Origin: an uncultured virus (IMG/VR IMGVR_UViG_3300033149_002562)
Lineage: Duplodnaviria; Heunggongvirae; Uroviricota; Caudoviricetes
Direction: 5' to 3' (one strand)
DNA length: 64,000 nt
Virus record (IMG/VR): IMGVR_UViG_3300033149_002562
The position numbers and the translations under genes are program-made. Positions 1-64,000 of the stretch are shown one piece after another. Below the pieces are notes generated by a model that saw only the letters and a program-made list of their open reading frames with translations, ran no database searches and was not told where the DNA came from. Within the stretch, counting starts at the first letter, position 1; each line of letters begins with the position of its first letter.

Positions 1-99
1 GTCCTGCCAAGGGCCGGGCTGGCCGTCTGGCGGCAGTTCGTACCGGAAACGGCCGTTCAGGCTGGTTCCGTCTTTCTGGAGTAGCTTCAGTCCGATCAT
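1..99 (-). CDS. 5' part of hypothetical protein (runs off window); N-terminus paralogous to 153..926
   Basis: Reads MIGLKLLQKDGTSLNGRFRYELPPDGQPGPWQD after a GAGGAG RBS; near-identical to the N-terminus of 153..926. Confidence 0.7.
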   Translation of the reverse strand, partial: MIGLKLLQKDGTSLNGRFRYELPPDGQPGPWQD

Positions 100-152
100 C
101 ATTCTCTCCTCGGTTAGGGTTTGCCCGGAACCGCCGGGCGTAGCCGAAGCGA

Positions 153-926
153 TTAGCGGATCACCTCCACGCCCGGGGGATCGGCCCAGCCCGCGGGCAG
201 CTTGCTACCGCGAAGGTCGAGGTAACCGCCTACTTTGCCGACGCGAAAGCCTCTGGGCACCTTGCAGCCGCGTAGATTGAGGTCGCCCCCCACGCCGCCG
301 ATGCGAAAGCCCCTAGGTAGCTTGCAGCCGCTAAGGTAAAGCGATCCGCCTACTTTGCCGACGCGAAAGCCCGCGGGCAGCTTGGCGCGAGTGAGATCGA
401 TGTCACCGCACACGTTCCCGATACGAAAGCCCGCGGGCAGCTTAGCGTGTGCGAGATCGATATCGCCGCGCACTTTCCCGATACGGAATCCCTCAGGGAG
501 CTCGCAGCCGTATAAGTCAAGCCAGCCGCCTACATTGCCGATGCGAAAGCCAGCGGGCAGCCTGGCACCCGAGAGATCAAGCGATCCGGCTATGTCGCCA
601 ATGCGGAACCCCTCGGGCAGCTCACAATACGAAAGATTGAGCGTGCCGCCTACGTTCTCGATACGGAAGCCAGCGGATAACGTAGCACCAACGAGGTCGA
701 GATAGCCGCCGGAGTGCTTGAGAATCACATCGAGTTGCGCCGCGGTCGATTCCTCGACGCGCCACCATCGCAGAACCCGCACGCGCCGGTGACACTGAAC
801 GCCGAGCTTGCCCGGCACGTCCTGCCAAGGGCCGGGCTGGCCGTCTGGCGGCAGTTCGTACCGGAAACGGCCGTAGCGATCATTCAGGCTGGTTCCGTCT
901 TCCCGCAGTAATTTCAATCCGATCAT
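153..926 (-). CDS. LRR-like 20-aa repeat protein
   Basis: Start re-called at MIGLKLL with GGAGG RBS; 8 full plus 1 partial repeats of GGxLDLxGxxLPxGFRIGxV. Confidence 0.75.
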   Translation of the reverse strand: MIGLKLLREDGTSLNDRYGRFRYELPPDGQPGPWQDVPGKLGVQCHRRVRVLRWWRVEESTAAQLDVILKHSGGYLDLVGATLSAGFRIENVGGTLNLSYCELPEGFRIGDIAGSLDLSGARLPAGFRIGNVGGWLDLYGCELPEGFRIGKVRGDIDLAHAKLPAGFRIGNVCGDIDLTRAKLPAGFRVGKVGGSLYLSGCKLPRGFRIGGVGGDLNLRGCKVPRGFRVGKVGGYLDLRGSKLPAGWADPPGVEVIR

Positions 927-976
927 CGTTTCCTCCGTTGGGTTATTTACCCTGAACCGTCGGGCGCGTGAGTCGG

Positions 977-1447
977 CTACTCGCTGGCCCGACAGGCGGC
1001 CTCCTCGGCCATGCGCTTGACCTCCTCGGGCAGGTCGGCGCAATCGCGGCGGAGCCGATAGGCCCACTGGGGCTCTCGGCAGGCGGCCTCCTCGGCCATG
1101 CGCTTGACCTCCTCGGGCAGGCCGGGGCAATGGCGCCGGAGGTGATAGGCCCACGCTGGCTCTCGGCAGGCGATTTCCTCGGCACGACGCTTGACCTCCT
1201 CGGGAAGGTCGGCGCAATCGCACCGGAGCCAGCAGGCCCACTCCGGCTCCCGGCAGGCGATTTCCTCGGCCATGCGCCGCACCTCCGCGGATAAGTCGGC
1301 GCAATTGCAGCGCAGCCAGCAGGCCCATTCCGGGGCCTGGGGCAATCTCAGGCACGCCTCGATGGAGCCTGCCCATTTCGCCACTCTGATCGCGTCGTGG
1401 CAGGCGCCGTTCTTCTCCGCTATGCGGAGCAGCTCTTCATACTCCAT
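977..1447 (-). CDS. Cys-containing 29-aa helical repeat protein
   Basis: Four PEWAxxLRxxCADLPEEVKRMAEExACRE repeats; AGGAGG RBS; paralog at 2720..3109. Confidence 0.75.
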   Translation of the reverse strand: MEYEELLRIAEKNGACHDAIRVAKWAGSIEACLRLPQAPEWACWLRCNCADLSAEVRRMAEEIACREPEWACWLRCDCADLPEEVKRRAEEIACREPAWAYHLRRHCPGLPEEVKRMAEEAACREPQWAYRLRRDCADLPEEVKRMAEEAACRASE

Positions 1448-1526
1448 CACTTCCTCCTTTCGTCAGGGTTTACCCGGAACCGCCGGGCACGGGGGCGGCG
1501 CCGTGTGTGCCGCCGACAAGCTACGC

Positions 1527-2210
1527 TCACGCAATCAGATCGGAGACATCGACCCCACGAGCACGGTCCTCGTCCGTCAACTCGCAGTCGTCCAGGTCGC
1601 CGCTCACGCCGGTAAGGCAGCCCTGCACGCCGGTCAGGTCGCCCCATACGCCTCTGAGGCAGCCTCGGACGCCACTGAGGTCGCCCCATACGCCGCTCAG
1701 GTCGCCCCGGACGCCACTTAGGTCGCCTCGCACGTCGGTCAGGTCGCCTCGGACGCCGCTGAGGTCGCCCCGAACGCGGGTCAGGTCGCCTCGGACGCCA
1801 CTGAGGTCGCCCCATACGCCGCTCAGGTCGCCTCGGACGCCACTGAGGTCGCCCCATACGTGGCTCAGGCAGCCCCGAACGTCGCTCAGGTCGCCCCATA
1901 CGCCCGTCAGGCAGCCCCGCACGCCGCTCAGGTTGCCCCGAACGCCGCTCAGGTTGCCCTCCACGTCAGTCAGGTAGCCCCATACGCGGCTCAGGTCGCC
2001 CCGCACGCGGGTCAGGTCGCCCCATACGCCGCTCAGGTTGCCTTCCACGCCGGTAAGGCAGCCTCGCACGTTGGTCAGGTCGCCCTGCACGCCGCTGAGG
2101 TCGCCTCGCACGTCGGTCAGGTCGCCTCGCACGTCGGGCGGGGGACCGACAACCGACTCGCCCTCGGCATTTCGGTACAACACATCCAGCTTTCGCAAAG
2201 CAGGTTTCAT
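1527..2210 (-). CDS. 7-aa repeat (GVRGDLS) putative beta-solenoid protein
   Basis: About 26 tandem xVxGDLS/T repeats (21-bp DNA period); AAGGAG RBS. Confidence 0.75.
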   Translation of the reverse strand: MKPALRKLDVLYRNAEGESVVGPPPDVRGDLTDVRGDLSGVQGDLTNVRGCLTGVEGNLSGVWGDLTRVRGDLSRVWGYLTDVEGNLSGVRGNLSGVRGCLTGVWGDLSDVRGCLSHVWGDLSGVRGDLSGVWGDLSGVRGDLTRVRGDLSGVRGDLTDVRGDLSGVRGDLSGVWGDLSGVRGCLRGVWGDLTGVQGCLTGVSGDLDDCELTDEDRARGVDVSDLIA

Positions 2211-2284
2211 CGGATTCTCCTTGTACTGCGGGGCCGTCGCCCCTCGGGGTTACTTGCCTTCGTCGGGTCTGTTACCTCCAAGGC

Positions 2285-2665
2285 TCACTCGGCCTCGGCT
2301 TTATCCCATTCCTCTTCCAGCCGAGAAATCAGCGCGTCGCGTGCCGCCATGCCAGCCTGCGACGCCCGATCCATCAGGCGACGAAGCCAGTCAGGTACGT
2401 GTTGGTGCGACGTGCAAGACACGAGGCCAGCGTTGTAGCCCCAATCCCTCGTCTTGTCGTGCCTGCCGCCGTTCCAGGCGGCAAAGTTTCCGTCCGGCTC
2501 GAAGTCGAACCGATGGGCGGCGTGGTACTCAGGGCTGTCGGCCAGGACGCCGTAGGCGGCGTCCCGAAAGGCGTCGCGGATTTCGTCTTCCCACGCCGCC
2601 GTCCGGTCGTCCACGCAACCTGAGCACACGATTTCCGCGTTAGTGCATACGTAAACGGTGTACAT
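2285..2665 (-). CDS. hypothetical protein
   Basis: 126-aa ORF, GGAGG RBS, preceded by the cassette motif. Confidence 0.7.
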   Translation of the reverse strand: MYTVYVCTNAEIVCSGCVDDRTAAWEDEIRDAFRDAAYGVLADSPEYHAAHRFDFEPDGNFAAWNGGRHDKTRDWGYNAGLVSCTSHQHVPDWLRRLMDRASQAGMAARDALISRLEEEWDKAEAE

Positions 2666-2719
2666 GCTGTCCTCCCTTTGCGTTAGTGTTTACCCGGAAC
2701 CGCCGGGGGCGGGGGCCGG

Positions 2720-3109
2720 TCACACGCTGGTCGAACACGCAACCTCCTCCGCCATGCGCTTGACCTCCTCGGGCAGATCGGCGCAATTGCACCGGAGGCG
2801 ATAGGCCCATTCCGGCTCCCGGCAGGCGGCCTCCTCGGCCATGCGCTTGACCTTGACCTCCTCGGGCAGGTCGGCGCAATCGCACCGCAACCAGCAGGCC
2901 CATTCCGGCTCCCGGCAGGCGACCCGCTCTGCCCGACGCTTGACCTCCTCGGGCAGGTCGCGACAATTGCGGCGCAGCCAGTATGCCCATTCCGGGGCCT
3001 GGGGCAATCTCAGGCACGCCTCGATGGAGCCTGCCCATTTCGCCACTCTGAGCGCGGCGGGGCAGGCGCCGTTCTCCTTCGCTATGCGAAGTAGCTCTTC
3101 ATACTTCAC
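2720..3109 (-). CDS. 29-aa helical repeat protein, paralog of 977..1447
   Basis: GTG start (VKYEELLRIAKENGAC); three repeats; long near-identical DNA stretches shared with 977..1447. Confidence 0.75.
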   Translation of the reverse strand: MKYEELLRIAKENGACPAALRVAKWAGSIEACLRLPQAPEWAYWLRRNCRDLPEEVKRRAERVACREPEWACWLRCDCADLPEEVKVKRMAEEAACREPEWAYRLRCNCADLPEEVKRMAEEVACSTSV

Positions 3110-3242
3110 GATTCTCTCCCTTCGTTGAAGTGTTACCCGGAGCCGCCGGGCGCGGGGGCTGACTACTTGCCAGCCAGTCAATGTTCCGCCCGTCCTAAGT
3201 ACGAGCTTACTTTTCCGCGATCCACCAGCCACTGGTGGAATG

Positions 3243-3494
3243 TCATCGTGTTTGTCGGATATTTCGCGCGGAACGCTTGATACAACTGCCGTAGCTCGCG
3301 CAGCGGCCGTTTGTCCCGCATGACGAAATATACACCATCAATTTTCCTGCGCATGATCTTGCTCCTGTAGTAGCGTGGGGGCAGGGTACTCGCCTTCCCG
3401 TCAATACCCCGCCATTTCGGCGTACTGCTCCCGCTGCAAAGCGGAGGTGCGACGCCAGCGGGGAATCGGAGTCCCGTACTTCGGTTTCAGGCAT
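3243..3494 (-). CDS. hypothetical Cys-rich protein
   Basis: ATG after GGGAG RBS and cassette motif; no recognisable domain. Confidence 0.4.
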   Translation of the reverse strand: MPETEVRDSDSPLASHLRFAAGAVRRNGGVLTGRRVPCPHATTGARSCAGKLMVYISSCGTNGRCASYGSCIKRSARNIRQTR

Positions 3495-3599
3495 GTCGAT
3501 CTCCCTTAGGGTTTGCCCGGAACTGCCGGGCGTTGGAACCAGCACGCGCCGGTTCGTTAATCTCGGTACATAGTTTTCGTGCCTCCAAGTCCTCGGCGG

Positions 3600-4235
3600 T
3601 CAGGCATGATTGCGGTCCTGTGTATCTTGCGCGGCTCGCTTTGCGGCGAGTGCTCTTTCGTAGTACCGTACCTTGGCCTTGTATTGTTTGATCTTGGTCG
3701 CAGCGAGCTTGTGTTTGCGCGTCCACTCGGCCAGTTTCTTTTGCGCGTACACGGCCCGCCTCTCTTGCAAGGTGGGAGGGGACTTCTTCGGCCTCCGCTT
3801 CGGCTCCTTCCGCCAAGCGGCCAGCAGCGCTTCCCGGTTGGCGAGGAACTTTTCCTTGACGCGCTTGGCGTGCCACTCGGTCTTCCTTTCCTGCGCTTTC
3901 CACTTTAGCTCCGTCCAGTGGAGCCAGAGGTGAATAATCTCGTGAGCGGTCACATGTACCAGCGCGTTGATGCGTCTTCGCTCCTGAGCCTCCGCCGACG
4001 CTTCGCCGTACCAGGCTCGCCGCTTGCTCTTTTGCCAATCAGCAAACGTCCCGCCCGCCGAAACGTGGATACGATTACTTGGCCACCACGCTCGGCCGCT
4101 GGTACGTCCGTCGGTACGCCGACTGAACTTAGCCTCTTGCAACTGCCGGATCGGGTAGCCGATTTCCTTACAGCACCACGAGATCATGCGGCGCAGGAAG
4201 TAGTCAGGATAGCTTGTCGTATTGATGAGTCGCAC
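3600..4235 (-). CDS. HExxH zinc metalloprotease-like protein (SprT/IrrE-like)
   Basis: VHVTAHEIIH motif; basic coiled C-terminus; GGAG RBS before GTG. Confidence 0.6.
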   Translation of the reverse strand: MRLINTTSYPDYFLRRMISWCCKEIGYPIRQLQEAKFSRRTDGRTSGRAWWPSNRIHVSAGGTFADWQKSKRRAWYGEASAEAQERRRINALVHVTAHEIIHLWLHWTELKWKAQERKTEWHAKRVKEKFLANREALLAAWRKEPKRRPKKSPPTLQERRAVYAQKKLAEWTRKHKLAATKIKQYKAKVRYYERALAAKRAAQDTQDRNHA

Positions 4236-4240
4236 GACAT

Positions 4241-4510
4241 CTACTCCATGAATGTGATGTCGCCTGTCCTGACAATAATGCAACCAGCGATTCGGCGGCA
4301 CGTGCTGCGGGAGGCCAAGTACCCGCAAGCGATCTCGTCGGCCAATGCCGTGGCGGGCACAAGCGCAACCTTGCCGCCTCTCCGTCTCCCGACTACGTAG
4401 CCGGTCTCGGTGTACTCGCGTCGCTTAAAGCTCGACAGCGACCAAGACGAGGCCTGCCACGTTGCGCGCGGACACGCGCGCACCGCGTTGATGTAATCCT
4501 CAGTAGTCAT
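4241..4510 (-). CDS. hypothetical protein
   Basis: 89-aa ORF with AGGAG RBS, packed in the leftward cluster. Confidence 0.6.
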   Translation of the reverse strand: MTTEDYINAVRACPRATWQASSWSLSSFKRREYTETGYVVGRRRGGKVALVPATALADEIACGYLASRSTCRRIAGCIIVRTGDITFME

Positions 4511-4525
4511 GCGTTGGCTCTCCTG

Positions 4526-4804
4526 CTATTCTGACCGGTAGGCCCGGATCATGTCATCGACCGGGCCCACCGGGAGGCGGGCATACTCGGCCGCCGACAT
4601 CGCGGCCGAGTCCCTCCGGCCGGAGTTGGACTCGTAGTGCAACTCCAGCCGCTCTACCGGATCAACTTCGATCCGGTAGAGCTCGAATCCCTTGTCCCGG
4701 TTGACGTATTCGCCCACTTCGTGGGCATACGCCTCGCGGGACGGGACGTAGACGCCGTGGAAAGCACCTCGCCCCGTCGTCCGATGGGGACATAGAATAG
4801 TCAT
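4526..4804 (-). CDS. hypothetical protein
   Basis: MTILCPHR start with GGAG RBS after the cassette motif. Confidence 0.6.
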   Translation of the reverse strand: MTILCPHRTTGRGAFHGVYVPSREAYAHEVGEYVNRDKGFELYRIEVDPVERLELHYESNSGRRDSAAMSAAEYARLPVGPVDDMIRAYRSE

Positions 4805-4883
4805 AACTCCCTCCTTTACCTTAGGGTTTGCCCGGAACCGCCGGGCACGGTGGCCGGTCACTCGCCGGCCCGAGAAACGTCAG

Positions 4884-5069
4884 TCAGTTCCACAGGTGGA
4901 TTGGACGCAGGTCCCATGCCCGGCGAATTTCGACCCGCAGGCAGAGATAATGTTTTCCCGCGCTCTCTTCGGCCCAGGCGGAACGACCTCGTCGCCGCAT
5001 CTTGATCGCGTAGGCATCCGCCTCTGCCTCGGAGTGACATCGGAATCGTTTGATGGCAGTGGTTTTCAT
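4884..5069 (-). CDS. hypothetical protein
   Basis: MKTTAIKR start, AAGGAG RBS, truncated cassette motif upstream. Confidence 0.55.
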   Translation of the reverse strand: MKTTAIKRFRCHSEAEADAYAIKMRRRGRSAWAEESAGKHYLCLRVEIRRAWDLRPIHLWN

Positions 5070-5104
5070 CGGTCTCTCCTTCGTTAGGGTTTGCACGGTG
5101 CCGG

Positions 5105-5620
5105 TCACTTGCCGGCCTGTAGTTCTTGTCGGATCTCGACCAGATAACGGGCCAGGTCCATCCGGCTACGGCTGGGATCGAGCGACCAGCCGTGCCGAGC
5201 CCAAGTGAATCCGGCGTCTTCCCGCTCGGCCGTCAGCGGTACGTCGTGGTCGGCAACGCGAACCACGACGTCCTGCGCCGCGTGCCGATAGTAGGCGGAG
5301 CCACTCTGGCTGCGGTATTCGCGGCGGAAGCCGAGACGCCGGAGCCAGTCTTGTAACCAGCGGCGGGTCTGCTCAGTCGGGTCGGCCCGCTTGGCCGCTA
5401 TCGTCGCGCGGCGTTTCTCGACAGCGCGGGCCCGGCGGAGTTCCGCGTGCAGGGCGCGGCGACGGGCACGATTCTCTGGCAGGCACGCTCGCTCGTGAGC
5501 CTCGCGGTCGGCCTCGCGCTGGAGACGCTTACGGTTCGGCGTCCCGGTCGGCACGATCGTCGGCCGGAACTGCGCCTCGAACGCGTCAATCTCGTGCTGA
5601 ATGACCTGGCTGTCTCGCAT
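5105..5620 (-). CDS. hypothetical protein
   Basis: MRDSQVIQ start with GGAG RBS downstream of a putative promoter. Confidence 0.6.
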   Translation of the reverse strand: MRDSQVIQHEIDAFEAQFRPTIVPTGTPNRKRLQREADREAHERACLPENRARRRALHAELRRARAVEKRRATIAAKRADPTEQTRRWLQDWLRRLGFRREYRSQSGSAYYRHAAQDVVVRVADHDVPLTAEREDAGFTWARHGWSLDPSRSRMDLARYLVEIRQELQAGK

Positions 5621-5645
5621 GGCTTTTTCTCCCGTGTCTGCCTGT

Positions 5646-5675
5646 AGTATATCGGACACGGTATCAGTCCATCAA
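5646..5675 (-). promoter_or_regulatory. putative sigma70-type promoter for the leftward cassette cluster
   Basis: TTGATG-N18-TATACT on the minus strand, about 25 bp upstream of the 5620 start. Confidence 0.5.
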
Positions 5676-5735
5676 TAGCAATCCACGGGAAAAATCCGCA
5701 GATTCTCGGGGTGCCCGAAACGGGCAGAATTGACG

Positions 5736-5760
5736 TAACCCTATACGGCGCAACGAGTTA
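5736..5760. promoter_or_regulatory. TAACYC-N13-GAGTTA inverted-repeat site (copy 1 of 4)
   Basis: TAACCC-TATACGGCGCAAC-GAGTTA within GACGTAAC...GTTACGTC arms; similar sites at 9828, 10431, 61909. Confidence 0.55.
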
Positions 5761-6060
5761 CGTCGATTTCGGCGGCTTCTGCCGCCCAATTTTGTTGGTA
5801 TTATTTTCTCGCCGATTGTGAATATTCGGCTCACGCGGCCCCGAACCGCTCCCGTCCAGCAGCCAGCCCGCCCCTACCCCCGTTGCACCAGCAAGCCGTA
5901 CCAACAGATCGGCCGATGGATTTCGCTCCAGCCCCGCCTCAAGCCGCGAGACGCGAGCTTGCGTCGTGCCAGCAGTCGCCGCCAGCCGCCGTTGCGAGTA
6001 GCCTCGCCGTTCGCGTGCCAATCGCAGCCTACTGCCGATGCCCAACTCGCTACTGCCCAT
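5758..6060 (-). CDS. Xre/Cro-family HTH transcriptional regulator
   Basis: RLRLARERRGYSQRRLAATAGTTQARVSRLEAG...PSADLLVRLA...WLL is a canonical HTH_3 pattern. Confidence 0.9.
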   Translation of the reverse strand: MGSSELGIGSRLRLARERRGYSQRRLAATAGTTQARVSRLEAGLERNPSADLLVRLAGATGVGAGWLLDGSGSGPREPNIHNRRENNTNKIGRQKPPKST

Positions 6061-6074
6061 TTGTCCGTCTCCTG

Positions 6075-6314
6075 TTACGCGCCGCTGCCCGATACAGCAC
6101 GCCACTTTTTCGCGGTCATGGATCGCGCCTTAGCCTCGCTGAAGGCACGTACCGGTTTCGGGTCAGCACCGTATACCGTACCGGGATTGAGCGAGTGAGC
6201 CGCCAGCGTTTCGTTTTCGCCGCGGTACACGATCACACCGCCGTACCCCATGACAACGTAGTGCATCCCCTTTACTGGGCCAAGCGTCCCAGCTCGGTCT
6301 TTTTCTTTGGTCAT
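6075..6314 (-). CDS. hypothetical protein
   Basis: 79-aa ORF, GAGG RBS, co-oriented with the Xre gene. Confidence 0.55.
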   Translation of the reverse strand: MTKEKDRAGTLGPVKGMHYVVMGYGGVIVYRGENETLAAHSLNPGTVYGADPKPVRAFSEAKARSMTAKKWRAVSGSGA

Positions 6315-6331
6315 TTATAGTGCCTCACAAT

Positions 6332-6709
6332 CTACGTTGTTCCGTGATTGTCACATCCAATTACCGTTCGGCGTCGCTCAACCGCTTCTCGCAAGACTGA
6401 CATCAACCAACCCTGTGAGAAGAAAATAAACGACCGCTCTGTCTGGCGATACGGCTTATCGAACACCCACGTCCGCTTCGTTCGCCATCGTGTCCACCGT
6501 TTCGCGCCTGCCTGTTTTACCAATACCCGTTGACCGCGAGTGACTATGTACGAGGTTCGAGTAGCGGGTCCGCCCACGGAGCAACCGCCGCGATCTTGTT
6601 CAGATCGCCGCATACGGCAAGTTCCAGCCCAATCGCCAACAACAGGATAGTCGTCTTGCATTACAGAACGCCTTGAACATTCGCCACTGATAACCGCCGT
6701 TGCCCACAC
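6332..6709 (-). CDS. hypothetical protein (start uncertain)
   Basis: ORF co-oriented with neighbours; no motif recognised. Confidence 0.4.
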   Translation of the reverse strand: MWATAVISGECSRRSVMQDDYPVVGDWAGTCRMRRSEQDRGGCSVGGPATRTSYIVTRGQRVLVKQAGAKRWTRWRTKRTWVFDKPYRQTERSFIFFSQGWLMSVLREAVERRRTVIGCDNHGTT

Positions 6710-7187
6710 TTATGTCTCTTGGTAATTATACCATGAATGGTAAAGGTTTGCGCGCAAAACCCCCCTGCCCCATGCCCCGAGTTACGGTCGCTTCGCACCG
6801 GGTGCCTGCCTCGTTTTCGTGTGCCGCCCAACAGGGTGTTTGTCAACGGTCGCTCGTCCGAGAGGCATCCTGCCTCGCGGGGTCGCTTCCGCCCGACGCA
6901 CGCAGTCCCCTTGTCAGCGCCGCCTCCAATCGGCGAAGTTGGACGACGGGCAGGGCCGGGCCCTCACCGTGGGAAAGCCTTGACGACGTATAGGCTGAAC
7001 CGCCGCCGACCAGGATCATCCAACCCTGGTTATCGGATTTCCCCTACCCTGCGCGTCGGCTTATCGTCCGCAGACTCTCGGCCCGGGTAGTCCGCTGTGG
7101 GGGGCCGTTCTGCCACCAGAGGCTGCATTTTGCGCGCGGACTGCGCACGCAAACGACCCGCCGAGCACAATGTCTCGGGGGCCGCTG

Positions 7188-7215
7188 TTGACAAGACCAC
7201 AAGATGTAGTATATT
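7188..7215 (+). promoter_or_regulatory. putative promoter overlapping an NrdR-box-like sequence
   Basis: TTGACA-N16-TATATT; spacer contains ACCACAAGATGTAGT. Confidence 0.45.
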
Positions 7216-7266
7216 GAGCGTAATGCATGGCGTGTAGGCCGCCATCAAAGGCTGTGTTTCGTGCGC

Positions 7267-7301
7267 GGAAAGGCCGTCGCTTTAGGCGGCCTTTCCTTTT
7301 T
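7267..7301 (+). terminator. intrinsic terminator
   Basis: GGAAAGGCCG / CGGCCTTTCC 10-bp stem followed by TTTTT. Confidence 0.7.
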
Positions 7302-7380
7302 CCCCAGAGTCTACCTTGGACCGTAGCCGTGTCAATGCGAAGTTTCGGGAGCAGCGTCGCCTTGCGCGGACGAAAGTCCC

Positions 7381-7701
7381 TTATTGTGACAAGGGACAAT
7401 CTCCTTCTTCTGCCGCTGCTTGCGCCTCTCTGAAGCGAAGTTCTCCGCCCTCTTTAACTCTCAGTTGTTTGTCCATTGCCTTCTGGCGCTTCTCCATCTT
7501 GTCGATTGCGTCTTCGTGGCCGATTAGCCATTTGATGTTATCCCACAGTGCGTCACCGAAGTTTTTGTCTGACGACTTCGCCTCGACAAAAGACCCTGCC
7601 ACCAGCCCCGCCACCGCAAGCACAAATGCAAGCCCCGCAAGATACAGTAATGGACTGCCGCACAACTCACACTTGTTTCGTCGTTCAGTCGTCATCTTCA
7701 T
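7381..7701 (-). CDS. small membrane protein homologous to an internal segment of this phage's tape measure protein
   Basis: TM segment plus SFVEAK...FGD.L..NIK.L.G.EDA.D...GGELRFREA.AAAE shared with 36761..39064. Confidence 0.75.
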   Translation of the reverse strand: MKMTTERRNKCELCGSPLLYLAGLAFVLAVAGLVAGSFVEAKSSDKNFGDALWDNIKWLIGHEDAIDKMEKRQKAMDKQLRVKEGGELRFREAQAAAEEGDCPLSQ

Positions 7702-7867
7702 TTTGACGTTCTCCCATGTCGTCAGGGTCCGCGGCCGCCACGATACGTCGGCACCGGAGACATTGAACCTCCAGTTCGCCAGCCACGACGGCTTGCATCG
7801 TATCGTCTTCGCAATACGGGCACCACGTCACGGCGGCTGCTAATGTCTGCTTCGTCACGCGCGTCAA
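7685..7867 (-). CDS. small zinc-ribbon protein
   Basis: CPYC...CLRC motif; overlaps both neighbours. Confidence 0.55.
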   Translation of the reverse strand: MTRVTKQTLAAAVTWCPYCEDDTMQAVVAGELEVQCLRCRRIVAAADPDDMGERQNEDDD

Positions 7868-8487
7868 CTCCCGCTAAGCCACTCGGCTGACAGCAATTCT
7901 GCCACGCGACCATCGGACAGGTCTGTCTGCTCCTGCGACCGCATTTTATTCGCTGCTTGGTCAAACACTCCGCGCTGTTCCGCCGTCAACATGATCGGCT
8001 TGCCCATTTCGACTTGCGAGTCGTCACCCTGGTCTGATGCTAGGTCGTCGGTGTCCAGGGTTGGGGCCGCTTCGATGCCAGATTGCAGCGCAGCCAACTC
8101 GTCTTGACTCCACCACGTCTCCGCGACCGCGAATCCTTCGGCTTTGAGTGCGTCCAATTGTTCCAACAACCGGGCGTCGTCGAAGTATGAGAGATCGGCG
8201 GTTCGGTTCAATGCAAGAGCCAGCGTCTTCGTCTGCTGGTCGTCAAGGTCGAGTCTCACTACGCGGCACGACTGCCAGCCCAGTCTCTTCATCGCCGCGT
8301 ATCGGCCGTTGCCGCCGACGATCAAGCCGTCACTTGCCCGAATGACGAGAGGCTCCGGTTGCCCAAACTCCTCCAGCGACGCCGCGATAGCCGCGATGCT
8401 TCGCTCGTCATGCAGCCGAGCGTTGTCGGGGTTCGGCGTCAACTCGTCAAGTGTTGCCGTTTCGATTTGCAGGTTCGCAAGGTTCAA
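7864..8487 (-). CDS. ParB/Srx N-terminal domain protein (start uncertain)
   Basis: LTPNPDNARLH...IAASLEEFGQPEPLVI...IVGGNGRYAAMKRLG...ALALNR. Confidence 0.85.
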   Translation of the reverse strand: MNLANLQIETATLDELTPNPDNARLHDERSIAAIAASLEEFGQPEPLVIRASDGLIVGGNGRYAAMKRLGWQSCRVVRLDLDDQQTKTLALALNRTADLSYFDDARLLEQLDALKAEGFAVAETWWSQDELAALQSGIEAAPTLDTDDLASDQGDDSQVEMGKPIMLTAEQRGVFDQAANKMRSQEQTDLSDGRVAELLSAEWLSGS

Positions 8488-8489
8488 CG

Positions 8490-9305
8490 TTACGCCTTCT
8501 TTATAAGGGTAGGTGCGTTGTAGCGTTTGCATGTTACGCCAGACGCTGTAGCCCGGTAGACGGCTATCTCCACACCATCCTGCGTCAACGACAAGCTTCG
8601 TTGGCGGTCAACCGGGGCGTTCTTGCGCCGGGCGGCTTTGCGTGCTGCCTCGGCCTCCTCTTGCTCCTTGGCCTTGCGCTCGTCGATTGCCTTGACGATC
8701 TGCGACACTCGGCCTTGCGTGATGCCGTGCTCGGCCGCAACCACCTTCTGTGATTTGCGCTGTGTGCGCACCTCCTCCCATACCGCGTGTTTTTCGTTTG
8801 CGCTGACTTTGCGTCGGGCGTCGAACGGTTCGGGCTCTGCTTCGCCGTCGCCATCGGATTCGGAGGGGATATTAGCTTTCGGCGGGTGCCGGTTGCTAAT
8901 ATCCCATCGCCTTACGGTTCGTTCATCGACCCCCAGCAGCGCCGCAATCCGCTCCAGGGTCCACTCCTGCTCACGCAGCGCCGCCGCCACCTCACGCCGC
9001 CTCGCATCATGCTCCGCCTTCTGCTCGGCGGTCATGTTGCGCCGCTTGTTGTTCGTGCCCAGCACGTAGCCTATTTTTGCCTCCTCCGACATCGACTCGA
9101 CCCCGGGGAGGACTCGCCAAGGGCAGTCTGGCGCGATACGAAAGCGGTGGTGGCCGTCCAGGATGTCGCCGTTGGCGTCGCAGACGATAGCGTCCATGAC
9201 GCCGCGTTCAGCTATATCCGCTGCCAGCGCGTCGCGCTCGGCTTGCCGCAAGGGGGGCAACAGCTTCGCGTAGGTTGGATTGATCTTGGGGTGCTTTCGA
9301 GCCAC
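8490..9305 (-). CDS. ParB-like domain plus HTH protein
   Basis: LAADIAERGVMDAIV...ILDGHHRFR, NNKRRNMT, and HTH TLERIAALLGVDERTVRRW. Confidence 0.85.
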   Translation of the reverse strand: MARKHPKINPTYAKLLPPLRQAERDALAADIAERGVMDAIVCDANGDILDGHHRFRIAPDCPWRVLPGVESMSEEAKIGYVLGTNNKRRNMTAEQKAEHDARRREVAAALREQEWTLERIAALLGVDERTVRRWDISNRHPPKANIPSESDGDGEAEPEPFDARRKVSANEKHAVWEEVRTQRKSQKVVAAEHGITQGRVSQIVKAIDERKAKEQEEAEAARKAARRKNAPVDRQRSLSLTQDGVEIAVYRATASGVTCKRYNAPTLIKKA

Positions 9306-9310
9306 TCTTC

Positions 9311-9684
9311 GCTCCTTTCCGCTCCGTTACGGCCGTTCCGCTCCGGTCCTCTCCTTTCCGCTCCAATCCAATCCGGTCCGTTCCATTACGGCCGTTCCGT
9401 TCCGGTCCCATCCTGTCCTTTCCCGTCCGATCCGGTCCGTTCCGTTCCACTCCGTTACGGCCGCTCCGTTCCATTCCAATCCGCTCCACTCCAGTCCGGT
9501 CCCATCCAATCCTTTCCGCTCCAATCCGTTACGGCCGTTCCGGTCCGGTCCTCTCCGCTCCGTTCCAATCCACTCCGATCCAATGCCGTCCATTCCGCTA
9601 CGGCCGCTCCGCTCCGATCCCATCCGATCCGCTCCAGTCCGTTCCCATCCCATCCGCTCCGTTACGGCCGCTCCGTTCCAGTCC
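9311..9684 (-). repeat. GGA-NN pentamer array 2 (5 complete units; candidate guide-RNA array)
   Basis: On the minus strand, 64 GGA-NN pentamers (one GCATT variant) separated by GGCCGTAAC/GGCCGTAGC/GGCCGTAAT. Confidence 0.92.
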
Positions 9685-9853
9685 GGTCACCTCCTCGATT
9701 TTGTGCCCGCCGCTCAGAGTGCGTTCAACTCGCCACGTACCTGGCCACGGCACGTACACCGGCTGCCCGAGCGGTACGATCCACGACACACCCCGAGTCT
9801 CGCCCGATTCCTGTTTTTCGCTCATCACAACCCTTTGTCCCACAAAGGTTTAT

Positions 9854-9884
9854 GTCGCGGCATATTCTTTTAATATGCCGCGAC
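9854..9884. promoter_or_regulatory. palindromic operator-like site GGCATATT-N5-AATATGCC (copy 1 of 3)
   Basis: GTCGCGGCATATT-CTTTT-AATATGCCGCGAC, perfect 13-bp arms. Confidence 0.7.
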
Positions 9885-10082
9885 CCTGTGCGGGGCTGTC
9901 CTTTGGGGGCGTTCGTTCCGCGGCCCCAAGTTGCCGTCTAGCCCCCACGGTGGCCGACGATCACGTGGGAATCCGGCAAGCGCACGGAGCACCTGCTGTC
10001 GCTGATGCTCCGTAAGGTTTGGCGCGATGACGGTTACGGCTGGCAGTTGTCTTCGGTTGGGACACTCGCTCATAGCTCTTAC

Positions 10083-10346
10083 CTAGTCGCCAAGTGGCTG
10101 ATAGTCTTTTGACCATTCTAACAGATTTACGAGTACGGCGGATGCGAAGTGCGCCTGCCGTGCGAATGCCAGTAGCTCGCCCTTGGCCGTGCGAAGCGTA
10201 TCTGGACCGGACGTGCGGCGGGCGATCTGGCGGTCCACCTCGACCATCCGTCGCACGGTGTGCAGTAAGATTGCCAGCGGATGACACTGAAGCGCCGGTG
10301 GCTCCGCATCGCTGGTCTTCGCGGCCCGAGCCCGTTTGTTCGCCAT
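10083..10346 (-). CDS. hypothetical protein
   Basis: MANKRARAA start with GGAGG RBS. Confidence 0.5.
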   Translation of the reverse strand: MANKRARAAKTSDAEPPALQCHPLAILLHTVRRMVEVDRQIARRTSGPDTLRTAKGELLAFARQAHFASAVLVNLLEWSKDYQPLGD

Positions 10347-10399
10347 GTCATCCTCCGACAGCATACTGTACCATCCGTTGCCAGCCGAACGCAAGCCGG

Positions 10400-10455
10400 A
10401 TTGGCATATTAAAAGAATATGCCAATGCCGTAACTCTATGCCACGCAAAGAGTTA
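10400..10455. promoter_or_regulatory. operator-like palindrome (copy 2) plus TAACTC-N13-GAGTTA site
   Basis: ATTGGCATATT-AAAAG-AATATGCCAAT (10400-10426), TAACTC-N13-GAGTTA (10431-10455); TATAAT at 10487-10492 ahead of the rightward operon. Confidence 0.7.
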
Positions 10456-10552
10456 GGGCGACGCAAAAAGTTTGGTCGCGTGGCGGTATAATCAGTCTTA
10501 GGCGTGTCGGGGGGTGTCCCCGGCCGTAATTCACCCACAGGAGGACCGAACG

Positions 10553-11467
10553 ATGCCAGTGAAGGAATTGCCGTTGTCGGACATCCGCGTAGATCACGGC
10601 GTATTACCGCGCGAGCGGACGAACCGCGAAATGGTGGAACACCTGAGCGAGTGGGGGCGAACGTACATCCTGCCGGATGCCGTCGTATTCTCGGACGGCA
10701 CGACGAGTTGGTTGGCCGATGGGCTACATCGCTACGAGGCGGCAAAGGCACGCGGCGACACGACTCTACGTTGTGATGTCCGGTCGGGTAAGCGCGACAC
10801 GGCTATCTGGTACGCCGCCGGGGCGAATCGAGAACACGGTGTCCCGTTGACGAACAAAGAGAAGCGTCTCGCTGTCGCGCATGTCCTGAGCGTGCCGACC
10901 TATTGGTCCCTGTCCGATTCGGCGATTGCCGAGCAGGTGGGTTGCAGCGCTGCGACCGTCATGCGGGTACGGCAGCAGATGACGAAAAAGAACGCAACGA
11001 AGACGAGTGAGGGCGGCGCGAAGAAGAATCAAAAGACGGTCACGACGAAGACCGGTAGGAAGCAGCAGGTCAGCACGTCTTCTCGCAGAGGGGCAGGTCG
11101 TCCGTCGAAACAGCGGCAGGCGGCAAAGACCAAGAAGACGCTGCACGATGGCGTACAAACACTCATACCCGATTGGTTGCGAGCCACTGCCGAGGAAGCG
11201 TGCGATTTCGACTCGTTTCTCACTGACCTTGGTAAGGTCGAGCAGCGAGTGGTACGGCTGCGGGCTGCGACACACGGCTCGGGGCAGTTGCTGGACGTGG
11301 ATTCTATCGCGGAGCATATTGAGGCGATTCGCAAGTTGGTGCGCGCCGCGCGATTCTTTGGCGTCTGCCCCGAGTGTCGTGCTCGCGGCAAAGCAGTTGC
11401 GTCATGCGAGTGCAACGGGCGAGGCTGGTATAATGAGACTGATTACAGTACGAAGGTGCTTTCATAG
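10553..11467 (+). CDS. ParB-like domain protein with HTH and C-terminal Cys motif
   Basis: WLADGLHRYEAA, ANREHGVPLT, SDSAIAEQVGCSAATV, CPEC...CEC; AGGAGG RBS. Confidence 0.8.
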   Translation: MPVKELPLSDIRVDHGVLPRERTNREMVEHLSEWGRTYILPDAVVFSDGTTSWLADGLHRYEAAKARGDTTLRCDVRSGKRDTAIWYAAGANREHGVPLTNKEKRLAVAHVLSVPTYWSLSDSAIAEQVGCSAATVMRVRQQMTKKNATKTSEGGAKKNQKTVTTKTGRKQQVSTSSRRGAGRPSKQRQAAKTKKTLHDGVQTLIPDWLRATAEEACDFDSFLTDLGKVEQRVVRLRAATHGSGQLLDVDSIAEHIEAIRKLVRAARFFGVCPECRARGKAVASCECNGRGWYNETDYSTKVLS

Positions 11468-11485
11468 AGAAGATGGTGCAAACTC

Positions 11486-13426
11486 ATGAGTGCGCCGATA
11501 CTCCGCGATTACCAGGACGCGGCACTGGCGAAGCTCGTAACGGGCTTTGACACGTGCAATAGGTTACTGGTGTCGCACGCGACTGGGTTGGGCAAAACGT
11601 ACATGGGTGCGTACTTTGCCGCGCTTTGGCCGGAAATCGCATCGGGCTATGGCAAGCCGCCCCGCGTGCTATGGCTTGCTCATCGCGATGAATTGATCCA
11701 GCAGACGGCGGAGCATTACGAGCGGTTTACTAGCATACCCCCAGCCGTCGAGAAGGGCCACGAGTCATGCGCCGGGCGGCTGCATATTGACGAACCGCGT
11801 TGCGTGGTGTCCTCAGTCCAGACGTTGCTTGACGAAAATCGGCGGCAGGCATTTGGGCGAGAGGATTTTGGATTGCTGATTGTAGACGAAGGACACCACT
11901 ACGTAGCTGAGCGCTACCAGGAGGTATTCGAGTATTTTGTACCGCCAGCGAAGGCACTGCTGCTAACGGCGACGACCGATCGCGCGGACGAGGTGAGCCT
12001 TGGTACGATCTGTGACGACGTGGCCGATCATATCGACGTGCTGGCCGGGATTGAGCGTGGTTGGTTGGTTCGGCCTCGGCAAGAGATCGTCGAGGTCGAG
12101 GAGTTGGATTGGTCTGAGCTATACAAGTCGGCCGATCTGCCAGCGGACAAGCTGGATCGAATCATACGCGAGGAGGGGCCGCTCCATAAGATCGTCTCGG
12201 GGTTTGCCGACGTGGCGAAGGGCAAGCAGACGCTCGTGTTTACTCCGCGCGTCGAGTCGGCCAGGCTCATGGTGCCGATCATTGAGCGATACATGGGTTG
12301 TCGAGCTGAGAGTATCAGCGGCGCGACACCGGCTCTTGAGCGGCGTAAGATCATCGACGAGTATCGGGATGGCGACATTCAAGTTCTGGTAAACGCCATG
12401 ATCTTGACCGAAGGGGCAGACTTCCCGGCTACGTCGTGCGTTGTAATCGCTCGGCCGACGCGAAGCAGGATGCTTTATAGCCAGATGGTCGGGCGTGCGC
12501 TGCGAACGTTGCCCGGCGTGGTAGATGGGATCGAGTCGATTGAAGAGCGGCTTGCGGCCATTGCGGCGTCAGCTAAACCGTGCTGCCACGTCGTCGATTT
12601 GGTCGGCGCGACGAAGCGGCTGTCACTCGTGCAAGTGGCAAGTCTCTTGGGCGGACGCTACGACGAAATCGTGCTGAACGAGGCGTATGAGCGAATCTAC
12701 GACAAGGCAAGGGATGGCCTGTCACCGGACGTGCTGGACGAATTGCGGGCAGCAGAATTGGTCGCGGCCGATCTCCGTGCCGCTGAGCGGCAAAAGATAC
12801 TCGCCGAGGCGAAGATCAAGCGGACGACCACTGATCCGTTCGATGTATTCACGACGCTGGATGCCGACGCGGAGCAACTGCCGGGCTGGTATGACGTACC
12901 GGCGACCGAGGAGCAACAAGAAAGGCTTGCCGCCGCGGGCATCAAGTGTGAGGGAGCCATCACAAAGGGGCAGGCGAAACAGCTACTCGCAGAGATCAAC
13001 CGTCGGCATGAACAGGGGCTATGTACCTACCGCCAGGCGAGGCAACTTCTCTTTCGTGGGTTCACAACGACGATGACCTTCGAGCAAGCGTGGGCCACGA
13101 TGGATTATCTCAGTAATCGGCCCGGCGGAATGAAAAAGCTGAAGGAGGATTTCGCACGCTGCGGCGCAGCGAAGAAGCGTGGACGCCTCTATTCATACGA
13201 CGAATGCGATTACCTGCCGCGGTATTTGGTGCCGGAGGGCATAGTCGGTGCGACGCGACCGAAAGGCAGCGAAGAGTGGACTATCGGTTACGAGACCAGG
13301 CGACGTAACTACTTTACATCGGCTACTCGCGATAGCGATGGCAACTACATATTTCACCGCAACAAGTTCGAGTTGCGGGTGCGATGGCAAGACGTGGTGG
13401 ACCTCAAGGCGAAAGGGACGCCATGA
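11486..13426 (+). CDS. superfamily 2 DEAD/DEAH-box helicase
   Basis: ATGLGKT, LIVDEGHH, LTAT, LTEGADFP, QMVGRALR motifs. Confidence 0.92.
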   Translation: MSAPILRDYQDAALAKLVTGFDTCNRLLVSHATGLGKTYMGAYFAALWPEIASGYGKPPRVLWLAHRDELIQQTAEHYERFTSIPPAVEKGHESCAGRLHIDEPRCVVSSVQTLLDENRRQAFGREDFGLLIVDEGHHYVAERYQEVFEYFVPPAKALLLTATTDRADEVSLGTICDDVADHIDVLAGIERGWLVRPRQEIVEVEELDWSELYKSADLPADKLDRIIREEGPLHKIVSGFADVAKGKQTLVFTPRVESARLMVPIIERYMGCRAESISGATPALERRKIIDEYRDGDIQVLVNAMILTEGADFPATSCVVIARPTRSRMLYSQMVGRALRTLPGVVDGIESIEERLAAIAASAKPCCHVVDLVGATKRLSLVQVASLLGGRYDEIVLNEAYERIYDKARDGLSPDVLDELRAAELVAADLRAAERQKILAEAKIKRTTTDPFDVFTTLDADAEQLPGWYDVPATEEQQERLAAAGIKCEGAITKGQAKQLLAEINRRHEQGLCTYRQARQLLFRGFTTTMTFEQAWATMDYLSNRPGGMKKLKEDFARCGAAKKRGRLYSYDECDYLPRYLVPEGIVGATRPKGSEEWTIGYETRRRNYFTSATRDSDGNYIFHRNKFELRVRWQDVVDLKAKGTP

Positions 13427-13962
13427 GCATAGAGGTGTCATCGCTCACGGCAGAGCGCAACATGCTCGGGCTGCTAGTTGTGTGGTGGGGGGACGAAAGC
13501 ACCGAGTGGCTGCGCTGGCTGCGCTGGTTGTCGCCTGACGATTTTTCTGCACCAACGCACGCCATGTTGTTTCGCGCGATGGTTGATGCCGAAACCAAAC
13601 GGGTGAGCCTGCGCAATCCACTGTCACTGATTGGATGGCTACGGCGAAGAGAAGAGTATTGGACCTATAACGTCGGGACAGAAGGGATGACGAGGATAAC
13701 GGCACCAGACCTTGCCGAAATGTGCGGCCCAGGTGCTGAGTGCTATTGGCAGATGGAGCGCTGGGCTACTGTGCTTCGACGATACCGGATGCGCCGCGAA
13801 GCGATTTTATTCGGCAGGCGGTTGATAACATTAGGGTATAATTGTAATTGTGACTCACACGATTGGTGCTGTGAGTGCGGCAGTCGGTTAGTGAAAGAAG
13901 CGGCGGATGCTGCGACCAAGCTCAGTCAACTCGCGGAGACGTTAGGCAATGTCGGGACGTAA
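13423..13962 (+). CDS. DnaB N-terminal-like domain protein
   Basis: AERNMLGLL...LSPDDFSAPTHAMLFRAM resembles the DnaB N-terminal domain; no ATPase domain. Confidence 0.6.
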   Translation: MSIEVSSLTAERNMLGLLVVWWGDESTEWLRWLRWLSPDDFSAPTHAMLFRAMVDAETKRVSLRNPLSLIGWLRRREEYWTYNVGTEGMTRITAPDLAEMCGPGAECYWQMERWATVLRRYRMRREAILFGRRLITLGYNCNCDSHDWCCECGSRLVKEAADAATKLSQLAETLGNVGT

Positions 13963-14782
13963 TCACGTTAGCATGAGCCAAATCACGATGTATTGCCGCT
14001 GTCCGGCGCAGTACGCCTTTCGCTACGCCGAAGGACTGATTGTCCCGCCTGGGATAGCTGCCCACGTTGGCTCGGGCGTCCATGCCGGTGCCGAGCACGC
14101 GATGCGGTACAAGTCGCAGCATTACAAGAACGCAAGTCCTGACGATGTACGCGACGCCGCTGTCGCTGGGTTCGATACTCGGTTGGCCGATGATGATGCG
14201 CTGCTTACGCCGGACCAGGAGGAGCGAGGGCGAGAAAACGTCGTGGCCGAGTCGCGCGATACCGTGGCAGCACTGTCGCATTTCTGGGCGTGTGCGGTGC
14301 AGCCAGAGTACCAACCGGAGTCGAGCGAAACGGTCGAGCGGCAATTTCGCGTGCCGCTTAACCAGCTTGGCATCGACTTGCTCGGATTCATCGACCTAGA
14401 AGACGACCAGCATCGGGTAGTGGATTGGAAGACCGGCCAGCGCATGAGACAAGCGGACGCTGACACGTCACTCCAATTGACGTGTTATGCCTTTGCTTAT
14501 CATTACCGTGTCGGTCACCCGCCGTCGGCCGTGCGGTTCGATTGCGTGCGTCCAAGCTCACACGATCCAACAACGCGAGTCGTGTACGAGTCTAAGCGAG
14601 ATATGGCAGACTACCAACCGTTTCTTGATCGGGTGGCCGTTGTGGTGCGGTCGATTCGCAGTGGGCTATTCCCGCCGTGTAACCCCGATACGTGGTGTTG
14701 TTGCCCTACGTGGTGCGGATATTGGAGTCGTTGTCCCTACGTAAACCCTGAACGGGCCGCGAAGGCCCAGGAGAAAAAATGA
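13949..14782 (+). CDS. PD-(D/E)XK exonuclease, RecB/Cas4-like
   Basis: SMSQITMYCRCP, GFIDL...VVDWKTG, QLTCY, C-terminal CCCPTWCGYWSRC. Confidence 0.88.
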   Translation: MSGRNHVSMSQITMYCRCPAQYAFRYAEGLIVPPGIAAHVGSGVHAGAEHAMRYKSQHYKNASPDDVRDAAVAGFDTRLADDDALLTPDQEERGRENVVAESRDTVAALSHFWACAVQPEYQPESSETVERQFRVPLNQLGIDLLGFIDLEDDQHRVVDWKTGQRMRQADADTSLQLTCYAFAYHYRVGHPPSAVRFDCVRPSSHDPTTRVVYESKRDMADYQPFLDRVAVVVRSIRSGLFPPCNPDTWCCCPTWCGYWSRCPYVNPERAAKAQEKK

Positions 14783-15654
14783 TGGCTCAACAGTCGGCAA
14801 AGGCAAAGGCGCCGGGCAGGTCGCTCGCAGCGCCGGTCGGGCTCGACAAAGATGCGTTCGTCGCATCGGTCGGCCAGATCAAGACGCAATTGCTCAGTGT
14901 AGCGGCTACCGGACTGGATTACGACAAGCTCGTGCAAGTTGCATGGTGGACGCTGCGCAGCAACCCGCTGATAGCGGAGTGTAGTCGTGAGTCGTTTCTC
15001 GGCGCGTTGTATCTCTGCGCACGCTACGGCCTGTACCCGGATATTCGGGGCCACGCTTGGATCATCCCGCGGCGCACCGGGCCGCCTGGCGGAGATGGCC
15101 GTCGCGGTTGGGAGGCTCATTTTCAGGTTGGCTATCAGGGTTGGCGCAAACTGGCGCTCCGCAGCGGGATGATTGAGCGAGTAGAGGCGCATCCCGTGCG
15201 AGAAGGCGACCAATTCGGTTACGCATACGGTTCTGAGCCGTACATCGATCACCGCCCGTGCCGCGACCGCGAGACCCCGTTGTGTGCCGCCTATGCGATT
15301 GCATGGTTCAAGGATTCGACCCGCTTTCAATTCGAGGTGTGTGAGTCGTTTCAAGTTACGCCGCTTCGAGACAGGGTACTGGCGGAGATTCCAGAGGCGA
15401 AGCGTAAGTATTCGCCGTGGGTGCAATGGGAGGCGGAGATGTGGCGCAAGATGCCGCTAATCCGACTTTGTAAAGACCTGCCGCTGGAGATCGACGACAT
15501 ACAAGAGGCCGCAGCCTACGAAGGATTGACGGCGAGCGGCCAATCACAATTAACGCGGCTCGATGATGTTGTCGGAACGCAGCCACTCGATGCCGCGCAG
15601 CTTCTCAATCAGAAAGACGAAGACGATGAGCAGCACAAGCAACCGAAGGAATGA
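14779..15654 (+). CDS. recT: RecT-family single-strand annealing recombinase
   Basis: CSRESFLGAL..CA.YGL.P, QVGYQGWRKLALRSG, SPW...EMWRK...RLCK.LP. Confidence 0.88.
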   Translation: MMAQQSAKAKAPGRSLAAPVGLDKDAFVASVGQIKTQLLSVAATGLDYDKLVQVAWWTLRSNPLIAECSRESFLGALYLCARYGLYPDIRGHAWIIPRRTGPPGGDGRRGWEAHFQVGYQGWRKLALRSGMIERVEAHPVREGDQFGYAYGSEPYIDHRPCRDRETPLCAAYAIAWFKDSTRFQFEVCESFQVTPLRDRVLAEIPEAKRKYSPWVQWEAEMWRKMPLIRLCKDLPLEIDDIQEAAAYEGLTASGQSQLTRLDDVVGTQPLDAAQLLNQKDEDDEQHKQPKE

Positions 15655-15874
15655 CGCCCGTATCGTGGAGCGAGGGCGAGTAATCGAGGCTGGCGACATT
15701 ACGGTACTCGTCGGCACGATTGCTAAACGTCGCGTAGTCTTGCTCGAAGTACAGAGCCTCGGCGGCTCGCTAGCGATCCCTTTGGACGGCGCTGCTCGGC
15801 TAGGTGACGCCTTGCGTCGGGCGGCGAATCTACCACCTACATTTACCGAAGAGGGGGTCAACTATGCCAGTTGA
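15626..15874 (+). CDS. hypothetical protein
   Basis: ORF filling the gap after recT. Confidence 0.5.
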   Translation: MSSTSNRRNDARIVERGRVIEAGDITVLVGTIAKRRVVLLEVQSLGGSLAIPLDGAARLGDALRRAANLPPTFTEEGVNYAS

Positions 15875-16364
15875 CAAAGCTACCAATCTCAGGCCGGAGG
15901 AGTGGCTCGCGTTGACGATTGTCGGCCGCGAGGCGGCGAAGTTTCGTGAGCAAGCGAGGCCCGGTCGCGGGCAGGAGGTGGACCTGTTGCTGCGGATCAA
16001 AGGGACGGTGAATGTAGGGGAGGACGGCAAAACGACGCGGATGATGAAGCCCAGCCAGGAGCAATTACTCGGATGGGTGCTGCACCGGCTCCATGATACG
16101 GGGCACGACGACGCGGCCGAGAGCATTCGCGTTGGGCTGTCGGATTGTGCGTCAAACGGCAATGGGGGACTGCCTGTGCTTGAGGGGTTTCACGAGCTGG
16201 CGAAGGAACTGGTCCGGTCTGTGAGCAAATCGTCGGAGTCGCAGAGAAAAGGGCGGACAACCGGGCATTTCGAGGTCGGCATTGTTGATCAGTCGGAGTT
16301 GAGTGCCGCCGCGGGTGCGTCGCTAATGACGCATACGCGGCGGATTGTGCTCACTGAGGAGTGA
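15864..16364 (+). CDS. hypothetical protein
   Basis: MPVDKATN start, GAGG RBS. Confidence 0.65.
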   Translation: MPVDKATNLRPEEWLALTIVGREAAKFREQARPGRGQEVDLLLRIKGTVNVGEDGKTTRMMKPSQEQLLGWVLHRLHDTGHDDAAESIRVGLSDCASNGNGGLPVLEGFHELAKELVRSVSKSSESQRKGRTTGHFEVGIVDQSELSAAAGASLMTHTRRIVLTEE

Positions 16365-16407
16365 GCGCTATTAGGTTCGTGCCATTTTTCACTAAAGGAG
16401 AAACGTG

Positions 16408-17097
16408 ATGGCAGCCAAAAAGGCATCGGCTAGCAACGAGAACGGGAGGACCAAAGTGGTTTCGATCCCGCCGCTGGAGCAGGGCATCATGGAGGTGACG
16501 CTTGTTGGCGACCGCCCCTTGATGGTCAACAACAAAACGAACGTGGCGGAGGCCGTGGCCGCGCAGTATAGCGGGTCCGGCAAGGCTGGCGCGCTGAAGC
16601 AAGCGCCGGCGTCTGAGGACGAGCAGTACGCCAGGGCGTTTTACGTCCTGCCGAGCAGCCGGCATGCGCCACCGAGTCCGAAGGCGAAGTACGGCATTCC
16701 TGCCAGCGGGATCAAAAAGTGTGCGTGCAAGGCGATTCGCACCACGGGCATCACGGACAACACGACCATCGGCTTGATTTCCAATTCGTTTTGGATCATG
16801 GAGGACGAGGCTGGGCTGTGCGAATTGTCGTTTGACCGATTGGAACGCGACGTGCGGCCGGTGAACATCGGCAGCGGCGTTAAGACCGTCCCGCAAATGC
16901 GGCACCGTCCGATCTTTCACGGATGGAAGGTGAAGCTGCGCATCAAGTTCAACCGCAAGGTCATTTCGGAGGAGCAGATCATCAATTTGTTGTTGCACGC
17001 CGGACAGTATATCGGGCTGCACGAGATGCGGGCCGAGAAGAAACAGGGCACGTGCGGCGGCTTCACGGTAGCGTTGCCGGAGGCGGGCGACGACTAA
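16408..17097 (+). CDS. solo Cas7-like RAMP protein (Vipr-like), putative RNA-guided effector
   Basis: N-terminal strand EVTLVGDRPLMVN, YGIPASGIKKC helix motif, R.RP.F.GWKVKLRIKF, and G-rich loop AGQYIGLHEMRAEKKQGTCGGF; AAGGAG RBS; stop codon is 2 nt before the array. Confidence 0.8.
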   Translation: MAAKKASASNENGRTKVVSIPPLEQGIMEVTLVGDRPLMVNNKTNVAEAVAAQYSGSGKAGALKQAPASEDEQYARAFYVLPSSRHAPPSPKAKYGIPASGIKKCACKAIRTTGITDNTTIGLISNSFWIMEDEAGLCELSFDRLERDVRPVNIGSGVKTVPQMRHRPIFHGWKVKLRIKFNRKVISEEQIINLLLHAGQYIGLHEMRAEKKQGTCGGFTVALPEAGDD

Positions 17098-17099
17098 TC

Positions 17100-17715
17100 G
17101 GAGCGGAACGGCCGTAGTGGATTGGAGCGGACGGGAGCGGATCGGAGGGGATGGGATTGGAGCGGAACGGCCGTAACGGATCGGAATGGACAGGAGCGGA
17201 ACGGAACGGACGGGACTGGACCGGAAAGGAGCGGAACGGCCGTAACGGATAAGACGGGAAGGGACCGGAGCGGAACGGACAGGAATGGACAGGATGGGAT
17301 CGGAACGGAGCGGCCGTAACGGAATGGACAGGAGCGGACAGGACCGGATGGGATTGGACAGGACAGGATTGGACCGGAGTGGCCGTAGCGGAAAGGACCG
17401 GAAAGGAGCGGACCGGACTGGATCGGATTGGATCGGAACGGAGCGGCCGTAACGGAGTGGAGCGGATTGGATTGGATAGGACAGGATCGGAGCGGAACGG
17501 AACGGAACGGCCGTAACGGAACGGAACGGACTGGATGGGACGGGAGCGGAGCGGAAGGGATCGGAGCGGAACGGAACGGAGCGGCCGTAACGGAGTGGAG
17601 CGGATTGGATTGGATAGGACAGGATTGGAACGGAGCGGAACGGAACGGCCGTAACGGAACGGATTGGATCGGAGTGGAACGGACCGGAAAGGAGCGGAGC
17701 GGACTGGAGCGGAAC
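17100..17715 (+). repeat. GGA-NN pentamer array 1 (9 units; candidate guide-RNA array)
   Basis: 107 GGA-NN pentamers (one AGACG variant), units of 10-13 separated by GGCCGTAAC/GGCCGTAGY; ends in a T-rich tract. Confidence 0.95.
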
Positions 17716-17752
17716 GGCTTTTCTCACTTTCTTTTTGCACAAGGAGTAAATA

Positions 17753-18361
17753 ATGATGGAGTCCAAAAAGCCCAAAGCGGCAAAGACAGAGGGCGTTACC
17801 TATCAGTACAAGCTGTCGGAGAACCTGCGCTACGGCAACAAAGCGCAGAAGGCCGCGTTGCTTAAATGGATAAGCCAGCCGAAGTACCGCAAGCGCCGCC
17901 CGACGCCGCAAGAGCTTATCGCGGAGTGCAAGCGGCCGAACAGCGGATTGTACGGGCTCATTGAGGTCCGCCAGAAGCAAGCGGCAGAACTCTATTGGCG
18001 GCAGGCGGCCCAAGACATCCTCCGCCATATCAATGTCGTCAAAGTCAACGTCGTCACAAAGGAGGTGATCGGCAAACCAGTCGTTGCTTTTGTTCCGGTA
18101 AAGTACGAACAGGGCGGGCGGATAGCCGACGACAATTACGTGCCGACCTCCCGCGTAGCGAACGACCCCGCAATGCTCGGCACGGTGATCGAACGAGCGG
18201 AGCGGGAGTTTCTCGCCTGGATGGACAGGTGGGAGCGATTCGACGAGTTCTTGGAGGTCTTCGCCCCCGTGCTCGATGCGTACCGCAAGGTCAAGAAGAC
18301 ATTTCCTGCTGGCGCTGGTTGTGCTGGCATTGACAAGAAGGTGGCGGCGTCGGCACCGTGA
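17753..18361 (+). CDS. hypothetical protein, candidate partner of the RAMP/array locus
   Basis: AAGGAG RBS right after the array; PTPQELIAECKRPNSGLYGLIEV...AAELYWRQAAQDILRHI. Confidence 0.75.
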   Translation: MMESKKPKAAKTEGVTYQYKLSENLRYGNKAQKAALLKWISQPKYRKRRPTPQELIAECKRPNSGLYGLIEVRQKQAAELYWRQAAQDILRHINVVKVNVVTKEVIGKPVVAFVPVKYEQGGRIADDNYVPTSRVANDPAMLGTVIERAEREFLAWMDRWERFDEFLEVFAPVLDAYRKVKKTFPAGAGCAGIDKKVAASAP

Positions 18362-18392
18362 CCCGTGGCTCGCTTGACGACCGGAGAATACG

Positions 18393-19340
18393 ATGGCGAA
18401 GCTAGAACTCGCGTTCGTCTTTCGCCCGTCGAATCCATACCTCTGTGGATTGCGGCCGAATCGAAATTACGAACGGTTTTTTCTGCGAGTGCTACCGGAA
18501 ACGTCTGGCGTCAGGGTGACGATGTTCGGTCAAGACATAGGAGTGCTTGACCTTGCGCCGTTCGCCCGACGATTCGACGCTTGGCTGTTCTTTGATTGTG
18601 TGCCGTGGGGTATCCCCACTGTGCGAGGCGAGGAGAAGATTACGGTGCCGAAGGTATGCATGGCTGGTGACCCCCATTCATTCTCGAAACGGTGGGGCGA
18701 CCGCACGAAATTGGAGTGGATGCGCCACTTCCGTTTCGACGCCTACTTCTTTCAGCACGCGCCGAGCTACTTTTACAAACACGCTCCCGCCGAGATGACG
18801 TACTGGTGGTTGCCGCTTGGCGTAGATGAGGAGCAATACGGCGGCGAGTGCCCGCCGTTGTCGGCCCGACGACGGGACAAGGTGTTACTAACCGGCGTGT
18901 TGGGTGGCGAGCTATACCGGATGCGAACGCTTTTGTCTCGACTCCCGCAAGTCCATTACATCGCGCCAGGCAGTTATCAGGGTATGCGGTATGAGCCGCG
19001 ACCGCACGACGGGCCAGGCTATCGCAACCTACTGCACGGTTGGGCGTATGCCATCGCGTCGGGCTATTCGTTTTTGTGCAAGCACTTGGAGATACCGGCC
19101 GCTGGCTGCTTGTCGTTCGCCCATTGCGAGGACGAGGCGTTAGATTTTGCCGAGCTTCGGGGGACCGACCGTTGCATCGAAATCCGGTCAGACACAGATT
19201 GGGAGCAAGCGCTTCGGCTTGACGGTGATCTAGCGCGGTACCAAACCATCGCCGACGCTGGCCGCGATCACGTTCTTGGTATGTTCACTCACCGCCATCA
19301 GGCAGTCAAGCTTGTGGCAAAGATAAAGGAGCTAGTATAA
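18393..19340 (+). CDS. glycosyltransferase (CgeB/GT4-like)
   Basis: WLPLGVD, KHLEIPAAGCL, IADAGRDHV...FTHRHQA. Confidence 0.75.
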   Translation: MAKLELAFVFRPSNPYLCGLRPNRNYERFFLRVLPETSGVRVTMFGQDIGVLDLAPFARRFDAWLFFDCVPWGIPTVRGEEKITVPKVCMAGDPHSFSKRWGDRTKLEWMRHFRFDAYFFQHAPSYFYKHAPAEMTYWWLPLGVDEEQYGGECPPLSARRRDKVLLTGVLGGELYRMRTLLSRLPQVHYIAPGSYQGMRYEPRPHDGPGYRNLLHGWAYAIASGYSFLCKHLEIPAAGCLSFAHCEDEALDFAELRGTDRCIEIRSDTDWEQALRLDGDLARYQTIADAGRDHVLGMFTHRHQAVKLVAKIKELV

Positions 19341-19498
19341 TGATTGCACCCGCGAAACCGACGCCGCCGAGCAATGTCGAGACCGGGCCGTACAACATTG
19401 CCGTAGGCATCCTTCTCGGTCTGCTCACCATTTCGTTCGGCATTATTATAGGCTTCGGGATGCGACTCGGTTGGCGGCTCGCCGATTGCTTGTTCTAA
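19340..19498 (+). CDS. small single-TM protein (52 aa, not in the ORF track)
   Basis: TAATG coupling, AAGGAG RBS, hydrophobic IAVGILLGLLTISFGIIIGFG. Confidence 0.55.
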   Translation: MIAPAKPTPPSNVETGPYNIAVGILLGLLTISFGIIIGFGMRLGWRLADCLF

Positions 19499-19510
19499 CG
19501 GCAGCCAGAT

Positions 19511-20104
19511 ATGTCCTTCGCCTTTACGATCCCCGATTCGTGTCGTGAATTGGCCCACTTGCAGGTGAGTCAATGGCCTGACGAGCCCGACGCCTTCGAA
19601 CGGATCAGCCAGGCAGAGTGGCAGGCTTTCGCGCCACTGGTCGAGTGGCAGCGAGTCAAGACGATCCTCGACCTCGGCTGCGGTCTCGGCCGCATGGCCT
19701 GCTGGATCAATGCTCACGTGCCGGGCCGATCTTTCGTGCTCGCGGACTTTGACGAGGTAAGCACGACCGAGCCACGGTACGAGTGGGAGCCCGGAGACGA
19801 GCGGTACAGCATCGCTGCCAAGACGCGAGAGTTCTGCGCAACGAACGGCCTATCAGCGATGACATACCGAAATCTCGCCGTGCTTGTGCCGTCGTTCCCG
19901 CGGGTGGACCTCGTGGTGTCATTCCTCGCCGTCGGCTTCCATTGGCCGATACCAGATTGGCTGCTTCGACTCCGCTCGCCAATATTCGTCTTCGGGGTGC
20001 GAGCTAACAAATACCGCATCGAAGATTTCACAAGTGACTTCGGCAGCGTCTACTTGCGACCAGGGTTCTGTGAGAAGGAACAGGTACTCATATTGCAAAG
20101 GTGA
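19511..20104 (+). CDS. class I SAM-dependent methyltransferase
   Basis: ILDLGCGLGR motif I; VDLVVS. Confidence 0.8.
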   Translation: MSFAFTIPDSCRELAHLQVSQWPDEPDAFERISQAEWQAFAPLVEWQRVKTILDLGCGLGRMACWINAHVPGRSFVLADFDEVSTTEPRYEWEPGDERYSIAAKTREFCATNGLSAMTYRNLAVLVPSFPRVDLVVSFLAVGFHWPIPDWLLRLRSPIFVFGVRANKYRIEDFTSDFGSVYLRPGFCEKEQVLILQR

Positions 20105-20107
20105 GCG

Positions 20108-20725
20108 ATGTCGGCGTGGAACCCCTATTTCGAGAAGTTTGCCACTATGCATCCAGTCGGGGAGATGCCGTGGCCGGAGCGGTCGTTTGGTGCGCTCGCT
20201 GATCTGACTGTGAAGCAGTATCGCCGCCGGACCGAGTGGGTCCGCCTTTTCGCATGGGCTATCCCGACTCCAGAAGCTATCAATCTGCTTGCGTCGTACT
20301 CTCCATTAGTCGAGATTGGGGCAGGCACCGGCTATTGGGCGAGGCTCATCGCGGAAGCGGGCGGCGACATCCTAGCCTATGACATCCACCCGCCCCGCCG
20401 CGGAAAAAAGACTCGGGGGCACAATCGTTACCACGGTCGCATCCGGTACTTCGATGTGCGTAAGGGCGGCCCTAGTAAACTGCGCCGATACCCCAACCGC
20501 ACGCTATTTCTGTGTTGGCCGCCGTACGATGCGCCGATGGCCTGGCAGTGTCTGCGGAAGTACCGAGGCCGTCACGTCGCGATAGTAAGTGAAGGCGAGG
20601 GCGGGTGCAGCGCGGACGACAAGTTTTGGACACTCTTGCGGTCGTCCGGCTTTCGGCCTACGGTAAGATGTGACCTACCTCAATGGGTCGGGATACATGA
20701 CTATCTAGCTGTATGGGAGAGGTAG
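20108..20725 (+). CDS. SAM-dependent methyltransferase-like protein
   Basis: LVEIGAGTGYWA, LAYD, LFLCWPPY. Confidence 0.75.
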   Translation: MSAWNPYFEKFATMHPVGEMPWPERSFGALADLTVKQYRRRTEWVRLFAWAIPTPEAINLLASYSPLVEIGAGTGYWARLIAEAGGDILAYDIHPPRRGKKTRGHNRYHGRIRYFDVRKGGPSKLRRYPNRTLFLCWPPYDAPMAWQCLRKYRGRHVAIVSEGEGGCSADDKFWTLLRSSGFRPTVRCDLPQWVGIHDYLAVWER

Positions 20726-21085
20726 ATGACCGCGGTAACGAGCAACGGGCATGGCGTTTTGGAGTGGAGCGGCGGCTCAGCTCCGATTAGGCGATGGGAG
20801 ATCACTCATCACCGCGATTCGGCTACGGTCTTCGCTCGCATCAGTTCGGAAGTGGGAGGGCCTGTTCTCGGGGAACATTGCTTCGCTAAGTTGCTAATGG
20901 CTGGGGGATACTGCTCGTACGCAGGCGTAGTGAGTCAAGTCCATGTGTATGCCGAGGATGACATAAGCGCCACTGAATTAGAGGTCTTCGTTGGCGGTAG
21001 GTACGTTTCGTACCCACCGCTGCCGCAAGAACCACTCCAGCCACCACCACCGCGCCGTCGCATTGTATTCGAGGACGAACCATGA
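20726..21085 (+). CDS. hypothetical protein
   Basis: Translationally coupled ORF. Confidence 0.55.
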   Translation: MTAVTSNGHGVLEWSGGSAPIRRWEITHHRDSATVFARISSEVGGPVLGEHCFAKLLMAGGYCSYAGVVSQVHVYAEDDISATELEVFVGGRYVSYPPLPQEPLQPPPPRRRIVFEDEP

Positions 21086-22074
21086 AGGTGCTAGTGCTAT
21101 TCCCCAAACGGTTGTGGGAGACGAAAGTCAGCCCCGCTCGTCGTCACGTCATTCGGGCGCTGAAGCGAACCACTGGCGTGCGAGTGAAGGTCAGCGGACA
21201 GGGGTGGCCCGATTGGGACGCGACAAACGACGGGCCGCTGAACGTCAATCGGCTGATGCCCGACGCTGACGCTGTGCTGTGGTACAAGCCGCAGGGGGCC
21301 AGAGAAGTACCGCCAATCAAAGGAGCTGCGCAGATTACCCGACGATGGCTTGTCGTCGAGACGTTCAACGAGTGTCACGCAGGTCAGGCCGTCGAATCGG
21401 CGAAGCTAGGGACGGGGCTCATGGTTCTACACCACGCGAACGACCGAGTACGGGCCAAGGCCGCCGTCCGCAAACATCATCCCGCTCCGGATTCGTGCAG
21501 GATCGTCCACGTCGCACACTGCGCCGAGCGGGAGGTGTTTGCCGCCGCCGCAAGGCCGTGGGATGGACGGGATACTGACGTGGTGCTGACTGGCGTGTTA
21601 TCGTCGGAGTATTATCCATTTCGCTGCCGACTCGCTGATCTGATTCAACGAAAGAAGTTACCAGGTCAATGCGTTGTTCACAGGCACCCAGGCTATCGGG
21701 CAAAGAACTTGGCGGCGTGCGATGAACGGGTGAAAGAGTACGCCAAGTTACTCGGCCGCTCGAAGATCGCGCTCGGCTGCTCGTCACGGTTTCGCTACGC
21801 CTTGGCCCACTACGTTGAAAAGGCGATGGCTGGCTGCCTCGTAGTGGGTGATCTGCCGGACCAGGCCGGGCACGAGCGATTCGTCGTCGGGTTGAACCCC
21901 GTATGGAGTGACAAGCAAATCGCATTTGAGATCGGTCATTGGCTGAGTAATCCAATAGACGCGGCAGAAAAGGCCATGCAGGGGCACGAGCTGGTGCTGG
22001 ACGAATACACGCAAGAGCAATACGTCAAGCGGCTGCTAGCGGCTATCCAGGATTGTGCTGCTGGCGGTCAATGA
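21082..22074 (+). CDS. glycosyltransferase (CgeB/GT4-like)
   Basis: LTGVLSSEYYPFR, YAKLLGRSKIAL, EKAMAGCL; similar to 18393..19340. Confidence 0.75.
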   Translation: MKVLVLFPKRLWETKVSPARRHVIRALKRTTGVRVKVSGQGWPDWDATNDGPLNVNRLMPDADAVLWYKPQGAREVPPIKGAAQITRRWLVVETFNECHAGQAVESAKLGTGLMVLHHANDRVRAKAAVRKHHPAPDSCRIVHVAHCAEREVFAAAARPWDGRDTDVVLTGVLSSEYYPFRCRLADLIQRKKLPGQCVVHRHPGYRAKNLAACDERVKEYAKLLGRSKIALGCSSRFRYALAHYVEKAMAGCLVVGDLPDQAGHERFVVGLNPVWSDKQIAFEIGHWLSNPIDAAEKAMQGHELVLDEYTQEQYVKRLLAAIQDCAAGGQ

Positions 22075-23278
22075 GAAACCTCCGAAATGTCCGAAGATTC
22101 GCCGTCAACTCCGCACGGCTCAATCCGCCCACGATGCTGACATGAGCAGAAGGTTCGCCGTCGTCGGGACGGAATGCGTAGAAGTTCGGGTCCGGGCTAG
22201 GCTCCAATCTCACGCCGAAAGCCGTCGGGTCGTCGGCTATCGCAGTACCGGGGAACGGATAGAAGGACGTGAGGCACACGATGACGTGTGGGTGACGACG
22301 GCACCATGCTTGGTTCAGGCCGAGCGTTCGCCTAGTCTCTCCGGGCGTGCCCATCATCATTAGCGCTCGGACGGACGGGATACCCGCTTCGGCCGCGTTG
22401 TCCACTGCCCGCTCGCCGTCTTCGACCGTCTGCCCTTTACGGATTGCGCGAAGCACGTCAGGATCGGCCGACTCTACGCCGAAGTTCAGCTCGACGCATC
22501 CGCTGTCGGCCATCGCGCGATAGAGAGACGGGTCGTTCGGACGGCATCGCAGCGACCCGCGCCACCGCACACCGTAGCGGCCGAGCAGATCGAAGACGGC
22601 TCGCGCCCTGTCCGGTCGCCGCAACACGTTGTCGTCGGCCACTCTGACGTGTCGGATGCCGAGCCCGACGATTTGGCGAAGCTCGGCGTCAATCCGGTCG
22701 AGTGGGTATTCGTGAAAGGCGTTGCACGACCCTGATTGGCAGAAAGCGCAGCGGTAGCGGCAGCCACGACTTGTCAGCAGCGTGGCCGATGGCCCGGCGA
22801 GTCCGGTACGCGGGTGAAATATCCGTCCACCAGGCTGGCGTAGCATGGACCGGTCGGGTGGCGGCCAGCGATTGAACGGCTGCCGCTCAGGCACCACGAT
22901 CCGTCCTCGTGGCCGATTCGCGGTCGAGAGGGCCGCCAGGACCGTCTCTCCGGGCCCCTGGACGATCAGGTCTATAGTATCGCCCAATAGCTCTGGAGAC
23001 CGCGAGACGGGGCCTCCGGCGACGAGAAAGGCCGCTCGTCCGTAGGTTGCTCGCAGCTTGGCAGCGGCTGCGGCGATGATCGGCCCGTCGATCAGGCAGC
23101 CTGAGAACGCTACAACCCCGGCACCGGCGACCACCGGCCCGCCAGCTTGGGCATCGACGACTCGCACTTCGTAGCCCAACTCCCGCGCAAGGGTGGCGAG
23201 CGAAAGCAACCCGAGCCCATACTGCGCAGCGGGCTCGACAAGGTAAGGCTTCGGGTGATAAATGGCCCAGAACTTCAC
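22043..23278 (-). CDS. B12-binding radical SAM enzyme
   Basis: TSRGCRYRCAFC (CxxxCxxC), GLLSLA, VAGGP, FGVESAD, GTPGET. Confidence 0.9.
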   Translation of the reverse strand: MKFWAIYHPKPYLVEPAAQYGLGLLSLATLARELGYEVRVVDAQAGGPVVAGAGVVAFSGCLIDGPIIAAAAAKLRATYGRAAFLVAGGPVSRSPELLGDTIDLIVQGPGETVLAALSTANRPRGRIVVPERQPFNRWPPPDRSMLRQPGGRIFHPRTGLAGPSATLLTSRGCRYRCAFCQSGSCNAFHEYPLDRIDAELRQIVGLGIRHVRVADDNVLRRPDRARAVFDLLGRYGVRWRGSLRCRPNDPSLYRAMADSGCVELNFGVESADPDVLRAIRKGQTVEDGERAVDNAAEAGIPSVRALMMMGTPGETRRTLGLNQAWCRRHPHVIVCLTSFYPFPGTAIADDPTAFGVRLEPSPDPNFYAFRPDDGEPSAHVSIVGGLSRAELTANLRTFRRFLIDRQQHNPG

Positions 23279-24250
23279 TTAGTCTCGCAATATCGCTTTC
23301 CACCAGGCCGGGGCCAGGTTACGCCAAGCGTATCGACGAACGGCCGATTTACGGAGAACGCGGCTACACTCTGCCCACCTCGCTGGGTCCGCTAATGCTT
23401 CGATCCGTTGCCGCATTTGGCTCACTACTCGACGCGCTCCCCTGGCATCACCATAGTCCGGCACAACGAGCCCGAGGTCTGCGATCTCCGGCCAATCCCG
23501 CACGGCTCCGACATTAGTAGACACGACTGGCGTACCGCAGCACGCGGCTTCGAACGGCGGACACGGGCCGCCCTCAGCCGTCGAGCAGACGACCAACACG
23601 CCGAGCGACCTGTACCATGCGGCCATGCGATTCGGTGGGAGCGCGGTGTGATAGGTTCGGCAAACGTGGTCGCATTTCGCGGCAGACGATAGCCCTTCAC
23701 ACAACGGCTCCCACACGGCGTCTTGACCCTTAAAATCGGCTGGCTGCGCGCAGAACCCGACTAGTGAATAGTCTCGCTGTTCATCGGAGCCATGAATGGG
23801 CGAGAACACGTCGGTATCGACGCCGAGGTTCAACGCGATCGTGTGCGGGTTCAGCGGCCGAAGGCTATCCGCGAGTTGATGCGATTGGCAGATCACCATA
23901 TCGCAGTGCGGTAAGTGCTCCTCTGCGAGGTTGCGATTCCGCGTCAGCGTGACACCGAGTGTCCGCCAGTCCTCCGAGGCGAAGTAATGCATAAGGGCGT
24001 GCGAGCCGACGAACCGCACGATCCGTCGCCCCTTCGCCCGCAATCGCTCCGCGAACGGCGCGAGGTCAGTATGGAATGACAGAACGAGCAGCACGTCGGA
24101 TTCAGCTACTTCGCTTGCGCGCATGGCGTAGAACGCCTCGTGCGACACGGCTTCGGCCACCGTACCGGGCGGCACGTACTTTAGCAATCCCGTTGCGGCG
24201 TGACACAATGCCCACCCATCTACGTCGTAGACAATCAGCACGTGAGCCAT
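23279..24250 (-). CDS. GT4-family glycosyltransferase
   Basis: GVDTDVF, KG, STAEGGPCPPFEAACCGTPVVSTNVG. Confidence 0.88.
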   Translation of the reverse strand: MAHVLIVYDVDGWALCHAATGLLKYVPPGTVAEAVSHEAFYAMRASEVAESDVLLVLSFHTDLAPFAERLRAKGRRIVRFVGSHALMHYFASEDWRTLGVTLTRNRNLAEEHLPHCDMVICQSHQLADSLRPLNPHTIALNLGVDTDVFSPIHGSDEQRDYSLVGFCAQPADFKGQDAVWEPLCEGLSSAAKCDHVCRTYHTALPPNRMAAWYRSLGVLVVCSTAEGGPCPPFEAACCGTPVVSTNVGAVRDWPEIADLGLVVPDYGDARGARRVVSQMRQRIEALADPARWAECSRVLRKSAVRRYAWRNLAPAWWKAILRD

Positions 24251-24251
24251 C

Positions 24252-25238
24252 TCAATCCCCCAGTACGAACCCGAGTATCTTTGGCGCGAGCGTCTTGTAA
24301 TCGTATCGCCGTTCTACGGATTGTCGCAAGAGCTGGCCGATTACCTGGCAATGATGTCGGCTTCGTCGCATTGCAAGCAGCCTGTCTCGCATAACCGCAA
24401 CGGTGCGCTCCGCCTCGGCGCGGTTGCGATACGTTGGGACGAGGCACCCGAGCGACTTCATTTCCGGCCAATCCACGAGTCCGCCAACGGCTGTAGACAG
24501 AACCGCTCGACCGCAAGCCGCCGCCTCATAGGGCGGGTTCGGCGTACCTTCTGCCGACGCCGTACTCACAAGCACGTCGATCCCGGCGTACCACGTCGCC
24601 ATTTCTGCGGCCGATAGCGCCGAAGAGTAGTCGTTGGCTAGCACTCGCCATTCAACGAGTCCACGCGTCGCCATGATGAGCGGCCGGAGTACCTTCTCGA
24701 ATCCCTTGAACGATTGCCCGTTATGGGCAGAAGGGTTGGCGCACCATCCAGCAACGAACGGCGAATCTGTTGGTCGCTGTGGTGCGACTGAAAACGTGGC
24801 GAGGTCAACGCCGACCGGATAACACGCGACGATTGCAGGACTGGCGAGTCGGCGCATCGCAATCGTCAATGCCTCGTTTCTAGCCGTCACGGCGTCGGCC
24901 CGTGATAAGTGGCGGCGTGCGATCTTGGCATTGCGGTTCTTTGTGACGCCGAAGGTGCGAAAGTCGTTGGGTCGTTCTCGCTCATACATTAGCGCGTGCG
25001 ACGCGGCCTGCGCGACAAGTCTTCGAATGCCCGGATGTCGCTTGACGAACCAGATCGGCAATACGTAGACGGCAGCGAAGGACCGGAGCCACGCCTCGTC
25101 CCGCTTCGCCCTCCGACTGTACGGGCCGCACTCGATCAATTCGATTTCGACGCCGGACGGAGCGTAACGCTGTAGATTGAGCGCGTAGCGGTGCTGAGCC
25201 CACCCTTCGACATCGTAGACGATCAGCACCCTTCGCAT
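24252..25238 (-). CDS. GT4-family glycosyltransferase
   Basis: ASAEGTPNPPYEAAACGRAVLSTAVG. Confidence 0.88.
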   Translation of the reverse strand: MRRVLIVYDVEGWAQHRYALNLQRYAPSGVEIELIECGPYSRRAKRDEAWLRSFAAVYVLPIWFVKRHPGIRRLVAQAASHALMYERERPNDFRTFGVTKNRNAKIARRHLSRADAVTARNEALTIAMRRLASPAIVACYPVGVDLATFSVAPQRPTDSPFVAGWCANPSAHNGQSFKGFEKVLRPLIMATRGLVEWRVLANDYSSALSAAEMATWYAGIDVLVSTASAEGTPNPPYEAAACGRAVLSTAVGGLVDWPEMKSLGCLVPTYRNRAEAERTVAVMRDRLLAMRRSRHHCQVIGQLLRQSVERRYDYKTLAPKILGFVLGD

Positions 25239-25241
25239 AGG

Positions 25242-26243
25242 TCACCCGTGTAAGATCGCATCGAAATACAGCGGCGCAATGGTCTCATACCCGTAGCGCG
25301 CGGTCACGTCTTCGCGCAGCGCCGCCGCCGCAGACCGTAGCCTATCGCGGTCGTCGGCGAGGCAGTTCAGGATTCGCGCTAATGATTTAATGGTCTCGCC
25401 GCACGTCGTCTTATTCCAGTACGCCGGGGCGACCAATTCCAGATTATGCGGCAACGCCCAGTCAGTCACCATGCCGACGTTAGTGGATACGATGCAGCAA
25501 CCGCACGCCGCCGCCTCGAAGATCGGCGACGGAGTGCCCTCTGTGATCGACGTACACAAGAGCACGTCCGTACTCTGATACCGCTCAACCATCGCCTGAC
25601 GCGAAATGGCATTTCGGTGGTCCCGCGTATTCGTCCACCAATCAAACCGCTTGTCGCCGATGGACGCCCGTAGCGGTTTGTAGACTTCTTCGTATCCCTT
25701 GACGCTGCGATCACCTCGCGGCGATGCGCACCAGCCGACTATCAGCTTGCGACCGCTGAATCGTGCATCTTCGGTCGGCGGCGCAAAGACAGACGTATTC
25801 ACGCCGCTCGGCACTAGATATGTTCGCGGGTTGTGTTGCTTGGCGTGGTTAAAGATCGCCCGATTGACGGCCACAACCGCATCGAACTTCGGCAGTCGCT
25901 GGGCGGCTCGACGACAGTTGCGCGACACGGTGGCCGTCCATTCCCGCCAATCACCTCGCGATTTCTTCGCACGGTAGCGATACAAACTCCCGCATGACGT
26001 GACGAGCGTCACTTTACGTTTCGCGTGTCGAAGTTGGTCAAGAGCGAAGCCCGCCCATGACATTGCGAATACCGCATCGAACGACGCCACCCACTTTGCC
26101 CCGCGCCTATTGATGTCTCGACGGTACTCATGTTGCGTGCGAATCGTGCAATCTATACCATCCGGCGCGAACGAACGAAGGTCGCAGGCCCGGTACCACC
26201 AGGCCCAGCCTTTCACGTCGGGGACGAGCAATACACGCGTCAT
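25242..26243 (-). CDS. GT4-family glycosyltransferase
   Basis: TSITEGTPSPIFEAAACGCCIVSTNVG. Confidence 0.88.
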   Translation of the reverse strand: MTRVLLVPDVKGWAWWYRACDLRSFAPDGIDCTIRTQHEYRRDINRRGAKWVASFDAVFAMSWAGFALDQLRHAKRKVTLVTSCGSLYRYRAKKSRGDWREWTATVSRNCRRAAQRLPKFDAVVAVNRAIFNHAKQHNPRTYLVPSGVNTSVFAPPTEDARFSGRKLIVGWCASPRGDRSVKGYEEVYKPLRASIGDKRFDWWTNTRDHRNAISRQAMVERYQSTDVLLCTSITEGTPSPIFEAAACGCCIVSTNVGMVTDWALPHNLELVAPAYWNKTTCGETIKSLARILNCLADDRDRLRSAAAALREDVTARYGYETIAPLYFDAILHG

Positions 26244-26902
26244 GCGACGAATACCCCCAACACGTTAGCCTCCCCGAGTAGTTCAGAGTGGTCTTTGTAA
26301 TGACCGAACTTCAGCATCGCCGCGTCGATGTTGCCCCATTTTTGCAGATAGGCGGGGTCGTCGCTGAGTATCGCGCCGAGTCGCTCCGCCATCTCGCGGC
26401 CAGGATTCGGCCCGTCGCCCAGCCTGAGGCACAGATCATGGACGCCAACGACGGCGGCACGCCCTTTGATCTTTTCGTAGAGTCGTAGCCCATCGTCATT
26501 TTTCGGCCCGTCAAGTAGCACGGCTGTTGTAGTATCGTCGCGAGCCAGCGCCTTCGGCACGAACGAATAGCCGTTGCCGACGTGAAAGTGTAGGCGCGCT
26601 CCAAACTTCCTTCGTAGCCTCGCGTCGGCCTCTCGCACACTATGCTTGTCGATGCTGTAGACCGGCCACGTTGCTACGCGGCATAGTACCTCGGTGGAGT
26701 AGCCGTGCTTGCGACCCGACTCGATTACGCGGCGGCAACCAGCCTCCAATGCCAGTGAGCAAAACAGCAGCATCTCGCTGGGCAGTATCGCGTTGTGCTG
26801 TGGTGCGACCAACTCGATGGCCGGGACGAGTGTGAGTGCCCATTTGTCCACGATCCTGTGTATCGCGTCGTTCATTAGAGTTTCCTCTGGCACGGCATCC
26901 AC
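26240..26902 (-). CDS. SAM methyltransferase-like protein
   Basis: VIESGRKHGYST, YSID, LLDGPK, VHD. Confidence 0.65.
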   Translation of the reverse strand: MDAVPEETLMNDAIHRIVDKWALTLVPAIELVAPQHNAILPSEMLLFCSLALEAGCRRVIESGRKHGYSTEVLCRVATWPVYSIDKHSVREADARLRRKFGARLHFHVGNGYSFVPKALARDDTTTAVLLDGPKNDDGLRLYEKIKGRAAVVGVHDLCLRLGDGPNPGREMAERLGAILSDDPAYLQKWGNIDAAMLKFGHYKDHSELLGEANVLGVFVA

Positions 26903-26906
26903 CCTA

Positions 26907-27893
26907 CTATTCTCCCAGTCTCGCGAGTATCCGCTTAAGCTGTCCTCGCAAACTCCACGCCTTGCGGTACGCCATGTCGGCGGACGCTACGATTCTCGCG
27001 GAGTCTTTGAGCCTCGCGCGAATTGCATCTACGTCCCGCCAGTCGTCCACAAGTATTGTCGTTTCGTCGGTTGGCGGCCAGTCCCAATCGTCGCACGTTC
27101 CTCGCTTCTGCACCACCGGCACGCCCATCATTACCGACTCCAAGAATCGTGAGCACTTCCAAGTATCGCCGGGCAGATTCAACACGGCCTTGCAGCCGGA
27201 TAGCCAAGCCAAATAGTCGGCCGATGACAGCTTGGGCCGTCCGCCACCAGCCCACAATACGGAGTAGGATTCGTGACAGAGCGACTTGCGCACGTTGTGG
27301 AGGTGCTCCGCACACCCGATGAATCCTATCTCCCGCGATTTTGACGCTACGCCGTAGGCTGCCCGAATCGCGGCCAGGTCGTCTCGCAAGAAGGCATCGA
27401 GCATCCCGTCATCGTGTATCGTTTCGGTCGTAGTCTCGAATGGTCGCCATGGGACCGACATTACCTTGTCGCGGACAACCCTTGCCACCTTGGTTCTAGG
27501 CCGCTGTCGGCGATTGGCCTGTACGGTGAAGCACTCACGAGACCAGACGTAAGCCACCAGAACGGCGACCCGCTTGCACAGAGCAGCGTCACGCGAGCAG
27601 TCGAATGCCTCCTTGAACGCTACGACACGCCGAGCGGTCGGCTCATAGGTTTGGAGTACGCGGTCGGAGGCCAGGTACACGTCGTCGCGTTTGATCCCGC
27701 GAGCGGGCGGCAACTCGCGGATGATCGCTTGCAATTGCGGGTGCCTTGGAAAGTGCCGCTGCCTCGCCTTGTCGAGTGCAACATCGTAGCCCATCTGTCT
27801 TGCGATTAAGGCGAGGTACAGCAGTCGTCGCCCCTTGCGGTTTCGCTTTCGGCCACCGCTTAGAACCGCCGGATTGACAATGATCCTGGTCAT
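26907..27893 (-). CDS. glycosyltransferase-like protein
   Basis: LNLPGDTWKCSRFLESVMMGVPVV; paralogous to the N-half of 30513..32513. Confidence 0.6.
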   Translation of the reverse strand: MTRIIVNPAVLSGGRKRNRKGRRLLYLALIARQMGYDVALDKARQRHFPRHPQLQAIIRELPPARGIKRDDVYLASDRVLQTYEPTARRVVAFKEAFDCSRDAALCKRVAVLVAYVWSRECFTVQANRRQRPRTKVARVVRDKVMSVPWRPFETTTETIHDDGMLDAFLRDDLAAIRAAYGVASKSREIGFIGCAEHLHNVRKSLCHESYSVLWAGGGRPKLSSADYLAWLSGCKAVLNLPGDTWKCSRFLESVMMGVPVVQKRGTCDDWDWPPTDETTILVDDWRDVDAIRARLKDSARIVASADMAYRKAWSLRGQLKRILARLGE

Positions 27894-28591
27894 AGCTCCT
27901 CCCAGCCTCGGCCTTGTCGGTGCGACTCACGCCCGCTATACCATCGTTCAATTACGTCGGACTCTACTGACAGCACCCTGTCTCGTAGAGTGTTCGGCCA
28001 CTTCGGCTGCGGCCATTTCGTTCGATTCGCTCCGCTAGCCTCGCGCATGGCCGCTATGACGTGCTTCGGATCGTATCCGAGACGTTCTGCGAGTATCGCG
28101 GTCAAATCGACGGTAAGCGTTTCGGTGCGCCCCACGTAGTCGAGTCCCTGCCACCCGTATGGTCCGATGTACCACTCGCATACTCGCGTATAGTACGCGG
28201 GGTGATTGTCCAGCACCTTCGCAACCCAGCGGTCGAAACGATGATCTTCGCAGTCGCGCAATATGCCCCACGGGTGCCACCAGCCGTCGCCCCATGCCTT
28301 CCATGCGGACCGTCGTTTGCGGCTCGCCCAAGCCATGTTGTATCGCCACAACGAGGCGTACCAAGTGAGCGGGTGACGGACGAACGAGAACGAGAAGTCG
28401 TAGCGATTCGTCAACGCGGACGGTAACGGGTGACGAGCCTCCATCTTATCGGCGCTCGCCGGGTAGCTCACCTCGCCAGCCCCGGTCAGCCTGCGCACGA
28501 CTTGTTCGATGAACTGCCCGCCAGTCTTGGGGATATGAACGAAAACGGCAGTTCGCAGACCGTCGGTACTAGCGAGTTGGCAGGCCATCAT
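27890..28591 (-). CDS. sulfotransferase family 2-like protein
   Basis: FVHIPKTGG PAPS loop, FVRHPLTWYASLW, VGRTE. Confidence 0.8.
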   Translation of the reverse strand: MMACQLASTDGLRTAVFVHIPKTGGQFIEQVVRRLTGAGEVSYPASADKMEARHPLPSALTNRYDFSFSFVRHPLTWYASLWRYNMAWASRKRRSAWKAWGDGWWHPWGILRDCEDHRFDRWVAKVLDNHPAYYTRVCEWYIGPYGWQGLDYVGRTETLTVDLTAILAERLGYDPKHVIAAMREASGANRTKWPQPKWPNTLRDRVLSVESDVIERWYSGRESHRQGRGWEEL

Positions 28592-29199
28592 CCCTTCTTG
28601 GGCAACAGCGCCCATGCGTGTGAGTTGTGCTCCAATTGCCTACCGAGCAGCCGATTCGCGTCGGTAGCGGCTGCTCGTGGCCCCTCAATCTTCCAGTCGT
28701 CCCCGACGATGACTGTCTTCGGAAACAGGCGGTCTGCGGCCAACACTTCCGCGAGCACGGCAACGTGATCGTGGCAGGCGTCTACATAGATCAAGTCCGG
28801 CGTGACCCGCTTAGCGTAACAGTAGCCGAGTCCGGCGACCGTATCGAGCTGGAGGTATCGGATGCGATTGCGATACTCCCAGCAGTGATTCAAGAAGCCG
28901 TTTAGCAGGTCGTGCGTCATGTGAGGCGCCGCCGCCCGCGTATATTTGTCGCCGAGCCAGTGGTCTATTGCTATCACGCCGTTACCATCGTGTATATCGA
29001 GCATGAATCGTGTGGACCGGCCGAGCCACGACCCTAGCTCGATGACGCATGCACCGGGGCACGGTACAAGGTGGCGTTGTAGCATCCGGCGTGTGCCTTG
29101 TGATAGCCAGCCATGCGGCGACGTGTATTCGGTCTGGGGCTTGTTCGGCGGCCATTTGAGGTCCGCGATCGCGCCCATCATAGCAACGCCTCGAATCAT
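28588..29199 (-). CDS. class I SAM methyltransferase (Methyltransf_24-like)
   Basis: VIELGSWLGRST, IDHW, DLIYVDACH, GDDW. Confidence 0.85.
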   Translation of the reverse strand: MIRGVAMMGAIADLKWPPNKPQTEYTSPHGWLSQGTRRMLQRHLVPCPGACVIELGSWLGRSTRFMLDIHDGNGVIAIDHWLGDKYTRAAAPHMTHDLLNGFLNHCWEYRNRIRYLQLDTVAGLGYCYAKRVTPDLIYVDACHDHVAVLAEVLAADRLFPKTVIVGDDWKIEGPRAAATDANRLLGRQLEHNSHAWALLPKKG

Positions 29200-29915
29200 G
29201 GTTTCACCCATTTGTGCAAGAGTGGCGGCTTGTGCATTACTAATTCTAGCCCGGCGTCTTTCGCGGCGCGCCGTATCTCCCTGTCGTATCTCGTTCGGCA
29301 GGCGTCATTGCCTATCCCGTTTGCGGCAATCAGAACGTGACCGCCGCGGTTCAGTGAGTTCGCCATCACGTCGAAGGCGTCTCGCCATCCCTGTAAAAGT
29401 GATTCAGTCCACCGCCAGCTCTGTCGTGCGGCGTCGTGATGCTCGTGGTGCGGCTCGCCGTCGAGGTGGTTCGCCCAACACTGCGCCCACGACCCCTGAA
29501 AGTTCCACAACTCGGCGTCACGAAATCGAACACGCTGAAAAAACGACTGAAAGCCTTGATAATCGACCGGTAGCTCTTGCCGCCAGTGCATCAATCGAGA
29601 CAACTCCCAATACGCACTGCCCATTCCGCCCTCGCCGGACGGCGATTCGACGCCGAGGATTCGCCAACCGAACTGACGGCACCATTCAAGAAATTCACCT
29701 GGCCCTAGTCCTACATCCACAACGACCGGGCATGATGACGCAGGCGCACCCTCGATCAGTTCTGGGCAGTAGTCTCGGATGTAGCGAAGCTTGTCGTGCA
29801 GCCTTCGGCGACGGTCGTACTTCTTTTTGAGGTACGGATCGTGAAGTAGCGTATCGTAGGCGCGTTGCCACTGAACGTCTGGCTCGCGGTGCAAATATGG
29901 GTATGGATGCGTCAT
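29196..29915 (-). CDS. SAM methyltransferase-like protein
   Basis: VVDVGLGPGEF, LNRGGHVLI. Confidence 0.6.
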   Translation of the reverse strand: MTHPYPYLHREPDVQWQRAYDTLLHDPYLKKKYDRRRRLHDKLRYIRDYCPELIEGAPASSCPVVVDVGLGPGEFLEWCRQFGWRILGVESPSGEGGMGSAYWELSRLMHWRQELPVDYQGFQSFFQRVRFRDAELWNFQGSWAQCWANHLDGEPHHEHHDAARQSWRWTESLLQGWRDAFDVMANSLNRGGHVLIAANGIGNDACRTRYDREIRRAAKDAGLELVMHKPPLLHKWVKP

Positions 29916-30457
29916 GGTTTTGTGCTCTTGAACCACCGGTCGATTTCTGTTTGGCGGGCAGACAGTACCGCCCGCTTGGCGTCGTCATCGTAATACTCAG
30001 TCCACTTTGGCCGCATCGACCGACCTATCCACGGCACCTTAACTCGCGACAAACCGCAGAGGTCGCACGCGATGTCGGCGGCGCGTTGCACGTCCGGGTA
30101 TAGCACAACGTGCCTACAACCATCGAGCCACGTCGTCTGACATAACGGATTGTGCCTTAACCCTTCGGCTCGCCATACTCCGCGACGATTCATGCTGTGA
30201 CGAACGAACGAGCGAAATCGGCGGATGTTCGCGCTTCTGGCGACGTGGCAGAACCACGACACGGCGTGCGTCAACGGGTGACGGGCTATACCCACGATCC
30301 GATCCGGCTCTAATCCATACCGCTTGCGAAGCCGCCGCGCAGTCAAGTGAGCCTGCTGAAGTCCGAGCGCGGCGCACAGCGACCGGCCGCCCGTAGACGG
30401 GATGTGAACGATCCCGACCTTGCCTTTCGGTCCCGTCAAGAGCATCGGATTGCCCAT
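29912..30457 (-). CDS. sulfotransferase-like protein (divergent)
   Basis: IVHIPSTGG, ARHPLTHAVSWF, WTEYYDD. Confidence 0.65.
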   Translation of the reverse strand: MGNPMLLTGPKGKVGIVHIPSTGGRSLCAALGLQQAHLTARRLRKRYGLEPDRIVGIARHPLTHAVSWFCHVARSANIRRFRSFVRHSMNRRGVWRAEGLRHNPLCQTTWLDGCRHVVLYPDVQRAADIACDLCGLSRVKVPWIGRSMRPKWTEYYDDDAKRAVLSARQTEIDRWFKSTKP

Positions 30458-30512
30458 TACGATCCCGTCCGTTTTGTTGTCTTACGCGGCAGCGGGTCGC
30501 TACGCGGTACTG

Positions 30513-32513
30513 TCATATCTCGTTCGGTTTCACGTCGCCCCAATAGAATGGCTTGCATCCCTTCGGCCCATCGGCCAGTAGCCGATTGAACAGCGCGAAG
30601 TAATACGGAGCCCGCTTCTGCCAATCCCAATTGCCTCGCACGGCGGCCAGCCCCTTTACTGCGAGCGTCTCGCGATTCTCCTTCGCATACGCGAGGCCCT
30701 TAGCAAACGATGTCAACTCCGGCTCGCAGATCACACAATTCTCACCTGCCTTTCCCCATTGTTTCACGTCGCCGACGCTGGTTGTCACGGCAATGCAGCC
30801 GCACGCTACTCCCTCGGTAACCGTATTCGCCGTGCCTTCTGTGCTACTCGTACACAGGATGTACGAGCCCGAGTTGTACCACTCGGCCATTCTGTCAAGC
30901 GGTATCTCGTCGCGCCGATGTCGAATTAGCCGAAAGTCGGTCGAGATGCCAAGATCGGCTGCCACCGGGATTAACCGCTCTGCCAGTTGCCAATTCTTTT
31001 CGGCAGCCGCCTTCGTCGTTCCGATCCACAGTGCCCGGTGCGGTCTATCATCCAAGTAGCCGAAAGGCTTGAATTGAGAACACTCGACACCGTTCGAAAT
31101 GCAGCAGACGTTCTTAGCTAATCCGCGGGCGTCATATCGGTCCTTGCTGACTGATATGACCCAATCCGCGAGGCTGCACACCGTCGGCCACCAGTCCTGT
31201 CGCCGTCGTGTGTCCGCCGAGTAGCTAACAACAAAAGTGCCTTTCCAACCTGACTCGGTAATGGCTTGCCGAACGCGAGCTGTTTGGGCGTAGTCAAGCA
31301 GCAGAATTACGTTAAACGGCGCGAGCGTGGTCCAGTTGACATCGCTATACGCGGCTGTGGTGACTAGCACGCCAGGCGGTGCGTGCTTTTTGAGAGCCAT
31401 TGCTCGCCGGTGATACGCCCATCCCGTTCTGTCGTAGACAACGAGCGCGTGATACTTGCGCCGCGGCGGCCTTTTTGCCCGGTGCGGCTTGACAGAGTAC
31501 GGGATGTGTTCGGGGGGGCGGGCATCGAGCGTCGAATCGGCGCGGCGCACGCTAGCCGCTGTCGCCGAGGTGTCGTCGTGCGGCACATCGAACCATTCGA
31601 GCATGTGGACGACCTGAGACCGAAGCGACCACCCCTCTTTGTACGCGGAGTCGGCAGTAGCCCGAATTGCGTCACGCTTCTGCATGAGCCTGTCGAATCT
31701 CGCCGTATCCGACCAGCATCGCAACACGATAGCATTGCTGGGATCGACTGGCACGATCCCCTGTTGGTCGCCCGGGATGCACACGACGGGCTTGCCCATC
31801 ATCGCGGCTTCGGCGAATCGGTACGTTCGCCAATGTTGGCCCGGCAGATCGAGCACGGTTTCGCACGACGCGAGCCAACGGAGATAGTCGCCCGCCGATA
31901 AGGGCTGTTCATCGCCACGGTGAAGCTCGATAGAACACCACGGAGGCAACATCGCGGCTACGCTTTGACGACCGTAGTCCGCAAGCCCGATGAATCCTGC
32001 CAATCTCCGCTCTCCGCTCGCCTCGTAGACCGACCTGATTTCGCGCACGTCGTCGGCCAGGTACGCTTCGAGCAGCCCTTGCTGAAATAGCTCATCTAAT
32101 ACCCGTTCGCTGACGATATGCGGGACGCTGAGCAGGTTGCCACGTCCGATGTGGTGGTGCTTGACGGCAATCACCAGATCGGCGTTGTCAAGTACGCGCT
32201 TCTCATTGTCGGGCGAGTGCGGCCGTTGCAACAACACAATCCGCTTGGCATGTTTTCCGCAATCGACATTGGCACGGCTACGGAGCGTCGAACATAGCAG
32301 CAGGTGTGCCCACGCCTCCTTGCCGTCCCACGTAGGCAAGTCCAATGCTGGGTGGTCTGTCGGGAGTTCGCGGCGAAACCTGTCGGGGTCTACCACGAGC
32401 ACGTCTAGCCCGAGGTCGCGGGCGACAAGCCCGAATAACAACAGCTTCATGCTGTCGCGCGGTCGGGCTCTCCGCCACGCGGATAGGTCAATCAGGAGTC
32501 GTTTATTCTGCAT
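30513..32513 (-). CDS. two-domain glycosyltransferase
   Basis: N-half like 26907..27893; C-half GT4 (TSSTEGTANTVTEGVACG). Confidence 0.8.
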   Translation of the reverse strand: MQNKRLLIDLSAWRRARPRDSMKLLLFGLVARDLGLDVLVVDPDRFRRELPTDHPALDLPTWDGKEAWAHLLLCSTLRSRANVDCGKHAKRIVLLQRPHSPDNEKRVLDNADLVIAVKHHHIGRGNLLSVPHIVSERVLDELFQQGLLEAYLADDVREIRSVYEASGERRLAGFIGLADYGRQSVAAMLPPWCSIELHRGDEQPLSAGDYLRWLASCETVLDLPGQHWRTYRFAEAAMMGKPVVCIPGDQQGIVPVDPSNAIVLRCWSDTARFDRLMQKRDAIRATADSAYKEGWSLRSQVVHMLEWFDVPHDDTSATAASVRRADSTLDARPPEHIPYSVKPHRAKRPPRRKYHALVVYDRTGWAYHRRAMALKKHAPPGVLVTTAAYSDVNWTTLAPFNVILLLDYAQTARVRQAITESGWKGTFVVSYSADTRRRQDWWPTVCSLADWVISVSKDRYDARGLAKNVCCISNGVECSQFKPFGYLDDRPHRALWIGTTKAAAEKNWQLAERLIPVAADLGISTDFRLIRHRRDEIPLDRMAEWYNSGSYILCTSSTEGTANTVTEGVACGCIAVTTSVGDVKQWGKAGENCVICEPELTSFAKGLAYAKENRETLAVKGLAAVRGNWDWQKRAPYYFALFNRLLADGPKGCKPFYWGDVKPNEI

Positions 32514-33189
32514 CGAGCACCTCCGCTACCTTTGCCGCCGCCGCCTTGTTCAATTCGCCGTGGTTCGGCTGTCGATACAGCGCCATTTCGCCTCGCACGC
32601 CATCGAGCCAATCCACGTCGGCCGCCATTATATCGTGTCGAGTCATCAGTAGGCGAGACACGATCCGGTCGGCCTTGCGCAATAGCAGTTCGTCGATCCC
32701 GTGGTGGTTGGCATACCGCCGAAACGCGGCCCACGCCAGCTCGGCGGAGAACGCGCCGCCCCAGCCGACTAGCACCTCGTGCGGGAGCGACCCCTTCCAT
32801 GCATACTGTTTCGCGTGGCCAGCGGGCATCGCCGCGACAATCTGGCTCGGACGATCCCGTTTGACGAATCGGGCGACGATCTCCGGCCAATTTCTCACGC
32901 GGTAGTCGTCGTCCTGAGTAAGCACCTGGTCGTGACGACAACAGAATCGGGCCGCAATCCATCGTCCGGCGGTGAACAGATTGGCCCCAGCGGACCAGAC
33001 CTGAACTCGCCCGCCCGCATCGTCGAGCCTTGGCGGGGCCTCGGCGTTGTTCCACACGTGCACGTCGTCCACGAACGGCTGGCAGAGCAGGTCGTCGATG
33101 ATCCGAGGCAGGTTGCCAGGCCGCCGCCAATTCAGCACGACGGCCGAAAATCGGGGGCAGGATGGCTGGCTAAGGTTGGTATAGGTCAT
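32503..33189 (-). CDS. GT-A fold glycosyltransferase (GT2/GT64-like)
   Basis: AVVLNWRR, VWNN, LTQDDD (DxD) motif. Confidence 0.7.
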   Translation of the reverse strand: MTYTNLSQPSCPRFSAVVLNWRRPGNLPRIIDDLLCQPFVDDVHVWNNAEAPPRLDDAGGRVQVWSAGANLFTAGRWIAARFCCRHDQVLTQDDDYRVRNWPEIVARFVKRDRPSQIVAAMPAGHAKQYAWKGSLPHEVLVGWGGAFSAELAWAAFRRYANHHGIDELLLRKADRIVSRLLMTRHDIMAADVDWLDGVRGEMALYRQPNHGELNKAAAAKVAEVLDAE

Positions 33190-33332
33190 AATCGGCCATT
33201 CTCGCCCCGGAGAGCCCGTTTGGGGTGCGTTGTGCCGCTAGTCGCCCTTATTGAGGCCGTTGCCCCGAAAGTCGCCAGACGGGCCGCCTGGGGCCTCTGA
33301 GCGGCAATTTATCGTACCCCTCGCTAGCCTGG

Positions 33333-34424
33333 CTACCCCAAATCGGCCACATCGTCCACCACCGGCCCCTCGTGTCGAGCCTCCGTCCAGCGGGTCGTGG
33401 GCCTCGGCCGCTTCTCGCCTGGCACGTGGGTGATAGCAGAGTGATAGCCGATATGCCGAGCGAGTGACGGATTGTGCTGCCGCCACCGCAGCCCCTCCTC
33501 ATCGCAGAAGCGGCCAAGATGCGCGTCCGTCATCGTGTAGCTACCTGCCCCCACTTTCGAGCGGAGTAGACGCCGAGCGGACTCGGCGGGGAGAATCACG
33601 GCCAATGCCCCGTTGCAACGGCGAGGCAAGTCGTCCTGAATCTCGAACCACCCCGGCTCCGGTCGCAATCGGGCCATTATGGCGGAGGTATAGAGACTCA
33701 CGACGCCAGTATCGTCCGGCCAGCCTTGCTTTTCGAGCCACTCTCGCGTGCCGCGGGCGAGCGTAATGTCGTCTTGAAACACAGCGTAGGCGTCGGCCCA
33801 CGGGCATCGCTCGATAAGCGTCTCCACGGCGCGGCGAAAATTGCCCCACGGCCCGAGTCGCTTTTCTGCGACAAACACCTTGTGCCCTTTGGGCGTCTCG
33901 GTTTCTGGTTCGGCAAAGAGTAGGGGCTTGGGAAAGCCAGCCGCCGCCAGCGACTTGAGCGTAGTATCGAGCGTCGGCTTCTGTCTTGGCGCGGTCGTCA
34001 GACCATAGGCCCACGCGATTGGACCGCCCCACTTGCCTTTCGGGCATCGCTCGGTCGCCATTTTGATCTTGTTGAAAACAGCGAGCCCGCTCGCTCGCAC
34101 TCCGCAGCCGCACACGCGGCATCGGTCATTCTGGAATGACTCGCATGGGCGGCAGCGATGCTCATACCACTCGGCGACTGTCGTCTTATCTCGCGTCGGC
34201 CAGCCTGCTGTCGCCCATTTCGTCAATGCAACTGCGTATCGTTTCGCTTCAGTAAGCCCAATACTTAAGCGATCAGCGGTTTCTACAAAAGCAGGGTCGT
34301 TGTCAACATAGTAATCGCAGCAACGGACAGGCAGTACATTGGTGCGAAACGTAACTAGTTTATTGCGACACCGATACAAATTACCCCCAAGGTGCTCAAT
34401 ACACGGGGAGTTGTCGGCCGTCAT
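33333..34424 (-). CDS. Cys-rich zinc-finger-like domain fused to a GT-A-like domain
   Basis: CRPC...CRVCGC...KIKMATERCPKGKW then TTAPR, VFQDD, PSLARHIG. Confidence 0.65.
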   Translation of the reverse strand: MTADNSPCIEHLGGNLYRCRNKLVTFRTNVLPVRCCDYYVDNDPAFVETADRLSIGLTEAKRYAVALTKWATAGWPTRDKTTVAEWYEHRCRPCESFQNDRCRVCGCGVRASGLAVFNKIKMATERCPKGKWGGPIAWAYGLTTAPRQKPTLDTTLKSLAAAGFPKPLLFAEPETETPKGHKVFVAEKRLGPWGNFRRAVETLIERCPWADAYAVFQDDITLARGTREWLEKQGWPDDTGVVSLYTSAIMARLRPEPGWFEIQDDLPRRCNGALAVILPAESARRLLRSKVGAGSYTMTDAHLGRFCDEEGLRWRQHNPSLARHIGYHSAITHVPGEKRPRPTTRWTEARHEGPVVDDVADLG

Positions 34425-34939
34425 GTCTGGATTCCCGTCACTACCCAAGTTCCACCAGTACACATCTGAGAAATTCCAATGTCTGTCAACTCCAAGCCGT
34501 CAAGTTTATCCATGCAATCCTGAGGGCCAGTGACATAAAAGGTTCGGCCTCGGCCCATCGCTGGCGATCCGGCCTCAAAAGAACAACGAGGAAGCCCGCC
34601 TGTGATGAAGGCATAGACACTAAACCAGACGCCAGAAGTATCTAGGCCGGCCCGGATCATCGTAAATCCGCACGGCATGGTAAATTCGTCACTGTACGTG
34701 CACGGGTTTGACTCGCATTGCGATAAGATATAAGTTCCGTTGATTTGGTCACAGTCATTGCAACCATCATTAACCATGCCTGAAATTTCCAACTGGATCA
34801 GATCAGGCGTCGTTCCGCTTTGGCATTTTGTCGTGCAAGGTTCAGTCTTCTGACAGCAAGCAGGACAAGGATACGGAGACCATGCAAGCTGCCGCGGCTG
34901 TGGCACCCAAAGGCCGTTTTGGTTGCTGAAGTTTAGCAT
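34421..34939 (-). CDS. Cys-rich putative tail-associated protein
   Basis: CPACC...C...C pattern; lies in the distal tail module. Confidence 0.55.
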   Translation of the reverse strand: MLNFSNQNGLWVPQPRQLAWSPYPCPACCQKTEPCTTKCQSGTTPDLIQLEISGMVNDGCNDCDQINGTYILSQCESNPCTYSDEFTMPCGFTMIRAGLDTSGVWFSVYAFITGGLPRCSFEAGSPAMGRGRTFYVTGPQDCMDKLDGLELTDIGISQMCTGGTWVVTGIQT

Positions 34940-35934
34940 GTTTTCTGTATCGGAATCCAGGTCGTGCTTTGCGGCCCAACACTTGCCCCGTCAAATTGAG
35001 CAAGTACAAATTCGTTGGCGCTGCCTTCCCAGCCCCATTGATTGCCGATAGTCAGATCGGTGGCAGGATCGTGAACCACCATATCTCCACCCCGTGGATC
35101 GACCACTTGAATAGTACCGCCCGCCAACACGATGTCGTCCGTTGAGCCAAAATCACTTTTGGCCTGCCCGATAATGACGCGAGCGTGCGGCGAAGGAGAT
35201 ACAATATACCACGCCTCGTCCCGATGGCTCCCGCCTCCGACGAATGCCCAATCGCTCATATAGCGGGCAATGCCGTATGATCCATGCTCTGCCCACGGCG
35301 TGTCCTTGCCAACGCCCATCCACGAAGAGTTGCCCCGCGGAAGTCGCACCTCGAATGTTACATCTTCGACCGTTCGTATGCCGTCGCCAATATTGGCGTA
35401 GAGATACACCGTATAATCGACTCCGCCCGGTGTGATAGTATCCTTGCACTCAAATTGCCATTCCAAAGGCACATGCTCTAGGACTTCCCAACGTCCTGAT
35501 TGCGTGTTGTAGATGCACCATAGCCTCTGGTGTTGACACCAAGGTATCGGGCCCACTGCTATGTTGTTTGTGTTGCGAAAGCACGCTGGAGCGTATATCG
35601 TCTGCGGATTAAGCGCAGGCGTGTGGTAAATGTAGTTATAAGGCTCATACGCTACTGGCATAGCGTTCTCGCACCACGGAACGTCCGGTTCAGAGGAACT
35701 GCCCGCCGTGCGAGTCGGGTCCGGCATTCGGAAGTCCTCGCTTAAGACGAAAAGAACTGGCTTCCCGTCTATCGGAACGTGTACGTTAATGCCCGTTCTC
35801 GCCGCCCGCACGTTGCAGGCACCAGAACCGCGAATCTTGTCAAACAGCCCAATAGCGTCGGATGCCTCGTTCACCCAAGCGGACCGCAGCCTCTGCTTGG
35901 GAGCGTATCGGCGGCTCTTAATCTCGGGGAACAT
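34933..35934 (-). CDS. putative tail protein
   Basis: Position two genes downstream of the tape measure; beta-rich. Confidence 0.55.
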   Translation of the reverse strand: MFPEIKSRRYAPKQRLRSAWVNEASDAIGLFDKIRGSGACNVRAARTGINVHVPIDGKPVLFVLSEDFRMPDPTRTAGSSSEPDVPWCENAMPVAYEPYNYIYHTPALNPQTIYAPACFRNTNNIAVGPIPWCQHQRLWCIYNTQSGRWEVLEHVPLEWQFECKDTITPGGVDYTVYLYANIGDGIRTVEDVTFEVRLPRGNSSWMGVGKDTPWAEHGSYGIARYMSDWAFVGGGSHRDEAWYIVSPSPHARVIIGQAKSDFGSTDDIVLAGGTIQVVDPRGGDMVVHDPATDLTIGNQWGWEGSANEFVLAQFDGASVGPQSTTWIPIQKTC

Positions 35935-35940
35935 GATGGG

Positions 35941-36759
35941 TTACTGTCCTGGTTGAATGAGTAGATTCAGGGCGCCCATTTCGTAAGGCCGCTTGTTGTT
36001 GCCTTGCTGCTTTAGGCGCTGCCATGTGTCTTGGCCCGCCGCAGCGTCGGCCCGCCAAAAGTGGTTCCACCCCTTCGCCTGCCCGTTCTCCCAAAGCGTC
36101 TTTTCGATGAAGGCATAGGTCATCGAATAGACCAACTCCTCGTCCTGATTGAACGTCGTCTCGGTCGTGTAGCCCGCGAACAGCAGCGTCTCTGGGGCAG
36201 CACCCAAAAACTCCGCGACGTTGACCTGACCGATGTATTGCCGCATTCGCTCGAACGGCGGATCGAGTACGTTCGACCATCGGAGGCTATGCGTTACGGT
36301 CGGCACCACAATCCCCACGTCCACGTCGTGACCGACCGGCTCGTTGTCTGCATCCCAAACCAGGTTGCTACGTGGGATCGACATCATTTCAGCCGACCCC
36401 TCGGTCGTCCACGTAAGCGTCGTGCCTGGCAGCGAAGTGGGCGGCTCGCGTGTGCCCGTCAATACGTCCGCCTCATAAGTCAGCGTGGCCCGGATGCGAC
36501 GATACGTCGTGCCTGTAGCTGGCGGCTCTTCGGGAGGGGCTGGCTTAATGGCAACCTCACGCAGCGACATCCAGTTGTAAGCGGGATGCTGCGCGCGGCG
36601 ACGGACCTCATAACCGACGTTCTCGACGTAGGATGGATTGAACAGTTCAGTCAAAAACTCGGCCTCGTCCGCTCCCGCCAATTCGACTTCGCGTGTGGCG
36701 GTCGCCCCTTCGACGCCGATGGTCAAGGTCCGCGATATTTCTTTGATCGTCACGCTCAT
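35941..36759 (-). CDS. putative tail/baseplate protein
   Basis: Immediately downstream of the tape measure. Confidence 0.55.
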   Translation of the reverse strand: MSVTIKEISRTLTIGVEGATATREVELAGADEAEFLTELFNPSYVENVGYEVRRRAQHPAYNWMSLREVAIKPAPPEEPPATGTTYRRIRATLTYEADVLTGTREPPTSLPGTTLTWTTEGSAEMMSIPRSNLVWDADNEPVGHDVDVGIVVPTVTHSLRWSNVLDPPFERMRQYIGQVNVAEFLGAAPETLLFAGYTTETTFNQDEELVYSMTYAFIEKTLWENGQAKGWNHFWRADAAAGQDTWQRLKQQGNNKRPYEMGALNLLIQPGQ

Positions 36760-36760
36760 G

Positions 36761-39064
36761 CTAACCAAGCCCCACGTTGATGTTTTCGATGGCCCCTTTG
36801 ATGCCCTTGAAGATTGAGTCTGCGCGTCCCTTGAATATTTCGAGAGCTTCCTTTGTGTTGTCAGCTACCTCTTTCGTCGGGTCTTTTTTGTAGAGCGAGA
36901 GCTGTATCTGCTTCCACTGATCCGCAAGCCCGACGAATCCGGTCGGACCGCGCACTGCCGTCGCTTCTACTTTTTTGCCGCCCGCTACTATCCCGCGCCC
37001 GATTTCCGCTGCTAATTGACCCCCGGTTGTCAAAGCGACGCCTGCTGCCGCTCGCCCCGCTCCCAAGTATCCCGCTAACAGCGAGCGGCCGTAGCCAAGA
37101 AACCTTCCGCCAACAGCCATCGTAGCGGCACGCATTCGTGTACGACGATCAGCTTCCGCACGCTCAATAGCCTTCTCGCGCCCTCTCTGCACCTTTGTCC
37201 AAAACAATCTGTTGCGCGCAGTATGGCCTGCCGTTACTTTTGCTTCTGCCTCCCTTGCTAGCAATTCGGTACGCCGGACTTCTGGCTCGGCTACCATTCG
37301 CATCCGCCATGCAAGATACTGTGGTATACTAGTACCTCCGCCCAAGTTATACTTCCTTCGCAATTCCTTCCATTCTGTGCCGAATATCTCGCCTTCCTCT
37401 TGAAGCCGCTTCGCCTTTTTCCAATCCGCCAAAAGACTATCGTACCTAGCCTTCGCCGCATCGGCTGCTGCCCGTCTCTTTTTGGCAATGCCGGCCCATT
37501 CTCGCATGTATTCAGGGCTACCAACGAACTCCAATTCCTTTCCTTCCGCCGCTGCTTCAGCCTCTCTGAAACGAAGTTCTCCGCCTTTTTCAACCTCTAA
37601 TCGCTCGCCAAGCTTTTGTCGGCGTTTGTCGATTTCGTCCATGGCGTCTTCGTAGCCGGCTAGCAATTTGATGTTGCGATACAAAACATCGCCGAAAGCT
37701 TCGCCTCTTAGCTTAGCCTCTACAAAAGACTGTGCGACGAGGCCGAGCACAAACGCAAGCCCAGTTATGCCAAGTGAGGTAGTCAACCCAAGTACGGCAG
37801 CTTTCAGCCCTACTAGCCCGCCGCCGAGCGCCGTGGCGGCAGCGAATATCGCATAGAGCCCTTGGGCGATCTTTGGCATGAGGATAGCGATGATCGACAG
37901 CTTGGCTCCGATCTCCACGAAACGGATCAGTCGCTCGATGAACGCATCACCCTCCGCGCCTGCTTGCAATAGGCTGGTCCAGTGCTTTACGACTTTCGCA
38001 AGCGGGGGAATGACCTTCTCACCCAACGCGATTGCGAACCCCTCGAATGCCGATTTCAGCAACAACACCTTGCCCTCTAACGTATCGAGCATCGTCTTGG
38101 CGATCTGCTTCGCCGTACCGTCAGCGTTTTGGAGCGAGGTTTCGTATTTACGGATAGCATCGCCGCCCTCGGCCAACAGCGCGGAGAATGCAGCCATCGC
38201 GCGCGTGCCCGCAAGCGCCGCCGTGATTGCCTGCTGTTCGACTGGCGTAAACTTTTGTAGCGCGGCCTTCACCTCATCCACGATGTCGGCCATGTGCTTC
38301 ATTTTGCCGTTTTGGTCGGAGATGCTTACGCCGAGCAACTCCAACGCCTTGCGCACCTCGGACGGCTGACGCTGGAGTCGAATAAGCATGTTGCGGAGCG
38401 CCGTACCGGCCATCTGTCCCTGAATGCCAGCGTTGCTCATTACCTGAATCGTTGCGGTCAACTCCTCGATGCTCTTACCCGCCGTGCGACCCATCGGACC
38501 GACATACTTGAACGCTTCGCCGAGTTGCAACAGGTCGGTATTGCTCGTGGTGAACGCCTTGGTGAGTACGTCTACCGCGTGCGTGGTCTCGCTTGCAGAT
38601 AACCCCATCCCCGCCATGAGTTTTGCTACGATGTCGGCCGCCGCCGCTACGTCGAGTTGTCCGGCCGCTGCCATATCGAGCGTCGCTGGCATGGCCTGAA
38701 TGATCTTATCGGCCTTGAAACCAGCCAACCCGAAGTAGCCCATCGCGTCGGCCGCCTCCCTGGCCGTGTAGCGGGTCGTGCTGCCTAGCAGCCGCGCTGT
38801 AGCATTGAGGCGATCAAACTCGTCCGTGCTCGCGTTCGTCAGCGCCTTGACGCGGGCCATGCCTTGCTCGAAAGCAGCCGCCGTCTTGATGGCATACGCC
38901 ATGCCAGCGGCCCCCAACATCAAGCCCATCTTCGCTTTCCTGGCAACTGCCTGCATTCCGGCTATCGTCGCCTCGAAGCGAGCTTTAGCTGCGCCGAGCT
39001 GGCGGTCGAGGGCCTTGCGATTGACCCCGATCAACAGATATGCTTCGCCTAGCTTGAGCGCCAT
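36761..39064 (-). CDS. phage tail tape measure protein (TP901-type)
   Basis: FEQGMARVKA...LGSTTRYTAREAADAM...AGF...QLGEAFKYVGP...GQMAGTALR core. Confidence 0.93.
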   Translation of the reverse strand: MALKLGEAYLLIGVNRKALDRQLGAAKARFEATIAGMQAVARKAKMGLMLGAAGMAYAIKTAAAFEQGMARVKALTNASTDEFDRLNATARLLGSTTRYTAREAADAMGYFGLAGFKADKIIQAMPATLDMAAAGQLDVAAAADIVAKLMAGMGLSASETTHAVDVLTKAFTTSNTDLLQLGEAFKYVGPMGRTAGKSIEELTATIQVMSNAGIQGQMAGTALRNMLIRLQRQPSEVRKALELLGVSISDQNGKMKHMADIVDEVKAALQKFTPVEQQAITAALAGTRAMAAFSALLAEGGDAIRKYETSLQNADGTAKQIAKTMLDTLEGKVLLLKSAFEGFAIALGEKVIPPLAKVVKHWTSLLQAGAEGDAFIERLIRFVEIGAKLSIIAILMPKIAQGLYAIFAAATALGGGLVGLKAAVLGLTTSLGITGLAFVLGLVAQSFVEAKLRGEAFGDVLYRNIKLLAGYEDAMDEIDKRRQKLGERLEVEKGGELRFREAEAAAEGKELEFVGSPEYMREWAGIAKKRRAAADAAKARYDSLLADWKKAKRLQEEGEIFGTEWKELRRKYNLGGGTSIPQYLAWRMRMVAEPEVRRTELLAREAEAKVTAGHTARNRLFWTKVQRGREKAIERAEADRRTRMRAATMAVGGRFLGYGRSLLAGYLGAGRAAAGVALTTGGQLAAEIGRGIVAGGKKVEATAVRGPTGFVGLADQWKQIQLSLYKKDPTKEVADNTKEALEIFKGRADSIFKGIKGAIENINVGLG

Positions 39065-39357
39065 CCGACGAACTCCTTTAACCATCGAGCGAATTTCTCT
39101 CGCCCACGCGCAATCCGCGCACCAAGCGACTTGACCGTGGGATCACGCTTGTCAGATACGCGGCCCGGACCGAGATTCGACAGCGGCTCGATGAACGTGC
39201 GTATCTGAAACCACGTCATTCGTCCTATTTGCTCCGGTGTGAATCCGTACTCCTCCGCTAAGCCTCGGCAGATTCGACGCCAGGGGATGGGCTTGTATTT
39301 GCCGCCTTCGTCGTCTCTACCTGCTTCGCCGTAGCTGCCGAGCCAGTCGAGTTTCCC
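39049..39357 (-). CDS. tail assembly chaperone GT extension (-1 frameshift frame)
   Basis: Slippery G-GGA-AAC at 39351-39357; -1 frame open for 102 codons (...LAEEYGFTPEQIGRMTWFQI...). Confidence 0.7.
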   Translation of the reverse strand, partial: GKLDWLGSYGEAGRDDEGGKYKPIPWRRICRGLAEEYGFTPEQIGRMTWFQIRTFIEPLSNLGPGRVSDKRDPTVKSLGARIARGREKFARWLKEFVGWRSS

Positions 39358-39887
39358 AAGGGGTCCTCCCCACTCGTAGCGGTCAAGTCACGATGCAGGT
39401 CGCCGATTATTTTTTCCATCGCTTCCTGTTCGGCCACCTCGCGCTCCATGTTCAGCCGGACAAAATTGAGTATCTGCTGCTCGATGTCCTGCCGCAGCAA
39501 CTCCTCTACCTTGGCGAACGGCCGTTCGGACAGACTGCCATCCGGTGCTCGATCCGTCATCTCGGGATGGTGCTCCCTGATCTGTGTCCACGTAATGAAC
39601 GCGGTGCCTTCCACCGTGTCAAACCACTGCCCGAGGGTTTCCCGTGACACGAATCGCGCTTGCAATGCTCGATCCGTAAGCTTATCGAGCATCGCGTTCA
39701 GTACGATGGGGTTGTCGGCGAATTCCTCCACCGCCCGTTTCGCCAGTGCTATCGGGTCCGGCTGCTGCTTCAGCAACCATTGCTCGGCCTCGGCGTGAAA
39801 CTGCGCGAAGCGTGCCGACGCCTTGAACTTCTTTCCGCCGAGCGTAATCTCAGTGGGCGAGGCGAACATCCTCGCTGCGTTGTCCAT
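39258..39887 (-). CDS. tail assembly chaperone (G)
   Basis: Between tail tube and tape measure; slippery site near the 3' end. Confidence 0.7.
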   Translation of the reverse strand: MDNAARMFASPTEITLGGKKFKASARFAQFHAEAEQWLLKQQPDPIALAKRAVEEFADNPIVLNAMLDKLTDRALQARFVSRETLGQWFDTVEGTAFITWTQIREHHPEMTDRAPDGSLSERPFAKVEELLRQDIEQQILNFVRLNMEREVAEQEAMEKIIGDLHRDLTATSGEDPLGNSTGSAATAKQVETTKAANTSPSPGVESAEA

Positions 39888-39918
39888 AGCGTTCCTCCTT
39901 TATCGCAGCGAATAGCCA

Positions 39919-40302
39919 TCAATAGCTACCGCTGCTTTGCCAGTTGATCGTCCACGAAACCGCGGCACCGGAATCGCCGTCTACCTCGGTGGATAGCGAC
40001 GTAACCTGCGCGGTAATCGTATGCTTCCTCTCGCCGCCGCCTGTATCAGTCGATTCGTACAGGTACAGCGTTATCTCGTCGCCAGGAGCAACGAGAGTGT
40101 CAATCGGCTCGTCGAAGTTTTGCTTCCCTTCAATCGTTCCGGTAGCGAAGCGGTTGCCCGTCTCGCCAGTCTTGAATCCGCCGCCGCCGAACGTACCGAA
40201 CTGTTCGGCATCGACCTGATCCTCCATCGACCATGAATGGGCCTCGCCGTAGGTGCTCGACCCAAAATCGACTTGGCCGTACTTTCCAGACCGCGTACTC
40301 AT
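39919..40302 (-). CDS. tail tube protein
   Basis: SGKYGQV...WSM...ATGTIEG...VTSLSTEVD...VSWTINWQSSG; position. Confidence 0.65.
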   Translation of the reverse strand: MSTRSGKYGQVDFGSSTYGEAHSWSMEDQVDAEQFGTFGGGGFKTGETGNRFATGTIEGKQNFDEPIDTLVAPGDEITLYLYESTDTGGGERKHTITAQVTSLSTEVDGDSGAAVSWTINWQSSGSY

Positions 40303-40374
40303 TTCACGACCCTCCTTTTGGTACTAATAACGTTACTCACACTGTCGCGTGGTCCGAACTCCTCTCCTGTTTTC

Positions 40375-40938
40375 TTAGCCGCCGACGCCAGCGATTACAA
40401 TGTCATACTCGATGTCGCCGCCGCTCGCTGCGCTGCCATCATGCTCTATTTGCAGCACGTCTTGCACACCGGGGTCAACGCGGTATCCATCGACGGGAGC
40501 AACGAGCAACAGCGCGCCGCCCGACCGGACTCGCAGCTTGGCGTTTTGGTCCCCATTGAATGGTGCTCCCCAAGCAAGCGACGCGACACCGGCCCCGCCA
40601 ACGAGGATGTCTTGGCCCGCCGTCGTCGTCCAACCGCCCGAACCGTCAGGCGCGCCGCGATTGATTATTAGCAATACCTTGATCTCCATCATCAGTACGC
40701 TGTCGCCGAACTTATCGAGCAACGAACCGGACAGATCAAGCTGTTCCGTCGTGCTATTCAGCGTTACCGTGCGACGGGCGCGATACATGCGATTTACCTG
40801 ATTGCTCCCGGTGCCGCTCGTGAATTGCGTCAGTAGTCGAAACGTCGTCTCGTCAACTGGGTCGGAGATTTCGTCCGAAGTCTCCTCGTACTTCCAGTAG
40901 ACTTGATGCCACGTTCGGAGCGTCAGCGACTTCGACAT
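40375..40938 (-). CDS. putative virion structural protein
   Basis: Beta-rich ORF in the head-tail block. Confidence 0.5.
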   Translation of the reverse strand: MSKSLTLRTWHQVYWKYEETSDEISDPVDETTFRLLTQFTSGTGSNQVNRMYRARRTVTLNSTTEQLDLSGSLLDKFGDSVLMMEIKVLLIINRGAPDGSGGWTTTAGQDILVGGAGVASLAWGAPFNGDQNAKLRVRSGGALLLVAPVDGYRVDPGVQDVLQIEHDGSAASGGDIEYDIVIAGVGG

Positions 40939-40939
40939 C

Positions 40940-41347
40940 TCACCTATCCTCCGAGTATTCGACGGTAAACGTCAGCACGCACATCCACACGTCGGGATAG
41001 TCCGGGTCTATCGCGTAGCGGCGAGGCGATTGCTCGATCCGTATGACGTTCCGCCCCGTCATGCTCAAACTACTCTCGCAATCATCAAACGCCGCCTCTA
41101 CCAAATCGGCGGCAGCCCTAACTAACTCTTGTGTGGAGTGTACGACGGTTATACTGAACTCATGGCGATAGTATTTCGACGCGAAGCTGCCGCCAAGTTG
41201 CACTTCGTCTCCTGGTGACAATACCGCAAACGGTTTGTCCTCGCTGGGGTCTGCCTCAGCCATTAGTAGCTCACTAAACTCGCCTGACGCAACAAGAGTA
41301 ACGTCGGCGTCGAAGTGCGTCTTAATGGCCGTGTAGAAATCCGACAT
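40940..41347 (-). CDS. tail terminator/completion protein
   Basis: Size, synteny, PFAVL...FSITV...ADLVEAAFD. Confidence 0.6.
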   Translation of the reverse strand: MSDFYTAIKTHFDADVTLVASGEFSELLMAEADPSEDKPFAVLSPGDEVQLGGSFASKYYRHEFSITVVHSTQELVRAAADLVEAAFDDCESSLSMTGRNVIRIEQSPRRYAIDPDYPDVWMCVLTFTVEYSEDR

Positions 41348-41350
41348 AGA

Positions 41351-41950
41351 TCAAAACTTCGTGAGCGTCAGTTTTGCAGTGCCCTTGAACGCAATATGCT
41401 TCTTCATCTCCGCTATCATCATGTTGCGAAAGAGCGCGACGTTATCTTCGACTGTCTTCCACAGATAGGGGCGGGGGGCCGTACCGGGATGATGGACTGC
41501 TCGCTTGAATATCCACGTCCAAGCGCCGGTGTCGGGGTCAGTACCTGGATACGCAAGTGACTTCTTTCGTTTCGCTGAGATAGGGTGCGATTTCGTACCA
41601 AGCTCCAAATACTTGCCATACTTCAGCTCCGTCCTGACCACCGACTTGAGCCTCGCCACGTCAATATCCCAGAAGATGGACTGCTTTAGCTTGCCCCCGT
41701 CGGATCGAGGCGGCTCGCCCGGTTTGCTGTGAACCTTCCTCATCGGGGGACCGGCACCCGGTTTCGGGAACCTCGTCCCACCGGTGCCGGGCCTCGCCGA
41801 TTTGCTGATCTTGGCGACTACCATAACCTGCGCCGTGGCAGCTACCTTGCGCAGACCATTCGCGGCGGCCAGATTGATTACCTTCTGTACCTGCTTGCCC
41901 GCCCATTTCACTACCGCCCCGTGCGGTTTTGTCGATTTGCCTATCGCCAT
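41351..41950 (-). CDS. HK97 gp10-like neck/tail completion protein
   Basis: SKPGEPP...GKLKQSI, YGKYLELGT, HPGTAPRPYL. Confidence 0.8.
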   Translation of the reverse strand: MAIGKSTKPHGAVVKWAGKQVQKVINLAAANGLRKVAATAQVMVVAKISKSARPGTGGTRFPKPGAGPPMRKVHSKPGEPPRSDGGKLKQSIFWDIDVARLKSVVRTELKYGKYLELGTKSHPISAKRKKSLAYPGTDPDTGAWTWIFKRAVHHPGTAPRPYLWKTVEDNVALFRNMMIAEMKKHIAFKGTAKLTLTKF

Positions 41951-41952
41951 CG

Positions 41953-42288
41953 CTACTGCCTTTGCTCGGACTCCAACGCCAGTACCTTCCACACTTTGTC
42001 AAGCTCGTCCTGATTCAGCGGCTTGCTCTGTACGTCAAACCGTCGCGTCCCTTCGTAGAGCAAATAGTCGCCACCCTCCACGCCAGGGTCTTGGCCGAAG
42101 TAGATCACGTGGCTTACCTGGTATCCTCGCTGCTCAGCTAGCGTTATGTCGCTCGAACGTGCGGGCTGAATGAAGCACGCCAGGTCAGCGCCGCGAGTCC
42201 ACGTGAACGCGCGGCTGCCAGCAGTCCCGCGAGTCGAGGACCGGGTGTAAATCGTCACTTCGTGATAGAAAATGTTGTCGAAAGGCAT
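41953..42288 (-). CDS. head closure (head-tail adaptor) protein
   Basis: Size and synteny; CFIQP...SHVIY...GD. Confidence 0.6.
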   Translation of the reverse strand: MPFDNIFYHEVTIYTRSSTRGTAGSRAFTWTRGADLACFIQPARSSDITLAEQRGYQVSHVIYFGQDPGVEGGDYLLYEGTRRFDVQSKPLNQDELDKVWKVLALESEQRQ

Positions 42289-42297
42289 CGTTTCAAT

Positions 42298-43032
42298 TCA
42301 CAGAAACCGACTGCACCGCACAAACCGCCGCAATTTCTTCTTCGCCGTAACGGGCATATCGTAGCTTGCAGGCACAGACTCGTAACTCACAAAGTAGTCG
42401 CCAATCTTCTCCTGTTGCACAACTCCCGATTGCCGACCGCGTGCCGCGAATGCCTGCTGCACGGCCAGCAGACATGCGAGCTTGATGTCGGCCGCAATCC
42501 CGGTCGTCAATTCAGCTTGCGTGTAGCCAGCCGTATATGTCACCTTCACCGTGCGGGGGATTGTCGGCCAATTGGCTCCGATTCTTCGCAGTGCGCCCGA
42601 CTTGCACAGCCCGGAGCTGTCGATGTCGAGGTAATAGTCATCTCCACTCGCAAGCAACGTCGATGCTGGAAAGTCCCCGTCACCTTGGTCCGCGTATGCG
42701 GTTTCGTCCTCATATACTGACGCGATGCTTCGCACCGGGATTTCTGGCAGGTAAAGCACTGCCCTAGCTGGTACTCTGCCAAACGCGCTTGCCGCTACGG
42801 CTTTGCCGTTTTGCACATCGTAGAATCTGATTTCCGGGCTCTCTGTGCTTCTGCCGGTGCCGATTGGCAGATAGTGGGTGTAAGTCGCCTCCTCGATCTG
42901 ATAGCCAACAAAGCCCTTGACTTGCTGCTCGACCATCGGCAACAACATGTTCAGCGCGCCACGCTGCGCCGTGGTAGCAGTTCCCGCGAGTCCCAAAAAC
43001 GTCAATGCCTCGGCTTCGCTTAGTATCGCCAC
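42298..43032 (-). CDS. head-tail connector protein
   Basis: LPEIPVRSIASV, VKVTYTAGY, DIKLACL, EKIGDYFVSY. Confidence 0.8.
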   Translation of the reverse strand: MAILSEAEALTFLGLAGTATTAQRGALNMLLPMVEQQVKGFVGYQIEEATYTHYLPIGTGRSTESPEIRFYDVQNGKAVAASAFGRVPARAVLYLPEIPVRSIASVYEDETAYADQGDGDFPASTLLASGDDYYLDIDSSGLCKSGALRRIGANWPTIPRTVKVTYTAGYTQAELTTGIAADIKLACLLAVQQAFAARGRQSGVVQQEKIGDYFVSYESVPASYDMPVTAKKKLRRFVRCSRFL

Positions 43033-43043
43033 GGTCGGGCCTC

Positions 43044-43436
43044 CTAAGTCTTCCCCACGTCGCCGTCCCCGCTCGGGACGATATGCAGCACGCCACGTTC
43101 TGCCGTTTTGATCGCGTCAGCCGGAGTTGTTTCACTGTCGTCAACCACTGCCACCTCAACGTCGTAGGTTCCTTGCAGCGACGCAGTATCGCCTTGCGCT
43201 AGTCGTAGCGTTACGCTCGCATAGGTTGTCGATCCGTCCCCCAATTCATCTACAGTCACACTCGATCCGTTACTTGACGCCGCGACCGAATCCAGGTCCA
43301 AGATAGTCGTGCCAGCACGGCTCACCTTTACTCGCACTACGTCGGTCGCGGCAAGTTGCAAATACCCTCCGCTAGCCGTCTTGATCGCGATAGTCCAGTC
43401 CGTCGTGCGATTGGCTTGGCAGATGATCTCGAACAT
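43044..43436 (-). CDS. putative virion protein (BppU N-terminal-like)
   Basis: LAQGDTASLQGTYDVEV pattern. Confidence 0.45.
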   Translation of the reverse strand: MFEIICQANRTTDWTIAIKTASGGYLQLAATDVVRVKVSRAGTTILDLDSVAASSNGSSVTVDELGDGSTTYASVTLRLAQGDTASLQGTYDVEVAVVDDSETTPADAIKTAERGVLHIVPSGDGDVGKT

Positions 43437-43437
43437 G

Positions 43438-43641
43438 CTAGGACTCCCTACGACTAAACGTTACGTCGCCTGCTCCGGTCCTCGACCATGCCGCGTTGCC
43501 GACCCCACTCTGTACCGGGACTGCATCGCCAACGCCCAATCGGGTAAGCACAGCATCGCCGGGGAACTTAGGATTCCCAGCAGCGGGCGTTGCCGACTTC
43601 CACCGCAGCACGAACGCTAACAAATCGAAGAATCCGGCCAT
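43438..43641 (-). CDS. small hypothetical protein
   Basis: TGATG-coupled to the upstream gene. Confidence 0.45.
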   Translation of the reverse strand: MAGFFDLLAFVLRWKSATPAAGNPKFPGDAVLTRLGVGDAVPVQSGVGNAAWSRTGAGDVTFSRRES

Positions 43642-46046
43642 CAGCTCACCCCCGTGATCGGATCGGCCGAAGCGTCGGTCGTTACTGTCTTGGTTGCGTG
43701 CGTCGTGCTGCCGTCCGTCCGCTTGATAGTCCAGGTCGTGTCCGAAACGCTGCTTTCGAGCATCGCCAAAACCGTCGTGCAAAGCGTGTGTTCGCCAGCC
43801 GATCCCTCGACATTGCTCACGTTACGCGAGAGCACGGCGTCGGCTACGCTATTGCGTTCGGCAGCCGTCAACGTGTACCCAGTCTTGTCTTGCGGCAACG
43901 CCGCGATGGCGTCCGGGAGTGTGGTGCCCGTGTCGGTAAGAATCTCTTGTACGGTCGCCTCTAATGCCAATGCCGATACGTCCGCTTTGCTCGCCGCCCG
44001 GCTGGCCGCGTCCGTCGTCACCTCTTCGGTCAGCCCCCGCGTTGCGTACTCCCACACCTGCTGCGCGGTAGCCCCGCTGCCCGCTGGCGCCTCCTCCAGC
44101 GCATTGGCCGTGAATCGACTCACGCCGCCGTCGTTCTCGACCAACTCGTTCAGCAATGCGGTCGCCACGCCCGGCTTGTTGGCCGGGTCGTAGTCCGCGG
44201 CCAGCAGGTGGTCCAGGTGGTTCGCCACGATCGCGTCCTGGACTTCGCTCTGAACCTCGCCGTCCCAGGAAGCGTTCCAGGGGATCGACGTGAAACTCGA
44301 TCCGTTCTCGGTCGCGGCCATCCGGCTGGACACCGCGGCGTCGAGATTGGCGATCTTGCTCTGGTCGATGGCATTGCCGTCGCTCGTGATGTTCGTCGCG
44401 TCCGTCAGCGTCCGGGTGCCGACGCTCCACACGTCCGCCGCCGCGTGCGTGCTGAACCCCGTCGCCTTGTAATCGTCCAGGGTTTCGCTCGGCACGCCCT
44501 TCTGATTCTTGCCGCCGAACGTCGTGCCGCTGGTGTGGTCGGCGATTGCCTCCTCCCAGATAGCGTCGGCAACGCCGGCGTAAGACAAGACGGACGTGTA
44601 GGTGATGTAGATTTGATCGACGTAGAGCGCCGTGCCGGCTTTCAACGAGGTGCCGTTGAATCGCACGCGGACCTTGTTGGTCGATGAGTCCTTGTGGCGT
44701 GCGAAGAGCGGGACGATTCGCACCTCGTCATCGCTGCTGCTGCTGCTCGTCACCCCCACAAAGCCGCCCAGCGGCGGTACTACGGACTCCCAAGCGCTGA
44801 TAGTCCAGTCGTACACCTCTATGTCTACGCTGTCCTGTCCGCTCGGAGAACTGCCCTCGTGGAGCCGACCCTTGACGTGCAGGTCCACCGGCACGTAGTC
44901 GTCGTCCAGCACGAACTCGTAATAGATGTCGATGGTGCCGCCGGACGACGTGATGGTGTGGTACACCTCATCGAGGCCGTAAGTATCGGACAGTGAGCCG
45001 CCCTCGGTCCCGGTGGTGATCGTGCGGCTGTCGGCTATTTCGGCCACGCTCGCCGCGGCGACGCCGACGTTGAACACGGCGGCCAAGATCGTCGATGAAC
45101 TCTCGTCCAGATTGCCGATGTTCGCTTCCACGTTGTCGGCCGCCGCGGTGCTGTCGCTGATTGCCTGAGCGTCCACCTTCGGCAGATTGCTTGTGCTGCC
45201 GACCGCAACGGCTGTACCGTCCCACTTGCCGACATCGACCGTATCGCTGCTCGCGTCGAACAGGAGATTGTTCCCCGAGCCATCTTCGATGGTGTGGGTA
45301 TTCAGCAGGGCGACATCGGCATCGTTGTCGTCGGAACCGCCGTATGCCGCTATTCCATGCCGACTGCCGCTTGCGTATACACCGTCGTTTCCACCAGACA
45401 CGTTAATCCCATTGTTGGTGCTGCCAGAGATGCTTATGCCGTCGTACTCTCCCCCGCAATACATGCCAGGAGCAGAGCTATCGCTGCCGTATACGTACAC
45501 TCCAGCATCGACACCTTCGCAGTAAATGCCGTAGGTACTGCCGAGAATATCTATCCCCGGTCCGCCGGAGTTGTCTATGTCCACAACCCCGTCGGAGTCG
45601 CTGCCGCTGATCGTCAGCTTGTTCAGCGTCAAGCCCGTGCCCCCGGTGCCGTCCAGGATGTCCTCCAGCTTTCCAAGATTCGCACTACTGATACCGTCCA
45701 AGTCGACGGTAAGGTTGTCGCTCCCCGCGACCAGCGAATCGTAAATCTTGGCGGGCACCACCGTAAAGTGTCGATAGACGGGCAGCGCTCCGCTCTCGTG
45801 AATCGCCACGGTCAGCGGGCCCAGCGTGTTGGTGTCCGTCGCGTCGAGCTGAAGCGAGTACCAGCCGTTCTCGTCGTGCGTCGCGCCGCCGCTGTCGTTG
45901 CTCTGCGCGAAGGCCCCGCCGTTCTTGCTGAGCCGGATGTCGGCCTGCGAGATCGTCAGCCCGGTCTCGGCCGTCTTGCCGTCGTCCTCGTCCACAAACG
46001 GGCCGAAGCGAAGCGTCTTGGCGGTAGACTGTCTGAGGTAGCTCAT
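43641..46046 (-). CDS. large acidic Gly/Ser/Thr-rich virion protein (fibre/decoration-like)
   Basis: 801 aa; GIY/GVY beta-helix-like stretch; repeated ADAIW/ADVW motifs. Confidence 0.6.
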   Translation of the reverse strand: MSYLRQSTAKTLRFGPFVDEDDGKTAETGLTISQADIRLSKNGGAFAQSNDSGGATHDENGWYSLQLDATDTNTLGPLTVAIHESGALPVYRHFTVVPAKIYDSLVAGSDNLTVDLDGISSANLGKLEDILDGTGGTGLTLNKLTISGSDSDGVVDIDNSGGPGIDILGSTYGIYCEGVDAGVYVYGSDSSAPGMYCGGEYDGISISGSTNNGINVSGGNDGVYASGSRHGIAAYGGSDDNDADVALLNTHTIEDGSGNNLLFDASSDTVDVGKWDGTAVAVGSTSNLPKVDAQAISDSTAAADNVEANIGNLDESSSTILAAVFNVGVAAASVAEIADSRTITTGTEGGSLSDTYGLDEVYHTITSSGGTIDIYYEFVLDDDYVPVDLHVKGRLHEGSSPSGQDSVDIEVYDWTISAWESVVPPLGGFVGVTSSSSSDDEVRIVPLFARHKDSSTNKVRVRFNGTSLKAGTALYVDQIYITYTSVLSYAGVADAIWEEAIADHTSGTTFGGKNQKGVPSETLDDYKATGFSTHAAADVWSVGTRTLTDATNITSDGNAIDQSKIANLDAAVSSRMAATENGSSFTSIPWNASWDGEVQSEVQDAIVANHLDHLLAADYDPANKPGVATALLNELVENDGGVSRFTANALEEAPAGSGATAQQVWEYATRGLTEEVTTDAASRAASKADVSALALEATVQEILTDTGTTLPDAIAALPQDKTGYTLTAAERNSVADAVLSRNVSNVEGSAGEHTLCTTVLAMLESSVSDTTWTIKRTDGSTTHATKTVTTDASADPITGVS

Positions 46047-47240
46047 TTATGCCGCTCCCGCCATACGGTTGTAGTGATTCCAGTGTGCGGGTATACCGCC
46101 CGCCGCCTCCGTGTAGGTCGCGTAGATCGAATACTTGCGGTTCGCGTTTCCGCTGACGCGGGAAAACGGGTCAGACAACACGCCATCGACGTAGGTGTAC
46201 GAGTCATAGTCCACTTGAAAGCCAGCTACCGAATCATAGCGTGTCTCGGTCCCGCTGCCCGAACACCACGCCAGGAAGTAGTCTGTTCCACTCGTCACCG
46301 ATACGCTGGAGTCAAGATTCTGCGTGTCCCATCCAAGCGTATTTGGTAGTGCCGCTCCCGCCGAATCCCCGAGTAGGTTATTGGGATAGCTCCCGCTCTT
46401 GTCATAGATGCCATAGGTGCCGTTGTGGCCCTCAGACTGTCTGATGTACGCCGTAACGCTGGTCGCGTCTCCGTCCGATGCAGGCGAGTGCGGGCCGAAA
46501 GCACAGACGTAATTCGATGAGAAACTGCTCGCGGTTGCCCCGATGCTCGTATAGCCGAACGTCGGCCCAACCGTGACCGGCCCCCGAGCCTCGGCCAGGA
46601 ACGCACGCGGTACGCGGATCGCCAACACGCCGGCCGACACGTCTACGGCCTCCCAATCGCACCAGACTCGCCGTCCAGTCCGGTCCTCCACCCACGGCCG
46701 CCGCAAGTGCCCAAAGCGTCCCGTCTCGTAGTTGACGATCTCATTACGGCCCCTATCCAACCAACGGCCTTCGCCCGGCACAAAGAAGACGTACCCCCCC
46801 ACCATCTCCTCCGGCCGCTCGCACCCCTCCGCAATCTCCTCGGGCGTCAACGCCGGTTGGTAATGAGCTACGGTCCCCGCAGGGAACTCCGCACGCAACT
46901 TTATCACCTCCGGCACGTCGCTAGGTGCAGCATAGACTAGCTCCCACTCCAATTCGTCTTCGCCTGTCTCGTAGAGTCGATGGAGCATCGACGCCGCTTC
47001 CGACCGTCGCCACTCAATCCGCTCGTTGTCGAACTCCGGTGCTCGGATGCTCGCCGTCTCCGCGTCCGGGTGCCATACCGTCAGCCGCTCGGCTCGGCCC
47101 CAGTCGCCCCGCCGCGGAAATCGCCTTGCTATCACTCGCGGCAAGAATCGGTCCTCATCCTCGGCACCAAGCGCAACCCGAGCCCGACCTCCGTAGCGGT
47201 CCGACTCGAATACGTGTTGCCTAGCAGGCGGTCTTCGCAC
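46047..47240 (-). CDS. putative virion protein
   Basis: Two-domain ORF with PTFGYTSIG linker and beta-rich C-terminus. Confidence 0.55.
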   Translation of the reverse strand: MRRPPARQHVFESDRYGGRARVALGAEDEDRFLPRVIARRFPRRGDWGRAERLTVWHPDAETASIRAPEFDNERIEWRRSEAASMLHRLYETGEDELEWELVYAAPSDVPEVIKLRAEFPAGTVAHYQPALTPEEIAEGCERPEEMVGGYVFFVPGEGRWLDRGRNEIVNYETGRFGHLRRPWVEDRTGRRVWCDWEAVDVSAGVLAIRVPRAFLAEARGPVTVGPTFGYTSIGATASSFSSNYVCAFGPHSPASDGDATSVTAYIRQSEGHNGTYGIYDKSGSYPNNLLGDSAGAALPNTLGWDTQNLDSSVSVTSGTDYFLAWCSGSGTETRYDSVAGFQVDYDSYTYVDGVLSDPFSRVSGNANRKYSIYATYTEAAGGIPAHWNHYNRMAGAA

Positions 47241-47263
47241 TCGCCTTCACTCCCGTCGATTCA

Positions 47264-47578
47264 TCAAATCAGCCTGTTCGCCAGTAAGCCGAGCACCGCC
47301 CCTATGCCAGTGCCCGCGACCGTCCCAGCGACCCCCCACACCCACGTCCTGACCGCCTGGATGCGCTTAATCGCGTCCTCGTTCCTGTTCACTCTCGCAC
47401 ACAGGCCCGGCCGCTTGCCATTGTCTGGCGGGCCAGCCAGAATCGTCTCGATCCGCTCTAGCCTCTCGTGGTGCTGGGGGCAACGTTCATTTAGAGACGC
47501 CTCCAGTGCCGTCAGCGCGTCGCGCATTTCATCGACGCGGATGAGGACTTGCTGAAGCAAGGTGTTGTCCGGCGACAT
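47264..47578 (-). CDS. coiled-coil plus C-terminal TM protein (holin/XhlA-like)
   Basis: GNGKxPGL-like motif (DNGKRPGL) then a hydrophobic C-terminus. Confidence 0.5.
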   Translation of the reverse strand: MSPDNTLLQQVLIRVDEMRDALTALEASLNERCPQHHERLERIETILAGPPDNGKRPGLCARVNRNEDAIKRIQAVRTWVWGVAGTVAGTGIGAVLGLLANRLI

Positions 47579-47692
47579 GATGTATCTCCGCTACCGAATC
47601 CGCCGACCGGCCTTGCGCCGCAGCAACAGAATCTCTCGACCCGTCGCCGGGCGAAGACCAATCATCAGCGGATCGTCGATCGTGCGAGTGGC

Positions 47693-48115
47693 CTACTGCG
47701 ACGCCTTGACGCCTGCGGTTCCCTGCTTGGGCAGGAACGGCGTGACCGCCTCGATGATCTGCTCGGCGTGGCCCTTCCCTTCTTTCATCAAGATGGGAAT
47801 GGCCGTGATGACCGTCTCGGCGATCAGCGAGTTGCGGATGTTCGGGTCGGTCATATCCCGCCCGAGCCGCTTGGTCTCGCCGTAGGCTTCGCTGTAATCG
47901 CCCACCGCCCACTTCTTCATCGGCACGGCCATCCGGGCGACGATGCCCTTCCACTTGACCAGCTCGCCGTAAGCCTCGACGACCACTTCCTGCTTCTTGT
48001 CGCGGCGGTCCTTCAGCCAGGCCACGACGATTACCCCGAGGACCACGACGGCAGCCGCCAGCCCGATGATCCACAAGTGTTCGGGGGTTAAGGTGAATGC
48101 GAAAAGAGCGTTCAT
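47693..48115 (-). CDS. membrane protein
   Basis: N-terminal TM helix; AGGAG RBS. Confidence 0.6.
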   Translation of the reverse strand: MNALFAFTLTPEHLWIIGLAAAVVVLGVIVVAWLKDRRDKKQEVVVEAYGELVKWKGIVARMAVPMKKWAVGDYSEAYGETKRLGRDMTDPNIRNSLIAETVITAIPILMKEGKGHAEQIIEAVTPFLPKQGTAGVKASQ

Positions 48116-48145
48116 CGTATCATTCTCCTGTCGAAGGGGGGTTGA

Positions 48146-48904
48146 TTACATGTCACGGAAGAAACAGACGGCGGCCGTGCCGAGCCCGGTGATTACGAGC
48201 ACGAGCACCAGCAGCCCCGTCGGAAACGCGGCTTCCTCTGCTTCGTCCTGGCCGATGTCCGGCGGGCCCGGCGGCGGCACGATCTCGTTTTCGCCCTCGT
48301 CCGGCGTCGGCGGTTCGGGCGGAGTCGGGGGTGTCGGCGCGGGTTGCGGGCCGCAACGGTCGCGGAACCGCCTGAACAAGTCCCGCAGCCGCCCGACGAG
48401 CACCGCGGGATCGTCCGGCATGACCTCCCGCCGATAGCTCGCCCGCACGAGCCCGGCCGGGAATCCGGCCCGGGAGCCGCAGTAGACCGTCTTGCCGCGC
48501 TGGTCGGTAATCAGCAGAGCCGGCACCGCATCGCCGATGTGCGACTTGAACCGCTCACGATACACGTCGCTGTCCGTCGTGTAGAGGTGCCAATGCACCT
48601 GACAACGCAGGCCGTTCAAGACCGGGTGCGAGTAGAACCAGCTTACCGTCTCTCGTTCGACCGGGCGGGACTTCCAGTTCGGCGAGACGAACAAGCTGAC
48701 GTACCAAGCGCCGCCATCATCGGGCAGCTTGACGATGCGCTCTTCGGGAAGCGCGGTTTGCTTGACCTGCCCTTGCAGGTCGGCGACTTCCTTGCGCAGC
48801 TCTGCCCGGTCCCGGTCGGCGCTGTGGCCGAGAAACACGGCCAGCAGCCCGACGGCGAGCACGCACGCGAGGATCGCTAGGAGTCGGGGATCGACTCGGT
48901 TCAT
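48146..48904 (-). CDS. membrane protein with N- and C-terminal TM helices and a Pro-rich linker
   Basis: Two hydrophobic termini; PAPTPPTPPEPPTP. Confidence 0.65.
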   Translation of the reverse strand: MNRVDPRLLAILACVLAVGLLAVFLGHSADRDRAELRKEVADLQGQVKQTALPEERIVKLPDDGGAWYVSLFVSPNWKSRPVERETVSWFYSHPVLNGLRCQVHWHLYTTDSDVYRERFKSHIGDAVPALLITDQRGKTVYCGSRAGFPAGLVRASYRREVMPDDPAVLVGRLRDLFRRFRDRCGPQPAPTPPTPPEPPTPDEGENEIVPPPGPPDIGQDEAEEAAFPTGLLVLVLVITGLGTAAVCFFRDM

Positions 48905-48916
48905 AATTGAGTCCTC

Positions 48917-49357
48917 CTAATTGGGAAAAGGTTTAGTGCTCACATCACGGTAGAATACGAGTACCTCTTTATCCGTCACGGTCACGCGGTCAATGGACCG
49001 ACCCGGAGGGCCGTATGTCTCGGCGTATAGATCGCCTTTGATCGTCCGTTCCGTGATCTCGCCGTCGTCGAAGACGAGATAGCGCTCGGAAAACGGCCCG
49101 AAGGTGTCGGCCGACACCACGTACTCTGTACGGTGTTCGGTTGTCTCGCCCGTTTCCAGGTCGCACCGCAGCACCATGAGGTGCTCCGACACTCTCGGTG
49201 GATTGTTGGCTTGACCTGCGCAGTACCCCTCAGAAAAGCCGCGCTGGCAACCCATCTCGAATATCCGGGTTCCTATCCAGCTCGCAATGCAAGAGCCGAT
49301 AGTGCATACAAGAATGAACAGGGCCGGCAGCACAAGGAGTTTCCACGAATCTTTCAT
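48917..49357 (-). CDS. membrane-anchored hypothetical protein (tandem paralog A)
   Basis: High similarity to 49383..49811. Confidence 0.7.
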   Translation of the reverse strand: MKDSWKLLVLPALFILVCTIGSCIASWIGTRIFEMGCQRGFSEGYCAGQANNPPRVSEHLMVLRCDLETGETTEHRTEYVVSADTFGPFSERYLVFDDGEITERTIKGDLYAETYGPPGRSIDRVTVTDKEVLVFYRDVSTKPFPN

Positions 49358-49382
49358 CTTGTTACCTCTGCGAAGAGCGAAC

Positions 49383-49811
49383 TCAGAGGATCGCATCACG
49401 GTAAAACACGAGCACCTCTTTGTCCGTCACGGTCACGCGGTCAATCACCCAACGCGGAGGGCCGTGCATGTGCATGTACGGATCGCCTTTGACCGTCCGT
49501 TCCGTGATCTCGCCGTCGCCAAGGACGAGATAGCGCTCGGAAAACGGCTCAATCGCGTCGGCGGACATAAGGTAGTCTGTACGGTGTCTGGTCAACTCGC
49601 CCGTTTCCAAGTCGCACCGCAGCACCATGAGGTACTCCGACACTCTCGGCGAGTCTTCGGTTTGATCCGCGCGAAGCGCGTCCGAGAGGCCGCGCTGGCG
49701 ACCCAGCTCGAATATCTGCATTCCTATCCAGCTTGTGATGTAAGCGCTGATAATGCACACAAAAACGATTATGGCCGGCAGCACAAGGGGTTTCCACGAA
49801 TCCGATTTCAT
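49383..49811 (-). CDS. membrane-anchored hypothetical protein (tandem paralog B)
   Basis: High similarity to 48917..49357. Confidence 0.7.
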   Translation of the reverse strand: MKSDSWKPLVLPAIIVFVCIISAYITSWIGMQIFELGRQRGLSDALRADQTEDSPRVSEYLMVLRCDLETGELTRHRTDYLMSADAIEPFSERYLVLGDGEITERTVKGDPYMHMHGPPRWVIDRVTVTDKEVLVFYRDAIL

Positions 49812-50497
49812 CTTGTTACCTCCGCGAAGAGCGAACCCGGCGGCGGTCCCACCGGGCTGTAGATCACGGTAAACGCCACGCCACCGCGGTAACCGTAGTT
49901 GCGCCCACACGCCTGCCAATGCCGAAGAAACCACTCCTTCGGCGTCGCGTACTCGCGGCGGGGATCGTTGTTGTCGAGCAGAATCGCCATGCCGCGGTCG
50001 AAGCCGATGAACGTGATGGCGTGGGCGGACCGCGGATCGGTTGTCGAGCGGTTATAGAAGATGCACGCCGGTCGTCTTGTCCTGCTACACCACTCCAAAA
50101 ACTCGACTTCGCCCGTCGTGGTGTAGGCGTACCGCAGGTCCAATCGCTCGCAGATCGCCCGCAGGGTGCTGACACCTGCCCCGCCACCGTAGCGTTGCCG
50201 CCAGAGCCGCGCCGTCCACGCCATCCCTTGGGCGACCAATACGTCCTGCATCGCGGCGTGGGCACAGGAGCCGCCGCTGTAGTTCGCGTGTCGCAGCGCC
50301 CGTTCGAGTCGCTGAATCGGCCCGGACTGATACGGACAGCGGCCGTCCGGGCAGTTGTCGTGTTTGCTCGGCTCCGTCTGGATCGTGACCGGCTCGCACC
50401 CCATCAGCACCGCCAGCAAACAGCCTACGACTACCGCCGTAGCGGCGGCCATAACGAACCAGGCCATAAGCGGTATTGGTTCATGGGTTTGGCTCAC
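49808..50497 (-). CDS. papain-fold cysteine peptidase-like lipoprotein (C39-like)
   Basis: Signal-like region ending LMGC; GSCAHAA...HAITFIG...LLDNN (Cys-His-Asp order). Confidence 0.6.
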   Translation of the reverse strand: MSQTHEPIPLMAWFVMAAATAVVVGCLLAVLMGCEPVTIQTEPSKHDNCPDGRCPYQSGPIQRLERALRHANYSGGSCAHAAMQDVLVAQGMAWTARLWRQRYGGGAGVSTLRAICERLDLRYAYTTTGEVEFLEWCSRTRRPACIFYNRSTTDPRSAHAITFIGFDRGMAILLDNNDPRREYATPKEWFLRHWQACGRNYGYRGGVAFTVIYSPVGPPPGSLFAEVTR

Positions 50498-51102
50498 GGC
50501 ACTAGCTCCTCGAACTTCTTGCGGTAGAACAACGATCTCGTCAGGTCTCCGGGCCAGGTCGAACGTGGCGCAAGCTGGAGCACCGTATCGACGTTCCCGC
50601 CCTCTGGATGCTGGCACGCCGTCGCAACACTCTCCGAGCAGACTACCTCCTCGGCTGACGGAGCCGAATCGTTGTAGTACGGTCGGACGAGCCAGCGAAG
50701 CCACGCCAATCTCGTCTTCGCCATGCGTGCCGCCGTTTCCACGCCATAGGGTCGGCCGAGAAACGTATCGAGCCAATACTGACACGCTGCCTTGGGATTC
50801 CACTGCCGCCGCCAGCGGCCGTCCGGATCGGCTGCGAATACGTCAATCTTGCCTGGATACTGCTCGACCCAGCGAACGAGCGGCACGACCACTCCGCCGC
50901 GGTCGCGCACCATATCAAGCGAGTAGAGCCGCGGCTTTCCGAACCGACCATGCACGACTTGCATCCAGCAGGCCATTCCGACGTGGCTATAGAGCGACGC
51001 CGACGCAACGGCGATGGCCTCGCCCCACTTGTCCACCGGCCGCCACGCCAGCAGGTCGCCGGTACGGATGTCACCCGCAACTTTTCTCAGCGACGAACCC
51101 AT
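50494..51102 (-). CDS. permuted NlpC/P60 (YiiX/YebB-like) cysteine hydrolase
   Basis: RTGDLL, YSHVGM, GRPY, VCSESVA, WPGDL. Confidence 0.8.
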   Translation of the reverse strand: MGSSLRKVAGDIRTGDLLAWRPVDKWGEAIAVASASLYSHVGMACWMQVVHGRFGKPRLYSLDMVRDRGGVVVPLVRWVEQYPGKIDVFAADPDGRWRRQWNPKAACQYWLDTFLGRPYGVETAARMAKTRLAWLRWLVRPYYNDSAPSAEEVVCSESVATACQHPEGGNVDTVLQLAPRSTWPGDLTRSLFYRKKFEELVP

Positions 51103-51223
51103 GCGCCGTCCCCTTTGCGAATCACTTTCCTCATGTCGTAGTTGTAGGGCAGCTATTTAGTCCGATAGCCGGACTTGCCGGACCCTCCGCAACGAGGACA
51201 CGTGACTTTGCCGCTACGGCTCT

Positions 51224-52222
51224 TTATGCGACCGCGCCCACCACAGACGCGGCACTTGCCTTTCGTCGGTCGCTCCATGCCGTTGTATCCCTGAGTATCT
51301 GCTTTAGTCGATTCTCATACGTGTGGTACTGCATGACGTATCGTCGTGCAGCTTCGCCAATGTGTCGCCGCCGATTTACGTCTCGCCGCAAGTCGGAGAC
51401 AAGCGATACCAACTCGCCGTCAGTATCGTAACATGCGGCTCTGCTTTCGACTGCTGTCGGCAGACCCACCCCACGTCTGTGTGCAACGCACGCGCCAGCG
51501 CCCATGCACAGCCACAATCTATCAGATCGGTAGCCGTCTAAGTCTTGCCGAAGGTCCACGGACAGCACTACTGCGGCGTTGCTCGCCAGTCTGGGGATGC
51601 TGAGCGCCGGGCAGAAGGGTAAAGGGAGGGCACCGCGCGGCACGTCACCGCGCGGATGCCCAGCCCACGCGACACTAAACCCCTCGGAGAGGAGAATACT
51701 TACGTCGTGGTAGCGCTGTCGCCACGCTTTGCCTGGAGTCCCGATCACCACGACATCCCAGGTGGGTAGCTCCTCGTGCGTGGCCGCTGGCATATCTGAC
51801 GGACACGCTTGGTCTAAGTAGCGGGCGTTTATCCCTGCCGCTCTATATTCATCGAGCTGACTCCGCTCCTTGACGTAGGCGACATCCATCACAGTCAACT
51901 CGCGACGCCACAAGGTTGGCGAGCCGTCCCGCTCGATCATCGCAGACTGCTTCGCGATAGGGGCGTCGTCTCGCGCAATCAGATCGAACACCCACTCCAC
52001 CCATACGCTTTTGCGGTGGCTTGCGAATTGGACCAGGCCGTTTTGCTCACATCCACCACCGCGTTGACAGAACAGCATGGCGTCGCACTCCGCGTCGGCG
52101 GCTGGCAATTCGGCAAGCGACGACACTTGCACCGTATCATGGCCGAGTCGCCTAGCGGCATCGCGCACCCAATCCCACTTGGGCCAGGCTCGCCGTCGCT
52201 GATACACCAGTCCGAGACGCAC
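51224..52222 (-). CDS. CgeB-like glycosyltransferase
   Basis: YLDQAC, GYRSDRLWLCMGAG, IGEAARRYVMQYHTYENR. Confidence 0.8.
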   Translation of the reverse strand: MRLGLVYQRRRAWPKWDWVRDAARRLGHDTVQVSSLAELPAADAECDAMLFCQRGGGCEQNGLVQFASHRKSVWVEWVFDLIARDDAPIAKQSAMIERDGSPTLWRRELTVMDVAYVKERSQLDEYRAAGINARYLDQACPSDMPAATHEELPTWDVVVIGTPGKAWRQRYHDVSILLSEGFSVAWAGHPRGDVPRGALPLPFCPALSIPRLASNAAVVLSVDLRQDLDGYRSDRLWLCMGAGACVAHRRGVGLPTAVESRAACYDTDGELVSLVSDLRRDVNRRRHIGEAARRYVMQYHTYENRLKQILRDTTAWSDRRKASAASVVGAVA

Positions 52223-52231
52223 GGTTGCACC

Positions 52232-52846
52232 TTATGTCGCCTGAGCCTGCGCAGCCGCTGTCCGCCCGAGAAACGTGTCCCAGTCGGCGAGCGTCTTCGG
52301 GGTGCCATGAAACGCCAAGCCAACTTCTGGCTTGTGGACGAACGGATCGGTCGCCGTGAAATCCACTGTGATTTGCCCCGCGGGCTGCTTGACGAAATCG
52401 CCATTCAGCAGACGAGCATAACCGCGATCGCACAGTACCTTCATGTGGTACCACCACGTCGCGAGCCGATTCGGGTCTACTGTAGAGCGGTACTCGTCTT
52501 CGGCGACGTTCGTGCTCTGCGCAATCGTGACGCCGCGCTTGTTTGCCGCAGCGAGCACCTGGTCTCGAAGCCCATCGTACTCCCGCCACCGCAGCGGATC
52601 GCTCACGCCGCACTTCTTCGCTGCGACGTTGACCCACAACAGCTTGCCGGGAATGTCTGGATACGGGAGGCCGCGAGCAACATCAGAGAGTGCATCTCGC
52701 CGATACGCACCTCGTAACGGCTTGCGCAACGGCTTGAAAACCACCGACGCGTTGTCGGGCGCGAACAGTTCGATTATGATCGTGCTGCTCGGCGAAACGC
52801 CCGCCTCGTCACATACCTTCTTCGCCATCTGCGAAGGGCTCAGCAT
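52232..52846 (-). CDS. hypothetical protein downstream of the capsid gene
   Basis: AAGGAG RBS; no motif recognised. Confidence 0.6.
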   Translation of the reverse strand: MLSPSQMAKKVCDEAGVSPSSTIIIELFAPDNASVVFKPLRKPLRGAYRRDALSDVARGLPYPDIPGKLLWVNVAAKKCGVSDPLRWREYDGLRDQVLAAANKRGVTIAQSTNVAEDEYRSTVDPNRLATWWYHMKVLCDRGYARLLNGDFVKQPAGQITVDFTATDPFVHKPEVGLAFHGTPKTLADWDTFLGRTAAAQAQAT

Positions 52847-52953
52847 GACTCGACTCCTTCTTTTGGGGTTCGGTTGTCGCGTGCCGACGAAAGGCCAGAA
52901 TAACCGGGCAGCGAGCCGTCGGCCAGCTCGCTGCCCGGCGGAGAAACGTGCGA

Positions 52954-54645
52954 TCACCCATCGGTGCTATCGCCATCGGTGCATTTGGCCACGCTGCTCG
53001 GCAGTGTCACTTGACCGCCGAATCTCGCGTGCGCCGTAATCAGTTTCGTGTGACGAAGATGCAAGTTGTAGCCCGCGTCCGTCACGCGAATCTCGACGCC
53101 CTGCCGACGATACATGACGTAATACGCCAGATTGCAGAACGCCGAATAGGCGTCGTTGATGTTGTGCTCGATGCTCACCGGATGGCCGCCGAGCGTGTAG
53201 TCGGTAAACGTCGCTGACGGGTTGAAAATCCGTCTGGCGTCGGCCGTGCCGACCGGTACGCTCAGGTACCGCCGATACGCGGTCTCGTTCATCACGAATC
53301 GGCATCGGCCGCCCATCGACTTTCGCATCTCCTTCGGGAGCGCGAAGAACAACTCCTCCACGTCGCCAGCCGCGTAGGGGCCGCTGGTCCCGTTCGCAGA
53401 GCTGACCGACGTGACACCGCTCTTGGTGAAAATACCCTCCGGTTCGGTCGTGCCGTCGCCGTTGGCGATCTGGTTGTCGCACCAGTTCATGATGTCCTCG
53501 CCGAACTGGCGAGCGAACTCGGTCGCCCAATTGATCGGCGAATCGGCCTCCCAATCGAGACCGATCTCCACACCGCTGTCCACGCGGAAGATCGTCGTGT
53601 CCATGTTCGTAATGAGCCCGGACACGCTCTCCAACGACAGCGCCGTACCCTCGGTCGTGTTGCCGACCGGGCTGATTCGGCTGCCCTGATAGAATCCAGC
53701 TACCGAACTGCTTGTCGCCGTTCGCAGCGTGACATAGGGCAGCAGTTCGGCGTACAGAATCGGCAACACCCACAGGTAAGCATCGAGCGGCACCGGCACG
53801 GCATACGAACCACCGGACGTGGTGTCGTCGATCATGTAGTCGCCAGCCGTCTTGTGCATCATCCGGTGACGCTCGGCGTCGTTGAGCTTTCGGCCGCGAC
53901 CCATGTTTTCGTGACCGTTGACCCACTTCATTTCATTGATGGCGTACAAGAACAGGTCGCGTTCGTGGTCGTTTCGCAGCGCGGACGGCCCGAACAGCTT
54001 GGCCGCCAACGCGGCACCGCACGCGGCCAGCTCCGCGTCACTCGGGATGAACAGCGGCTCGGGGCCGCTTTGCGGATTCACATCAGGTGCCCAGCCGAAC
54101 GCCCGACGCCCGGCCAAGGGGTGACGCACCTGGCTACCGTCAGCGGCGGTTCGCACCATGGGAAACGTCACGTCTTTGCGGTCCTGCGAGTACCGCTCGA
54201 CCGCCTTCTTGACTCGCGGCTTGCTGCCCGCGGCTGCGGCCCTCGCCATGACCGGCATCGAATCAAACTCGTCATCCGTCTGGCCCAGAATGCGGGCTGT
54301 CTCCGCCTTGGCGACCTCGGCCGCCTCCCGGCGCAGTTGCTCGGCCGCGTCGTCGTTGTCGTTCTCGTCCTTCTTTGTAGGCGTCTCCGGCCGCGAGAAC
54401 GTACTGATCGCATCGGCGAGCTTCGACAAGCTTTCGATTACCGGCTTGTTTGCCTCGGCGAACAACCGAGACAGAGTCTCCTCGGCGTTGCTCTCCGGCC
54501 TCGCCATTTCGGCGTACTGGTCGTCGGCCAGCTTGCCTTCAGCGCGGGCCTTGGTCAACGCGGCCTCGAACTGTTCGTCGTCCGCGTCGGCGGCCACGCT
54601 CAGATTTTCGACCGCCCACCTTTTCAAGGTTTCGGTGAGTGTCAT
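52954..54645 (-). CDS. major capsid protein (HK97 fold) with N-terminal scaffold region
   Basis: SGGSYAVP, GDGTTEPEGI, FVMN, TLGGHPV, ARFGG; follows the prohead protease. Confidence 0.88.
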   Translation of the reverse strand: MTLTETLKRWAVENLSVAADADDEQFEAALTKARAEGKLADDQYAEMARPESNAEETLSRLFAEANKPVIESLSKLADAISTFSRPETPTKKDENDNDDAAEQLRREAAEVAKAETARILGQTDDEFDSMPVMARAAAAGSKPRVKKAVERYSQDRKDVTFPMVRTAADGSQVRHPLAGRRAFGWAPDVNPQSGPEPLFIPSDAELAACGAALAAKLFGPSALRNDHERDLFLYAINEMKWVNGHENMGRGRKLNDAERHRMMHKTAGDYMIDDTTSGGSYAVPVPLDAYLWVLPILYAELLPYVTLRTATSSSVAGFYQGSRISPVGNTTEGTALSLESVSGLITNMDTTIFRVDSGVEIGLDWEADSPINWATEFARQFGEDIMNWCDNQIANGDGTTEPEGIFTKSGVTSVSSANGTSGPYAAGDVEELFFALPKEMRKSMGGRCRFVMNETAYRRYLSVPVGTADARRIFNPSATFTDYTLGGHPVSIEHNINDAYSAFCNLAYYVMYRRQGVEIRVTDAGYNLHLRHTKLITAHARFGGQVTLPSSVAKCTDGDSTDG

Positions 54646-54688
54646 CTTCACACCTCCTATCGGTTCATGAAAGACGCGGCCTCCCGCG

Positions 54689-56407
54689 TCAGAGTCTCTT
54701 CAACAAACGATTCAACTCACGATTGCGCTTGTTCACCCGTTCAACGGCAAGCTGCGTCGCTAGCACGCCGATTGCGTGTTCGATAGTCCGCTCGTCCGCG
54801 CGAAGAAGCACGGCTAAGGCGTCAGTCGGACTTTCGACCATGTTGACTTTCACCTCGGCAACCGCTCTGCTGGCGAGAGGGGCATTGTCGTCGGCGTCGC
54901 TTGCCACCGCCCGCTCCGGCAAGTGCGCCCGCAAGTGGGCCATCACGCGGTCGAGGTCTGCGCCGGACAATCCGTCTACCTGATTCGCTCTCGCCAATGC
55001 GTTCCGCACGCCGTTCAAGCTCGCCTTGCCAGCGTCATCGTGATTCGGCGGGAAGTGATGCGGCAGTCTCAGCGCGCCGAACGTGTCGAGATCGGCGTAC
55101 CACGCGAAATGCCTAGCGATTCGATTGCGCTCGGTCGCCGTAAGATCGGCCCACCTCTCGTCAGTGAAGTCCGCAAGCGTCGGAGCCCGCCACGTTCCCT
55201 CTACGCCAACACCATCGCCGTTCGGCGGATTGGCGGGGATAGTCTTTTCGTACCGCTGTCCGCCCTTCTCTTCGTCCGTGTCCGGTAGGTCGGTCAGTTC
55301 GGGCGGGTCGTCACCCCATCCATCCTCGATGTGCCTGGCGAGGTGCTCGTACGCACCATCTCGGTCCGTCTCGTCCACAACGGTCTCGTGCGTCGCGCCG
55401 TTCACTGCCCGGATGCCAAGCAAGCACGCCCGGTAATTCGTGACCAGCTCTCCGTCGCGGTAATCGTGATGGAGTAGCTTGTAGTGGTCTTGCTGAGTGC
55501 CGTCGCCGTAAACTACAGCAAACGCCTCCCTGTACCGACTACGCTGCGATTCATCGGTCAGATCGAACTTCTCGGCGTCGCCCTGCGCCCACTCCTTTAC
55601 CCGCCGCTTGGCGGATGCGATGTCCCACTCGGCATTGCGGTCTTGCGACGCGTACTCCCTATACTTCACCACCTCCTTGGCAAACTCGATCCCTCGGACC
55701 TGCACAGGCCGAGTTCTTTTATATGCCGATGCCAACGCCTTCGTGTACGGATGATGCAGCTTCGCTCGCTCGCTCGCCATCACTACGGCATCGACGTTCG
55801 ATGGCACCGAGACAAGCGACACTTCGATCAAATCGTACTTGCGAATATGCCAGCCGAGAAACTCGCCGTCCTTCGACTCCCGCTCCTCCCACTCGGTCGG
55901 CAGAAACCCGTGACTGATCCGCAGAGCGCCGAACTCGACTAGCGTGGCCGCGTCACGACCGAGCGGCGTGTCGGCAATGGCAAAACGGGCCTTCACGCGC
56001 TTCTTGTTTTGCTGCGTCACCTCCAACAGCTTGCCAATGGGCTCCATCATTAGATGCTGCCAGAGCAACGGAGCTTTCGGGTCCACCTCGGCACCATCCG
56101 GGTCAAGCACGTCGCCGTCGCGGTCAAGGCGGTTGCTGGTTACGACCGCCTCGAACTCCATGATTGCCCCTTCGGTAAACTCCTTGCCCCGCTTTCGCTT
56201 CGTGACGATCTCCATACCGGGATCACAAAACGTCAGCTTGTTCTCGGCCTCCTTGATCGCTTCTGCCAGCTCGTCCGCGTCCAGTCCCGTCTTGCGAAGG
56301 CAACCATTAAGCTGCCGAAGATAGACCGCCGCGGTGCCGATACCCCAACGATCTCGACCGAGCCGGTCGAGAATCGCACGCACGTCGTCGCCGATGATCG
56401 CTGGCAT
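54689..56407 (-). CDS. HK97-family prohead protease with C-terminal extension
   Basis: DRDGDVL, LLWQH...PIGK, SHGF, LIEVSLVSVPSN. Confidence 0.9.
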   Translation of the reverse strand: MPAIIGDDVRAILDRLGRDRWGIGTAAVYLRQLNGCLRKTGLDADELAEAIKEAENKLTFCDPGMEIVTKRKRGKEFTEGAIMEFEAVVTSNRLDRDGDVLDPDGAEVDPKAPLLWQHLMMEPIGKLLEVTQQNKKRVKARFAIADTPLGRDAATLVEFGALRISHGFLPTEWEERESKDGEFLGWHIRKYDLIEVSLVSVPSNVDAVVMASERAKLHHPYTKALASAYKRTRPVQVRGIEFAKEVVKYREYASQDRNAEWDIASAKRRVKEWAQGDAEKFDLTDESQRSRYREAFAVVYGDGTQQDHYKLLHHDYRDGELVTNYRACLLGIRAVNGATHETVVDETDRDGAYEHLARHIEDGWGDDPPELTDLPDTDEEKGGQRYEKTIPANPPNGDGVGVEGTWRAPTLADFTDERWADLTATERNRIARHFAWYADLDTFGALRLPHHFPPNHDDAGKASLNGVRNALARANQVDGLSGADLDRVMAHLRAHLPERAVASDADDNAPLASRAVAEVKVNMVESPTDALAVLLRADERTIEHAIGVLATQLAVERVNKRNRELNRLLKRL

Positions 56408-56426
56408 TGTCACCTCCACTCATAAC

Positions 56427-56466
56427 AAAAAGGGCCTGACGCCGGGATCGTCCCAGCGTCAGGCCC
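56427..56466 (-). terminator. intrinsic terminator upstream of the protease gene
   Basis: GGGCCTGACGC / GCGTCAGGCCC stem followed by TTTTT on the minus strand. Confidence 0.75.
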
Positions 56467-56494
56467 AGTTGCATCCGGTACCAATGCGATGTCG

Positions 56495-56701
56495 CTACTC
56501 CCGACACCGCTCGATTGCATCCACAACGGCCGCTACCTGCCCGCGTTTCCAGATCAGCTCGATCCGACTGCGACCGAAGAAATGTCGTCCTTCGATGACC
56601 TCAATCTGCCGATCTAGCTGCTCGTGAGCTTCGCGGCAGCGACTCCGCGTGTCGTCTGTTACCTCGTGTACCTTCTGTCCGTACATAGCAGATTCTGGCA
56701 C
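56495..56701 (-). CDS. small hypothetical protein
   Basis: FFGRSRIELIWKRGQV resembles small YezD/DUF2292-like proteins. Confidence 0.5.
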   Translation of the reverse strand: MPESAMYGQKVHEVTDDTRSRCREAHEQLDRQIEVIEGRHFFGRSRIELIWKRGQVAAVVDAIERCRE

Positions 56702-56755
56702 CCCGTGTCAAGCCCTCTTGCGATCACCATCCTTCTGGTGTACGCAACAACCCAT

Positions 56756-58972
56756 TTACGCACCACCCGGAAGCGGTAGCGGCCCGGTGTCCATCACCGG
56801 TAGGCTAGTGCAGCGGCAGAAACATCGTTCTTGCGCCGGTAGCGAGTAATGACCTGGGTACGGAGCGGGATACCCCCCCACGTCAAAGTCCTGCGAAATG
56901 GGGATGGGGGGGCTGGCGTGCAGCCCCGCGTGAGTGTCTCGCGTGTAGCTGTCAAGCACGGCCTCCCACCGCTTGTGCGTCGCCACGCCGCTTGACTCCA
57001 ACTCCAACAATTGAGCGTGACCGCCAGCGTTCCAAGCTGCCGTAGACTCCGTGCGAGCTATGTTCATCAGACGAAACGTCGCGGTATCACCGCCGAATAT
57101 GTCGTCGATCCGCGTGCCAAGCTGATAGCTGTTCTCGCCAGCCAGCAGCCCCTCACTAAGGCTATCGACCATCGCCTGCCTTGTCGTCTGCTGAATCTCG
57201 CCCCAGTACGGGCGGCTCAAAATCGTCTGTATCTCGGCCAGGATGGCGTCAATCACGTATTGCGGGAGCTGCGGCTGCTTGAGCCACGGTGTCGCTGAGC
57301 GATCTGTAAACGCGGCCATCTGTACGGCCCCAAGTACAGCGGTCTCGACCATCACTGGGCGGAGCGCCGTAGCCCACCGCTCCGTCCAAGTCTCAGTTGG
57401 GAACACGGCATCGACCAGGCTTGACGCGTCGCGGCCCGTGGCCGACCGCAGACGATCCTTCACGTCGTCGCGCTGCTCGTCAAACAGCCGCTGAAGCACG
57501 CGGAGCATTGCCCGCTCCCGCTCGCCGTGTGATTTGAGCCAGACGGATTGCGTGTACGCCAGCCCCTTTGTCTTCGATTGAGCCGACTTGTCGCCGCCAG
57601 TCCGAACTGGCTGCGGCATGACGTTCGCCGGAGTGAAGATCAGGTCACCGCCAGAATCCAGGTCCGGTAATCCAGCGAGCGATGGGATAATGTCACGAAT
57701 CTCCTGTCGGCTTACGGCCGCGTATTTCGCAGCCATGCTTAGCTCGGAGATAGTCGTCAACCGGTCGTCGGGCTCGTAACTGTCCATCCACACGACCAGC
57801 CGCTCGCCGGGTCGCGCGAAATGCGGCGCGACGAACTTCGACATCATCTGCGACAACAATTCGACCTTCGGATTCACACAGAAGTCTGCAAAATGCTTGC
57901 GGGCCTCAGCGGCGCTCGCTCGATTCAGCCCTTCGATCTCGCCGATCACTGCCGGGTTCGTGCCGTAACCCTGAGTGATCCGAGCCTTCGTTGTGCGACC
58001 AGAATCGAGCCAATCCATTTCTCGCATCGTTCGCGTGATAGGCTTCGCGTCCCGAACGAGACGATCAAAGATCAGCGGGTGATTCGCGTTGTCAACGCTC
58101 CCGTACCACTGCATGATCCCGTCGTAAATCTCCTGCCGCTGCTCCTTTTCGAGTAGGGGCAGCTCTCCCTCCTCGCCTTCGCCAGATATGTCGCCGATGT
58201 AGATGCCAAGGCCAGGAAAAATGCCCTGACTGAATCCCTTGTGCTGCGCCTTCTGGATCGCCTCGTCCGAGAGAATTGCACGACTCTGAGCTTGGGTCGG
58301 GCCGTAGGCCGACAACGGATTGCGAGGATCGACATAATAGAAGGGCGCGACCTCCTCGGGCGGCCGCTCGATTGGTGCGCCAGCTCCGCCTGGCGTAATA
58401 AGCCAGGAAGCGAAAGCCTTGTCCGCCGTATGCCTAGCTGTTACCCACGATGGCGGTAGCGGCCAAATCACTTGCCGCCCGTCGACTTTCGTTATCCACC
58501 AGTACGCCCACCCGCTCAACTCCAATGAGGTGACGGTGAAGCAGAACAAATGCCAGCCGACCTGCATCGGGTTCGGGTCCGCCAGAGCGTCAAGTAACGG
58601 ATGCGATTCGTACACCTCAACGTTGTCGCTGACCGCCTTGACCAGTCCTGGCGCACGGCGATGCTCCGCCTTGGTCATCGGACGGCTAGCGGTCCCAGCG
58701 GACCGCTTGGTTGGCGTGGAACGCAACCGCCCGACGTGGATGGGCAGCCCAGCTATCGTCTGTGCAATCGGGCGAATCGAGGCGTAGGGCCAGCCGGAGT
58801 AGTGTGCTAGCTGGTCCCGATCAGCGCCGCCGCTGCCGAATATCGACGGAGACGCGCCCGTGTAGACATGGGGCATCGCGGCCTCAGCCCCCACCTCGGC
58901 CTTCGCGGCAAGTTGAATCGCCATGCTGCGAGACCGGGCAGCCGTGTGGCAATCCACTAACATTGTGCTCAT
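56756..58972 (-). CDS. portal protein fused to a Mu gpF-like minor head domain
   Basis: LELSGWAYW, WPLPPSWV, YG.NPAVIG; C-terminal IARTES...KRW...DSYTRDTH...FCRC. Confidence 0.88.
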   Translation of the reverse strand: MSTMLVDCHTAARSRSMAIQLAAKAEVGAEAAMPHVYTGASPSIFGSGGADRDQLAHYSGWPYASIRPIAQTIAGLPIHVGRLRSTPTKRSAGTASRPMTKAEHRRAPGLVKAVSDNVEVYESHPLLDALADPNPMQVGWHLFCFTVTSLELSGWAYWWITKVDGRQVIWPLPPSWVTARHTADKAFASWLITPGGAGAPIERPPEEVAPFYYVDPRNPLSAYGPTQAQSRAILSDEAIQKAQHKGFSQGIFPGLGIYIGDISGEGEEGELPLLEKEQRQEIYDGIMQWYGSVDNANHPLIFDRLVRDAKPITRTMREMDWLDSGRTTKARITQGYGTNPAVIGEIEGLNRASAAEARKHFADFCVNPKVELLSQMMSKFVAPHFARPGERLVVWMDSYEPDDRLTTISELSMAAKYAAVSRQEIRDIIPSLAGLPDLDSGGDLIFTPANVMPQPVRTGGDKSAQSKTKGLAYTQSVWLKSHGERERAMLRVLQRLFDEQRDDVKDRLRSATGRDASSLVDAVFPTETWTERWATALRPVMVETAVLGAVQMAAFTDRSATPWLKQPQLPQYVIDAILAEIQTILSRPYWGEIQQTTRQAMVDSLSEGLLAGENSYQLGTRIDDIFGGDTATFRLMNIARTESTAAWNAGGHAQLLELESSGVATHKRWEAVLDSYTRDTHAGLHASPPIPISQDFDVGGYPAPYPGHYSLPAQERCFCRCTSLPVMDTGPLPLPGGA

Positions 58973-59298
58973 CGTCGCCCCTCCCTTCGCGGTACTGCTT
59001 GTGCGATAGCCGTCGCACGAGCGAATAACGCCTCGTGTGCCTCGTAGCTCGCTAACACGGCTTGCCTCGCGGCAGCCTCAATCTCCAACTGGCCGCGCGC
59101 CGACTCAGCCGCGGCCTCGGCCTGCTCCGCCCGATACGTCAGCGTGCGGACCTGATCAGTCAGCAGATCGACTTCGCGGCGGAGCGCCGAGTGTGCCGCG
59201 CGGGCTCGGGCACCGCCGACGAGTCGCAACGACCACGCCAGGCTAACCGACGCCCATCTCCGAAGGGTTCTCATACCCGAGACAATAGCACGCTGCAC
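58969..59298 (-). CDS. coiled-coil hypothetical protein
   Basis: Between terL and portal; ATGA overlap. Confidence 0.5.
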   Translation of the reverse strand: MQRAIVSGMRTLRRWASVSLAWSLRLVGGARARAAHSALRREVDLLTDQVRTLTYRAEQAEAAAESARGQLEIEAAARQAVLASYEAHEALFARATAIAQAVPRREGRR

Positions 59299-59329
59299 GA
59301 GCTATTGCAAGCTCGATATCGGTCAATCG

Positions 59330-61120
59330 CTAAGCGCGACGAATCAACGGCCCTGCCCCAAATAGCCGCTCCGCAAGCGATTCTCTCCCCGCCTCCCGCC
59401 TTGCCTTCGCCTGCTTTTCAGTCTCGCCCGACGTGTAGATCAACGGGCGACCAGCCACCATGCCGTGGCGTCGCATCCGCCACAGAGCCAGGCAGAGCGC
59501 GTCGCTGCGGTCAGGCGAGTGACCGAGCATCTGCCGAAGGTTCATACCGCCTTTCTGCCCAGCCCGCTGGTCCTTGGGCGGCAGGTACATCCGCCCCTCA
59601 CCGTCCGTCAATCGAGGGATGCGAGATAGCTCGTCGATGAGCGCTTGCACCTCGGATCGCAGTCCGGCGTGGTCCGGTAAGGTGAACGCCCGTTGCCATC
59701 GCCGCCTACCGTCCGCCGTCTCAGCCGACACCCATCGCGTTGCCTCACGCGGCCCATTGGGATTCGACGAATCGACCAACTCCAAACCAGGATCGATCCA
59801 TCGGGCGGCTTCGCCGTACAGCGCGGCTCGCAGATTCTGGTATCGGCCTTTCAGCTTCGCGGGTAGCTTGCCGCCGAACCGCAATCCGCCGATACTCTTC
59901 AACTCTTTGCGAAGCGGGGCGACAATTGCGGACAACCCGCTCCCCGCCAAGTCCACCAATACGTTACGCCACGGCACATCCCATCGCTCTTGCATCTCGC
60001 GAGTGATATCCAGCAGCCTGCTCGTTTGCGGGATACCGTCCGAGTCCCGAGGGATGCCAGCACCGCTCAGCATCCGAATGTCAAGCAGCCCGATCCGATC
60101 CACCACCACCCAGGCGGCGTTGTCCGCCCCGCCCTCGAACGAGTCAATCCCCATGAATCGCGGGCACGACTTGCGAAACTCGGCGTCTACCATCGAGTGA
60201 GCCTCACGGGCGAACCGGAGCCACGCCTCGGGTACTATCACCTCCTCCTCTGTCCCTTGCGGCAGCACGCCATGCAGGCACGCCGACACCCAAAACGGCG
60301 GCTGCTCTTCTAACCGATGACAGTAGCTCGGATAGGTCATCAGCCCAGGTAGTACTGGCTGCGGACACGGGCCCTTGCGGCCCGCCTTGTCCCACGCGAG
60401 CCCCAATGCAACGTTCGGCGTGCGGCGGCCGTCAATCCGAATCACGCGGCGACGATATTTGCCCGGTCTAAACTCGTCCGGTAACGACGGCGAGCGGATG
60501 ATGTCGGCGTAATACCCCGATAGCTTCAGCGGATTGCCGATGCAAAGGATGCGATGGGCTAGCCCTTCAATCGCACGGCACCGCTCTGAATCCACGCCGC
60601 TGCTTTCGTCGATCACGACCAGCACAGATGGGTTGTCCTCGTCGCCTGGCAGGTGCGTGCCCATCATGTTCTCGACTTGCGTGACCGAGGCGAAACGAAT
60701 CCAGTCGTCCTCGTAAGGCTTGCCGTCCGCCCCGATGCGACGGATAAGCAGGTGCTTTTTGTCCAGCCCGAGCGGGATTGCCGTCGTCCGCAACGCACGA
60801 CCGAACTCCCCCCATATCGCCTGCTTTATCTGCCCGAGTGACGTAGACGTGACGACCACCTTGCACGGGAACCGGGTGCAATAGAACCACAACGCGGCCC
60901 GGGCCGCGATCCAGTCCTTGCCCGATTCGACGCACGACGACACCGCCGTCAAGTAGTTGTCGCGCACGGACAACAGAATGTCCCGCTGGCCCTCCCAGTA
61001 GCGAATGCCAGGCCACACGGCCGCCAGAAACGCTTCGGGATCGTCTCGCCAACGCTTTAGAATTGCTTGCGGAGCTGGGTCATTCTGCCGCGTCGCTGAC
61101 GAGTCATTTGCCACCTCCAT
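59330..61120 (-). CDS. terL: terminase large subunit
   Basis: SCVESGKD Walker A-like, VVIDESSGV Walker B, IGNP, GID, SPDRSDAL. Confidence 0.88.
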   Translation of the reverse strand: MEVANDSSATRQNDPAPQAILKRWRDDPEAFLAAVWPGIRYWEGQRDILLSVRDNYLTAVSSCVESGKDWIAARAALWFYCTRFPCKVVVTSTSLGQIKQAIWGEFGRALRTTAIPLGLDKKHLLIRRIGADGKPYEDDWIRFASVTQVENMMGTHLPGDEDNPSVLVVIDESSGVDSERCRAIEGLAHRILCIGNPLKLSGYYADIIRSPSLPDEFRPGKYRRRVIRIDGRRTPNVALGLAWDKAGRKGPCPQPVLPGLMTYPSYCHRLEEQPPFWVSACLHGVLPQGTEEEVIVPEAWLRFAREAHSMVDAEFRKSCPRFMGIDSFEGGADNAAWVVVDRIGLLDIRMLSGAGIPRDSDGIPQTSRLLDITREMQERWDVPWRNVLVDLAGSGLSAIVAPLRKELKSIGGLRFGGKLPAKLKGRYQNLRAALYGEAARWIDPGLELVDSSNPNGPREATRWVSAETADGRRRWQRAFTLPDHAGLRSEVQALIDELSRIPRLTDGEGRMYLPPKDQRAGQKGGMNLRQMLGHSPDRSDALCLALWRMRRHGMVAGRPLIYTSGETEKQAKARREAGRESLAERLFGAGPLIRRA

Positions 61121-61787
61121 CCGTCTGCTCCTGCTCGCCATTCTTGCCGTTCGGCCCAGGTAGCCGAGGTGTGCCGTCCGGCCCACGCACCATCTCGGTG
61201 CCGTCCGCCGACAGCACGACTGGTAGATTCTCGGGCCTCGCGGCCTCCTGCGCTACCTGGATCAAGTTGAATACGGTCGTCTGCCCACCCTCGGGCTGAC
61301 GCCCTCCCTCCGGTTCTCTATGCAGACCGTACAACTTGTCGTGCTCCGCTAACGCGAGCCGAGCCTCACTCAGATAGCGGGGGTCGCCCAATCGCTCGAT
61401 CAGCTCCGTGCGAGTCTTCGTCACCGGCCACTTGTCCGGCGGCAGTCCCTCCACGGCCTCCCGCTCCTGGATCACCTTGCGAGCGGGCTCTTTTGACCGC
61501 TCGTACTCTTTCCAACACTCCTCGACAATCTTGCGCAGTTCGGCCGCCGCTTGTGCCCGAGCCAATTCGACCTTCGCTGGCACGGCGTGACGCCACGCGG
61601 CCATCGCCTGAGAGAAATACCGCTTGACGCTCCGCAGACTGACGCCAAGCTGCCGAGCGATCTGCGTATCGCTCATGCCGTAGTCGCGCCGAAGATGCAC
61701 CGCCTCCGCCACCCTGGCCTCGCGTTGCGCCATCGCATGACGCACGGATGGCGGCAATCGACTCGATCTTTTGGGATACGACGGCAC
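61104..61787 (-). CDS. terminase small subunit-like HTH protein (start uncertain)
   Basis: SDTQIARQLGVSLRSV HTH, GDPRYL...KLYGL; overlaps the terL start. Confidence 0.7.
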   Translation of the reverse strand: MPSYPKRSSRLPPSVRHAMAQREARVAEAVHLRRDYGMSDTQIARQLGVSLRSVKRYFSQAMAAWRHAVPAKVELARAQAAAELRKIVEECWKEYERSKEPARKVIQEREAVEGLPPDKWPVTKTRTELIERLGDPRYLSEARLALAEHDKLYGLHREPEGGRQPEGGQTTVFNLIQVAQEAARPENLPVVLSADGTEMVRGPDGTPRLPGPNGKNGEQEQTDGGGK

Positions 61788-61880
61788 AGTTAGTACCACC
61801 CACAAGCGGGGGAAATGCCTGAATCTTACCTGGATTCTAGCGGACTGACCCAGGTATGAGCAACGGCTGCTAGCCTCGCA

Positions 61881-61933
61881 GGCATATTCTTTTAATATGC
61901 CAATGACGTAACTCCCTTGCCACAAAAGAGTTA
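61881..61933. promoter_or_regulatory. operator-like palindrome (copy 3) plus TAACTC-N13-GAGTTA site
   Basis: GGCATATT-CTTTT-AATATGCC (61881-61901), TAACTC-N13-GAGTTA (61909-61933); TATAAT at 61974-61979. Confidence 0.7.
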
Positions 61934-62030
61934 TGTCAAGGCGATTTGCGGTCAATTGCCTGCGAGAATCGGTTATAATAGGGAGCGTAGTCGGTAATTT
62001 GACGCTCTTTTTCGATCAGGAGAACGTGCG

Positions 62031-62441
62031 ATGAGTGAAAGTCAGAACGCGGCGGCCTCGGCGGCAACCTGTCCTGAATGCGGAGCGGGTCTGGTGAATA
62101 TCGTGACCGGGGCCGTCTGCCCGAACGGTCACGCGGGGCTGCACCCGCATGTATCGGCGGAGGACAATCGACGGGCGAAGTGGTCGCTCCGAGTCGCCGC
62201 CTTGCCCGCAGCAGCAACGCTGGGCGAATTGCGGGCAACTGCAGTAAAAGACACCGGTTTCGTCGATAGCTGCATCTACGTCGTCATGGGCGAGCCTGGC
62301 GTATTTCGACGTGTGCGAAGATTCAAGTCTTCGCTGCACCCGGCAGACGGCAACCTGCTGGCGAAAATGGATGATACCGTAGTCGAATTGACCCCGTGGG
62401 AGTGGGCGAACACGACGCTCCGTGAGGCGATGAGAGGTTAG
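62031..62441 (+). CDS. hypothetical protein with N-terminal zinc ribbon
   Basis: CPEC...CPNGH; AGGAG RBS. Confidence 0.65.
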   Translation: MSESQNAAASAATCPECGAGLVNIVTGAVCPNGHAGLHPHVSAEDNRRAKWSLRVAALPAAATLGELRATAVKDTGFVDSCIYVVMGEPGVFRRVRRFKSSLHPADGNLLAKMDDTVVELTPWEWANTTLREAMRG

Positions 62442-62444
62442 GCC

Positions 62445-62669
62445 ATGGAGCGTTACAGATTATTTCAGGGCAAGCTGCGCCCGCACCCGAAAGGCGAGTG
62501 GGTCGCTGCGGCTGATGCCGAGCAATTGTGCCAACGAATCTCGCGGCTCGATTACGCACTCACGTTGGTTTGTACCTCCGCCTGGCCACATGGACTACCA
62601 CCAGCACAGCCAGGCGAAACGCTGAAGCAATACATACTCCGTATCGCAGGAGAGACCGATGCCGATTGA
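62445..62669 (+). CDS. hypothetical protein
   Basis: Packed ORF with PKGEWV motif. Confidence 0.6.
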   Translation: MERYRLFQGKLRPHPKGEWVAAADAEQLCQRISRLDYALTLVCTSAWPHGLPPAQPGETLKQYILRIAGETDAD

Positions 62670-63069
62670 CCTGACAACCTGCGACCCAGCCGAGCTGGAG
62701 CCCAGCGCCGAACTCGACCAGTTTCTCGCCGAACGGGTCATGGGCTGGCGGCAACGAGACGGGCGGTGGGAGGACAGTCGCCGTGGCTTGACGGGCTTTC
62801 GCGTTAGACACGGCGACGATCTTCACCCGGACGCCTGGCAGCCGTCGCTCAATCCCGCACACGCTCTCCTGCTACTGTGGGCTGCCAGAGAGACCACGTT
62901 GCGGCAGACGACGCGATACGTCTACGTGCAGTTGCTTGTCAAGGTGAACGAGTGCGCCGCGCAATGGTATGAGGGAAAAGCCACACACGACGATACGCCG
63001 CGGGGAAAGAGCAATGCAATGGCATTAGCTATATGTCGAGCGTGGGTAACGGCGCTCAGAGGCTCCTAG
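62659..63069 (+). CDS. phage protein (BC1872/ABA-sandwich-like)
   Basis: ELDQFLAERVMGW...WQPS.N.AHA...ALAICRA. Confidence 0.65.
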   Translation: MPIDLTTCDPAELEPSAELDQFLAERVMGWRQRDGRWEDSRRGLTGFRVRHGDDLHPDAWQPSLNPAHALLLLWAARETTLRQTTRYVYVQLLVKVNECAAQWYEGKATHDDTPRGKSNAMALAICRAWVTALRGS

Positions 63070-63080
63070 CCGACGCCAGA

Positions 63081-63151
63081 GAGTCCGTAGCCCAGCGGTT
63101 AGAGCAAGAGACTTATAATCCCTTGGCGGGGGGTGACTCCCTCCTGGCCTA
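63081..63151 (+). pseudogene. degenerate tRNA-Ile(UAU)-like sequence
   Basis: D-arm GTAGCCCAGCGGTTAGAGCA, anticodon loop CTTATAA; T-loop lacks TTCGA and the acceptor stem pairs poorly. Confidence 0.6.
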
Positions 63152-63211
63152 CTTACCGTGTAATGGCATTATTGACCGTATCTACGGCCGCACAAGCAAT
63201 AAGAAACAAAG

Positions 63212-63475
63212 ATGGGATTAACCGCTAGCTGCGTCGATTGCGGGGCCGAGTTACGGCCCTACGACGACTGGGACGCACAGCCGTGCCGAAAGTGTTTGAT
63301 CGAGGAGATCGAACAGCTCAAACGGGCTGTCTCTCTGGCCGTGGGCCTGCTGCACAACAGAAACAGACTGACCTGGAGTCCCGACGGCTGGTGGATCGAC
63401 CGCAAGTGCTACAGCGCCGACATGGAAGAGAGTCTGCTGCAAGCCGCTAGGATGCAAGAGGAACAAGATGGCTAA
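63212..63475 (+). CDS. hypothetical protein
   Basis: CVDC...CRKC then coiled coil. Confidence 0.55.
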   Translation: MGLTASCVDCGAELRPYDDWDAQPCRKCLIEEIEQLKRAVSLAVGLLHNRNRLTWSPDGWWIDRKCYSADMEESLLQAARMQEEQDG

Positions 63476-63854
63476 GTGCTTACGATGCGGTGCTGGCCCA
63501 GAGTGGATCAAGGGTTGTGCGCCGTCGGTCGCGCGGGACGAAGAGATTGCCGATCTCCGCGCGGAGATCGAGCGGCTTCGCAAGCGGCTGGCGACGTTAG
63601 AGGCTGGCGCGAACGACTGGGCCGATCAGGCGGCGCAGCGGATCGTGCGGTTGTGCGACCAGGTGCTCGATGAGAGCCCCGAGGGCTGGTCGGCCACTCC
63701 GAGTGTGGAGCGGGTCGCCGAGATAATCCGCGAAGCGGCACAACCGCGAATCGGCGATATAGAACAGGCTATCCAGAAGCTCCGAGACGCGGGCCTTAGT
63801 GCCTGGGACGAGATCGACGATCCAGACGAATACATCCGGGACATGCGATCCTGA
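63468..63854 (+). CDS. hypothetical protein
   Basis: CLRC plus coiled coil; overlaps the previous gene. Confidence 0.6.
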   Translation: MAKCLRCGAGPEWIKGCAPSVARDEEIADLRAEIERLRKRLATLEAGANDWADQAAQRIVRLCDQVLDESPEGWSATPSVERVAEIIREAAQPRIGDIEQAIQKLRDAGLSAWDEIDDPDEYIRDMRS

Positions 63855-64000
63855 AAGTTGCTGGATCGGTTACACTTTACGACCGGGCGCTTGAAGGCGA
63901 GGATGCAGAGCCATGACTAGGCGATTTACCTTAGATGAGGTACTGGACTGGAATATATGCACGATATACGAACCGGAGAAGGTGTCTCGCCTCTTCGGGA

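Follow-up and report, generated by a model that had tools for sequence, protein, structure and literature searches.

The small open reading frame and its genome

We analysed a 106-aa open reading frame, hereafter the small ORF, which starts with ATG and lies at 7381-7701 on the minus strand of the window, that is, of the whole 64,000-nt stretch of DNA under study. The window is part of a tailed-phage genome whose own contig is 75,819 nt long. In the small ORF, a core homologous to the phage's tape measure protein (TMP) (aa 19-98) is flanked by a nonhomologous N-terminal part (aa 1-18) and a nonhomologous 8-aa tail. The features of the locus and the larger gene groups referred to below are as follows.

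8490-9305 and 7864-8532, minus strand: two overlapping ParB-like genes with HTH domains (PF02195; phrog_620, E 8.5e-38)
7685-7867, minus strand: upstream 60-aa ORF, zinc-ribbon-like with two CxxC pairs, coding score 0.208
7381-7701, minus strand: the small ORF
7585-7650, minus strand: predicted transmembrane helix of the small ORF (aa 18-39), following a positively charged N-terminus (net +2)
7408-7647, minus strand: homologous core of the small ORF (codons 19-98), copied from the TMP
7267-7335: boundary elements downstream of the small ORF, a 12-bp GC-rich hairpin (7267-7296) and a promoter-like site (7335-7308, minus strand), from a consensus scan and a fold
153-9305, minus strand: left arm; besides the small ORF and the two ParB-like genes, it carries repeat proteins and an XRE-type repressor-like gene (5758-6105)
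10.5-15.7 kb, plus strand: replication/recombination module, with a helicase, a PD-(D/E)XK nuclease and RecT
36761-39085, minus strand: TMP of 774 aa, or 767 aa in the database gene call, which begins at residue 8
37544-37774, minus strand: parent segment, TMP residues 438-514, made up of the final helix within the hydrophobic region (aa 386-456) and the long helix that follows
61186 to about 33 kb, minus strand: structural arm from the terminase (59330-61186) to the distal tail, with portal, protease, capsid and connector proteins and the TMP between

The minus-strand genes around the small ORF form a tight operon in the order ParB/HTH gene (8490-9305), ParB-like gene (7864-8532), 60-aa ORF and, last, the small ORF, whose start overlaps the stop of the 60-aa ORF by 17 nt and whose ATG is preceded at 9 nt by GGGAG, a Shine-Dalgarno-like motif. 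The 60-aa ORF has no family match in Pfam or PHROG; a frameshift fusion between this zinc-ribbon-like ORF and the small ORF was considered, and no signal for it was seen. The promoter-like site and the hairpin 3′ of the small ORF are products of consensus scans only. Judging from its neighbours, the ParB-like genes and the XRE repressor-like gene, the small ORF appears to sit in the early/regulatory arm of the genome.

We assessed the coding character of the small ORF with a codon-usage log-ratio built from 21 confident genes. The ORF scored 0.142 in frame, whereas the five remaining frames at this locus gave values between -0.11 and -0.42. In-frame windows of 106 codons from real genes had a mean of 0.224 (sd 0.088, 5th percentile 0.067, n = 118), and off-frame windows a mean of -0.236 (95th percentile -0.09, n = 236). 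The codon usage of the small ORF is thus coding-like, since its value falls inside the range of real genes. By part, the values were 0.268 for the core, -0.01 for the first 18 codons and -0.34 for the final 8, the last of these being non-coding-like. No match to the small ORF was found in Pfam, PHROG, PADLOC (2023) or NCBIfam, and a protein atlas gave no usable feature match, the structural neighbours being unrelated helical proteins with query TM-scores of 0.37-0.51. Taken together, these data suggest that the small ORF is probably a real gene and, as far as such searches define families, that it belongs to no described one.

The nearest cellular relatives of the TMP, with 42-45% identity over ∼360 residues, lie in metagenome-assembled genomes (MAGs) labelled Phycisphaerae, Planctomycetales and Pirellulaceae (6/9 loci). 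These relatives in Planctomycetota MAGs point to a Planctomycetota host, and the phage probably infects an uncultured planctomycete. No integrase was recognised among the 77 ORFs scanned, and the window's only tRNA is a tRNA-Ile with anticodon TAT at 63081-63152 (plus strand).

Several other features of the genome were recorded alongside the locus. Between the replication and tail genes lies an accessory block (19511-32513, ∼19.5-32.5 kb) that a ∼75-kb phage would not usually carry: at least five ORFs with glycosyltransferase domains, three of them paralogous, a radical-SAM enzyme that binds B12, two methyltransferase-like ORFs and one resembling a sulfotransferase. Within the structural arm, between head and connector genes, is a holin-like ORF (47264-47578, minus strand; phrog_689, E 3.3e-6), near which no endolysin family was recognised. 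Two long arrays built from a degenerate 5-nt repeat (9310-9684 and 17097-17717) bracket the replication/recombination module in inverted orientation, the plus-strand repeat being TCCGT-like in the former and GGAAC-like in the latter. Their higher-order periods are 10 nt and about 59-69/138 nt, containing GGCCGTAACGG, and they generate long spurious ORFs (8787-9941, plus strand, and 16351-17775, minus strand) that match each other. The array at 9310-9684 immediately precedes the ParB/HTH gene and so may serve as a binding array of the centromere or origin type.

In the left arm, an ORF-poor stretch of ∼1 kb (6332-7380) contains, at an element spanning 7188-7305, a plus-strand promoter-like TTGACA-16-TATATT with 11/12 matches, followed by the 12-bp hairpin and a T-run. 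The predicted RNA of ∼85 nt (fold -41.2 kcal/mol, z -3.46) would be antisense to the transcript expected from the minus-strand promoter-like site at 7335-7308, and it might function as an antisense regulator, with the XRE repressor-like gene as its neighbour; a search of the 1.2 kb downstream of the small ORF against Rfam found nothing at E up to 1. Further along the arm, a minus-strand cluster of repeat proteins (153-3232) includes ORFs 977-1450 and 2720-3232, built of ∼27-residue Cys/Trp-rich repeats, ORF 1527-2210, with ∼25 tandem 7-residue repeats, and ORF 153-1376, whose second half (from ∼923) carries ∼20-residue Leu/Gly-rich repeats. None of these has a Pfam match. ORF 3600-4328 (minus strand, 242 aa) has an HExxH motif and a very basic C-terminal half, and no family match in Pfam, PHROG or NCBIfam; it may work with the nearby XRE regulator as a metalloprotease-like partner.

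A copied module of the tape measure protein

The TMP of the window was identified by matches to PF10145 (PhageMin_Tail; E 2e-50), TIGR01760 (E 4.9e-78) and phrog_1533 (E 2e-102), and tblastn links it to genes annotated as tape measures in 1,155 phage records, with coverage of the protein never exceeding 44%. By BLASTP, residues 19-91 of the small ORF pair with TMP residues 438-507 with 41/73 identities (56%), 77% positives and one 3-residue gap (E 9e-23); in a self-BLASTP of all window ORFs of at least 50 aa, the same pair scored E 1.6e-23. A local alignment extended the match to 77 codon pairs (small ORF 19-98 against TMP 438-514) with a single in-frame 9-nt gap, and nucleotide identity over these codons was 158/231 (68.4%), or 71, 79 and 55% at the three codon positions. 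The 150-nt flanks of the core showed no significant similarity to those of the TMP segment (shuffle P 0.16 downstream and 0.62 upstream). An earlier sequence-only reading of this DNA had described a stand-alone, diverged yet open copy of a TMP membrane segment outside the tail module, and our results bear this out: the ORF with the quoted sequence is present and ATG-started, its alignment over about 75 aa at about 37545-37765 agrees with the segment we delimited, it is an open paralogue of that segment, and it lies in the early/regulatory arm, ∼29 kb away from the TMP and not within the head-tail module (33-61 kb).

The structural predictions place the ends of the copy at helix boundaries. An AlphaFold2 model of TMP 385-560, all-helical and of low confidence (pLDDT 53.2), contains helices at model residues 56-76 and 80-129, corresponding to TMP 440-460 and 464-513, and since these coincide with the copied piece, it appears to comprise two whole predicted helices. 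For the small ORF itself, AlphaFold2 run without an alignment predicted helices at 17-39, 46-60 and 63-97, again at low confidence (mean pLDDT 63.9). By sequence comparison, then, the small ORF is a copy of one discrete TMP module, namely, the last hydrophobic helix and the long helix after it.

The predicted product has an 18-residue N-terminus of its own with a net charge of +2, and a 67-residue C-terminal part in which 40% of residues are charged. Its Kyte-Doolittle 19-residue maximum is 2.35, at aa 18-36, and the hydrophobic region of the TMP stays below this value with a maximum of at most 1.89. Hydropathy, N-terminal charge and the AlphaFold2 helix all predict insertion into the membrane, and the positive-inside rule suggests that the C-terminal domain would face outward. 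A V-x-A pattern (V-E-A) right after the helix makes signal-peptide cleavage possible. We discarded a lipoprotein reading, since by eye the residues before Cys11 and Cys14 form no lipobox and the hydrophobic stretch comes after these cysteines.

Searches for relatives of the small ORF returned nothing that stands alone. Among 5.8 billion protein clusters, restricted to proteins of 58-186 aa, only the ORF itself was found, and phmmer over 1.84 billion representatives recovered the ORF and one other protein, P0002 (E 8.4e-17), an identical (767/767) match to the TMP of the window. A protein database search with TMP residues 425-525 likewise matched only the TMP itself. Scans of IMG/VR and JGI metagenomes gave no stand-alone homologue, and 50,697 phage records gave no match at E up to 1. 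In GTDB genomes, a scan that used the TMP alone as query gave no locus, and one that used an alignment gave 9, 6/9 of them in Planctomycetota MAGs; in five of these Planctomycetota genomes, which carry related prophage TMPs, the best match to the small ORF had E 0.15. Three related viral contigs (23-69% complete) match the small ORF, or their own TMP segment, inside TMP genes only.

We also looked at the site itself in relatives, among which none with the region assembled is closer than ∼50% TMP identity. A 63-kb relative has a ParB homologue at 43% identity, and at the matching site after it there is no TMP-derived ORF; a 67-aa ORF, a 72-aa ORF and then an opposite-strand epimerase follow, and the 72-aa ORF is not similar to the 60-aa ORF of the window (E 1.7). 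The neighbouring ParB-like gene, used as a probe, found nothing in IMG/VR, and the nearby helicase found a 70%-identical relative on a contig of 3,965 nt, too short to reach the locus of the small ORF. In all collections searched, therefore, the small ORF is a singleton, unique to this genome as judged by sequence.

Three related TMPs (L001, L003 and L005) are ∼51% identical to that of the window over residues 8-489 and have the homologous helix and the motif that follows it, but they lack ∼18 residues common to the window TMP and the small ORF. These shared residues suggest that the copy derives from the TMP of its own lineage and not from a distant one. The simplest history would be an intragenomic duplication that is now old (dS ∼1.3), the alternative being capture from an unsampled close relative.

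The divergence between the two copies is mostly synonymous. We obtained pS 0.617 and pN 0.225, giving a pN/pS of 0.365 (bootstrap 95% interval 0.26-0.51), and, after Jukes-Cantor correction, dS 1.30, dN 0.27 and dN/dS 0.21. For comparison, we mutated the TMP segment at random, with 5,000 replicates taken to the observed 73 differences: 8.4% (420 replicates) remained stop-free, and 0/420 of these had a pN/pS as low as that observed. When the simulation was taken to 36 differences, 24% remained stop-free and ∼1/1,213 came down to the observed ratio. The sole indel between the copies is in frame (9 nt).

Amino-acid changes were polarised with three outgroup TMPs, whose alignment is uncertain beyond the first ∼40 columns. 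On this basis, 5 changes were assigned to the branch of the small ORF and 6 to that of the TMP, with 19 ambiguous and 39 positions identical. A rate in the small ORF at least 4-fold that of the TMP was rejected (P 0.012), and a 2-fold excess was not (P 0.12). The comparison suggests that the TMP has lost 3 residues from the helix, with the small ORF keeping the ancestral helix length, and that the small ORF also keeps an ancestral Gly where the TMP has Gln.

Mostly synonymous divergence together with balanced changes on the two branches argues against neutral decay, and the small ORF looks maintained by purifying selection. In an alternative reading, a low dN/dS is also expected after recent capture from the TMP of an unsampled relative, which would mimic the selection signal, as the differences would all have accumulated in TMPs that were functional. 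The sequence-only reading had proposed that a dN/dS near 1, a lack of expression and absence from relatives would mark the ORF as a neutral relic. The ratio and the distribution came out on opposite sides: the ratios are well away from 1 in both forms, and a stand-alone homologue is absent everywhere, as far as the data allow.

Possible roles of the copy

The explanation that we favour, tentatively and with a probability of roughly 0.38, is that the small ORF is a maintained gene for a membrane-anchored TMP mimic acting in superinfection exclusion. The phage lineage would have copied a module of its own TMP, the last hydrophobic helix and the following helix of ∼50 residues, and placed the copy as the last cistron of the early ParB-like operon. 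The product would be a small single-pass membrane protein with its short basic N-terminus in the cytoplasm and a charged helical domain of ∼67 residues outside; alternatively, cleavage after V-E-A at the end of the helix might free the charged domain into the periplasm. Because it keeps the surfaces of the TMP membrane module, the mimic would most likely bind, at the cytoplasmic membrane, to the TMP that an incoming phage of its own or a closely related kind brings with it. Once bound, it would stop the TMP from assembling the DNA-entry channel, as a free copy of a helix pair that is normally packed within the TMP assembly would be expected to disturb channel assembly, and the outcome would be homotypic superinfection exclusion by molecular mimicry. 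What the analysis shows is homology to the TMP with defined module ends, an open frame with coding-like usage, a pattern of divergence typical of purifying selection and a predicted helix in the membrane; from these we infer the topology, expression, TMP binding and exclusion phenotype of the small ORF.

The next explanation, which we hold to be somewhat less likely, is that the small ORF is a recent relic. A TMP fragment of ∼240 nt, the phage's own or that of a co-infecting relative, would have entered the end of the ParB operon through illegitimate recombination, would by chance have come to lie in frame with an upstream ATG, and would be functionless and as yet undecayed. The singleton status of the ORF in every collection searched and its absence from the matching site of the nearest relative are consistent with this, as is the non-coding-like usage of its C-terminal 8 codons. 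Moreover, the genome holds a second partial paralogue pair, ORFs 977-1450 and 2720-3232 (68% over 156 aa), which indicates that duplication is active in it. The low dN/dS and the balanced branch changes fit as well if the donor was a functional TMP, but no TMP in the databases is closer to the small ORF than the phage's own, so that a foreign donor would have to be an unsampled one. If the fragment was instead of intragenomic origin, the dS of ∼1.3 implies a long residence, and over this time the frame has stayed open with only an in-frame indel and no excess of amino-acid changes. A chance insertion would also have had to yield fragment ends that coincide with the modelled helix ends, and a new N-terminus bringing a start codon, a Shine-Dalgarno-like motif and positive charges before the helix.

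Less probable again, and in our view distinctly improbable, is a role in the phage's own cycle, either as a partner or regulator of newly made TMP, holding its hydrophobic segment or timing tail assembly, or as an early decoy that titrates a TMP-recognising factor of the host or a prophage (Tab-, SNIPE- or Avs-like). The evidence from selection and gene context serves this explanation as well as it does exclusion by a mimic, and TMP-binding host and prophage systems do exist (Tab, SNIPE and Avs18). Against it, the conserved central core of the TMP, and not the membrane segment, is what Avs18 recognises according to the available part of the source (PMC13581612), SNIPE acts during injection, before phage gene expression, and no known defence or anti-defence family was matched in PHROGs or PADLOC. 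Furthermore, an outward-facing, membrane-anchored domain would not meet cytoplasmic TMP or cytoplasmic sensors.

A donor cassette for TMP diversification by gene conversion or a diversity-generating mechanism, which the sequence-only reading had listed among its options, is suggested by the presence of two diverged copies of one module in one genome and by a 48-nt stretch near the 3′ end with 41/48 identities, but we consider it very improbable, given that this stretch is not significant (shuffle P 0.078), that the longest identical run is 14 nt (P 0.27) and overall nucleotide identity only 68%, that the copies are direct repeats ∼30 kb apart, so that crossing over would remove the intervening replication and tail genes, that no reverse transcriptase was found among the 77 ORFs scanned, and that the copy is equipped with a start codon of its own and with features of a membrane anchor.

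If the small ORF does encode an exclusion factor of the mimic type, it would represent a self-derived, dominant-negative form of immunity whose specificity is inherited from the target, and since this specificity would come from homology to the target, exclusion groups would be predictable from sequence. The broader proposition, that phages can make an exclusion factor by copying the membrane-inserting module of their own TMP into an early operon, the copy then co-assembling with and poisoning the entry channel, we advance with somewhat more reserve. The way in which TMPs open a path for DNA across the cytoplasmic membrane, and the means by which a resident phage closes it off, are only now being worked out, as with the T4 Imm-TMP complex and SNIPE. 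A natural, free-standing transmembrane helix with its adjacent helix would mark an autonomous, interaction-competent module of a siphophage TMP, and the small ORF would be a ready-made reagent for testing dominant-negative inhibition of channel formation. We regard the small ORF as unusual and as probably functional, and the proposed mechanism as attractive; the value of the case is limited by its singleton status and its likely uncultured host. Titles and the starts of abstracts, searched non-exhaustively, yielded no description of a stand-alone TMP-derived membrane protein.

Comparison with known systems

The premise of the sequence-only reading, that TMPs are targets of superinfection exclusion and of some host sensors, holds in the available portions of the reports on T4 Imm, HK97 gp15, Tab and Avs18, and also for SNIPE. 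Avs18 is described there as sensing TMPs (PMC13581612), and SNIPE associates with TMPs at the membrane (PMC13190303). No sequence membership of the small ORF in a described exclusion family, the class that includes T4 Imm, HK97 gp15 and P22 SieA, was found in Pfam, PHROGs, PADLOC or NCBIfam.

The TP901-1-type TMPs (PF10145/TIGR01760) are the proteins to which the small ORF is related by sequence, being homologous (56%) to residues 438-514 of one of them. It differs from a TMP in length (106 aa against 774), in being encoded away from the tail module and in having no PF10145 core, and is therefore a gene derived from a fragment and not a tape measure itself. An i-spanin of the Rz type was considered as well, given the N-in/C-out helix and the periplasmic helical domain that are predicted, and was rejected: the small ORF is not encoded in a lysis cassette with an o-spanin lipoprotein partner, no spanin PHROG was matched, the neighbours are ParB-like and zinc-ribbon genes, and the sole holin-like ORF is ∼40 kb away.

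Tab and anti-Tab of Pseudomonas phage JBD26 offer a parallel in specificity. In the part of the report available (PMC10884400), Tab is a prophage competition system that targets the C-terminal part of the TMP, its specificity mapping to the TMP of the rival, and it is neutralised by the phage's anti-Tab. As described there, Tab blocks tail assembly late in infection, and not DNA entry, as the small ORF is proposed to do. Homology of Tab to TMPs is not described in that part of the report, and PADLOC (2023) gave no sequence match between Tab and the small ORF.

HK97 gp15, a YebO-like moron, is a small inner-membrane protein that, according to the accessible text (PMC3594210), excludes HK97 and related phages at DNA entry in a tail-dependent manner, the tail region being where its specificity lies. 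The small ORF resembles it as a small phage protein whose membrane location is predicted. Whereas gp15 derives from host yebO and is a moron inside the tail operon, the small ORF is TMP-derived and stands at the end of an early ParB-like operon, and the two have no sequence relationship.

A parallel to the proposed mechanism is T4 Imm, which, as far as the available part of the preprint goes (bioRxiv 10.64898/2026.03.06.709160), is a small phage membrane protein that binds the TMP domain next to the transmembrane helix and blocks genome entry. The small ORF would likewise be a small membrane protein, and it corresponds to the very part of the TMP that Imm targets there, the transmembrane helix and the adjacent helix. 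Imm, in contrast, has multiple helices and is unrelated to the TMP in sequence, while the small ORF is a TMP paralogue with a single predicted transmembrane helix and has no Imm-like family match in Pfam or PHROG. What would set such a putative exclusion factor apart from both Imm and gp15 is its derivation from the target itself.
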